A stretch of DNA of 32,000 nt from Nitrosopumilus sp. (GTDB taxonomy: Archaea; Thermoproteota; Nitrososphaeria; Nitrososphaerales; Nitrosopumilaceae): the NCBI GenBank assembly GCA_963662625.1, contig OY759726.1, positions 1,507,446-1,539,445 of the forward strand, read 5' to 3'. A model generated the notes under the pieces. That model was not told where the DNA came from. It saw nothing but the letters and a program-made list of their open reading frames with translations, and made no database searches. Position numbers and translations under genes: made by a program. Positions within the stretch are counted from its first letter, which is position 1. Every line of letters begins with the position of its first letter. This document shows positions 1 to 32,000 of the stretch, piece after piece.

Positions 1-1028
1 CCGACACGGCCCACCGTTGCGGGACCCGTGGGGCGTCCTGGTGGCCGGCATGTGCCACATCACGGTGGCCATCTTGTGGGCCACCGCCGTGATTGCCGGC
101 CCATGCCTGTCCGCGTGCCCCCGGCGCGCGGACGCGTACATGGCCACCATTCCGGCGTCGTGTCGTGCGGAGGTGTACGCGGCCCCGCGCATGGCCAGGC
201 TGCCGGGGTCGATCTTCTTGATCCGCCCCGCAGCGGCCGGTTCCCCGACTGGCAGGCCGCCGGGCACGGCCCGGCCCACGACGCCGCCTGCCTTGGCCCC
301 CTGGACCCCGGGGACGTCCCGATCCCGGGGGCCGTCGGCACCGCGGCGAGCGCGCCGGCGCCGGCCGTGCCGGCCGGCAGCCTCGCGTCACCGTTGCGGG
401 CGGCCCCCGTCCCGGGGAGCCCCCCCGTCACGGAGATCTCCCCCGTCAGGTGCCCCGCCTGCCGGGCGCGTCGGCCCGGGACCGACCCGTCGTGCCCGGG
501 GCCTGGCCCCGCGGACTCCGGCTGCCCCAGGGCCCTTTCGGGGTGCATGGCGGGGGCGCCCGTTTGGACGTCGTGGCGGCCCGGGAGGCTGCGGGCGCGG
601 CTTGCCGCGCGCGCCCTGTCCCGGGCCGGCCCCGCCCCCTGCCCGGCCACCGCGCGCATCCCCCCGGCGTGGCCCGGGGGGACGCAGCGCCCCGGCACCA
701 TGCCCGTCCCCGGCACCTGCGCCATCTTCCCTGCGCCAATCCTGTCGGTCTTCTCGGCGGTCCTGGCCATCAGGGCCATCCTGTGCGTGTTGGCCAGTCT
801 GGTGCCGGTCCCGGCCGCCCCGGAGGCGCCAGGCGCCCTGTCCCGCATGCTGCCAGTCGTCCCGCGGGCGGCCCTGCAGGGGCCGCCGCCCAGGCACCTG
901 CGCGCCATCGCCCCCGCGAACTTCGCCGCGCCGTCCCGGGCGTCGGGGTACCGCCCCCTCCCGGGAACCTTCCCGTTCCCGCCCGCCACGCACGCGCCGC
1001 GCTTTCCCTGCCCCATGCCTGCCCCCAT
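1..1028 (-). pseudogene. IS110-family-like transposase remnant, apparently frameshifted; the C-terminus runs off the left edge
   Basis: The minus frame of ORF 60..1142 gives 'GMGQGK..GNGKV' and 'KTDRIGAGKMAQ' (cf. IS110 N-terminal GIDxxK and KTDxxDA). A second minus frame, absent from the ORF track because it has no stop inside the window, reads 'GRIKKIDPGSLAMRGAAYTSARHDAGMVAMYASARRG..AITAVAHKMATVMWHM'. That resembles the IS110 C-terminal block (GRISKxGxxxLRxALYxAA..FYxRLxxRG..AxVAxARKxxxIxWxM). A stop at 388-390 lies upstream in that second frame. Expected catalytic Asp/Glu positions read Gly/Arg. Confidence 0.4.
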
Positions 1029-1502
1029 GCCTGTCTTTCCCGTCCTTTCCTGTCGCCTCCTTCCGGATGCCTGGCGGATCGGAAGCCGCGCACGCCCATC
1101 AGGGCGCGAAGCCCAGTGACGCGGCGGCCCGGGTTGCCCCATTCAACAGAAAGGGCGCCAGGCCCACGCGCTACCAGGGGCCGGTCCATCGGGGCAACTA
1201 CGCCTGGGTGGTTATCACGTGTTCAACAGATTACTAGCGGACAGACTTTTTATATACTACATCAGCGCTTGGCCATCCAAAATCCTTTATACCCACTGAT
1301 GAAAAACTGAATCTGGATTTGACTGGCAGCCGATCGGATCATCTTGTACTAGAATGGTCATTGCCCCTAGACTGGGGGATCGGGGCCTGGAGGAACTGGG
1401 CATGATCAGGCCCACGGTTGGACATTCCAGAAACCAGGCATACGCCTGGAAGGAGGTGGTGTCGCTCTGGGCATCGCCAGAAATGATCAGAGACGCGCGT
1501 GG

Positions 1503-2450
1503 ATGCGTGGTTTCGGGACCGGTTTCATGGCACTGAGCGTCTTGGAACTGTGTTCCGGAGCAGGCGGCCAGGCGCTGGGGTTTGAGGATGCAGGATACCA
1601 CCACGAGGCCCTAGTGGATAACAATCAATGGGCGTGCGCCACGATCAGGGAGAACCGGCCCAACTGGGACGTGGTGGAAGGTGACATATCGGGGATCGAT
1701 GCAGTTGGTTGGCGCGGAGTGGATGTGGTGGCAGGGGGTCTCCCCTGCCCCCCGTTTTCCGCAGCCGGTAGGCAGCTTGGGGAGGACGATGAGCGGAACC
1801 TATTTCCTGCCCTGTTCAGGATACTGGAAGAGGTGCGCCCGGAGGCCGTGGTAATAGAGAACGTCCGCGGGCTGATGATGCCCAGATTCGTGACGTATCG
1901 GGAGGTGATAAATTCTATGCTGGAGTCATTGGGCTTCCGAACATACTGGGGGATGGCAAACGCGGTCAACTTTGGAGTTCCGCAGAAGCGGACCAGAACG
2001 TTCATCATAGGCCTGCGCGACCACGACAGTGAGTTTTTGTGGCCTGCCGGGGACGGCGCAGTGGGGACCGTTGGGGAAGCCATCGGGGACATGATGGGTG
2101 AGGACGGCTGGCACATGGTCGACGAGTGGGTAAGGGGGGCCAACAGACCTGCACCCACACTAGTGGGGGGTTCCAAAAAACACGGGGGTCCGGATCTGGG
2201 ACCCACACGAGCAAGGAGGGAGTGGGCGGAGCTGGGGGTGGACGGCATGGGGGTGGCAGACTCCCCCCCACACCGCGACTTTGAGGGCATGCCGCGCCTC
2301 ACAACCGAAATGGCTGCCACGTTGCAGGCGTTTCCAAAGGACTGGAAGTTTGCGGGCGGGAAGACTCAGCGGTACAGGCAGGTGGGCAACGCGCTCCCCC
2401 CGAACCTGGCACGCGCGGTGGCATCGGAGGTTGCACGGTGCCTCGCGTAG
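1503..2450 (+). CDS. dcm: DNA (cytosine-5)-methyltransferase
   Basis: m5C MTase motifs occur in order: I 'LELCSGAGGQALG', IV 'GGLPCPPFS', VI 'VIENVRGL', VIII 'PQKRTRTFIIG', X 'RQVGNALPPNLA'. An alternative start is the in-frame ATG at 1527 (MALSVLEL..). Confidence 0.9.
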   Translation: MRGFGTGFMALSVLELCSGAGGQALGFEDAGYHHEALVDNNQWACATIRENRPNWDVVEGDISGIDAVGWRGVDVVAGGLPCPPFSAAGRQLGEDDERNLFPALFRILEEVRPEAVVIENVRGLMMPRFVTYREVINSMLESLGFRTYWGMANAVNFGVPQKRTRTFIIGLRDHDSEFLWPAGDGAVGTVGEAIGDMMGEDGWHMVDEWVRGANRPAPTLVGGSKKHGGPDLGPTRARREWAELGVDGMGVADSPPHRDFEGMPRLTTEMAATLQAFPKDWKFAGGKTQRYRQVGNALPPNLARAVASEVARCLA

Positions 2451-3007
2451 GCTCGCGGGCCACGCTTGCGGAATATCTCCGCTCCCGAGTGGGTCAGGTG
2501 CTGGACGCCGATGAGCTTCAGGAAGCAGCCGGCGGGGCGACGGAATGGGCCCGCCGCCTGCGGGAATTGAGGGCCTCCGGCTGGAGCATAAGCTCCAACA
2601 ACGACAGGAACGACCTCAAGCCAGGACAGTACGTGCTTGAGGCGGAGCCACCAGACAAGGGCGAGTACGTCTTTGAGCGCCCAATATCAGGCACTACGCG
2701 GGCACGGGTGTTGGAGAGGAACGGATACACCTGTCAGATGTGCGGCGCCTCCGCGGGAGACGCGGATGAGCTCAACCCTGGTCGCAAGATCCGGTTGCAC
2801 ATAGGCCACATAACGGATCGTAGCCATGGCGGGGACGATTCGGAGCACAACCTGAGGGCATTGTGTAGCACCTGCAACCAGGGCGCAAAGAATCTCACCA
2901 TTGAGCCACCAAGACACAGATGGCTTCTAGCACAAGTCCGCCGGGCCAATATGGACGACCAGAAAAAGATCCTGAAATGGCTCAAGAAGCGCTTCAATGA
3001 AGAATGA
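2438..3007 (+). CDS. HNH-family endonuclease, probable restriction partner of the adjacent m5C methyltransferase
   Basis: HNH/Zn motif 'CQMCG...RLHIGHITDRSHGGDDSEHNLRALCSTCNQGAKN'. The start overlaps the methyltransferase 3' end by 13 nt (2438 vs 2450), which suggests an operon. Confidence 0.75.
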   Translation: MPRVGSRATLAEYLRSRVGQVLDADELQEAAGGATEWARRLRELRASGWSISSNNDRNDLKPGQYVLEAEPPDKGEYVFERPISGTTRARVLERNGYTCQMCGASAGDADELNPGRKIRLHIGHITDRSHGGDDSEHNLRALCSTCNQGAKNLTIEPPRHRWLLAQVRRANMDDQKKILKWLKKRFNEE

Positions 3008-3446
3008 GTACGTTTGAATAATAGGCGAGAAGGGTGGCCTCGCATGAGTCGGTCAGGAGCAATGGCGGCCGTCGCAGACGACCCTGTCGGCAAACAGGAT
3101 AATGCCGCCAGAACCTACGACGCCCTTTCCCGTGACGTCAAGGCAGCTCACACCGGCCATTCCACTGTCGCTACTGCCTGTGGCGGAATGGTTTGCCGCC
3201 ACGATGCCCGATGTCATACCCAGCGTTGCGACAAGCGCGCCCATCGCTGCGGCTTTGCCGTCGTCACGCCTTTCAGTATGGGTGGAACCGTGGTGTTTGC
3301 CGTAGTTGCCGTGGATCCGGGGTGGGAAAATGAAATGTTTCGAATACTTCAGTGTAATGAGCGTCACTCTAGCGCGCTTTCCTCCAGCATACGGGCAATC
3401 CTAGTGGCAGTGAAATCAAAATAAGAGCGCCAAACTACCAATACAG

Positions 3447-3851
3447 ATGACCGACATCTTCAGCAAAGAGAAAAGGTCTTGGATAATGTCACGCATACGC
3501 AGCAGAAACACCAAGATAGATCTCAAAATGGACTGCATGCTCAGAAACATAGGAATTACATACGTGATGTACCCAAAGATGTTTGGAAGTCCGGACTTTG
3601 CACTGGAGGCCAAAAAGATTGCGATCTTTTGTGATGGTGATTTCTGGCACGGATACAACTACGCCAGAAAGAAGCCACTAAAAAAATACTGGAGGGAAAA
3701 GATTGAGAGAAACATGAAGCGCGACAGATACGTCTCTAGAAAGCTGAGGCGTGAGGGGTGGTCGGTTTTGAGGTTCTGGGAGCACGACATTGATAAAAGA
3801 GCGACGGCTTGCACGAATCGGATAATTAGAAAAATAATGGAAAAACCATAG
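3447..3851 (+). CDS. vsr: Very-short-patch repair (Vsr) endonuclease, copy 1
   Basis: Vsr hallmarks: 'FSKEKRSWIMSRIRSRNTK', 'GSPDFAL', 'IAIFCDGDFWHG', 'NMKRDRYV', 'GWSVLRFWEHDI'. GC is lower than the flanks. A TATA-like 'TCAAAATAAG' is centred about 27 nt upstream of the ATG. Confidence 0.9.
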   Translation: MTDIFSKEKRSWIMSRIRSRNTKIDLKMDCMLRNIGITYVMYPKMFGSPDFALEAKKIAIFCDGDFWHGYNYARKKPLKKYWREKIERNMKRDRYVSRKLRREGWSVLRFWEHDIDKRATACTNRIIRKIMEKP

Positions 3852-4220
3852 CCGGTGCTCCACGGTTATCCGCCCCCGCAGGATGGTACATCGTCAGGTC
3901 CGGGGAACCTGCAGTCGCCGCATGCGCTCGCCATGTGGAACCGTCGCCCCGGCGAAAAATTAAATCTTGCTGATCTTGCGGCTGGGCGCAAAGCACGCCA
4001 AGCAGTGCCCCGACAGGGTGTCGTCCTGGGTGGAACGCTTCAAGGAGGGCGCCAGCACCGCCTTCCCCGGAACGTCCCGCCCATAACGACACTCTGTCGG
4101 GGCACCGCATGGGGGAACCTGCGGCGTCCCGGACGCCCCTGTCGCGGTTGCACACCGTGGCCGACGTGTTCCGCTCGGAACCCAAGATCCCTTGGCATGC
4201 GGCCCTTGCCGCGCCGACGG

Positions 4221-5444
4221 TCACTTGAGCCCACCGGCCTCGACCCACTCGTCTGGTGTCAGCACGTGTACGCGTAACTCCTCCAATATCTGGTCGCGGA
4301 TCAGGAGAAAGTCCGCGTCCTCGGTCATCAGGATCTTGGTCTTGCTATTGTCCCTGAGCTTGGGATGTGACGCCTTGGCGAGTATCGCCTTGTCTATCGT
4401 CAGATCGAACATGCAGACCTCCCAGGTGTATTCTTGCCGTACGCCGCCTCCATCCACATTCTTATGGTGCTTCTGCTTGACATGCTTCCTCCAGGTCTCG
4501 TCACGGAGGAACGCGTTCCGAAGTAAGGCCGCCACCTCGTCCTTTCGCTTCTCCATCCCGTTGCTGTCGCCCACCGTACGGGAATCCGCCCCACTTCCCG
4601 GAACCAGCCTGCGCGCCTTCTTCACGCACTTGCTCGCAGTCTTCTCGCTACCGTTGATCCCCAATACCACCCCACGCAACTCTTCAAGCGTGTTGCTTGC
4701 CACATACAACCTCCCGCTTTCCGAGAGGGACTCGACGATCTCCTTAATCCTGGGGCTTGGCGGATCATCGCCGGGCTTGGGCGCGATTTCCCCTATCGCC
4801 ACCATGTAATTCACCATCACGTTGGTGTCCGGCATCACGATACATCCCTCCGGGTCTATCTTCGGGGGCCACCGGAGTTCCTCGTCTGCGGGGACTGCCG
4901 ACTCCCGGGGACCCCCGCCCACGATCTTTTCTGGGCTCGGCGCGCCGGTGGGGGCCACGGCGGGCCGGGCAGGCCGCTCCTGCGTATGGGGGGCACGGTG
5001 TGACTTTGGGGTTTGTCCGGGTTCTGCAGCCACCGGCTTCTGGCATGCCTGACTTTTGATCGCGCCTTCTGGGTTTGTGACGGCAGGTTGAGATCCCTGC
5101 TTGCGGGTGGCAGCTGGTTTCTTTCCTTCGATCAGGCCATCCAACACGCGCATGAGATCGGATCTCTGCTCGGAGTTGATCGGCATTAGGTTCAGCTTGT
5201 ACCCCGTCTTGGTTATGAGAAGGAGCTTTTTACCCGCCAAGGTGTCCCACACGCGCATTTTTTCATAGGGTTCTGCCCTCTTACCATATGAGCGCATGTG
5301 GTTTGCTATGACGGCTTGGGGCCTCTCTTTTGGATACGATTCCAGCAGCGCTTTAACCGCTAACAGTCCTGGGGATCCCGTCACCATCGTTTGAATAATG
5401 TCCCTAAACACTTCAAACGCAAGGGACTCTTCCAGCCCTTCCAC
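4221..5444 (-). CDS. PIN-domain protein: unknown N-terminal domain, Pro/Ala-rich linker, C-terminal PIN nuclease
   Basis: PIN acidic residues occur in order: 'IVMPDTNVMVNY', 'VASNTLEELRGV', 'ILMTEDADFLLI'. GTG start at 5444, with a TATA-like box about 27 nt upstream on the minus strand. Confidence 0.6.
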   Translation of the reverse strand: MEGLEESLAFEVFRDIIQTMVTGSPGLLAVKALLESYPKERPQAVIANHMRSYGKRAEPYEKMRVWDTLAGKKLLLITKTGYKLNLMPINSEQRSDLMRVLDGLIEGKKPAATRKQGSQPAVTNPEGAIKSQACQKPVAAEPGQTPKSHRAPHTQERPARPAVAPTGAPSPEKIVGGGPRESAVPADEELRWPPKIDPEGCIVMPDTNVMVNYMVAIGEIAPKPGDDPPSPRIKEIVESLSESGRLYVASNTLEELRGVVLGINGSEKTASKCVKKARRLVPGSGADSRTVGDSNGMEKRKDEVAALLRNAFLRDETWRKHVKQKHHKNVDGGGVRQEYTWEVCMFDLTIDKAILAKASHPKLRDNSKTKILMTEDADFLLIRDQILEELRVHVLTPDEWVEAGGLK

Positions 5445-5462
5445 GCAGTCTGGCGTGTGACA

Positions 5463-5478
5463 TTTCTAATTAATTTTT
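5463..5478 (-). promoter_or_regulatory. TATA-like box for the PIN-domain gene (leaderless spacing)
   Basis: The minus strand reads AAAAATTAATTAGAAA, centred about 27 nt upstream of the GTG at 5444. Confidence 0.4.
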
Positions 5479-6034
5479 CCTGGCAGCCAGCGTACATCAT
5501 TAGGTCCGCGGCACGCGGTTGCCACCTACTAGCCGACACGGGCGATGCGGCTGGCCGGCACCGCCCCGCCCGATCCCAGTAACCATATGTGCCCCGAAAG
5601 AAGCCGGTTTCAGATGGTACCTGCCATAAGCGCGCCAGGAAGCAAACAAGCAGATTGCCGGCTCCGGCAAGGAAGCGCGTGAAGGCTTCCGGGGCGGGTA
5701 ACCAGTGCACGGACGACGGAGAGTACGTGGGGACGCCATATTCCGGGAGGACAAAAAATACGTCGGGGAATGGGCGCTGATTGTCGACGAGAGGGTGGCG
5801 TACCACGGGCCTGGCGGGGACGAGCTGCTGGCCTAGGTGAGGAAGGCCCAGAAACGCGGCGTCTCCCCGCTGGTGCATTATGTCGGGGACGAGCACGACG
5901 CATTCCTGCTGTGAGGCCCGCGCCATGTCTGCCACATTCAGGTACATTCCTTTGAATTACGGCGACCAACGTCTGAGGAGGCCTGCATTGGAGGTCGGCT
6001 TACCCACAAGTACAGCATCAACATTCACGCATAC

Positions 6035-6337
6035 GTGGACAGCGGCGCATCGCACACATTTGTCCCACAAAGGCACGCAAAACTTGCCGGGCTTTTAGAT
6101 GAAGGCAACACAGTGAAGGTTCAACATACTGAAAGATCATACGAGGCCAGGATGATAGCTGTCAGGTCAATAGAGATAATGCGGGGCCAGGAAGTGTTTG
6201 AGAACATGCGTGGCCAGACGGTGCTGGTTGGAGAGAGCTACATCCAATTCTGCATTCTTGGCCGGAATTCGGTCTTTAGGTATTTTGACATCACTTTCTA
6301 TGAAAAGCGCAGGAGGGTTACGCCGATCCGTGTTTAG
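6035..6337 (+). CDS. Retropepsin-like (clan AA) aspartic peptidase domain protein, possibly N-terminally truncated
   Basis: 'VDSGASHTFV' (D-S-G-A active-site motif) and a distal 'CILGRNSVFRYFDITF' (cf. iLGxDfL). The Asp is residue 2 of the ORF (GTG start). The in-frame upstream stretch back to the stop at 5912-5914 has no ATG/GTG/TTG. Confidence 0.4.
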   Translation: MDSGASHTFVPQRHAKLAGLLDEGNTVKVQHTERSYEARMIAVRSIEIMRGQEVFENMRGQTVLVGESYIQFCILGRNSVFRYFDITFYEKRRRVTPIRV

Positions 6338-6553
6338 TGGAGACGTCAGTATTTGGCGGAACGGGCTGGCCGCTGGCGGCGCAGGCATTCCGGGGCGCAT
6401 GAAGTATCCTGCAGGGACGCGTTCCTGCCGTGCTCCAGGGGGCCGCGCCGGTGCTTCGGGAAGGTGCACGCAATGATGGACGGCGCGTTGCCCCACACGG
6501 CCGGGGTCGTGAAAAAACGCGTCCCGCGCATCCCCGGCGCGGGGACCGCGTGC

Positions 6554-7697
6554 CTACCCGCCGCCACACCGGAGCAGGACGCCGGGGGAGTGCCGGCGCA
6601 GGCCAGGGTGCGGCGTCCAGGCGCCGGGGATGCGCGGGAAGTTCGGGGGAACGGGGCGCACCCTGTCCGAATACCTGAGGACGTCCCACGCCAACCTGGA
6701 CGTCATGAGGTACATCGACAGGAAGTCCTTGGCGCTCAAGAGCTTTTGAGCGTTGCTATAGAAGGGGTGGATCCTCCGTAACGTACAACTGCACCGAAAA
6801 TTTGCAGACAAACTTGGCGCCGAGAATAGGCTCGCCTGAAAGCCGGACAATCTGATACGGGGGGTTCGACGTGAGATGCGCCCTACACAACGCGTGCATG
6901 ATCCTGCGGGAGTTCTGGTTCTCCCACGAGGGGAATGTCGCGGGGCTCCCCCGAAATCCTATCAGGACGGGGCAAAACGGAAGCATGCCTATGTGGAAGG
7001 ACGATGGCATGGATTTGCCATCGCCGCAAAGGAGGATCCGCATTCAACATGATGGGCACGAGCGGGAAGGGCCTGCTTACATACAGAGAACCGGGTAACC
7101 CCATGCGCAAAAAGCTTGTCTGCAGGCATGGCCGTGCAGCACCCTCATGATCCTGTGGGAATGGGGTTCAGCTCTAAGAGGCCCATCATCAGATACGCTG
7201 CGGCGGCAGACGACGATGCGGTACGGCAGCGGTGAGCCGATTCCACATGCGCGATCTTGCGCGTAAAGAGGCGAAAAATGGCGATAGTGGTGCGGGACGG
7301 GCCCATGTTCATCTGGAGGGGATCCACTGGATGCGGTAGTGTCCCCGCGTCAGGGAAGGGGTTGCGGTCGGGAGGCCCGGCAAGAGGGCAGAACCGAGGC
7401 ATGCGGCTCAATGGATAACGGGGCAGGACTGGCGTAAAGATATGGCAGGTCTGACAGGGGCCTCATGAGTTGGCTAGAAGGTGAGTCCAAGGGCTGCATG
7501 CCTGCAAACAAGAGCCGCGACTTGGATACCGTGTTAAGGCAATCCGTGCCCGCAAGACTGTTTGAATATAACATGTACGGGATACAGTTAAGCAAAAAGT
7601 GGCCTAACCCTGGCATCGGGGGGACGCGCTCTGGCATTGCATCAGCATGAACAGTGTACAGATCATGGCGCCTTTCACTTAACTGGGATACCTGCAA
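6554..7697 (-). pseudogene. Degraded N6-adenine (gamma-class, NPPY) DNA methyltransferase
   Basis: ORF 6756..7043(-) contains 'ILLCGDGKS' (motif I-like, xCGxG), then about 60 aa later 'HLTSNPPYQIV' (motif IV NPPY). Protein-like ORF fragments continue upstream (7350..7697, 7145..7411, 6883..7110) and downstream (6554..6850) in shifting minus-strand frames. Confidence 0.4.
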
Positions 7698-7698
7698 G

Positions 7699-7707
7699 AT
7701 TTATTTA
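7699..7707 (+). promoter_or_regulatory. TATA-like box upstream of the nucleotidyltransferase-domain gene
   Basis: ATTTATTTA ends 26 nt before the GTG at 7733. Confidence 0.4.
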
Positions 7708-7732
7708 CGCCAGGTGCAGACTCTAATGACCC

Positions 7733-9244
7733 GTGAGTGAGCTAACCCCGCGCCAAGCAAAATTAAAAGAAAAGTTAGAAACATTCTGCGACAGGGTAAT
7801 GTGCTGGCCCCTTCCGCTAAAAATTGAGGAGATATGGGGGTTTGGAAGCTTCTTTAGACTAAAGGACATCCCCACAGACATTGATCTGGTTTTAAAATAC
7901 TCAACCCGCAACCCGAGTTACGAGACATTCGAATCAATTTTACACAAATCACTCAAGCTGGTCAGCACCATCGAATCCCCCAAGGAGGCGTTCACCCATG
8001 TCGCAAAACAAGAGCTGGCTAAAGGAGAGTTCGATACACTGATGCCTGCCTTTACACAATGGATCGAGAGATTCACATGGGATATTATATTTGGAGGAAT
8101 AATGTCCATCCCTCAGGCTGCCATCAATGAAGAGACAATCACGAAGAGGGTTCTGGTGCACGAGCTCAAGGGACTCCAAATATTTAAAATCGTTTCAATG
8201 CAGCAATCCCTGGATTGGCTGAACGCAGAAAGCATCCACAAGGTGTGGGACAGAGCCTACCCGGATGCACCCGCAAACCTGGGCGCGATATTGTCCCCCG
8301 AAACCGTAAGGGCGACTAGGATCAAGGAGGCGAGGAACTTTGCACGGCAAATATCCAGCCACAGGCAGGAGTATGACATCCTAGCAATGCTGATAAGCCA
8401 CATAAGGGCGCTCAAAAGCGCAAGCGCAGGGCGTGAAAATTTTGAAAAAATATTGAGTAAAAAAACCGCGGAAAAACACCCCGACATGCCCAAAAAAACC
8501 ACCGACCAAATCATCCGCAACATTACTTTGGCACGTCCTAACGAGCGCGCCATCCCCCCGCTGGAGACGCCTGACGAATACCAGGCGCTCTCAGATCCGA
8601 AGATAAAGGAGTGCGTTGAAAAGAAGCGCCTGGAGTTGAAATGCGTATACAAAAGCGTCATCGTGGCACGAAAGACACTGCACCATCTGTACGATCTCAA
8701 AAGCACCCCAAAAACCGAACGACTGCAAAAGTTCGGAGACGACGAGCTTACTGCCTGGAGAGTCATATCAGACATACCAAAAAAGCAAGTGGACGAGGAC
8801 GCAATCCGCAAGACCTTGAGGGAATTAAGGTTCCCGGAGGAAAAAGTGCTCGAAAGGAAAGGGCGTGGAAGATACCGGTATTTCATCCCCGCCACCGAAA
8901 AGGAAAGACTGGATGCCATCCGCTGGAACGAGAAAAGCGACGCCGAGGCAAAATACCGCCGCATGTTGCGCCCGGCCGCTACGGGATTCGGCAGGCACGT
9001 GAGTTTTTTAGTCAATCTTGATCGCAAGCTAAACCCCGCCAGCGTAGATCTGTCGTTTTACCATTACTGCCATGGCGAGGAAATCCCAGAGTCGGTGAAC
9101 AAGGAGGTCGAGTTCCTAAAGGGTAGGGGGTTTGCAGTCGACCGCGGCAGGTCGCACGTATATGCCAAACTGACAATCGAACTGGCTGAATGCAATACAA
9201 ACAAAGGGATGCGGGAAAAAATAAGAAACGCGTTACGGCGGTAG
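7733..9244 (+). CDS. Nucleotidyltransferase (pol-beta/MNT fold) domain protein with a large uncharacterised C-terminal region
   Basis: The N-terminus matches the minimal NTase pattern hG[GS]-x9-13-Dh[DE]h: 'WGFGSFFRLKDIPTDIDLVL'. I recognise nothing in the remaining ~430 aa. GC is intermediate. Confidence 0.6.
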   Translation: MSELTPRQAKLKEKLETFCDRVMCWPLPLKIEEIWGFGSFFRLKDIPTDIDLVLKYSTRNPSYETFESILHKSLKLVSTIESPKEAFTHVAKQELAKGEFDTLMPAFTQWIERFTWDIIFGGIMSIPQAAINEETITKRVLVHELKGLQIFKIVSMQQSLDWLNAESIHKVWDRAYPDAPANLGAILSPETVRATRIKEARNFARQISSHRQEYDILAMLISHIRALKSASAGRENFEKILSKKTAEKHPDMPKKTTDQIIRNITLARPNERAIPPLETPDEYQALSDPKIKECVEKKRLELKCVYKSVIVARKTLHHLYDLKSTPKTERLQKFGDDELTAWRVISDIPKKQVDEDAIRKTLRELRFPEEKVLERKGRGRYRYFIPATEKERLDAIRWNEKSDAEAKYRRMLRPAATGFGRHVSFLVNLDRKLNPASVDLSFYHYCHGEEIPESVNKEVEFLKGRGFAVDRGRSHVYAKLTIELAECNTNKGMREKIRNALRR

Positions 9245-9430
9245 CGGGCCCCGTGTGGGCCCGCCCAAAACACGTCCTGCGGTGCCCCCGCCCGCGGCGC
9301 GGCTATTTTTTCGGGATCCGGAGACTGCGGGATTCTGGCGCCAGGTTGCCTGCATGCAGTTTGGTGTGGACCCCGCTAGAAGGAGGCCGATCGCCGATGC
9401 ACACTTTAACGATGGGAGGCAAGACAGGGC

Positions 9431-9742
9431 ATGAAGGACAAGAAAACCCAATGGAGCACGGACGAGAAGGCACGCATGGTGCTGCAGACGTTCAGCCCCG
9501 GGGCCAGCGTGGCCGGGCCGTGCCGCCAGCACAACCTGGCCCCCAGGACGCTGTACAACTGGAAGGAAAGGTTCCTTGCGGGCGGGCGCGGTTCCTTGGA
9601 GGGCTCCGACGCGGCAGCACTGGCCAGGAGCCACAGGAGGGGGGCGTCCTCCCTCAAGCGGATAATAGGCGAGTGCGCCGTGGCAAACGAGGCGTTAAAA
9701 AAAACCTTGGGGGGAGAGCGAGAGCGGGCGCGGCGCGCATGA
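9431..9742 (+). CDS. IS3-family transposase OrfA (HTH)
   Basis: 'WSTDEKARMVLQTFSPGASVAGPCRQHNLAPRTLYNWKERFLAGG' resembles IS3/IS911 OrfA helix-turn-helix proteins. Confidence 0.65.
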   Translation: MKDKKTQWSTDEKARMVLQTFSPGASVAGPCRQHNLAPRTLYNWKERFLAGGRGSLEGSDAAALARSHRRGASSLKRIIGECAVANEALKKTLGGERERARRA

Positions 9743-10077
9743 TACGTGACGTGGTCGGGCCCAACGCGTCCCTCAGGCCGTGCGGCGCCTCGAAGAAGGC
9801 GTGGCACTGCGTCCCCGGGCCGAGGGACGTCCCGCCGGACCCGGAGGTGCGGGACGCGGTGCGCAGGATCGCGCCCGCAAGGCCCACGTACGGCACGCGC
9901 CGCATGGCGGCCCAGCTCTCCGGGGACATGGGCCGCCCGGTGAACCGCAAGGCCGTGCGGCGCGTGTTCCGGGCACTGGGATGGGGTGCCCCCGCACGCA
10001 CAAAACGGATCATGTCGGGTCCGTTCCCGGCTGATCCGTTTGGAACTGTGATGGTTGCATATTTGACGTACATTTGA
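9739..10077 (+). pseudogene. IS3-family transposase OrfB, N-terminal fragment only
   Basis: The ATG at 9739 overlaps the orfA TGA (ATGA). 'RPTYGTRRMAAQLSGDMGRPVNRKAVRRVFRALGW' resembles the OrfB HTH_21 region. The ORF stops at 10075-10077 inside an 11-bp tandem repeat, before any DDE domain. Confidence 0.55.
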
Positions 10078-10097
10078 CGTACATTTGACGTACATTT
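10061..10097. repeat. Tandem repeat: 11-bp unit ATTTGACGTAC x3 plus a partial copy
   Basis: Perfect units at 10061-10071, 10072-10082 and 10083-10093, followed by ATTT. Confidence 0.95.
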
Positions 10098-10516
10098 CGT
10101 GTTACTGATTATTACTAAAGCAGTTATGTACCACGGACGCCTAAGTGAGGCATGATGCGCCCCCACGCGTGCACAAAACCCGCGCCGCCAGGCCCGGCCA
10201 GCATTTCGCCAAACCGGGAAAACGGGGCCGGGAGGGCAAGCGGGGGGACGCGCGCCTGGCGGCCGGGACTTGCAGGGGCCCGCGGCGTTCCCCCGGCCGC
10301 CGCCGCGGCCAACGCCGCAAGCGGCCCGCCGCGGGGATCGGCTGCCAAGCGCCGCAACGCGAGGTGCCGGGAGTGGGCGGCGATCCCGGCCGCGCCCCCC
10401 GGACGCGGCGGGGCGCCGGGGGGCATGGCCTGGCGGCGGCGCGGGGATGCCGCGGTGCAGGCGGGGGGCGCGGGGGATTGAGGGAGACGCCGCCGGTCGA
10501 GGGGAAGTTCTTCTGC

Positions 10517-11698
10517 GTGCACGTGGCAAGGGACGTGTGCGACCTCGTCGAGATCGCCGTGCGGAAGAGGCGCTTCTACAAGATAGCGCTCTTCAGGGTC
10601 ACCGGAGCCAGGCACCGCAGCGCCCAGAGGCTGCTGGAATACTATTCGTGCAAAAAATGCTTCACGTCAGTCGTGGAAAAGGCCGCCGGGCCCAAGAACG
10701 CGGAAGGGGGAGCCGGGCACGGATACAAGGTCACGTGGAGCGGAATGCGGTACGCGGAACGCATGCACCTCCGCGCGAAATACGTGCCGGGCCGCGGCGC
10801 GGTAGCGAGCTGGAACGGCCTTACCCTGGGCTCGTACCATGCGGTAAGGGACGGGGTCGGCTCTACACTGGGATCGGGGTATGACATAGACGCGCGAGGG
10901 GCGGGGGCGGCGTGGCGCCGGGCGCTTGGCCTGGCACTTGACGAGTACGGCCGCATGGCACGCATGCGGCGCCCCGGCAAGTGGGGGGCGGGCAGGCCGC
11001 TGGACGAAAACTGGCTCAGCGGCCAGAAGCGGCCGGTAAGGATCCTGCTGACCAGGATGGCCAAGGCCAAGCTGGCGTCGCTGGATTACGGGGAAAGCCC
11101 CAAGTTTCACCGCGCGTTCGGCACGTTTCCAAGCATCGCGGGGGGCAGAAAGTGCGCCGGGTGCGGCGTATACCTGGAGAGGAGGGCAAAAGACAGGTGC
11201 AGGTTCTGCAGGAAACCCAGAAAAAGCAGGTACGTGGCCGTCCCGAAGGCCGCAAGGAGGATGGCCGCAAGGACCGCGGGAGCGGAGGGCAGGAAGGAGA
11301 GGAGGGCAGAACGGTTCGAGAGCGAAGGCGAGCGCACCGTGATATCTGAGAGCGTCGAGGCGAAGGGGATCCGCGAGACTGCCTCGGAGTTGTCCGAGGA
11401 CTACGGCAGGCCAGAGGCCCTGAGGATGCTGAGGGAGACAGGGGTAGGAAAAGACGAGCTGGAGGACTATTACGAGGACATGGACCCCTGCGAGAGGGAG
11501 GGCGAGCGCCCCGTGGCGTCTGAGAGCGTCGAGGCGAAGGGGATCCGCGAGACTGCCTCGGAGTTAATCGAGGACTACGGCAGGCCAGAGGCCCTGAGGA
11601 TGCTGAGGGAGACAGGGGCAGGAAAAGACGAGCTGGAGGACTATTACGAGGACATGGACCCCTGCGAGAGGGAGGAGAGCGAGCGGGACTCGCGGTAG
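10517..11698 (+). CDS. Hypothetical protein with a Zn-ribbon-like motif and C-terminal tandem 58-aa acidic repeats; start uncertain
   Basis: The long ORF is 10145..11698. Its first ~120 codons are Arg/Gly/Pro low-complexity in about 80% GC DNA and are probably not coding. In-frame GTGs at 10517 and 10523 are candidate starts. It contains 'CAGCGVYLERRAKDRCRFC'. The C-terminus has two near-identical copies of 'ESVEAKGIRETASEL.EDYGRPEALRMLRETG.GKDELEDYYEDMDPCERE'. Confidence 0.45.
   Translation: MHVARDVCDLVEIAVRKRRFYKIALFRVTGARHRSAQRLLEYYSCKKCFTSVVEKAAGPKNAEGGAGHGYKVTWSGMRYAERMHLRAKYVPGRGAVASWNGLTLGSYHAVRDGVGSTLGSGYDIDARGAGAAWRRALGLALDEYGRMARMRRPGKWGAGRPLDENWLSGQKRPVRILLTRMAKAKLASLDYGESPKFHRAFGTFPSIAGGRKCAGCGVYLERRAKDRCRFCRKPRKSRYVAVPKAARRMAARTAGAEGRKERRAERFESEGERTVISESVEAKGIRETASELSEDYGRPEALRMLRETGVGKDELEDYYEDMDPCEREGERPVASESVEAKGIRETASELIEDYGRPEALRMLRETGAGKDELEDYYEDMDPCEREESERDSR
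11324..11671 (+). repeat. 174-bp direct tandem duplication inside the CDS (2 copies plus a short partial third)
   Basis: Copy A starts at 11324 (gaaggcgagcgc..) and copy B at 11498 (gagggcgagcgc..). The period is 174 bp (58 codons). Only a few mismatches are visible, e.g. ttgtccgag vs ttaatcgag and ggggtagg vs ggggcagg. Confidence 0.9.
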
Positions 11699-11998
11699 TG
11701 CCGGACGGGGGACCAAAAAAACCGCCATTTCGGCGGCCTCCCCGCCCATGGCGGCGATCGAGGATCCCCGCCGGCGCGCCTCCGCCGCGCCGGGCCCGGC
11801 GTGGAACTTGCCGTACCGCTCCATCAGGTGCACGCCCACCGCAGCGCCGGGATTCTAGTCCTCGCCGACCTGCCGCGGCGGCCGCAGGGTGCGCAGCTGC
11901 CGCAACACCATGTCCGCCATGCGGCCGCACGCCTCCCGCCGGATGGTCCCGGACGACGCGTCCCGCGCCAGCCCGCCGCCCCGGGCGCCGCGCCTGTA

Positions 11999-12007
11999 TT
12001 TTTATAA
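11999..12007 (+). promoter_or_regulatory. TATA box for the SNase-like nuclease gene
   Basis: TTTTTATAA is centred about 25 nt upstream of the in-frame GTG at 12028. Confidence 0.45.
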
Positions 12008-12027
12008 CGTTGCCGCGTACCGGCGGC

Positions 12028-12711
12028 GTGGACCGCCTGCACCTTGCGCTCTTGATCGTGCTGGCCGGCTGCGCCACGACGGCCGCGTCCCTCGCCCAGG
12101 GAGACCCGTACGTGCCGCCGTGGGTCAGGGACGCCGCCCTGTGGTGGGGCCAGGGGCTCGTCAGCGACTCGGAGTTCCTAGGCCTGGTGCAGTTCCTGGT
12201 GGACAGGGACATGATCACGGTGCCACCCGGCGGGCCGCAGGTCCGGGAACTGCAAGGCGAGGTGGACAGGCTGAAGGCCTCCAACGCGGCTGGGCTCCGG
12301 GACGCCTATGACAGGGGGTATGCCGACGGGCTGGCCGCGGCCCCGCCAGACCCGGGGGTCGTGCACGGCACGGTCACCAGAAACATCGACGGCAACACCA
12401 TCGAGATATCCGGGCAGAAGATACGGCTCCCGTTCGTAGACGTCGAGGACTCCGGGAACGCGAGCATGCCCCACGCAAAGTACGCGAGGGAGCTGTGCCC
12501 CGTGGGCGCAAAGGCGCACTATGACGTCGACGACGACAAGCCGGTCGGCAAGTACGGGAGGACCATCGCGATGGTGTGGTGCGGGGACCACGCCAAGCCG
12601 CTTGACCAGCTCATGGTGGAGTCCGGCCTGGGGTGGATCAGCAAGTACTGGTGCGAGAGATCGGAGTTCCAAAGCCTGGACTGGGTCGACGGCTGCCGCG
12701 CGGGCAGGTGA
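12028..12711 (+). CDS. Secreted or lipid-anchored staphylococcal-nuclease (SNase/thermonuclease)-like nuclease
   Basis: Starting at GTG 12028 the protein begins with a signal-like 'DRLHLALLIVLAGCATTAASLAQ'. Next comes 'WWGQGLVSDSEFLGLVQFLVDRDMITV'. The SNase core follows: 'VTRNIDGNTIEISGQKIRLPFVDVED', 'GKYGRTIAMVWCG', 'LMVESGLGWI'. The ORF-track start at 11698 adds an implausible Pro/Arg-rich extension. Confidence 0.65.
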   Translation: MDRLHLALLIVLAGCATTAASLAQGDPYVPPWVRDAALWWGQGLVSDSEFLGLVQFLVDRDMITVPPGGPQVRELQGEVDRLKASNAAGLRDAYDRGYADGLAAAPPDPGVVHGTVTRNIDGNTIEISGQKIRLPFVDVEDSGNASMPHAKYARELCPVGAKAHYDVDDDKPVGKYGRTIAMVWCGDHAKPLDQLMVESGLGWISKYWCERSEFQSLDWVDGCRAGR

Positions 12712-12742
12712 CGGGCTTGCATTCCTGCCCTTCTTCGGCACC

Positions 12743-12755
12743 GGGGGGGGGGGGG
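12743..12755. repeat. G13 homopolymer
   Basis: 13 consecutive G, 32 nt downstream of the nuclease stop codon. Confidence 0.95.
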
Positions 12756-13374
12756 CGGCCGGCAGCGGCCATGTGTCAGCAGGCAAAATTGAGGCCGGTT
12801 TTCCGATCTATTCCTGCGAATTTCCGGCGTTATCGCACTATAATGTCGATTTAAACCTTATAGCATTACGAACAAAACGTGCGAAAACATATAGAATTCC
12901 CGCACGCCAACCTGTGAAGGCCAAGGTGGGGGTTCCTTGCCGCCCATCCTTGTCACGCCTGTGGGCGCAGCTGCGACCCGGAGTCCTACCGGGGCCGCTC
13001 TCCCAAAACGCCCCGCGCGTGACGCCCCGGCACCGCACAGCATGGAGTCCCGGGCCCCGCGTGTCGGGGGATGGCGCGCAAGCGCGCCTGCTGCCCGCGC
13101 CCCGCACGTTCCCGGCGGGCCAGCCAAGACCCGCCGCGCGGCGCCCTTCGGGCATGCCTTTTTGGACGCCGACAACGCGGGCGGCGCAATTCCTACGAAT
13201 GGGAGCTCAGGCCGATGCAGTCCGGGTCCATCTCCTCGCAGCCGTCGAGCGAGGGCCACCTGCAATATTTTCCAAGGCCGCGCCGCCCTGCCCAATCCGC
13301 GCCGTCTGCATGCCTACTATGTTTTGCCATGATAGGGCAAGTTTCCACCGTGCCGATAAATACATTCCCTGGAC

Positions 13375-13580
13375 GCCCGTCTTCCCTGAAGTGCCTCACG
13401 GATACGTCGGGGGCAGGGGTTCCGGCGGCACATATCGGCCACGCTGGCCCCCTGGATGAACGCCTGCAGCACCACGCGCACCTTCTCGTCCGTGCTCCGT
13501 CGTGCCCTCCCTTGCCCCCATCGCTAAAGCGCGCAGCGGAGATCTGCCTCCTAGCGGGATCCGCACCGCATCTCATGCTG
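13375..13580 (-). pseudogene. IS3-family remnant (copy 2, inverted): degenerate 5' end and orfA fragment
   Basis: The reverse complement aligns by eye with 9350-9560. Examples: '..cccgctag(aa)ggagg..ctttaRcgatgggRggcaag..' and 'ggagcacggacgagaaggYRcgcRtggtgctgcagRcgttca'. It translates to 'STDEKVRVVLQAFIQGASVADMCRR' and then loses frame. Confidence 0.55.
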
Positions 13581-13657
13581 AACAAACCCACGACGCTATG
13601 CCTCTAGGATGCCGACATGATTTTTTAAGGGCGGCGCCACACGACCGGTGCCGCCCC

Positions 13658-14074
13658 ATGGTTCCAGACGTCTTCTCGAAGGAAAAAAGATCCGAGGTGA
13701 TGCGGGGCATAAAGGGCAAGGGCACCAAGCTCGAGCTGGAGACGGCCCGAATGCTGCGCCGCGCCAAGATCAAGTACAGGTCGCATCCGAAGATCTACGG
13801 ATCCCCGGACTTTTTGGTGGATGGGAGGCTTCTGCTCTTCTGCGACGGCTCGTTCTGGCACGGCAGGAATTGGAAGGTGCTGAGGGCGCGGCTAGCCGCC
13901 GGCAACGATCCCGGCTATTGGGTCAGGCACATCGAAACCAACAGGAAACGCGACAGGAAGGTCAACCGGATCCTGGCAGAACGGGGGTACCAGGTGCTCC
14001 GGCTCTGGGATACGGACCTGCAGAAGCGACCCGAGAAGTGCGTGGAGAAGATCAAAAAAGCGCTGCGTTCCTGA
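13658..14074 (+). CDS. vsr: Very-short-patch repair (Vsr) endonuclease, copy 2
   Basis: 'VFSKEKRSEVMRGIKGKGTKLE', 'GSPDFLV', 'LLLFCDGSFWHG', 'NRKRDRKV', 'GYQVLRLWDTDL'. The ATG at 13658 is internal to track ORF 13502..14074, whose first 52 codons look non-coding. Confidence 0.85.
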   Translation: MVPDVFSKEKRSEVMRGIKGKGTKLELETARMLRRAKIKYRSHPKIYGSPDFLVDGRLLLFCDGSFWHGRNWKVLRARLAAGNDPGYWVRHIETNRKRDRKVNRILAERGYQVLRLWDTDLQKRPEKCVEKIKKALRS

Positions 14075-14443
14075 ACGGCGAGCAATGCTGATTTTTGACC
14101 GTGGAGCCTGGAATGGTGATCATCGAAAACCTCGCCCCGGGTGTAACGGTACAGAAATTTGCACAATGCCCAGCTTGATCGGCTGCGCCCTGAAATGCTC
14201 TGAAACTGCACGCTTTACCTCCCCCGGCGCCTCGCAGTGCATGGGAGTGGCCGGTTCGTGCCTTGCCCAATTTCGTACCGCCACCGCCGTGGTGAACTCC
14301 GATGTGGCAGTAGGCATGTGCGGCATGTCGATTTCGTGTGTTCCTTGGTATGCTTATAACACGCAGCCTGGCGATCAACAAGCTTTTCTGCTGTGCTACC
14401 CTTTATAGGGGGGTTCTCTGCGAGCGCCATTCTAGCACCCTAC

Positions 14444-14451
14444 TAAAATAT
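14444..14451 (+). promoter_or_regulatory. TATA-like box for the winged-helix gene at the left edge of the low-GC island
   Basis: TAAAATAT is centred about 21-27 nt upstream of the ATGs at 14468 and 14474. Confidence 0.4.
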
Positions 14452-14467
14452 CATATTGGAGAGTAAA

Positions 14468-15442
14468 ATGCATATGAAAAAGGAAACCATGGATATGTCT
14501 GACGCTGAACGAGGGATATCGGATATTGCCTCATCCGAAGGCGATTTATCTGATTTCACAGCAATCTGCAGGTTGATTTGTAATAATCGCGCAATCTCAA
14601 AAGACAGACTTTTCAAAATCATCAAGAATTCCATTATAAACAAATCAGACGCCGTGATTGAGCGAAAATTAAACATTATGTGCAAATTAGACCTGTTAGA
14701 TTTGGCCAACCAAAAATTTGTACTCCGCGCTAATGGTAAAATATTGGTTGAAATAAGCAACAAACAATCTGTTTTTTCAGAAAAAATAGAAAAGGCATTT
14801 TATTTTATAATATTATTCAGTTCGAAAGCAAGACTGCAACTCACCTCGCTCCTTCAATCTATAAACGAACAAAATGGAGACGATAAAAGGGAAAACATTG
14901 CAAGATATTTTAAAGCAAATATAGTCCAGGAGATATGGAATAAAAAAACAATCGAAAAGAATCTTACCGCTTTAGAAACAACACAAAGATTGCCAAGCAT
15001 GCTTAACAATAAATTTTCTTGCATGGAAAAATGGTTAGAGTTTATTGATCTAATAGAAATAAGAAAAAATGGCCTGCACGCAAATTTGACTTCGGGGCTG
15101 ATTAGCTCGCTGCTAAACCCAGAAAACAAGAAAAACATATTTGGCGAAGCCGCAACAAAGTATTACACCGAATCCAAAGAATTCCGCATTAAGCAGCACT
15201 ATCGAGATTTGTGTACGTATTTTCTTGAGGGCCATGGTAAATTCCTCACCCCTGCCGGAATCAGTGACGCCGAAGCAGTAGCAAAATTCGTGTGCTTGCA
15301 ATTACTCAAATCAAACATAATCTTGGAAGAGAACGGTTTTTTCAAACTGACCAAGAAATTAAAAAAAGACAAAATCCTTCGCTCAGTAATGATGGGCAGG
15401 GACGGCACGCCTAAGAATTTCGGCGTGGATTACTATACCTGA
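14468..15442 (+). CDS. Hypothetical protein with an N-terminal winged-helix-like DNA-binding region
   Basis: Low-GC ORF. 'ISKDRLFKIIKNSIINKSDAVIERKLNIMCKLDLLDLANQKFVLRANGKILVE' has a wHTH-like pattern. The track start is TTG 14456, but ATG 14468 or 14474 fits the TATA spacing better. Its 3' end overlaps the convergent ATPase gene by 32 nt. Confidence 0.5.
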   Translation: MHMKKETMDMSDAERGISDIASSEGDLSDFTAICRLICNNRAISKDRLFKIIKNSIINKSDAVIERKLNIMCKLDLLDLANQKFVLRANGKILVEISNKQSVFSEKIEKAFYFIILFSSKARLQLTSLLQSINEQNGDDKRENIARYFKANIVQEIWNKKTIEKNLTALETTQRLPSMLNNKFSCMEKWLEFIDLIEIRKNGLHANLTSGLISSLLNPENKKNIFGEAATKYYTESKEFRIKQHYRDLCTYFLEGHGKFLTPAGISDAEAVAKFVCLQLLKSNIILEENGFFKLTKKLKKDKILRSVMMGRDGTPKNFGVDYYT

Positions 15443-16526
15443 GAATGTTTTTGTTCCTAGCGACAAATTCCGAATTAATATGATCGAGATCTTTTTCAGC
15501 CGCCTCCCGCACCAGCCGTCCACAGTTGGGGAGAAGAAACCCCGGATAGTGGTATTCGGGGCCCATCAGCCCGAATAATCCGTCTAAGGCATCATCACAA
15601 AAGGGAAGCAGTTTGTCTCTCTGCGTGTCTGATTCCCCCAAATAAAGACTGTGGTGAACACGCAAAAACTCTGAAACATGCTCAGCGCCAAGACTGTCAA
15701 GCGGCACCAAGTAATCAAATCTTCTTGAGAGCTGCTCGGAAAACCCGATGTCATACCACTCGTCTTCTTTCTCAGCTGTAAATGATGCGATTAGCGCAAA
15801 ATTTTCTGAAAAATCGTCCAGGAGGGCTCTTAAACTGTCGCCTATGGCGTTGCTAATTCTGATTGGAGTGTTTTCTAATTCGTCAATGACCAGTACTACC
15901 GGCCCAAAATTTTTGCAAAGGTGGGCGATTAGCTCCTTTAGCATCGTTAGTCTTTTGTAATCGCCGTCTAAGGCATAAGTAATGTCCAATTTGTCAAGCT
16001 CTGAGACTGAAAGGCGCTCGCCGAACAACCATTTTTTTGCAAGTTCGGGTTCCCTCAAATTAGTGCTAATCATATAGAGGGCTTTTGCCAATTCGGTGTT
16101 TGGAATTAACTTCTCCCAATTCGCGGTAGAGCCGTTACCATATTTTGCCTTAATAAAATCTGCTATATTTTTAAGGTTGTTTTTCATGAAATATGAAATG
16201 GCTTCCCTATACATTACTGAAAAAGATGGTTCTACTGCAGGGATCAGCGTGTAGATAAAAATGATGTTCTGGGAACCGTGCGAGCGTCTGACTAGCTCCT
16301 TGCTGATGATTTTCGTAAGCCAGGTTTTGCCGCTGCCTGTCTGGCCAAAAATTCTCATTCCCACGCGAGCCCCCCCCGAAACATCCTCCAAAAACTGATC
16401 CAATTTTTTCCTTGCGTCCGCCAAGTCCGGCCTATCCCACTCGAGAAATTTTTCATCAATCTTGTAAGGGTTGGTTGATTCGTAGGGATTTTGAACAAAA
16501 TGGTACTTTTCAAAATATCTGGACAT
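15411..16526 (-). CDS. P-loop AAA-type ATPase (ORC/Cdc6- or AAA_22-like), last gene of the island operon
   Basis: Walker A 'IFGQTGSGKTWLT' and Walker B 'PVVLVIDELENT'. ATG start, 33 nt after the PLD gene stop. Confidence 0.7.
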   Translation of the reverse strand: MSRYFEKYHFVQNPYESTNPYKIDEKFLEWDRPDLADARKKLDQFLEDVSGGARVGMRIFGQTGSGKTWLTKIISKELVRRSHGSQNIIFIYTLIPAVEPSFSVMYREAISYFMKNNLKNIADFIKAKYGNGSTANWEKLIPNTELAKALYMISTNLREPELAKKWLFGERLSVSELDKLDITYALDGDYKRLTMLKELIAHLCKNFGPVVLVIDELENTPIRISNAIGDSLRALLDDFSENFALIASFTAEKEDEWYDIGFSEQLSRRFDYLVPLDSLGAEHVSEFLRVHHSLYLGESDTQRDKLLPFCDDALDGLFGLMGPEYHYPGFLLPNCGRLVREAAEKDLDHINSEFVARNKNILRYSNPRRNS

Positions 16527-16559
16527 GATTTTACTGATCTCGTATTTTGTACCCTTGTC

Positions 16560-17030
16560 TTATACTTTTCCTTGTATTTCGCTAATGTATTTCTGGGCAT
16601 TTGAGATGAGATCGCACCGCTCGTTTTCTATGAATATCCCCGCCTCTTTATTTTCGTGAATCGCGGTATTACTAATGTTTAAGCTTGAAACTAAAAGGCT
16701 GTCAGTAGCGCCTGTTAGCAAAACCATCTTTGCGTGTACTGATCTTCTAAACATAATGGTCACTCCTAGGTTTTCAATCAAGTCAGAAACAAATTCCTGC
16801 TCAGTAGGATCATTTTTGAGCGTTCTTTTGTTTATTATGATTATGACCTTTACCTGACTGCGGATCAACTGCTCCAATTTTTTACGAAATGGCACTCCGT
16901 TAATTGTGGCGTTGTGAATGTGCTGGCTAACGATTTTAAGTTGCTTCAGGCCCCTCCTTGCGGTTATCATTTGGTTTAGGCGAAATTCTAGGGAATGGCC
17001 GGAAACAAATTCTATCACCATGCATCTCAC
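16560..17030 (-). CDS. PLD-family (single HKD) nuclease, Nuc/NucT-like
   Basis: One HKD-type motif 'SVHAKMVLLTGATDSLLVSSLNISNTAIHENKEAGIFIE'. At 156 aa it is the size of dimeric Nuc-type endonucleases. An ATG at 17021 preceded by GGGTGA is a likely alternative to the GTG at 17030. Confidence 0.7.
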   Translation of the reverse strand: MRCMVIEFVSGHSLEFRLNQMITARRGLKQLKIVSQHIHNATINGVPFRKKLEQLIRSQVKVIIIINKRTLKNDPTEQEFVSDLIENLGVTIMFRRSVHAKMVLLTGATDSLLVSSLNISNTAIHENKEAGIFIENERCDLISNAQKYISEIQGKV

Positions 17031-17053
17031 CCTGTATTTTTTATCCCACGATC

Positions 17054-18082
17054 TTACTGCCTCATGTTTTTTAAGGATTTAAACAGGCTTGCAAAATTCG
17101 TTTTTCCCATGATTCTTTCAACGTATTCGTCGTAGCGGTTCTCGTGAATTAGCTTTCTTGCCTTCTTTAGCTCCTGCTGGTGAGTCCAAGCGTTGTGAAT
17201 CGCCCTGGCGTAAAAATCATCCTCCAGCCCCTTCATACCATGGCGCCTGCACATGGGGCACCTGCAGTTTTCCAGCTTTTTCCCCTCTTCTTTAGAAAGC
17301 CGCGGGTATAGTTTTTTTCTTGCCACCTTTGAAACCCACCTGTCGCCCATCCCGGGCATCTGGATTGCGCCAAACGCCGCCTTTGTCCTCCAGGCAGAAC
17401 TGTCAAGGGAGTCTGCGCCAGCATAGTACATCAAGTGCATCGTGAGCGTGCCGCCTGTGCCAAAAACGTGCAGTTTTGCCCTAGGAATTTGCTTTCGAAC
17501 CTCCAAGATCACCTTCATTACGTTGAGGATCCCGCCCACCCCCTTGACGTTATACATGGCAGGAACCAGGCTGCCAATGCCGTAAATTGGGAACCTGTCG
17601 ATTTTTTTCAGCCTTTTCACATAATCCCGAATTTCTCCTGCGTCATAACCATGAATAACCGGCACCAGAACGGGATTTTTTGTAACTTTGTTTTTTAGCA
17701 TGATCCTTGTATTTTGTAGCGTTTTTGATTTCCGCCTTTCGTTTTCTTCTTTAGGTAGGGTGGGAAACAGGGGATGGTCCAAAACCACGCCAAAATTTGG
17801 TTTAGCCCTTTCGTAGAAACCAATAATTTCTTCTGCAGAAACATCCATGTGTTTTCTTTTCATGAATAAAAACCCGCCAGAATCCATCATGATCGGACCA
17901 CGAAATCCCAAAAAGCCATGAATTTTTTCCTCTTGCGCTGTTTTGAATGCGTGTGGGTGCTGCATAAAGTCATGCGCATTCATTAAAACACCACCCACTC
18001 TGAAATAATTCCAAGGCGCGCTCTTTTTATCTGCGACCATTTGGCTAAACCACAGCATCGGGTATTCTATTTTGTGTTTCAT
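17054..18082 (-). CDS. tRNA-guanine transglycosylase superfamily protein (DpdA/ArcTGT-like base-exchange enzyme)
   Basis: 'IMMDSGGFLF' (cf. the TGT catalytic DSGGFQ block), 'IYGIGSLVP', 'LHVFGTGGTLTMHLMYYAGADSLDSSAW', and a zinc site 'CRCPMCRRH..H' (CxCxxC..H). There is no PUA or C-terminal tRNA-binding extension (342 aa). The ATG overlaps the upstream gene's stop (ATGA). Confidence 0.8.
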   Translation of the reverse strand: MKHKIEYPMLWFSQMVADKKSAPWNYFRVGGVLMNAHDFMQHPHAFKTAQEEKIHGFLGFRGPIMMDSGGFLFMKRKHMDVSAEEIIGFYERAKPNFGVVLDHPLFPTLPKEENERRKSKTLQNTRIMLKNKVTKNPVLVPVIHGYDAGEIRDYVKRLKKIDRFPIYGIGSLVPAMYNVKGVGGILNVMKVILEVRKQIPRAKLHVFGTGGTLTMHLMYYAGADSLDSSAWRTKAAFGAIQMPGMGDRWVSKVARKKLYPRLSKEEGKKLENCRCPMCRRHGMKGLEDDFYARAIHNAWTHQQELKKARKLIHENRYDEYVERIMGKTNFASLFKSLKNMRQ

Positions 18083-18813
18083 GTCGTCTTTATCTGCCTA
18101 AGAAGCGATTTGAGCACCTTTGGGTGGGCCACACCGTACATGTCCCATGCAAATGTACCGCGCTCGTTGACCAGGTTTTTAATTTGATTTTTTGTTGGTA
18201 ATATTTCTATGTCTAAATGATATCTCCGAGATGCTAATTCCAACATTCTCCTATGAGTATGATCGTCTTTTTGATCCAAAGCAGAAGAGTACGTTCTCAC
18301 ACACGCGATTATTTTTTTGTATTCTTGTCCTACTCTTTTTAGTGTCTTTCCAACATTGTCAGAAATAATCTCAATGCTTCTATCCAAGTATTCTTTATCG
18401 TACTCTTGCTTGTATCGACGGCACCACCATTCAAAAAGCCCTGGGCAATCATACCATTCGAACCCAGAAAAATACTGGTCTGGTACTAACCCGAAAGGCT
18501 CTGAAATAGTCATCACCTGAATTTGCTCTCTTTTTCCATTAAGCCTATCTAGATATTGGTACAGCTGTTGGTATGAGCGTGATCTGTTGTATGGCTTAAC
18601 TGTAGAGCATGGATAAATCAGCAAAACGTCTTTTCTTTCTGGGACATACGTTTTGGCCATGAAATTATGCCATTTTTTGATATCCGGGTTGGACGCTAGT
18701 CCTTTGTAGACCTCTTCTGGCGAATAGAAGCACAGGGACTTCTTAATTTTGACACCTTTGCCAACTCTGGAAGAAACTGTTCGGTATAGTTCTAACTTTG
18801 ACATTTCCACCAC
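18079..18813 (-). CDS. DUF5591 / ArcS C1-domain-like protein
   Basis: 'IYPCSTVKPYNRSRSY' matches the published archaeosine synthase signature PC-x3-KPY-x2-S-x2-H, except that the final His is Tyr. It is translationally coupled to the TGT-like gene. An ATG at 18804 is an alternative to the GTG at 18813. Confidence 0.65.
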   Translation of the reverse strand: MVEMSKLELYRTVSSRVGKGVKIKKSLCFYSPEEVYKGLASNPDIKKWHNFMAKTYVPERKDVLLIYPCSTVKPYNRSRSYQQLYQYLDRLNGKREQIQVMTISEPFGLVPDQYFSGFEWYDCPGLFEWWCRRYKQEYDKEYLDRSIEIISDNVGKTLKRVGQEYKKIIACVRTYSSALDQKDDHTHRRMLELASRRYHLDIEILPTKNQIKNLVNERGTFAWDMYGVAHPKVLKSLLRQIKTT

Positions 18814-18834
18814 GGTTCAATGTGTACGGGGGTT

Positions 18835-21800
18835 CTAGCCATGATCTTCCACCTCGTCCGAATTCAAGGCAATGCCTAACTTGACAAAGCCTTTCTCATA
18901 CAATATTTGAACAGATTTTGTAACGGCAGGATCAAATAAATTATTGCCAACTTTGTTTAGTCCCGGTTCTAGCTTTCCCGGATCCACGTAATCCTTTCCA
19001 GATGATACGTCCGAAACGAGTTGTAATAAACCGGCAGATCCTCTGTCGATATCTAATTCTTGGATAATTTTTTTCATGAAAACATCTCTCCGCCTATTTA
19101 ATTCATTGACCATTTTAATCCATGTCATTTTATTCATCCTTTGTAAATGGTCTTTTAATTTACTTGAAAATTTTTCGAAATCCATTCTTGATTCTATCAA
19201 GACAACTTGCTTTGATTCAGGTAAATTTTTTGAACAGATATTTACAAAATTAACGAGTGTTTTTGTTTTCGCTTCGACAGCTTCGATAAATTTTTTAATA
19301 ATTTCATGCAACGCTATATTGATCTGCTCTATTTGCTCACTCAAATCCTTCATGTTAGAATTAATCTCTGTCACGCATTTAACAAATATCACAATTTCTG
19401 ATAAAGACGTTGGCAGTTCTAAATATTCTTTATTGGCAGAATTCAAAGATTTTTTCATATCATTAATTTTCTTTTGGATTGCCACAGTGTTGATCGTTGA
19501 GTCTGACACATCTTCAGAACCCACTATAAAGTCACTTAAATCCTCTAAACATTTTTTACATTCCTCATAATGCTTAAGGAAAGTGCATTCATGCTGATCC
19601 ACTTCTTTTATTTTCTCTAATATTTCGCCCCTGCGTTGATTAAAAGCTGCTAGTTTTTGGCTAACAGTAGAAAAATACTCTTCAATTTGTTTTAAATCCT
19701 TTATTTTTGTGGTTTTTGGAAGTGCCGGTGGTTTGATTTGGGTAGCTGACTTGTGTAGGCCGCTGGAAATTTTATGTGCACTCGGAAAAACAAAAGTTGC
19801 GGTTGCAGCCTTAATTTCTCGGTAGGATTCCTTGATACTTTGTGCAAGGCTATTGGTTTTGTCAGTTGTGCGCTTCATCGCGTCAAGTTCAGCATCAAAA
19901 CATTCTACAGCCTTTTTTAGATTATGATAGGGTAAGCTAAAGTAATATGCATCGTCAGCACTTTTCTCAAAATAAAAGGCGGATTTTTTATGATCTTTTT
20001 TAGAGTCTTTCATCCCTATAGATTGAGTTTCTTCTGTGACGAGTCTTCGTTCGTAAGTTTTTTCATATTCGCTCTGAACTAAATCGACAAATTTCTTTTG
20101 GATGCTCTCCAAAATAATTTCAGAAGTGATATGTTGTTCTTTATTGGATACTAGCTTGTTAAATGTTAAAATAATTTCATCTATTTGATGTTTATAGCTT
20201 TCAAATTTAGACATGGTATCCTTGAATAATTTGGCTTTTTGGTTATTTGCCTCGGTAATTATTGGACGAACATTTTCTTGATAATAATCGTAAATTGCAA
20301 TTATTAATTTGGAAAGACGAAGCTCTTCGTCACCGTCTGAATCATTTTTTTTATCAAGTAATCCTTGTAAAACATGAATGTAATCTGATTCACTTATTAC
20401 CCTACATTCTCTCATTTTTGTTTGCGAAATAAAGTGACCGTTTGAATTATCTTGAGGATATGATTCATTCATGTATTTTTCAACAGCATTAATTTTTGGT
20501 TGAAATACTGCATCGCCCTTCTTTATTATGGCGTAAGTGTTATTGGTTTTTCTAATTTTTCCCTTCTGGATCAATGTGTTTAGATAATAATTCTGCAATG
20601 CTCCCTCGGCGTTAGACTGGTTTACGAATTCCTGTTCCAGTCCAGCCTGTGAATTTTTATTTTTTCCTAGTAATCGAATAACCCTTTTTTCTACAGGTGT
20701 GTCAACTGACATGATTACGGAGTTAATGTCCTTTAAAAATTGGTTGTTAGTTAATCCATATGCCCAAGATTTCCATTCGTCTTTAGTTTCAATATCTATC
20801 GGGCAAAATGATCCTTTACTACCAAATAACTTGATTGATTTTAATTTTTTATAAAACTCCCATTGCTCATCGATTGGAAAATTGGATGTACTTATAAAAG
20901 AAGAGATCGCTTCTCTGATACTGCTCTTACTGTAATCTCCCAATTCTTTGAGTAACGGAATTATGATTCCGGAAGCTTCCGCCTTTGGAATCCAAAAATT
21001 TTCAATGCGTTGCTTCAGCTTTAATTCATTTATTATTGCAGAAATGCGGGATTTTTCAGTGATGCGATTAATTTGGATTTTTTCCACTTTTGCACGTTTC
21101 CAACAAAGTAACTGCTCGACATTAATTCTGTCTATTGGAATTCGCTGAATCTCACCCACACCCTCCAGTAATTCATGAACGGGTTTTTCCAAATGTGTTT
21201 GGTAGAATAACAAAGTCAGAACTGCAGGAGTGGCATCAACAAGCTTTCTAATTTTATCAATTTTTTCTACAGAAATATTCTCGATGATTCCTTCAATTAT
21301 AATGGGAATTGGATTGTCCCGTTCATTTAACTTTAAAAGAAAATACTCCTCCTGCGGCTCACAATTAATATCTGAAAGTTTTATCGCATCAATTAGTGCG
21401 TACTTGAGATCATGATGAATCTTATCACGGTTTTTCACATCCCCCAAATCCCTTTGGATTTTTCTTCTTAACTCTAGCCGTTTACTTCTGTCTTTAATAA
21501 AATCAAATTTAATTAAGTTTGGAGATGGAAAGACGTTTTCTAGAAGATTTACTGAAACACGGTAAAATCTATTCGAGGTATCGAAATTATTTTTCACGGA
21601 ATGATAGAATTTTCCAGCAATGGTACTATCAATACCTAACAATCTAGATAATTCGTGTGGGTCTTTTGGAATTACAATCTCTTTATCAAAATAATTCTTT
21701 GATAAATTACTGCTTATAACATAGTTTGTAAATGATTCTTTTAATGTAGCGATCAGGATAGAATTATAGTCAACAGTTATGTACTGATTCTTGCCTTGTT

Positions 21801-23109
21801 CGATTTTTGTATAGTTTGATAAAATTGAATCGAAATCCCGCCCTTCTTTCAATTTATAATATACCCCAAAAGCAGAATCAAGTTTGTTTTGGTTTTGAAG
21901 ATTTTCATTAATTTGATTAACCAAATTGCTGATATCTTTTTTAGGAATACTTAATCTTTCAGAAATTTCATCGATGGAAAAGGCCTTGTTTTCTCCTGTT
22001 AGCAATTCAAAGATTTTAATTAATTTTTCCGAATTTCTCCTTGAATTACTTAATGACTTTCTGAAACCATCTAGCATGTTAGCTTCAATTGCGGACGTGG
22101 ATGATCCATAAACGGAAACTTTGACATCATTTAATTCTTTAAACAGCTGTGTGTAATCAATGCAGCATATCGTGGTTTTATCATAAGGGATCGCCTTGCT
22201 CATTAGCTTGTAGAGCAGCTGGATTAATGCCCTGGGGTTTCTTTGAGAAATATTTACAATAGTTTCAAAAATCCCGGCACTAGCAATTGGCAACTTTTCT
22301 AATTTTCCAGCATAGCTAACTTTTACTAGCTCAGATAAAAAGTGGTAGCAATCAAATCTCGAGAGGAGAGGTAATTCAATCAAATTGTAGGCGAGTCTTT
22401 GTTCAGTGCTCCCCATTACTTGAGAAAAATTAGGATCTTCAGTAATCGTATTCCATGCATACGGCGTACACGCAACAAAGATGTGCAACCTTCCCTCGTA
22501 TTTACCTCCTTCAGATAATGATCCAAATTTTTTGTTGATGACTTCTTTAATTCCTGAAATCACATCAGCTTTAATATCCTCATTGTAGAGAATTTCTTCA
22601 AACTCATCTAAAAATAAATACATTTTTTTTTGATTATTTTCAAACAATTCTGCAAGTTTTTCATTCAGATATCTTACTGGATCTTTTATCATATCTTTGT
22701 AAAACAGTCCTTTATCTCCCTCCTGAGAATATAGATCGTCACCCACTGCAGTTAATAATGCTGTTAAAAAATTGGTGGCGGTGTTTGAATGATGCGTATA
22801 GCTTTCATTCCTACGTAATTTCTTTGCCAGTGTACTGGTAGATACCGAATAGCAATAGTGATGTTTTAGAACCGTTGAGATATAGCGATCAAATGCATCA
22901 GTCTTACCTTCCCCCCATTCTGCTTTAATCAGACATATCTGGATGTTCTTATCATTACGAGTTTTTTCAATAAAGCCGTCGATTAAATTCGCGACTGATT
23001 CGCGCCCAGGAATCTTTGCATTTTTAACTCCTTGGAAAGGAACGCCTTTGGGGTCTGGTAGATTTCTGAGATCGAAAACTGGTGCAGTGCTAACCATCCT
23101 AACCCTCAC
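18835..23109 (-). CDS. Very large (1424 aa) P-loop NTPase (KAP / COG1483-BrxC-like N-terminus) with a long uncharacterised helical C-terminal region
   Basis: Deviant Walker A 'CLIKAEWGEGKTDAF' (AxxxxGKT, as in KAP-type NTPases) and Walker B 'KMYLFLDEFEEIL'. The remaining ~1150 aa are K/E/N/I-rich, with long heptad-like stretches near the C-terminus. An ATG at 23097 preceded by GGTGAGG is a likely alternative to the GTG at 23109. Confidence 0.7.
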   Translation of the reverse strand: MRVRMVSTAPVFDLRNLPDPKGVPFQGVKNAKIPGRESVANLIDGFIEKTRNDKNIQICLIKAEWGEGKTDAFDRYISTVLKHHYCYSVSTSTLAKKLRRNESYTHHSNTATNFLTALLTAVGDDLYSQEGDKGLFYKDMIKDPVRYLNEKLAELFENNQKKMYLFLDEFEEILYNEDIKADVISGIKEVINKKFGSLSEGGKYEGRLHIFVACTPYAWNTITEDPNFSQVMGSTEQRLAYNLIELPLLSRFDCYHFLSELVKVSYAGKLEKLPIASAGIFETIVNISQRNPRALIQLLYKLMSKAIPYDKTTICCIDYTQLFKELNDVKVSVYGSSTSAIEANMLDGFRKSLSNSRRNSEKLIKIFELLTGENKAFSIDEISERLSIPKKDISNLVNQINENLQNQNKLDSAFGVYYKLKEGRDFDSILSNYTKIEQGKNQYITVDYNSILIATLKESFTNYVISSNLSKNYFDKEIVIPKDPHELSRLLGIDSTIAGKFYHSVKNNFDTSNRFYRVSVNLLENVFPSPNLIKFDFIKDRSKRLELRRKIQRDLGDVKNRDKIHHDLKYALIDAIKLSDINCEPQEEYFLLKLNERDNPIPIIIEGIIENISVEKIDKIRKLVDATPAVLTLLFYQTHLEKPVHELLEGVGEIQRIPIDRINVEQLLCWKRAKVEKIQINRITEKSRISAIINELKLKQRIENFWIPKAEASGIIIPLLKELGDYSKSSIREAISSFISTSNFPIDEQWEFYKKLKSIKLFGSKGSFCPIDIETKDEWKSWAYGLTNNQFLKDINSVIMSVDTPVEKRVIRLLGKNKNSQAGLEQEFVNQSNAEGALQNYYLNTLIQKGKIRKTNNTYAIIKKGDAVFQPKINAVEKYMNESYPQDNSNGHFISQTKMRECRVISESDYIHVLQGLLDKKNDSDGDEELRLSKLIIAIYDYYQENVRPIITEANNQKAKLFKDTMSKFESYKHQIDEIILTFNKLVSNKEQHITSEIILESIQKKFVDLVQSEYEKTYERRLVTEETQSIGMKDSKKDHKKSAFYFEKSADDAYYFSLPYHNLKKAVECFDAELDAMKRTTDKTNSLAQSIKESYREIKAATATFVFPSAHKISSGLHKSATQIKPPALPKTTKIKDLKQIEEYFSTVSQKLAAFNQRRGEILEKIKEVDQHECTFLKHYEECKKCLEDLSDFIVGSEDVSDSTINTVAIQKKINDMKKSLNSANKEYLELPTSLSEIVIFVKCVTEINSNMKDLSEQIEQINIALHEIIKKFIEAVEAKTKTLVNFVNICSKNLPESKQVVLIESRMDFEKFSSKLKDHLQRMNKMTWIKMVNELNRRRDVFMKKIIQELDIDRGSAGLLQLVSDVSSGKDYVDPGKLEPGLNKVGNNLFDPAVTKSVQILYEKGFVKLGIALNSDEVEDHG

Positions 23110-24775
23110 CTAGTAAACCCTTCACTACATCAGTAGTTCCAGCAGTGTGTGGGATCACCCTGTCATTTGAGCTCACTTTAATCGTTAATGGAATGGGTAA
23201 TTTTTTGGACATTTGCCCCGTAACAATTACTTGGCCTTGAGAAAGATTCGTTAATTTGTTTTCTCGTGATTTAGGCAAACCTCCTGTCACTTTTCTCACA
23301 AAACTAATATCACCAAATGCGATTCTATGGATAAAGAATGTATTTACCATGGAAACGACCACTTCATCTAAAAATGCAGGTCTTTGAGAGATGAGGCATA
23401 ACCCAATTCCAAATTTTCTTCCTTGTGTTGCAATAACGTGTAATTTTCTTCTAGCTAATCCTGCACCTACCTTGTACACGGAATCATTGGGTATATAGTT
23501 ATGTGCTTCCTCAATTGCAAAAATAATGTATTTCTTTGCTTTATCAGTTTTATAGCGGGTGAAGGTTTTATAAATTAAAGATGCGAAATACCCCACTACT
23601 GCTTGCTTTAACTCTGGGGAAATTCCCGGCGCGCCATCAGATGAAAAATCTATTATTGCAATTTCGCGGTTATTTGTAAGTTTGTCAAGGAAATTACGAG
23701 TAATTGTGGGATCCTCATCGAAAAGTTTTGATGTTAAAGCTTCGCGTCTAAATTTTTCTAATGCTCTTCGTATTGCACCTGCAACAGAACTATGAATTTC
23801 TGGATTTTTACCAGTTGAGAAATCGTTTAATTTAGTAGTTATGCGTTCGAATTTGGCTTCATCAGTGAATAACTCACTATAACGGAATTCTGGAGGTTCT
23901 TGGTTTGGATTTCCGATATCATTTTGTAGTTCCATATATTCAATCACTCTTTCCAGTCCCGTAATTTGAAGTTCGGGCAACTCCCCACCCGTATAAAACT
24001 GCATTATGATTTCCGCTAATTCAGTTCGTGATAGTGTACCTAGATCAATTCTTAGTTCAGCGACGTTTGCATCTCCTCGTTGTGTGGATACAGGGAAAAC
24101 ATATCGTGTAATATTTTTACACGCGCCATCTAAACTATCTCCATTAACTGCATAATCAGTATAGTCGCCATTAGAATCTATTATCAGCATGGGCATAGCT
24201 ACTAGTCGGGTTGGTCCTGCAGGGACATTCACAAATTTTTCAATCAGTGCACCCACGTTGTAGGATTTCCCACTACCAGTAGTCCCAAAAACTGCCATAT
24301 GCATCGGTATTTCTTCTATACTCAGCGGAATTGGGGCCTTTTGATATCCAAGTAGTGTACCATACCACACGTATCCTGGTTCGTTTCTTCCAATCCCAAA
24401 AATCGTTTCAGGATCAGACACGTCAACTTCAAAAACAGGGTCGCCTGGCAGCGGAGGATGGTTAAGCAGGGCCAGATGTGGAATTTCGCCTAAAAGCTCC
24501 AGTGTACAGGTTACATATTGCCGGGCTACGTTTGAAGGGATACTGAAATCCTTTCTTCTGGATTCTGACCACGCATCCCCTTTGGTGTAGAAATCATTGT
24601 GAGGTTCTACGCTTTCTACATGAGCAAGAATGTCTTTGCCTCTAGATTCAATTAAGACTAATTTGCTCTCCGTTATTTTATGCTCAAAGTTTTCAAATAA
24701 CTGAAATTTTGCTTCAGAAGAAGAACCGGCAGTGAGGATGACTCCTATTTTATCCCCTTTTGGGTTTCTGGCCAT
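23099..24775 (-). CDS. herA: HerA-like (DUF87, FtsK/HerA-class) ATPase
   Basis: N-terminal barrel-like region, Walker A 'VFGTTGSGKSYN', Walker B 'YIIFAIEEAHNYIP', and 'ATQGRKFGIGLCLISQRPAFLD'. The ATG at 24775 overlaps the NurA-like stop (TGATG). The track's TTG at 24778 is an alternative start. Confidence 0.85.
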   Translation of the reverse strand: MARNPKGDKIGVILTAGSSSEAKFQLFENFEHKITESKLVLIESRGKDILAHVESVEPHNDFYTKGDAWSESRRKDFSIPSNVARQYVTCTLELLGEIPHLALLNHPPLPGDPVFEVDVSDPETIFGIGRNEPGYVWYGTLLGYQKAPIPLSIEEIPMHMAVFGTTGSGKSYNVGALIEKFVNVPAGPTRLVAMPMLIIDSNGDYTDYAVNGDSLDGACKNITRYVFPVSTQRGDANVAELRIDLGTLSRTELAEIIMQFYTGGELPELQITGLERVIEYMELQNDIGNPNQEPPEFRYSELFTDEAKFERITTKLNDFSTGKNPEIHSSVAGAIRRALEKFRREALTSKLFDEDPTITRNFLDKLTNNREIAIIDFSSDGAPGISPELKQAVVGYFASLIYKTFTRYKTDKAKKYIIFAIEEAHNYIPNDSVYKVGAGLARRKLHVIATQGRKFGIGLCLISQRPAFLDEVVVSMVNTFFIHRIAFGDISFVRKVTGGLPKSRENKLTNLSQGQVIVTGQMSKKLPIPLTIKVSSNDRVIPHTAGTTDVVKGLLGEG

Positions 24776-25944
24776 CAATGAACATCTCCCATCATTTTCA
24801 TTTGAATTATGTTTTCCACATCTTCATTACTCTTAGAACCGGTAATAAATTCCCTAAATAATATGTCTGCCGCTCCTTGTCCAATATTGCACTTTTCATG
24901 TGCTAAAATCACAGGAATAGGGATGTGTCTTCCGGGTGCAGCCCACCTAACGATAGATTTGATTGCTTCGATTACTAAATCATTTTTAACAAATTTTTTG
25001 CTTGGAGACAACGCAATATCTACACGAATAGGGCTGGAGACATAGCCATTTGCCATCAGAAATGTTAAAACATCCACACCATTGTTCTGATATTCATTTG
25101 CGGCTTTTTTACCAATTTCGCCAGTTTTTCCTTTAGAGTTAATCTCTGAAAGTAAAATTGGTTCAGTGTAAGCAAGACAGTCTTTATCATTTTTTAGATA
25201 CTCTGTAAAAATATGTACTGCTAAATTTTTATCTGAAAGCATATTTTCAAATTCAACTGATTCGCTTAAAGGAAAAAATGATTTGTAATGGTTGGAGAAT
25301 AATGTTCCGCTAATTCTTTTTACGATTCCAATTAACTGTGCTCCTCTCGAAAAACCCTGTTTGATCGCAAATGTCCTTCCTTCAACGTATTGTTTTTGAT
25401 TTTCGAACGGAGGATCAATAATTGGACCATCAAGAAAAATAATTCCATCGCTTTCTTTTTTCCTAGACATCGCCGTAACCTTTAACGCTTCTGTTTCCAT
25501 ATCCATCATGAATTTTTCCGCCGCAGCGCCTGCGCCTTTCTCGTCAATTTGATTTATTGTTCGAATTGCTGGAGTTACTAGAACATCAACGTCAGAATCA
25601 TAACCTTGGGGATACCTTATTCTTGCGACGCTGTAAAAAATCATCCACCCGCCATCTGGTCTGGGGTATTTTTGCAGACTTCCATCTACGGCATCTGTAA
25701 GCGTTTTGGCATATTCAGAAAGATCTGTTTTTGTCAAATCCATTTTATGAATAATGCTTTTCGAAACCATTAGTGAGAGAGCTTTCTTAGCACTTTTGCG
25801 ATATTCTTTGGCAGATTGCTTCATTGCCTCGGATTGTTTTGATGTTTCCTCAACAAATTTTACCATGGCTTCTGCAGGAAGCTTGTTGAAGCTAAGCATG
25901 TTGAGTTCTCTACGAAGCTGTTCTTCTTTGTATAAATCAGGCAT
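24775..25944 (-). CDS. nurA: NurA-like nuclease, first gene of the island operon
   Basis: NurA motifs occur in order: 'TDAVDGS', 'MDMETEAL', 'IIFLDGPIIDPP', 'LIGIVKRISGT', 'PVILAHEKCNI'. Confidence 0.7.
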   Translation of the reverse strand: MPDLYKEEQLRRELNMLSFNKLPAEAMVKFVEETSKQSEAMKQSAKEYRKSAKKALSLMVSKSIIHKMDLTKTDLSEYAKTLTDAVDGSLQKYPRPDGGWMIFYSVARIRYPQGYDSDVDVLVTPAIRTINQIDEKGAGAAAEKFMMDMETEALKVTAMSRKKESDGIIFLDGPIIDPPFENQKQYVEGRTFAIKQGFSRGAQLIGIVKRISGTLFSNHYKSFFPLSESVEFENMLSDKNLAVHIFTEYLKNDKDCLAYTEPILLSEINSKGKTGEIGKKAANEYQNNGVDVLTFLMANGYVSSPIRVDIALSPSKKFVKNDLVIEAIKSIVRWAAPGRHIPIPVILAHEKCNIGQGAADILFREFITGSKSNEDVENIIQMKMMGDVH

Positions 25945-25967
25945 AAATATAGGATGATCTTGCTATG

Positions 25968-25975
25968 TTTATAAT
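25968..25975 (-). promoter_or_regulatory. TATA box of the island operon (leaderless spacing)
   Basis: The minus strand reads ATTATAAA, centred about 27 nt upstream of the ATG at 25944. Confidence 0.5.
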
Positions 25976-26352
25976 ATTTTAGTGTGGATAATGCGGCAGT
26001 CTGTACACATGATAACCAACCAGACGTATCTGCATCAACGGATCGACTCTTTGCATGTGGGCCCAGTGCCCTTGAGCTTGAGTGGGGCAACCGAGCTGGT
26101 TGTGTATTGGGCCTAGTGCCTTAACAGGCGTGTGTATATTCCTGCCCGTCAGACATTTGAAAGGATGTGATGGGAAAGGATTAGAAAGACAAGCACAGGG
26201 ATAGACATAGGGGAGGAAAACTGCGACATGTGCATGGTGGATATGCCGGGACGATCCTCGAGGGAGGGCATTACCCCAACACCCGGGACGGAGCGTGGAA
26301 GTTTGTGAGAGTGATGGCGCGCAGGTGCCTGGGGGCGGCTCCCGGAGCATAG

Positions 26353-26362
26353 AAAATAAAAG
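26353..26362 (+). promoter_or_regulatory. TATA-like box of the OLD-family nuclease gene
   Basis: AAAATAAAAG is centred about 26 nt upstream of the ATG at 26384. Confidence 0.45.
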
Positions 26363-26383
26363 TATCATGCGTACCTGAAACCC

Positions 26384-28441
26384 ATGCGCCTGGCAAGCTT
26401 TCATATAAAGAAGTACCGCTCCATCGAGGACTCTGGTGAAATACGAGTTGATGAAAACGTCACGACTTTTGTAGGGATCAATGAAAGCGGCAAGACAAAC
26501 GTCCTGCGAGCACTAAAGAGGCTAAACCCTATAGAGGACACCTGCTTCAATGATCTTGCCGAACAGCCCACATGGCACTTTGAAAGCATGGATCCGGAGG
26601 AAGTCTTCGTCACCGCAACTTTCAAACTAAGCGGTAAAGAAAGAGACAGGGTTAGTGAAATCAGCGGCAGGCTGGTGCAACTAGACGAAGTCAAGTTCAG
26701 CAGGAGAAAGAATATGAATCTTATTTGTGATCTTGAGGCCGAGCAAGAGGCGATCCACTTTGATGCGTTTGACAGGAACTACCTGCAACCCATACTCGCC
26801 ATCCTTAACTCTGTTAATCCGAACGCCTTTGAGCGTGGTCAGGGGCAGAAGGACATCATCATAGGAATATTCGAAGACATAGTACATGGTTACGAAGGGA
26901 AGTCAAACGTGAGGCAGCCACAAACCCTTGCTTCAATAAAGCAACGCATGAAGTATTTCACACACACGTTATCTGTAATTTCGGGCGACCACGCAAAAAA
27001 AGCCTCGATTAATTCTGCGATTGAAAGGATATACTCCGAAGTGACGGAGGATCCTACAGAAAAAATAAAGGAATACCTTGTCAAAGCTCTGCCCCGGTTC
27101 ATTTATTTTGCAAACGTTGCCATAATAGACAGCAGGATTCACCTGCCGACGTTTGTCAAAAAACTTGATGCGAGTGGGCTGAGCGAAGACGAAAAAACTG
27201 CAAAGACTCTACTGGATCTGGCAGGTTTGGACGCAAAAGACCTGCACAAGCTAAGCACGGATGGAAATGACCGCGCAGAGGTTCGAGAAAACCATGACAG
27301 GTTGGATAGGTTGCTGAGTGGCGCATCAACGAAGGTCTCCAACGAGATTGACAGTATCTGGGATCAAAACGACCACGACATAGAGTTCAGGGTTCAAGGA
27401 GAGAATTTCAGGGCATGGGTGATCGACAGGAAAGACAAGACAAAACTCCAACTGGAGGAGGGAAGCAGGGGATATCGGTGGTATTTTTCCTTCTACGTGA
27501 TTTTCAGCGCAGAATCAAAGGGGAGACACAAAGACGCGATAATTTTGCTTGACGAGCCGGCGCTGTACTTGCACCCGAAGGCGCAGTCGGACCTTCTCAA
27601 AAACGTGCTTCCAAAGATGGCGGAAAAAAACCAGATCCTATACACCACGCACTCGCCTTTCATGGTGAACCTGAGTGATCCGGCCAGCATCCACACTGTC
27701 ACGCTAAAGGACATCGAACTGGAAGGCCGGGCCGCTAGGAAAGTCACGCAGATATCTGACAAAGTATGGGACGACGACCGCATGGCACTGTTCCCATTAC
27801 AATCTGCGCTTCATTACACAATGGCACAATCTATGTTCATCGGCAAAAAAAACCTCATAGTGGAAGGCGTCACAGATCTTTGGATGCTGGGCGCTGCTTC
27901 GGCCCTCTTGGAATCTGCCGGCAAAACTCATTTGAAGCAGGATTTCGTGCTTGTCCCGGCCGGGGGAGCAACCAAGTCGGTATTCTTTGCGAGCACGTAC
28001 AAGTCACAGGGATTGGACGTCGCGGTCCTGCTTGACGCCGATCCAGAGGGGGAAACTGCACATGACTTGCTTGTTAAGAACAAGGTACTCCGAGGTCAGA
28101 AGGTCGTCCTGATCAACGAGATGCTGGGCAAGAATGGCAACATGTCGATTGAAGACGTGTTTCCGGAGGATTACTACCTGAAATTCGTAGAATCAGCCTA
28201 TCAAAATGAACTCAATGAAAAGAAAATCGAAAGAATCACGCTTACGTCGCAAGATCCGATGGTGCTGAGGAGAATAGAAGAATTCTTCAGGGAGAAAGGC
28301 CTGCCAGAATTCCACAAGGGTAGGCCAGCGCGTGCTATACTGGAAGAGTTTGGTCAAGCCGATACGAATGCCCTTCCTGAGGTTCTTATCTGCAGGCTTG
28401 AGAAACTGTTTGCGGGGATTAACAAACTGATGGGCGGTTGA
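26384..28441 (+). CDS. OLD-family ATP-dependent endonuclease (ABC-type ATPase fused to Toprim)
   Basis: N-terminus 'FHIKKYRSIEDSGEI..TTFVGINESGKTNVLRAL' (Walker A), 'GSRGYRWYFSF' (signature-like), 'AIILLDEPALYLHP' (Walker B), 'ILYTTHSPFMV' (H-loop). C-terminal Toprim 'NLIVEGVTDLWML' and 'AVLLDADPEGE'. Confidence 0.85.
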   Translation: MRLASFHIKKYRSIEDSGEIRVDENVTTFVGINESGKTNVLRALKRLNPIEDTCFNDLAEQPTWHFESMDPEEVFVTATFKLSGKERDRVSEISGRLVQLDEVKFSRRKNMNLICDLEAEQEAIHFDAFDRNYLQPILAILNSVNPNAFERGQGQKDIIIGIFEDIVHGYEGKSNVRQPQTLASIKQRMKYFTHTLSVISGDHAKKASINSAIERIYSEVTEDPTEKIKEYLVKALPRFIYFANVAIIDSRIHLPTFVKKLDASGLSEDEKTAKTLLDLAGLDAKDLHKLSTDGNDRAEVRENHDRLDRLLSGASTKVSNEIDSIWDQNDHDIEFRVQGENFRAWVIDRKDKTKLQLEEGSRGYRWYFSFYVIFSAESKGRHKDAIILLDEPALYLHPKAQSDLLKNVLPKMAEKNQILYTTHSPFMVNLSDPASIHTVTLKDIELEGRAARKVTQISDKVWDDDRMALFPLQSALHYTMAQSMFIGKKNLIVEGVTDLWMLGAASALLESAGKTHLKQDFVLVPAGGATKSVFFASTYKSQGLDVAVLLDADPEGETAHDLLVKNKVLRGQKVVLINEMLGKNGNMSIEDVFPEDYYLKFVESAYQNELNEKKIERITLTSQDPMVLRRIEEFFREKGLPEFHKGRPARAILEEFGQADTNALPEVLICRLEKLFAGINKLMGG

Positions 28442-28676
28442 GTTGGAGTACAGCACAAGTGCACGAGGCGGGATTTCTGCCATGTGATTTACGTGATCAG
28501 GATCCGTCCCGAAATACACCGAGATGTCCAAAAACACCCCCGCCACGAGCCCCGTGCCGCAGGCGCAGGTCAAGACCTGCCCTCGCATACAACATGGTGG
28601 CACGGTGCTGTGGATGTTTGCTGGGACGGCGTTTCGCTTGCCTTCCCACAATGGCAACCTCGCGCAAGAACAAGGC

Positions 28677-28682
28677 ATTTAT
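28677..28682 (+). promoter_or_regulatory. TATA-like element upstream of egtD
   Basis: ATTTAT is centred about 26-27 nt upstream of the in-frame TTG at 28706. Confidence 0.3.
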
Positions 28683-28705
28683 GCCCGCCGGGCCGAACCC
28701 ACAGC

Positions 28706-29728
28706 TTGGACGAGGGGGTCCCGGGGGGCCGGGCCTACGAGAGGTTCACGGCGGGCCCGGGCCTCAGCTACTACAGGCCGCGCAGGGCGGTAACCGAGGG
28801 GGAGTTCGCGCGCGAGGTGTCGGCGTCGCTGGGCCGCGACCCGAAGTCGATCCCCCCGAAGTTCTTCTACGACAGGAGGGGCTCCGGCCTGTTCGAGCGG
28901 ATATGCTCCCTGCCCGAGTACTACCCCGCCCGCACGGAGATCTCGCTGCTCGGGGGGCTCGCCGGCGGCCTGCCTGGGCACCTGGACGGGGGGTTCAGGC
29001 TGGTGGAGCTCGGCAGCGGCTCGTCCGTGAAGACGAGGCTGCTCATCGACGCGCTGGGCGGGTCCCAGTGGCCGGTCGAGTACTTTCCCATAGACGTCTC
29101 CGAGGTGCTCGAGGAGAGCTCGAGGCGCCTCATCGCCGACTATGACGGCCTGAGCATCACGGGGATAGTCGACACGTACGAGGCGGGCATGGAGTTCCTC
29201 GGGAAGCTCGACGACAGGCGGAACCTGGTGGCGTTCCTGGGCTCCAGCTACGGCAACTTCCTCCCCGCGGACGGCGCGGCGTTCCTCGGGGCGCTGCATT
29301 CCGCGATGGGGCCGGGCGACCTGTTCCTCATCGGCCTCGACATGGTCAAGGACGCGGCGGTCCTGGAGGCCGCCTACGACGACCCCCTCGGGGTGACCGC
29401 GGAGTTCAACCTCAACGTCCTGTCCAGGATGAACCGGGAGCTCGGGGCCGACTTTGACCTGGGGAGGTTCGAGCACCACTCCACGTACAACGCCGCCGAG
29501 CGGCGGATCGAGATGTACGTCCGGTCGCTTGCCGACCAGTCGGTCCGCATCCCCGCGTGCGGCATGACGGTGCGGCTGGGCCGGGGCGAGCTCATCCACA
29601 CGGAGTACTCTTACAAGTTCACGCCCGGGCAGGTCCGCTCCGTGCTGCGCGGCGCCGGGTTCGGGGTGAGGCAGACGTGGCGGGACCGCAGGGGCTACTT
29701 TTCCCTGACGCTCGCGTCCAGGGACTAG
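28706..29728 (+). CDS. egtD: L-histidine N-alpha-methyltransferase (EgtD-like, ergothioneine pathway)
   Basis: 'SIPPKFFYDRRGSGLFERICSLPEYYPARTE', 'LVELGSGSSVKTRLLI', 'FLGSSYGNF', 'LIGLDMVKD', 'IHTEYSYKF'. The track ORF starts at 28484, but the first ~74 codons look non-coding. TTG 28706 gives about 340 aa, a typical size. Confidence 0.8.
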   Translation: MDEGVPGGRAYERFTAGPGLSYYRPRRAVTEGEFAREVSASLGRDPKSIPPKFFYDRRGSGLFERICSLPEYYPARTEISLLGGLAGGLPGHLDGGFRLVELGSGSSVKTRLLIDALGGSQWPVEYFPIDVSEVLEESSRRLIADYDGLSITGIVDTYEAGMEFLGKLDDRRNLVAFLGSSYGNFLPADGAAFLGALHSAMGPGDLFLIGLDMVKDAAVLEAAYDDPLGVTAEFNLNVLSRMNRELGADFDLGRFEHHSTYNAAERRIEMYVRSLADQSVRIPACGMTVRLGRGELIHTEYSYKFTPGQVRSVLRGAGFGVRQTWRDRRGYFSLTLASRD

Positions 29729-31140
29729 GCGTCCCCGGCGCACCTGAACCCGGCGATCATCCACCGCTCGTCCAGCCTGAAGAAGTTCCTGTAGCTCCCG
29801 CGTATCGACGCCGAGGGCGTCCCGAACGAGCCGCCCCTCAGGACCTTCTGGCCGGTGAACCACTTGTCGTTGTACTCGTCGAACCCGGACCTGAACCCGG
29901 GGTACCCGGAAAACTCCGACGACGTCCACTCCCAGGCGTCCCCCACCATCTGCTGGCACCCGTAGTGGCTCGCGCCGCCCGGGTACGACCCGGCGCCGGA
30001 GCACGCCCAGAGGTGCGACTCCAGCAGGTTGCACCTTTCCGGCGAGGGCGGCCCGTCCCCCCACGGGAACAGCGTCTTCCTCTGCCCGCCCTCGTCCCAG
30101 CAGGCGGCCTTCTCCCACTCCGCCTCCGTCGGCAGCCTCTTTCCGGCCCACCTGCAGTACGCGTCGGCCTCGTAGTAGCTGACGTGGCACACCGGCTCGT
30201 CGGGGTCGATCCTCCTAGATCCGAGGAAGTCCCTGGTCGTCCACCCGCCCCCGTCCCTCTCCCAGTACATCGGCGCCTCCCACCCGTTGGCCTTGACCTT
30301 CTCCCACCCGTCGGCCAGCCAGTGCCTGTAGGTGCCGTACCCGCCGTCCTCGACGAACTCCGCGTACTGCCGGTTCGTCACGGGGAACAGGTCGATCTCA
30401 TAGTCCTCCAGGTAGACCGCGTGCTCGGGGAGCTCGATGTCGTAGCAGAACCCGTCCCCGCCGTACCCCATGGTGTACAGCCCGCCGCCGATCCTGGCCG
30501 ACCCTTCCCCGGGCGCGGCCCGCGCCGGCGGATCGCTCCTCCTGGCCGGCCTGTACAGGTCGGCGAGCATGTGCTGCAGGTCGTACACCAGCAGCTCCTG
30601 GTGCTGGCACTCGTGGTGGACGCCCATCGTGAGGAGCCCCGCGCCCTCGGCGCCCAGGGAGCCCGAGCCGATCAGCCCCTCGACCCGCCGGCTGACCTCC
30701 CCAAAGTACTCGAATATCTGGCCGGCCGTCGGCCTGGTGGCGGCGCCGCGCAGCCCCTTGTCGTTTGGAACGCCGAACTGCTGGTAGTACGAGTTGAGGT
30801 ACCGGGAGTACTCCTCGGAGTAGAACTCGTACCCCTCGGCCACCTTGCTCATTATCGCCTCGTACACCCAGCTCACGTGGCCGACGTGCCACTTTGGCGG
30901 GCTGGCAAACGCCGCAGTCTGGACGCCGAGGTCGTCGGCCTCCAGCGTGCCGACCATCTCCAGCGTCCTCGCCCTGGTCTCCCTGAACAGTTCCAGCAGG
31001 GCGCCGGCCCGCGCCCCCGCCGCGCCGTCCCTCAGCGCGGATCGCCGCCCCCCATGCTCAGTACCCCCGGGCGAACACCGGGACCGACTCGCTTGCCCCC
31101 CCGCAGCGCACGCACCTGGAGGAGGCGTCCTCCGAGCCAA
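29725..31140 (-). CDS. egtB: Ergothioneine sulfoxide synthase (EgtB-like; DinB_2 + FGE-sulfatase domains)
   Basis: 'SPPKWHVGHVSWVYE', 'HHECQHQELL', 'FPVTNRQYAEFVEDGGY', 'RLPTEAEWEKAA', 'GDAWEWTSSEFSGYPGF', 'VLRGGSFGTP..RNFF..RW..GFRCA'. The only upstream start is TTG 31140, which overlaps the proS 3' end by 83 nt, so the start is uncertain. Confidence 0.85.
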   Translation of the reverse strand: MARRTPPPGACAAGGQASRSRCSPGGTEHGGRRSALRDGAAGARAGALLELFRETRARTLEMVGTLEADDLGVQTAAFASPPKWHVGHVSWVYEAIMSKVAEGYEFYSEEYSRYLNSYYQQFGVPNDKGLRGAATRPTAGQIFEYFGEVSRRVEGLIGSGSLGAEGAGLLTMGVHHECQHQELLVYDLQHMLADLYRPARRSDPPARAAPGEGSARIGGGLYTMGYGGDGFCYDIELPEHAVYLEDYEIDLFPVTNRQYAEFVEDGGYGTYRHWLADGWEKVKANGWEAPMYWERDGGGWTTRDFLGSRRIDPDEPVCHVSYYEADAYCRWAGKRLPTEAEWEKAACWDEGGQRKTLFPWGDGPPSPERCNLLESHLWACSGAGSYPGGASHYGCQQMVGDAWEWTSSEFSGYPGFRSGFDEYNDKWFTGQKVLRGGSFGTPSASIRGSYRNFFRLDERWMIAGFRCAGDA

Positions 31141-32000
31141 ACGGTATGACCCTGATGTCCGCCCCCGTGTCCTCCTTGATCCCCTCCTCGCACTCCGTCC
31201 TGCCGCACCACGGGGCCGAGACGAACCCGCCGGCAGCCACGGCCTCCTTGAGCTCCCCGTACCCCGACGCGCTCCTCTCCATGCCGGCGGCGCGCTCCCT
31301 GGCGGCCCCCAGCATCGCCCCCTGGATCTCCTCGAGCACCCGCGCCACCCCGCCGATCCCGGACAGCGGCACGTCCTCCTTCCCGCCGGTCCTCCTCGCC
31401 ACGACGGCGCTGCCCCTGGCCACGTCCCTGGGGCCTATCTCCACCCTGACCGGGACGCCCCTCATCTCCCAGTCGCTGAACTTGTACCCCGGGGTGAGGC
31501 CCTCCCTGGAGTCGACGCGGGCCCTGACGCCCGCCGCCTCCAGCGCGGCCCTCGCCCCCTCGGCCGCCGAGAGGACGCCCTCCCTCATGCTGCCGTCCCC
31601 GTGTATCGGTATTATGACGGCCTGGACGGGGGCGACCCTCGGGGGCAGGACCAGCCCCCTGTCGTCGCCGTGGACCATTATCATCGCGCCTATGAGCCTC
31701 CACGACACCCCCCACGACGTCTGCCACGCAAAGTGCTCCACGTTGTCCCTGTCGGCGAACTTTACCCCGAACGGGACCGAGAAGTTCTGCCCCAAAAAGT
31801 GCGACGTGCCCATCTGCAGCGCCCTGCCGTCGGGCATCACGGACTCCATCGTGGTGGTGTACACCGCGCCGACGAACTTCTCCTTCTCGCTCTTCCTCCC
31901 GACGGTCACCGGCACGGCCAGCTCCGACTCGACCGTGTCCCTGTACGCCTCCATGATCCCCGCGACCTCGGCCTCGGCCCCCTCGCGGTCGGCGTGGACG
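31058..32000 (-). CDS. proS: Prolyl-tRNA synthetase, archaeal/eukaryotic type; C-terminal ~310 aa (the 5' end lies beyond the window)
   Basis: 'DGRALQMGTSHFLGQNFS', 'WGVSWRLIGAMIMVHGDDRGLVLPP', anticodon-binding 'VQAVIIPI', a Zn-like 'CGRTECEE..CVRCG', and a terminal '..FARGY'. The reading frame stays open upstream of the track's Met (31954) to the window end. Confidence 0.9.
   Translation of the reverse strand, partial: VHADREGAEAEVAGIMEAYRDTVESELAVPVTVGRKSEKEKFVGAVYTTTMESVMPDGRALQMGTSHFLGQNFSVPFGVKFADRDNVEHFAWQTSWGVSWRLIGAMIMVHGDDRGLVLPPRVAPVQAVIIPIHGDGSMREGVLSAAEGARAALEAAGVRARVDSREGLTPGYKFSDWEMRGVPVRVEIGPRDVARGSAVVARRTGGKEDVPLSGIGGVARVLEEIQGAMLGAARERAAGMERSASGYGELKEAVAAGGFVSAPWCGRTECEEGIKEDTGADIRVIPFGSEDASSRCVRCGGASESVPVFARGY

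Follow-up and report, generated by a model that had tools for sequence, protein, structure and literature searches.

The low-GC island at positions 14440-25980 of the window (the whole stretch of Nitrosopumilus sp. DNA analyzed here, 32,000 nucleotides) harbors a shared modification pair, i.e., a TGT-like transglycosylase and a DUF5591 protein, together with two separable putative effector modules, NurA-HerA-giant protein and PLD-AAA-convergent gene. We consider it reasonably probable (about 0.6) that this is a modular system resembling restriction-modification, with a 7-deazaguanine in DNA as its self mark, and that it follows Dpd-like logic with different parts. This reading draws on which genes are present, on their intact catalytic motifs and conserved synteny, on the linkage to que genes, on swapping of nuclease arms and on an archaeal host, all seen in the genomes themselves. 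The initial annotation took the combination to be undescribed, and we too found no account of it in the searchable literature and no model for it in PADLOC or NCBIfam.

Island composition and layout

The island has a GC content of 38.2% overall (individual genes 34-46%), so that the first estimate, about one third, fits the giant gene (34%) and falls a little short of the island-wide value. Core genes to its right reach 68-69% (EgtD, 68.7%), the left flank (9190-13400) 67% and the host genome ca. 68%, a gap of 30 points between island and host. The host is archaeal, as the ProRS encoded by the window shares 62-69% identity with the Nitrosopumilaceae and Cenarchaeum enzymes, and the island, flanked by IS fragments, was acquired horizontally by this high-GC member of the Nitrosopumilaceae. 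Elsewhere the window contains OLD, two Vsr genes, Dcm plus HNH, and IS elements; a check of its genes found neither que nor folE, in agreement with the initial annotation.

All eight ORFs are uninterrupted and agree in length with their homologues, and their coordinates confirm the layout first described, i.e., seven minus-strand genes in tight succession, with one gene convergent to them (Table 1). The HerA ATG (24775) overlaps the NurA stop codon (TGATG), the TGT start overlaps the DUF5591 stop (ATGA, 18079-18082), and the spacers measure 21, 23 and 33 nt, all as read originally. A TATA box had been placed about 27 nt before the first ATG, and the A/T-rich element AAAATATTATAAA indeed lies ca. 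24-36 nt 5' of the NurA ATG (25944), making it a candidate archaeal promoter for what may be a near-leaderless operon transcript.

Table 1 Genes and candidate promoter of the island, in window positions
Feature	Position	Strand	Remarks
NurA	24775-25944	-	389 aa, first gene of the operon
HerA	23099-24778	-	559 aa
Giant protein	18835-23109	-	1424 aa, probable ATG 23097
DUF5591	18079-18813	-	244 aa
TGT	17054-18082	-	342 aa
PLD	16560-17030	-	156 aa
AAA	15411-16526	-	371 aa
Convergent gene	14456-15442	+	328 aa
TATA-like A/T-rich element AAAATATTATAAA	25968-25980	-	read in sequence

Being foreign to a host of 68% GC, the island might not be expressed. It could be a silent passenger in this genome, i.e., recently arrived low-GC DNA that is unexpressed or lacks a substrate, as the GC gap, the flanking IS fragments and a window devoid of que genes would suggest, but we regard this as quite unlikely given eight full-length ORFs with intact motifs, the archaeal TATA-like element, and the fact that both the host and the donors of the closest loci are Nitrosopumilaceae.

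The TGT/DUF5591 pair and its recurrence

Neighborhood conservation was checked in 85 distinct TGT relatives, 71 of them at least 40% identical to the TGT of the window. The DUF5591 gene is adjacent to the TGT gene in 53 of 57 testable loci, and 31 of 36 informative loci (at least 8.5 kb visible on one side) contain all three of NurA, HerA and the giant protein of ca. 1,400 aa, as do 15/18 among loci with both flanks visible. The core set is thus co-located in other genomes, but the seven genes first grouped together do not make up a single inseparable unit, both NurA-HerA-giant and PLD-AAA-convergent gene being separable modules around the shared pair. Besides one bacterium (Bacteroidota), the carriers come from nine or more archaeal lineages, with hosts including Thermococcus (e.g., Thermococcus argininiproducens, CP080572), Korarchaeota, Bathyarchaeia, Thermoplasmata, Archaeoglobales, Asgard and Nitrososphaerota; the closest loci come from Nitrosopumilaceae, the family of the window host. 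Genes near the relatives, listed descriptively and with no background control, comprise integrases, toxin-antitoxin (MNT/HEPN), DNA methylases, DUF499/NsnA, KAP NTPase and Cas10/Csm6 CRISPR genes.

The transglycosylase, initially described as TGT/DpdA-like, does belong to the TGT superfamily (PF01702, 1.2e-25), but the catalytic domain of ArcTGT resembles it more than any DpdA does. It scored 105.8 bits against TIGR00432 (2e-30; cut-off 350) and 57.4 bits against the DpdA model NF041059 (1e-15; cut-off 200), while its family profile matched ArcTGT 1iq8 at 3e-31 (residues 45-334) and DpdA 7ui4 at 2e-8. The structure model (pLDDT 88) aligned to ArcTGT with TM 0.77-0.79 and to viral DpdAs with at most 0.69, and bacterial DpdA 7ui4 was not among its top 50 PDB matches; by both sequence and fold the protein is nearer to the tRNA enzyme ArcTGT than to any proven DNA transglycosylase. 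It consists of the catalytic domain only (342 aa vs 582), the RNA-binding domains C1, C2 and PUA being missing, and keeps the catalytic Asp residues, the base-binding Asp, the Zn site (C273/C275/C278/H296) and a preQ0-type GSLVP pocket, with D67, D102, D227 and the four Zn-site residues invariant.

Its partner is a stand-alone ArcS catalytic core domain, the ArcS signature noted earlier being recovered with PF17884 (2.4e-13) and with the ArcS model NF040592 (2.9e-13, ArcS positions 275-342), and it lacks the same tRNA-binding domains. From P68 it reads P-C-x3-K-P-Y-x2-S-x2-Y, with C69, K73, P74 and S78 invariant, whereas the ArcS motif is PCX3KPYX2SX2H (PMC5699537); because the last residue is Tyr and not His, the chemistry is uncertain.

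We infer that the pair acts on DNA rather than on tRNA, since the TGT is devoid of C1, C2 and PUA, its partners are all DNA enzymes, and the nearest viral relatives of both proteins are adjacent genes of the Sulfolobus viruses STSV1/2/4, the DNA of STSV2 containing dCDG (PMC10516641). The discovery of DpdA came by the same reasoning (PMC5699537). A pair acting on RNA would instead modify tRNA of the host or of a virus, either within an accessory archaeosine pathway or as an effector triggered by infection, and its neighbors would work independently; the best match being ArcTGT, the identity of DUF5591 as the catalytic core of ArcS and the use of que genes in tRNA modification all speak for it. 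Yet tRNA-binding domains are absent from both proteins, operon linkage to NurA, HerA and the giant gene with overlapping stop and start codons recurs in the 31 loci counted above, the family is patchy and island-borne unlike a universal housekeeping enzyme, and the closest viral homologues sit in viruses of which one has modified DNA, so that we hold it very unlikely.

Under the preferred reading of a DNA mark, the PUA-less TGT would swap guanine for preQ0 in double-stranded DNA, and the DUF5591 protein would turn the dPreQ0 nitrile into an amidine, amide, carboxylate or amino-acid adduct. The window host would presumably draw preQ0 from its archaeosine pathway, and the relatives from linked queC/D/E or a QueT importer. 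Supply genes are linked in 13 distinct loci (queC 8, queD 2, queE 2, queT 5), among them the closest relatives (71-75% TGT identity) with the order QueE-QueC-NurA-HerA-giant-DUF5591-TGT. This linkage suggests that the TGT needs a free base for insertion and thereby counts against a base-excision weapon, in which the TGT would remove guanine, or a 7-deazaguanine of viral origin, from the DNA of an invader, leaving NurA-HerA and PLD to degrade the damaged molecule. TGT enzymes do form covalent enzyme-nucleic acid intermediates (these are among the solved structures matched by the model), restriction enzymes that excise bases exist (PMC10273834) and 7-deazaguanines are present in archaeal viruses (PMC10516641), but such a weapon would also leave the conserved nitrile-modifying DUF5591 partner without a role, and we find it highly improbable.

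The two proposed effector modules

The NurA-HerA combination is chiefly familiar from DNA repair. Both assignments made at the outset hold, NurA matching PF09376 (4.4e-10) and HerA matching DUF87 (3.5e-26) and PADLOC HerA models (up to 3.8e-35). Fifteen NurA homologues share D87 (GIDGS), E150, D172 (IDGP) and K351 in a conserved HEKCN; we take D87, E150, D172 and HEKCN to be the NurA catalytic motifs. HerA carries the Walker A GTTGSGKS and the Walker B IEEAH and by its sequence is predicted to be a HerA/FtsK-class hexameric ATPase; it falls far below the cut-offs of all NCBIfam HerA equivalogs (85 bits vs 800 for the housekeeping one).

The giant protein, in which WGEGKT and DE are invariant, matched no family above threshold in Pfam, PADLOC or NCBIfam. 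The AlphaFold model of residues 5-1200 (pLDDT 85.5), compared with the PDB by Foldseek, matched Orc1/Cdc6 (2qby_A, 1.2e-5) as well as ORC4, RuvB and CED-4. Positions ca. 950-1390 gave matches to coiled coils only. The protein is thus predicted to have an N-terminal Orc/Cdc6-type AAA+, several helix/strand DNA-binding-like domains and a long C-terminal coiled coil. The earlier label of KAP/BrxC-like NTPase is rejected for KAP on this fold, and for BrxC amounts to a weak structural match with its N-terminus (9zll_B, 2.9e-3). Orc/Cdc6 with HerA/FtsK and a nuclease is a described defense theme (PMC10853773).

In the second module, the single-HKD PLD nuclease (PLDc_2, 4.1e-9; PADLOC DrmC, 4.9e-9) keeps HAK...S-x-N across five homologues, and its gene is invariably directly upstream of the AAA gene. 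The AAA protein, likewise named correctly before, gave weak matches to AAA_22/AAA_16/KAP and to DnaC/Orc-like proteins and has only 29 cluster representatives among 1.84 billion proteins at E<=1e-30; it is a small AAA+ ATPase of a rare dedicated family. The convergent 328-aa protein matched nothing in Pfam, PADLOC or NCBIfam; its homologues (31-65% identity) are convergent with the AAA gene in every case. The gene does sit at the far end as described, but its winged-helix label rests on one sub-threshold HTH_45 match (4e-4) in the homologue at locus L014. Its N-terminus weakly resembles TALE repeats, and the protein is possibly a DNA-binding or specificity subunit.

PLD-AAA-convergent trios adjoin the pair in four other loci (L002, L014, L087 and L115). 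Both modules accompany it in the window, L014 and L087, while NurA and HerA are missing from L002 and, within the visible DNA, from L115; since the pair recurs with the trio alone, the window would comprise one marking and two effector modules. In L060 the pair is instead combined with ParB and a nuclease with a FokI cleavage domain.

In our proposed mechanism, the giant Orc/Cdc6-type protein would bind and scan DNA, sense absent marks and recruit the HerA ring translocase, which would feed DNA to the NurA nuclease. PLD, the small AAA+ ATPase and the putative DNA-binding convergent protein would form a second arm as a separate module, which in other genomes would serve the same pair on its own. 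Like the DNA substrate, the base identity, this split between marking and restriction and a protective phenotype are inferred.

Alternatively, the five core genes could all install the base with no dedicated restriction arm: HerA and the Orc/Cdc6-like protein would open or translocate DNA for the TGT, NurA would process intermediates, and the mark would protect the chromosome or a mobile element against other restriction systems, or have an epigenetic role. Bacterial DpdA requires an ATPase partner, the ParB-like DpdB (PMC10164549; PMC12839542), viral DpdA/ArcS pairs have an anti-restriction role (PMC6884629), integrases or a primase-helicase lie beside some loci (L002, L012), and no reader of the mark or sensor of modification status was identified. 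However, three nuclease families (NurA, PLD and FokI-type) are swapped around one pair, a pattern that befits a restriction arm and not a biosynthetic helper; moreover, the pair alone suffices for viruses, and the TGT family had 0 matches in 2.9 million viral contigs. We therefore deem this alternative unlikely and favor the two-arm restriction-modification-like system.

Relation to known systems

Bacterial Dpd (dpdA-K) offers the nearest logic, i.e., a PUA-less TGT paralogue linked to DNA-metabolism genes (PMC10164549, PMC5699537), preQ0 as precursor, a second enzyme altering the nitrile (DpdC there, putatively DUF5591 here, plus DUF6884 at the Thermococcus locus), and ATPase and nuclease genes as a putative restriction arm. 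DUF6884 is related to PF03883/DUF328, the YaaA fold family (PMC11701544), to which DpdC is assigned (PMC12839542). In contrast, the island TGT is not a DpdA orthologue by its NF041059 score, the window is devoid of DpdB (ParB-like), DpdC (DUF328) and the DpdD-K helicases, the effectors are NurA, HerA, the Orc/Cdc6-like giant and PLD, and the distribution is almost wholly archaeal.

The viral DpdA and ArcS-core pairs (STSV1/STSV2, Vibrio phage nt-1) similarly have adjacent TGT-like and DUF5591-only genes and are, at 28-31% identity, the nearest sequences of viral origin; nt-1 DNA contains dPreQ0, dG+ and dADG (PMC6884629). They stand alone and guard viral DNA against restriction, whereas the island pair is cellular, joined to nuclease/ATPase modules and reversed in gene order.

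HerA/FtsK capture systems with Orc/Cdc6 AAA+ share a HerA-class translocase, an Orc/Cdc6-type AAA+ and a nuclease (PMC10853773), and in BREX-related capture (BRC) with TGT/GNAT, reported from only 45 taxa, the proposed role of a TGT homologue is to label self DNA (PMC12839542). Their components are REase/iREase, PglZ, DUF6079, DUF4007, STAND NTPase and GNAT; NurA (not mentioned in PMC10853773 or PMC12839542), DUF5591 and the 1,400-aa coiled-coil protein are absent from all of them.

The archaeal NurA-HerA end-resection complex has the same two families, adjacent and translationally coupled, but the island version is unlinked to Mre11-Rad50, has the low-scoring HerA noted above, and is patchy, island-borne and always located beside the giant ATPase and TGT pair. 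SIR2-HerA and DUF4297-HerA also join a HerA ATPase to an effector enzyme in defense, the effector here being NurA. DISARM DrmC is likewise a single-HKD PLD nuclease serving as an accessory restriction component; in place of DrmA/B/methylase, the island PLD has a rare dedicated AAA+ ATPase and the convergent gene as partners.

Gene content and recurrence of the island

The ORF list contains the seven contiguous minus-strand genes and the one convergent plus-strand gene that had been read directly from the sequence (see table), with junctions as first described: genes overlap as TGATG at 24775 and as ATGA at 18079-18082, and 21, 23 and 33 nt separate others of them. The NurA ATG is preceded, at 24-36 nt, by a TATA-like, A/T-rich element, a candidate promoter. 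Profile searches upheld the domain calls of the initial annotation save for that of the giant protein, which has no family match and appears by fold to be of the Orc/Cdc6 type.

Genes of the low-GC island, from the ORF list (window coordinates)
Gene	Position	Strand
NurA	24775-25944	minus
HerA	23099-24778	minus
Giant 1424-aa protein	18835-23109	minus
DUF5591	18079-18813	minus
TGT	17054-18082	minus
PLD	16560-17030	minus
AAA	15411-16526	minus
Convergent 328-aa gene	14456-15442	plus

A large protein collection contains 237 relatives of the TGT-like protein (304-369 aa in all 120 of those listed). The 114 loci that we gathered from species-representative genomes, metagenomes and exact look-ups collapsed to 85 distinct TGT sequences, 71 of them at least 40% identical to that of the window. 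A DUF5591 gene directly adjoins TGT in 53 of the 57 loci where the neighborhood is visible, and NurA, HerA and the giant protein were all found in 31/36 loci that show 8.5 kb or more on one side and in 15/18 that show both flanks, usually in the order NurA-HerA-giant-DUF5591-TGT and with the giant gene adjoining HerA in every locus that has this core. The worry voiced at the outset, that the genes might never be co-located in other genomes, clearly falls away with these conserved loci; their defence-island context is descriptive, without a background control. Archaeal carriers include Thermococcus argininiproducens, a complete, named genome in which the core is present (CP080572), Ca. Methanodesulfokora, several Bathyarchaeia and two Thermoplasmata, together with one Archaeoglobales, one Asgard and one Nitrosopumilus MAG, and the bacterial carrier is one Crocinitomicaceae bacterium. 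Among 2.9 million viral contigs, no relatives were found.

The TGT-DUF5591 pair and its probable substrate

Profile scores place the window protein in the TGT superfamily (PF01702, 90.8 bits, cut-off 26.3; TIGR00449, 64.5 bits, cut-off 47.6). D67, D102, D227 and the zinc site C273/C275/C278/H296 are invariant in the family: the catalytic D67 and D227 align to D95 and D249 of Pyrococcus horikoshii ArcTGT (1iq8), the base-binding aspartate D102 is kept, as is the CxCxxC...H zinc site, whose CxCxxC aligns to that of 1iq8, and the GSLVP segment matches the preQ0-type GGVVP (ArcTGT) and GGMVP (DpdA). All these residues, expected of a working enzyme, are thus retained in the family. The TGT model (pLDDT 88) resembles the ArcTGT catalytic domain (TM 0.77-0.79), and viral DpdA models are less similar to it (TM at most 0.69). 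Orthology to ArcTGT (TgtA) was rejected, as the protein scores 105.8 bits with TIGR00432, below the cut-off of 350, its 342 aa align only to residues 45-334 of the 582-aa ArcTGT (target-normalised TM 0.47), and none of the C1, C2 and PUA tRNA-binding domains was found in it. Bacterial DpdA was rejected as well, given 57.4 bits with NF041059 (below the cut-off of 200), a match of the family profile to DpdA 7ui4 at only 2e-8, and the absence of 7ui4 from the top 50 fold matches of the model. By these comparisons, the window TGT is the orthologue of no named enzyme. TGT genes without DUF5591 occur beside a primase-polymerase/D5-helicase gene and QueT (locus L012, 7498-11705, which looks like a plasmid or provirus) and beside a nucleoside 2-deoxyribosyltransferase-like gene (L037, 9508-9987).

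The 244-aa partner carries a DUF5591 domain (2.4e-13) and appears, from its sequence, to be the catalytic core of ArcS alone. A full ArcS was rejected: the N-terminal TGT-like, C1, C2 and PUA domains are missing and the ArcS model NF040592 gives 49 bits vs a cut-off of 440, matching only ArcS positions 275-342. The published ArcS motif is PCX3KPYX2SX2H (PMC5699537); in the main family (PCx3KPYx2Sx2Y) the C, K, P, Y and S are kept and the last His is replaced by Tyr. That final His is kept only in shorter forms of 175-186 aa that lack the C-terminal half of the main family (L017, 9412-9939, Archaeoglobales; L018, 16913-17473, Crocinitomicaceae).

Genes of the que group and folE are absent from the window, as already stated in the initial annotation. 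Elsewhere, 13 distinct loci are que-linked: queC is found in 8, queT (a transporter of the precursor) in 5, and queD and queE in 2 each. Two such loci are among the closest relatives (71-75% TGT identity), L032 with the order QueE-QueC-NurA-HerA-giant-DUF5591-TGT-DUF7669 and L030 with QueD/QueC-NurA-HerA-giant-DUF5591-TGT-DUF7669. Small accessory genes vary by lineage: DUF7669 (84-99 aa) lies just 3' of TGT in the five closest relatives (L030, L032, L034, L035 and L036), and DUF6884 lies 3' of TGT in the Thermococcus locus L001 (11054-11530), where the window has its PLD gene.

DNA is the likely substrate of the pair, an inference from several observations. All RNA-binding domains are lost from both the TGT and the DUF5591 proteins and all conserved partners of the pair are DNA enzymes, and we regard RNA targeting by the pair as very unlikely. 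Among viruses, both proteins have their nearest homologues in the Sulfolobus viruses STSV1, STSV2 and STSV4, where neighboring genes encode them, and STSV2 DNA contains 2'-deoxy-7-carboxy-7-deazaguanine (PMC10516641). The DUF6884 added in the Thermococcus locus is a distant relative of YaaA (PF03883) and carries a CxxxK motif (PMC11701544), and the dPreQ0 hydrolase DpdC has been assigned to the YaaA (PF03883) fold family (PMC12839542). The missing PUA domain, the DNA-enzyme neighbors and the que linkage lend indirect support to a putative exchange of guanine for preQ0 in DNA by TGT; DpdA was predicted by the same chain of reasoning and later confirmed (PMC5699537).

Nuclease modules, proposed mechanism and known systems

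Upstream of the pair, a NurA nuclease domain (PF09376, 4.4e-10) and a HerA (DUF87) ATPase (PF01935, 3.5e-26) are identified by profile as an adjacent pair with overlapping stop and start codons. D87, E150 and D172 are invariant in the NurA family and its HEKCN motif is kept, with K351 invariant; we take these to be the NurA catalytic motifs. Orthology to the housekeeping NurA-HerA end-resection pair was rejected, with HerA far below the equivalog cut-offs (NF040937, 85 bits vs 800; NF040819, 74 vs 970), and systematic neighbor searches of the loci returned no Mre11 or Rad50 families. Next but one in the core-less locus L060 is an ORF that matches the generic Metallophos phosphoesterase family, of which Mre11 is a member.

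The giant protein belongs to no Pfam, PADLOC or NCBIfam family. Its model (residues 5-1200, pLDDT 85.5, from a 22-sequence alignment) has N-terminal ~400 residues that match Orc1/Cdc6, ORC4, RuvB and CED-4 (Foldseek), with Orc1/Cdc6 and ORC4 as top matches (1e-5 to 1e-3), followed by a middle part of alpha/beta and helix-strand domains and a coiled-coil C-terminal third. The family shows no variation in Walker A (WGEGKT) or Walker B (DE), and the modeled fold identifies the protein as an Orc/Cdc6-type AAA+ ATPase, encoded next to HerA. The coupling of such ATPases to HerA/FtsK translocases and nucleases is a described defence theme; the systems in question have REase domains and no TGT (PMC10853773). 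Membership in BREX or BRC was rejected: BrxC_BrxD, DUF499 and PglZ profiles do not match the giant protein, its fold match to the BrxC N-terminus is weaker (2.9e-3), and there is no PglZ in the window.

PLD nuclease, small AAA+ ATPase and convergent gene form a trio whose members always co-occur, PLD directly 5' of AAA and the third gene convergent, and which stands beside the TGT pair in five distinct loci (window, L014, L087, L002 and L115). Both the trio and the NurA-HerA-giant core are present in the window, L014 and L087, whereas the Nitrosopumilus locus L002 reads QueC-DUF5591-TGT-PLD-AAA-convergent gene and lacks NurA, HerA and the giant; in L115 the core is not seen in the visible DNA, which ends just past the DUF5591 gene. 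As the trio is thus separable from the core around the same pair, the "seven-gene operon" of the initial annotation, correct as to contiguity, is better described as a composite of one putative marking pair and two effector modules. One marking pair with interchangeable nuclease modules is a hallmark of restriction-modification-type systems. The PLD family has the PLD fold and keeps HxK...SxN; assignment to DISARM DrmC was rejected (NF038319, 25 bits vs 133; no other DISARM gene present). The AAA family is tiny, with only 29 cluster representatives at E<=1e-30 among 1.84 billion proteins. In the convergent protein, which has a conserved GISDI(A/T)SxEG motif, the N-terminal ~70 residues weakly resemble TAL-effector repeats as a whole-sequence hit (3ugm, 2.5e-7); no individual stretch is significant, and this likeness may be due to chance. 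Locus L060 (6922-12548) has a ParB-like gene, DUF7119, a nuclease with a FokI cleavage domain, DUF5591, TGT and a second ParB-like gene, without NurA, HerA or the giant protein. DpdB belongs to the ParB-like proteins, and the L060 sequence suggests a third effector type with a DpdB-like partner.

We propose that TGT would insert preQ0 into DNA and DUF5591 would derivatise the inserted base, while the Orc/Cdc6-like giant would scan DNA and, where the mark is missing, load HerA, which would feed the DNA to NurA; the trio would be a second, independent effector. We give this mechanism as a whole a probability of about 0.6. Of the rival readings, a machine that only modifies DNA has, in our view, a low probability and a silent passenger in this host a somewhat lower one; base-excision attack on invader DNA has a marginally smaller chance than the RNA targeting considered above. 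The broader proposition, to which we grant slightly less than an even chance, is that many archaea and at least one bacterium mark their own chromosomal DNA with a 7-deazaguanine derivative, by means of a DNA transglycosylase derived from ArcTGT and a stand-alone ArcS core, and that unmarked DNA is destroyed by a hitherto undescribed Orc/Cdc6-HerA-NurA machine or alternatively by a PLD-AAA module. A derivative so far unseen in the DNA of cells might be involved, e.g., dCDG, dG+ or dPreQ0 with an amino acid attached. To our knowledge, 7-deazaguanines in DNA have so far been found only in Dpd-island bacteria and viruses, and NurA-HerA and Orc/Cdc6-type machinery has until now been tied to DNA repair and replication. 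If the proposal is true, a base-exchange restriction-modification system would be known for the first time in Archaea, and NurA would have its first role in defence: archaeal cells, too, would mark their genomes by base exchange, with enzymes recruited from their own archaeosine tRNA pathway and a mark read by NurA-HerA and an Orc/Cdc6-like giant. It would also add a widespread archaeal defence family, offer new DNA-modifying enzymes and show how nuclease modules can be exchanged around one marking pair.

Bacterial Dpd is a system of the kind proposed here, i.e., a 7-deazaguanine mark with nuclease/ATPase restriction; the parts, architecture and archaeal distribution are new. DpdB (ParB-like ATPase), DpdC (DUF328) and the DpdD-K helicase/nuclease genes are all absent from the window, and Dpd-like features appear only in variants (the ParB-like genes of L060 and, in Thermococcus L001, DUF6884, which is related to DUF328). 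The BRC system has a TGT, but its other parts differ from those of this island (PMC12839542). No description of the system was present in the literature searched, which covered few subscription papers, and the NurA, giant and DUF5591 members are not represented by models in PADLOC v2 or NCBIfam release 20.

Genomic surroundings

The low-GC island reported in a GC-rich background was recovered in the composition profile as a trough of 33-46% GC spanning about 14.0-26.0 kb, with core genes at its right at 68-72%; mean GC is 38.2% for 14440-25980 vs 68.7% for the adjoining EgtD gene. A ProRS fragment at the right edge of the window shares 62-69% identity with the enzymes of Nitrosopumilaceae and Cenarchaeum, and the host is, on this sequence evidence, an archaeon. 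Given the low GC of the island and the archaeal ProRS, we consider this a low-GC island within an unusually GC-rich thaumarchaeal genome; most described Nitrosopumilaceae have much lower GC, and ~68% is unusual.

Defence and mobile genes make up an IS-scarred mosaic in the wider region (IS110 transposase; Dcm, HNH and Vsr; a second Vsr; an IS3-type fragment), and the island lacks flanking att-like direct repeats. At 1503-3851, genes for a C5 cytosine DNA methylase (PF00145, 3.6e-61), for an HNH endonuclease and for a Vsr mismatch endonuclease stand in series and resemble a restriction-modification and repair cassette of the Dcm type. The second Vsr homologue (13502-14074, 60% GC), which shares 43% identity with the first and whose C-terminus is DUF559/MTES_1575 REase-like, lies immediately left of the island. 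An intact OLD-family ATPase-TOPRIM gene at 26384-28441 (48% GC; AAA_15 at 1.5e-25; PADLOC Old, AriA and GajA models), for which no GajB-like partner was found, looks like an acquisition separate from the 38% GC island. The IS110-family transposase gene (60-1142) has an 87-nt inverted partial copy at 26247-26333, in the NurA-OLD spacer, and an 80-nt inverted repeat (9453-9532 and 13419-13498) brackets 9.5-13.5 kb beside an IS3-type HTH_21 ORF. A 174-nt tandem duplication (11317-11664, 94% identity) lies inside an unannotated 517-aa ORF (10145-11698). The ergothioneine genes EgtD and EgtB (28484-31140, ~68% GC), both above equivalog cut-offs, adjoin ProRS.

Follow-up and report, generated by a model that had tools for sequence, protein, structure and literature searches.

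In a 32,000-nucleotide stretch of Nitrosopumilus sp. DNA, referred to here as the window, two coupled genes encode homologs of the enzymes of tRNA archaeosine synthesis, and their neighbours encode nucleases and ATPases (Table 1). This combination raises the question of whether the pair acts on tRNA or on another substrate such as DNA, and what the neighbouring proteins may have to do with its product.

Table 1. Positions of the gene pair and its neighbours in the window
Feature	Position	Strand	Basis
328-aa protein, gene convergent with the AAA gene	14456..15442	+	tblastn orthologs
AAA_22/KAP-like P-loop ATPase, 371 aa, accessory module	15411..16526	-	Pfam AAA_22, DUF87 and AAA_16 matches
Small PLD-family (DrmC-like) putative nuclease, accessory module	16560..17030	-	Pfam PLDc_2 E=4e-9; PADLOC DrmC 4.9e-9
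Minimal TGT-fold transglycosylase, DpdA-like, 342 aa	17054..18082	-	Pfam, family profile against PDB, AF2 model, signature-residue table
ATGA stop/start overlap of the DUF5591 and TGT genes (translational coupling)	18079..18082	-	Read from sequence
Stand-alone DUF5591 (ArcS C1-core, 'ArcS2-like') protein	18079..18813	-	Pfam, AF2 model, Foldseek, motif and family alignments
Giant 1424-aa protein, STAND-like ATPase, cassette partner	18835..23109	-	Pfam, PDB matches, locus comparison
HerA-family translocase/helicase, 559 aa	23099..24778	-	Pfam DUF87 E=3.5e-26; PADLOC HerA 3.8e-35
NurA-family nuclease, 389 aa	24775..25944	-	Pfam NurA E=4.4e-10

Folds, signature residues and coupling of the gene pair

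With its GTG start, the DUF5591 open reading frame encodes 244 residues, or 241 in the database gene call (P0001), which begins three codons in, at an ATG at position 18804. Exact-sequence look-ups of P0001 and of the window TGT among contigs gave no match. DUF5591 is the single domain of the protein (E=2.4e-13, 50.6 bits against a Pfam cut-off of 26), with no N-terminal TGT-like, C2 or PUA domain. The AF2 model (pLDDT 97.5) matches the ArcS-type structure 2Q07 in Foldseek (E=1e-5), and the protein has the Rossmann-like catalytic domain of ArcS C1. The best viral match is the DUF5591 protein (ArcS2) of Vibrio phage nt-1 (E=8e-8, TM 0.62/0.66), on which the model superposes over its full length. 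Judged by the predicted structure, the protein is closer to this DNA-acting ArcS2 than to the tRNA-type AF0587. A phmmer search of the PDB with the protein itself gave no match, and it took a family profile to reach 2Q07 by sequence. Likewise, nt-1 ArcS2 went undetected by tblastn and was found only through structure comparison.

The segment PCSTVKPYNRSRSY retains all positions of the ArcS signature PC-x3-KPY-x2-S-x2-H but the last, where Tyr81 occupies the place of the His. Both the DUF5591 identity and the motif PC-x3-KPY-x2-S-x2-Y had been recognized in the sequence-only reading, and our analysis agrees. The change sits at the true motif position, because the profile alignment to 2Q07 puts the family Tyr on the His of PCTARKPYLTSRTH. 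It is not specific to this locus, however: the top 120 homologs include 113 exact motif matches, 111 of them with Tyr as the last residue, and the same holds for 93 of 95 loci inspected. One lineage within the clade (L043/L044) carries His instead. In the alignments, the Tyr is a family or clade signature and no private mutation. We therefore rejected a private, function-changing mutation, and a clade signature with a His-bearing lineage inside the clade argues only weakly for new chemistry.

The 342-residue protein matches the Pfam TGT family (PF01702) with an E-value of 1.2e-25. It is indeed the minimal TGT that the sequence-only reading had described, with a DSGGF Asp block and a CxCxxC..H zinc site: MDSGGF, the second and third Asp and C273-x-C275-x-x-C278...H296 are all present, and neither Pfam nor the model reveals the tRNA-binding C1, C2 or PUA domains. 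DpdA enzymes have a TGT barrel with three invariant Asp, for general acid/base catalysis, base recognition and nucleophilic attack. The window TGT has its three catalytic Asp at D67, D102 and D227, which do not vary across 117 sequences. They align with D95, D130 and D249 of ArcTGT; D67 and D102 also align with D95 and D130 of DpdA, and D227 lies within the DpdA 'sIDS' block, which is expected to contain D256. The AF2 model (pLDDT 90.3) has the catalytic domain of ArcTGT (1IQ8) as its best match (TMq 0.76, TMt 0.46) and spans that domain only.

Going by its residues, the TGT overall resembles the ArcTGT catalytic domain, yet it has a base-reading His of the DpdA type. In Salmonella DpdA, His181 reads the Watson-Crick edge, and tRNA TGTs carry Gln at this position. 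His144 of the window TGT is invariant in the family and aligns to residue 201 of the DpdA chain in 7UI4, which corresponds to His181 after a 20-residue tag offset that was verified on D95 and D130. The same position is Gln169 in ArcTGT according to the signature-residue table. In addition, an insert of the form R-x-K-A-x-x-G...[DE]-R after the catalytic Asp is common to STSV2 DpdA and every DUF5591-linked TGT examined and is not found in ArcTGT. An assignment to DpdA4, the archaeal-virus DpdA characterized by DUF6610, was rejected, since PF01702 is the only Pfam match at E<=0.01 and DUF6610 (PF20314) gives none.

By analogy, the pair would combine the two chemistries of ArcTGT and ArcS, with a TGT barrel that inserts preQ0 and a C1/DUF5591 core that modifies its nitrile. 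It could serve tRNA, as a housekeeping archaeosine route or an alternative one: the TGT would put preQ0 at G15 of tRNA, and the stand-alone C1 core would turn this into G+, as in archaea whose ArcS or ArcTGT genes are split. The best PDB matches of the two proteins, 1IQ8 and 2Q07, fit such a route, as the TGT is nearest to the ArcTGT catalytic domain in both sequence and structure and the DUF5591 protein folds like ArcS C1. Earlier literature already mentions archaeal stand-alone C1 genes, and ArcS is reported to accept substrates as small as the preQ0 nucleoside. Nevertheless, we regard the tRNA route as very unlikely. A PUA or C2 domain is found on neither protein, the DpdA-type His replaces the Gln of tRNA TGTs, and both proteins fall far below the cut-offs of the tRNA enzymes, with 105.8 bits against 350 for TgtA (TIGR00432) and 49.3 bits against 440 for ArcS (NF040592).

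The sequence-only reading had taken the pair for a split ArcS. This was rejected because the TGT scores as ArcTGT-like rather than as the ArcS N-domain (28.4 bits) and keeps its three catalytic Asp intact, and the order of the genes, DUF5591 followed by TGT, is the reverse of the domain order in ArcS. That reading had correctly placed both open reading frames on the minus strand and noted their ATGA overlap, which recurs in similar form elsewhere. When 76 adjacent DUF5591/TGT pairs were scored, without de-duplication of loci, the candidate TGT start overlapped the DUF5591 stop by 1-17 nt in 57. The same TGT type lies directly downstream of the DUF5591 gene on the same strand in 43 of 50 informative distinct loci. 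All named relatives are archaeal. Among viral sequences, the closest to the pair are the neighbouring DpdA/ArcS2 genes of STSV1, STSV2 and STSV4.

A conserved cassette in a low-GC island

In the window, the pair belongs to a co-directional array that starts with the NurA gene and continues with the genes for HerA and the giant protein. The NurA and HerA genes overlap by 4 nt, the HerA and giant-protein genes by 11 nt, and a gap of 21 nt separates the latter from the DUF5591 gene. The HerA-family protein matches 4D2I and anti-phage HerA complexes in the PDB. The giant protein consists of an N-terminal STAND/ORC-like P-loop NTPase (GEWGEGKT), a winged-helix-type region and a long coiled-coil tail, and its PDB matches are coiled-coil or SMC-like proteins. 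A weak Pfam nSTAND_NTPase5 match is present in 10 of 21 orthologs, with an invariant Walker A motif.

NurA, HerA and a STAND-like ATPase of ~1400 residues accompany the pair in 28 of 32 informative loci. These extend from Thermococcus to Asgard archaea, and in most of them the cassette is a tight co-directional gene array. NurA is annotated in L010, L011 and L013; the first of these, from the cultured isolate Thermococcus argininiproducens, has the full cassette (CP080572, positions 1,395,063-1,416,109). On the other side of the pair, the PLD-family gene lies 23 nt downstream of the TGT gene and has an equivalent position in the Nitrosopumilus locus L001/L015. Orthologs of the AAA ATPase adjoin the pair in L001/L015, L006 and L026, and tblastn located orthologs of the 328-residue protein beside the AAA gene in the same loci. 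Profile searches including Pfam and PADLOC gave no family match for this last protein.

The partners are not fixed. The pair is found without NurA, HerA and the giant protein in L007, L036, L059 and L015, and it stands alongside PLD/AAA genes or a FokI-type cleavage domain in other loci; where the three partners are missing, another nuclease usually stands in. A portable modification module would be expected to have such interchangeable nuclease partners.

As proposed before, the surroundings are a nuclease-rich island: NurA, the PLD-like protein and an OLD/TOPRIM protein are encoded in DNA of 33-46% GC within a chromosome of 60-79% GC. ProRS homologs place the host among the Nitrosopumilaceae. 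The island was probably acquired horizontally. No tRNA gene, Rfam family or island-flanking direct repeat was found, and genes for an IS110 transposase and integrases lie near the pair in some other loci. In the closest relative on a long contig, QueC is encoded immediately upstream of the pair, and L043 and L057 have QueC matches at a distance of no more than about 3 kb. No radical-SAM gene was seen among the five loci annotated with Pfam. The context adds to the case against a tRNA archaeosine route: the pair is linked tightly to NurA, HerA and the STAND ATPase or to other nucleases rather than to translation genes, its island is low in GC and looks horizontally acquired, and transposase and integrase genes accompany relatives of the pair.

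An association with nucleases could also arise if the pair modified DNA for a purpose other than marking self for them. The modification may shield the mobile island from host restriction, or the pair may act on invading DNA, with base exchange as an effector or by removing foreign deazaguanines. The same enzyme pair serves anti-restriction in viruses, the module is portable and sometimes lacks NurA, HerA and the giant ATPase, and integrase or transposase genes are close by in some loci. However, retention of the pair with these three partners in 28 of the 32 informative loci, the tight arrays with overlapping or closely spaced genes, and the usual substitution by another nuclease where the partners are missing all speak against a role independent of them. 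Furthermore, no family member was found on the viral contigs of IMG/VR. We consider the anti-restriction or anti-invader role unlikely.

Comparison with known deazaguanine systems

DpdA and ArcS2 are paired in the viruses STSV1, STSV2 and STSV4, and DpdA2 and ArcS2 in Vibrio phage nt-1 (PMC10516641, PMC6884629). Like these viral pairs, the window has overlapping genes for a minimal TGT-fold transglycosylase and a stand-alone DUF5591 core, and the window DUF5591 protein fits the description of an ArcS2, a stand-alone DUF5591 protein encoded next to a DpdA-family gene, in its ATGA overlap, its conserved adjacency and its structural match to nt-1 ArcS2. STSV2 DpdA also has the DpdA-type His and the insert after the catalytic Asp. 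The differences are also clear. The window pair is cellular, only 28-32% identical to the STSV proteins, larger (244 and 342 residues against 185 and 291) and reversed in gene order, with DUF5591 preceding TGT. STSV2 DpdA has lost the zinc site that the window TGT keeps, and the STSV2 ArcS2 motif ends in His where that of the window ends in Tyr. Finally, the window pair is embedded with NurA, HerA and a giant ATPase. The sequence-only reading had overlooked both the published viral pairs and the conserved cassette. Since DpdA and ArcS2 were already known as a pair in viruses, the cellular context appears to be the new part. Our literature search found no description of the five-gene archaeal cassette, and an earlier mention may exist.

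In the Dpd system of Salmonella Montevideo (dpdA-K), preQ0 that DpdA has placed in DNA is processed to dADG by DpdC, and helicase and nuclease genes for restriction share the genomic island (PMC10164549). The window resembles it in combining a TGT-family enzyme of the DpdA kind with a second, putatively converting enzyme in an island with candidate restriction genes, and the three catalytic Asp, the His181 equivalent and the zinc motif are common to the window TGT and bacterial DpdA. The window nevertheless falls outside the Dpd system. Of the Dpd components, PADLOC matched only DpdA among the island proteins, and no homolog of DpdB, DpdC or DpdD-K was found there; the second enzyme belongs to the ArcS-type DUF5591 proteins, whereas that of Dpd is a DUF328 protein, and it is accompanied by NurA, HerA and a STAND-like ATPase.

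BREX-related capture (BRC) combines HerA/FtsK, GNAT and TGT proteins, and the TGT has been proposed to mark self DNA (PMC12839542, 2026). BRC and the window both have, in a predicted defence locus, a translocase of the HerA family together with a STAND/ORC-like ATPase and a TGT homolog. BRC was rejected as an assignment, as none of its defining components (PglZ, DUF6079, DUF4007 and GNAT) was matched among the island proteins scanned; BRC in turn has no DUF5591 or NurA component.

The TGT-like enzyme may also act on no nucleic acid at all. In type IV CBASS, the TGT-fold defence protein Cap10 works with a QueC-like partner, and the window enzyme could by comparison bind or process a protein-attached 7-deazaguanine and thereby regulate a NurA-HerA-ATPase effector. 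Sequence matches between Cap10 and the window TGT are weak (E about 1e-4 to 8e-3), and QueC adjoins the pair in one locus. Cap10 has lost its zinc site and uses a Lys to read the base, whereas the TGT family here has CxCxxC...H and the DpdA His. The partner is an ArcS-type nitrile-modifying core instead of a QueC-like ligase, and no CD-NTase was seen, nor any other protein whose conserved N-terminus would make it an obvious target. Retention of the zinc site and the His led us to reject Cap10-like protein conjugation, and regulation through a protein-attached base is extremely unlikely.

A candidate archaeal DNA modification module

Taken together, we think that the two genes probably, at rather better than an even chance, provide the modification part of an archaeal restriction-modification system that is based on 7-deazaguanine and resembles Dpd. 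The minimal TGT would be a DpdA-type DNA-guanine transglycosylase that replaces certain guanines with preQ0 in the double-stranded DNA of the cell itself, the preQ0 being supplied by the host archaeosine pathway. The co-translated ArcS2-type protein would then convert the nitrile of the DNA-bound preQ0. The product would most simply be the amidine dG+, and an amide, a carboxy derivative or an amino-acid adduct may be formed instead. DNA without the mark would be attacked by the NurA nuclease, the HerA translocase and the giant STAND-like ATPase, and in the window possibly by the PLD/AAA module as well. This proposal agrees with the earlier suggestion of a substrate other than tRNA, most likely DNA, and a product beyond preQ0, to which the lack of tRNA-binding domains, the DpdA-type His, the match to nt-1 ArcS2, the nuclease modules and the single QueC neighbour all point.

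Some observations weigh against this proposal. The overall sequence of the TGT is nearer to the tRNA enzyme ArcTGT (116 bits for the family profile against 1IQ8) than to bacterial DpdA (41 bits against 7UI4), its score of 57.4 bits misses the DpdA equivalog cut-off of 200 (NF041059), and the island has no DpdB- or DpdC-like partner. Salmonella DpdA requires the DpdB ATPase, and Thermococcus kodakarensis ArcS is inactive without RaSEA. It had been suggested that the missing radical-SAM partner could leave the product at an intermediate. This does not follow, because ArcS2 and DpdA2 of phage nt-1 gave dG+ in plasmid DNA in E. coli without such a partner (PMC10516641). The ArcS2 product is not predictable, however, because dCDG rather than dG+ is present in the DNA of STSV2, which is the closest analogue among viruses.

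A bolder form of the proposal, to which we give slightly less than an even chance, sees in the cassette the first 7-deazaguanine DNA restriction-modification system encoded by archaeal hosts. The Tyr-variant ArcS2 and the DpdA-like TGT would install an archaeosine-type base, or a preQ0 derivative not seen before, in the chromosome, where it would be read as 'self' by NurA, HerA and the STAND ATPase. To our knowledge, host-encoded 7-deazaguanine marking of DNA has been established only for bacterial Dpd (dPreQ0, dADG), and we know of archaeosine-type DNA bases from viruses only. Since the full cassette is present in the cultured T. argininiproducens, the proposal of a host-encoded archaeal system is directly testable. 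If it is true, deazaguanine epigenetics would extend to archaeal chromosomes, and the NurA-HerA pair, otherwise known from DNA repair, would have a role in defence. The family would also offer a natural series of His and Tyr variants for dissecting ArcS chemistry, and its existence would help to explain the source of the orphan DpdA/ArcS2 genes of the STSV viruses.

The gene pair and its genomic island

The two minus-strand open reading frames described in the sequence-only reading, a stand-alone DUF5591 gene and a minimal TGT gene, were confirmed, as was the ATGA at 18079-18082 in which the DUF5591 stop overlaps the TGT ATG (read from the sequence). Their proposed family memberships hold, since both proteins pass their Pfam families. 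The public gene call starts the DUF5591 protein three codons downstream of the GTG, giving 241 aa. This protein carries the motif PCSTVKPYNRSRSY. The TGT protein contains both the MDSGGF Asp block and C273-x-C275-x-x-C278...H296, as had been noted.

The pair sits in an island of 33-46% GC, and the surrounding chromosome has 60-79% GC. The flank genes Dcm, Vsr, EgtD, EgtB and ProRS are chromosomal. ProRS is 62-69% identical to the Nitrosopumilus and Cenarchaeum proteins, which assigns the host to the Nitrosopumilaceae. From NurA to the AAA ATPase, the minus-strand genes are closely packed into one array. In the giant protein the Walker A (GEWGEGK) is invariant; it also shows winged-helix-type matches and ends in an SMC-like coiled-coil tail. 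By gene content, the window carries two DNA-cutting modules, NurA-HerA-giant and PLD-AAA-328. No PADLOC 2.0 model fits the DUF5591 protein, NurA or the giant protein.

Features of the window around the DUF5591-TGT pair
Feature	Position	Strand	Remarks
High-GC end	1-1000		79% GC
Dcm, then HNH protein	1503-3007	+	IscB-like HNH region
503-aa ORF	7733-9244	+	local GC about 51-54%
ORF with repeat	10145-11698
174-nt tandem repeat	11317-11675		2.1 copies, 94% identical
Vsr	13502-14074	+	at island boundary
Low-GC island	about 14.0-28.5 kb
328-aa gene	14456-15442	+	converges on AAA gene
AAA ATPase	15411-16526	-	last gene of array
PLD-like	16560-17030	-	33-nt gap to AAA ATPase
TGT	17054-18082	-	342 aa; Pfam TGT E=1.2e-25; 23-nt gap to PLD-like
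DUF5591	18079-18813	-	244 aa from GTG; Pfam DUF5591 E=2.4e-13; 4-nt overlap to TGT
Giant STAND-like ATPase	18835-23109	-	1424 aa; 21-nt gap to DUF5591
HerA	23099-24778	-	11-nt overlap to giant
NurA	24775-25944	-	4-nt overlap to HerA
141-aa ORF	25979-26404	-	upstream of NurA
OLD-family nuclease	26384-28441	+	AAA_15 ATPase + TOPRIM

An OLD-family nuclease gene, which matches the Old, AriA, GajA and PtuA models, occupies the island's right edge and runs divergently from the cassette (NurA, HerA, giant, DUF5591 and TGT). It is not kept beside the pair in other loci and is therefore probably a separate defence gene. The 141-aa ORF overlaps its start by 21 nt and has neither a family match nor a counterpart in any related locus. 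In the left flank, the Dcm cytosine methyltransferase and HNH genes, with the Vsr mismatch endonuclease, resemble a second set of modification and repair genes, of conventional type, next to the island. Most long ORFs of the high-GC flank have no family match. The 503-aa ORF, at a local GC dip, has no Pfam or NCBIfam match and may be another acquired gene. The tandem repeat duplicates a ~58-aa peptide within its ORF. Positions 1-1000 hold long overlapping ORFs in several frames with low-complexity Pro/Arg/Gly-rich translations, and no credible gene was identified there.

Structure and relatives of the two proteins

Among viral sequences, both proteins are closest to the DpdA and ArcS2 encoded by adjacent, overlapping genes in the Sulfolobus viruses STSV1, STSV2 and STSV4 (28-32% identity). 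The pair thus consists of a DpdA-type transglycosylase and an ArcS2-type core. The proposal that it represents a split ArcS did not survive: the TGT is catalytically complete, scores 105.8 bits on the TgtA model versus 28.4 on the ArcS model, and the genes stand in the opposite order to the ArcS domains.

The TGT model (pLDDT 90.3) superposes only on the catalytic domain of P. horikoshii ArcTGT (TMq 0.76, TMt 0.46); C1, C2 and PUA are missing, in line with the lack of C-terminal tRNA-recognition domains already noted from the sequence. The family profile scores ArcTGT (116 bits) above Salmonella DpdA 7UI4 (41 bits) and bacterial TGT (about 34 bits), and the protein falls below the equivalog cut-offs for both TgtA and DpdA. 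The invariant His144 aligns with DpdA His181, whereas ArcTGT has Gln169. The nucleophile Asp227 is followed by an insert, R232-x-K234-A235-x-x-G238...[DE]247-R248, which is common to STSV2 DpdA and all DUF5591-linked TGTs examined and absent from ArcTGT. Judged by these residues, the active site is DpdA-like. The lack of RNA-binding domains, the His in place of Gln and the island context speak against a role in tRNA modification. A protein-conjugation role like that of Cap10 is also disfavoured, because Cap10 has lost its Zn site and reads the base by a Lys.

AlphaFold models the DUF5591 protein with very high confidence (pLDDT 97.5). In the PDB, the model significantly matches a single entry, the ArcS-type crystal structure 2Q07 (AF0587; E=1e-5, TM 0.46); among viral proteins, the top match is a DUF5591 protein encoded by Vibrio phage nt-1 (E=8e-8, TM 0.62/0.66, 218 columns). 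This phage protein, named ArcS2, acted with DpdA2 in E. coli to give dG+ in plasmid DNA (PMC10516641). A phage DUF6884 protein is among the structural neighbours (probability 0.96, TM 0.37), and in Thermococcus argininiproducens the gene that directly follows TGT (L010:11054-11530) codes for a DUF6884 protein. The model comparison hints at a distant kinship between DUF6884 and the ArcS C1 fold.

In the family-profile alignment to 2Q07, the motif Tyr falls on the His of 'PCTARKPYLTSRTH', so the reported His-to-Tyr change lies at the true motif position. Among the best 120 homologs, all stand-alone and mostly about 230-280 aa, 113 have the exact motif, ending in Tyr (111), His (1) or Phe (1). 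STSV2 ArcS2 and AF0587 retain His. Across 95 related loci His occurs in one lineage only, L043 (L043:10001) and L044 (L044:399), with the motif PCSTEKPYHKSRSH. The Tyr is a clade signature. The nesting of the His lineage within an otherwise Tyr clade suggests similar roles for the two residues, which makes the substitution weak evidence for new chemistry. In L043/L044, a 58-nt gap, unusual in the family, also replaces the overlap between the DUF5591 and TGT genes; L043 has a QueC match near the pair.

Conservation and partner genes across archaea

Genome and metagenome scans yielded these 95 loci, 68 of them distinct at 95% identity. The same TGT type lies immediately 3' of DUF5591 on the same strand in 43 of 50 informative loci, and its candidate start overlaps the DUF5591 stop by 1-17 nt in 57 of 76 adjacent pairs (loci not de-duplicated). 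A more divergent TGT, likewise minimal and bearing the same His and insert signatures, lies nearby in four other loci. Where the upstream DNA extends for 7.5 kb or more, 28 of 32 loci have NurA, HerA and the giant protein. Named matches are exclusively archaeal (Nitrosopumilus, Bathyarchaeia, Methanodesulfokora, Methanomethylicia, Thermoplasmata, Desulfurococcales, Helarchaeota, Aenigmatarchaeota and Thermococcus); carriers include the isolate T. argininiproducens and an Asgard MAG. No family member was found in IMG/VR viral contigs.

The closest long-contig relative, from Nitrosopumilus, has the order QueC-DUF5591-TGT-PLD-AAA, then NERD and integrase genes. In L036, a FokI-type cleavage domain (L036:9319-9984) lies directly 5' of DUF5591-TGT, and NurA, HerA and the giant protein are missing. 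Given the differing nuclease partners in exceptional loci, the pair behaves as a portable module, combining with interchangeable DNA-cutting modules. A DUF7119 protein precedes the FokI-type protein in L036. L008 and L095 encode an extra ~233-255-aa protein between the TGT and DUF5591 genes (L008:4735-5502; L095:6575-7276), which in L008 has a weak Hus1 (sliding-clamp-like) Pfam match (E=3e-4).

Proposed function of the cassette

We propose that the DpdA-like TGT inserts host preQ0 into double-stranded DNA; QueC is island-encoded in one relative. The co-translated ArcS2-like protein would then alter the nitrile of the inserted preQ0, and the nuclease and translocase partners may restrict unmarked DNA, by analogy with bacterial Dpd. 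A DNA modification serving purely anti-restriction or as an effector is possible, and fits the tight nuclease linkage of the pair less well than restriction. The nt-1 ArcS2 leads to dG+, STSV2 DNA contains dCDG (PMC10516641), and T. kodakarensis ArcS transfers lysine and requires RaSEA, so the product of the pair is not predictable.

The pairing of DpdA with a stand-alone DUF5591 protein was already published for viruses, and its authors noted C1 alone in some archaea (PMC10516641). A 2026 paper describes a HerA and TGT composite that is different from the cassette, being defined by PglZ, DUF6079 and GNAT (PMC12839542). A 2025 review lists Dpd as the only host 7-deazaguanine restriction-modification system. 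In the part of the literature covered here (DUF5591, ArcS2, TGT together with HerA or NurA, HerA together with archaeosine synthase), the cassette is not described. What makes it interesting is that it is widespread and coherent and can be tested in a cultured organism.
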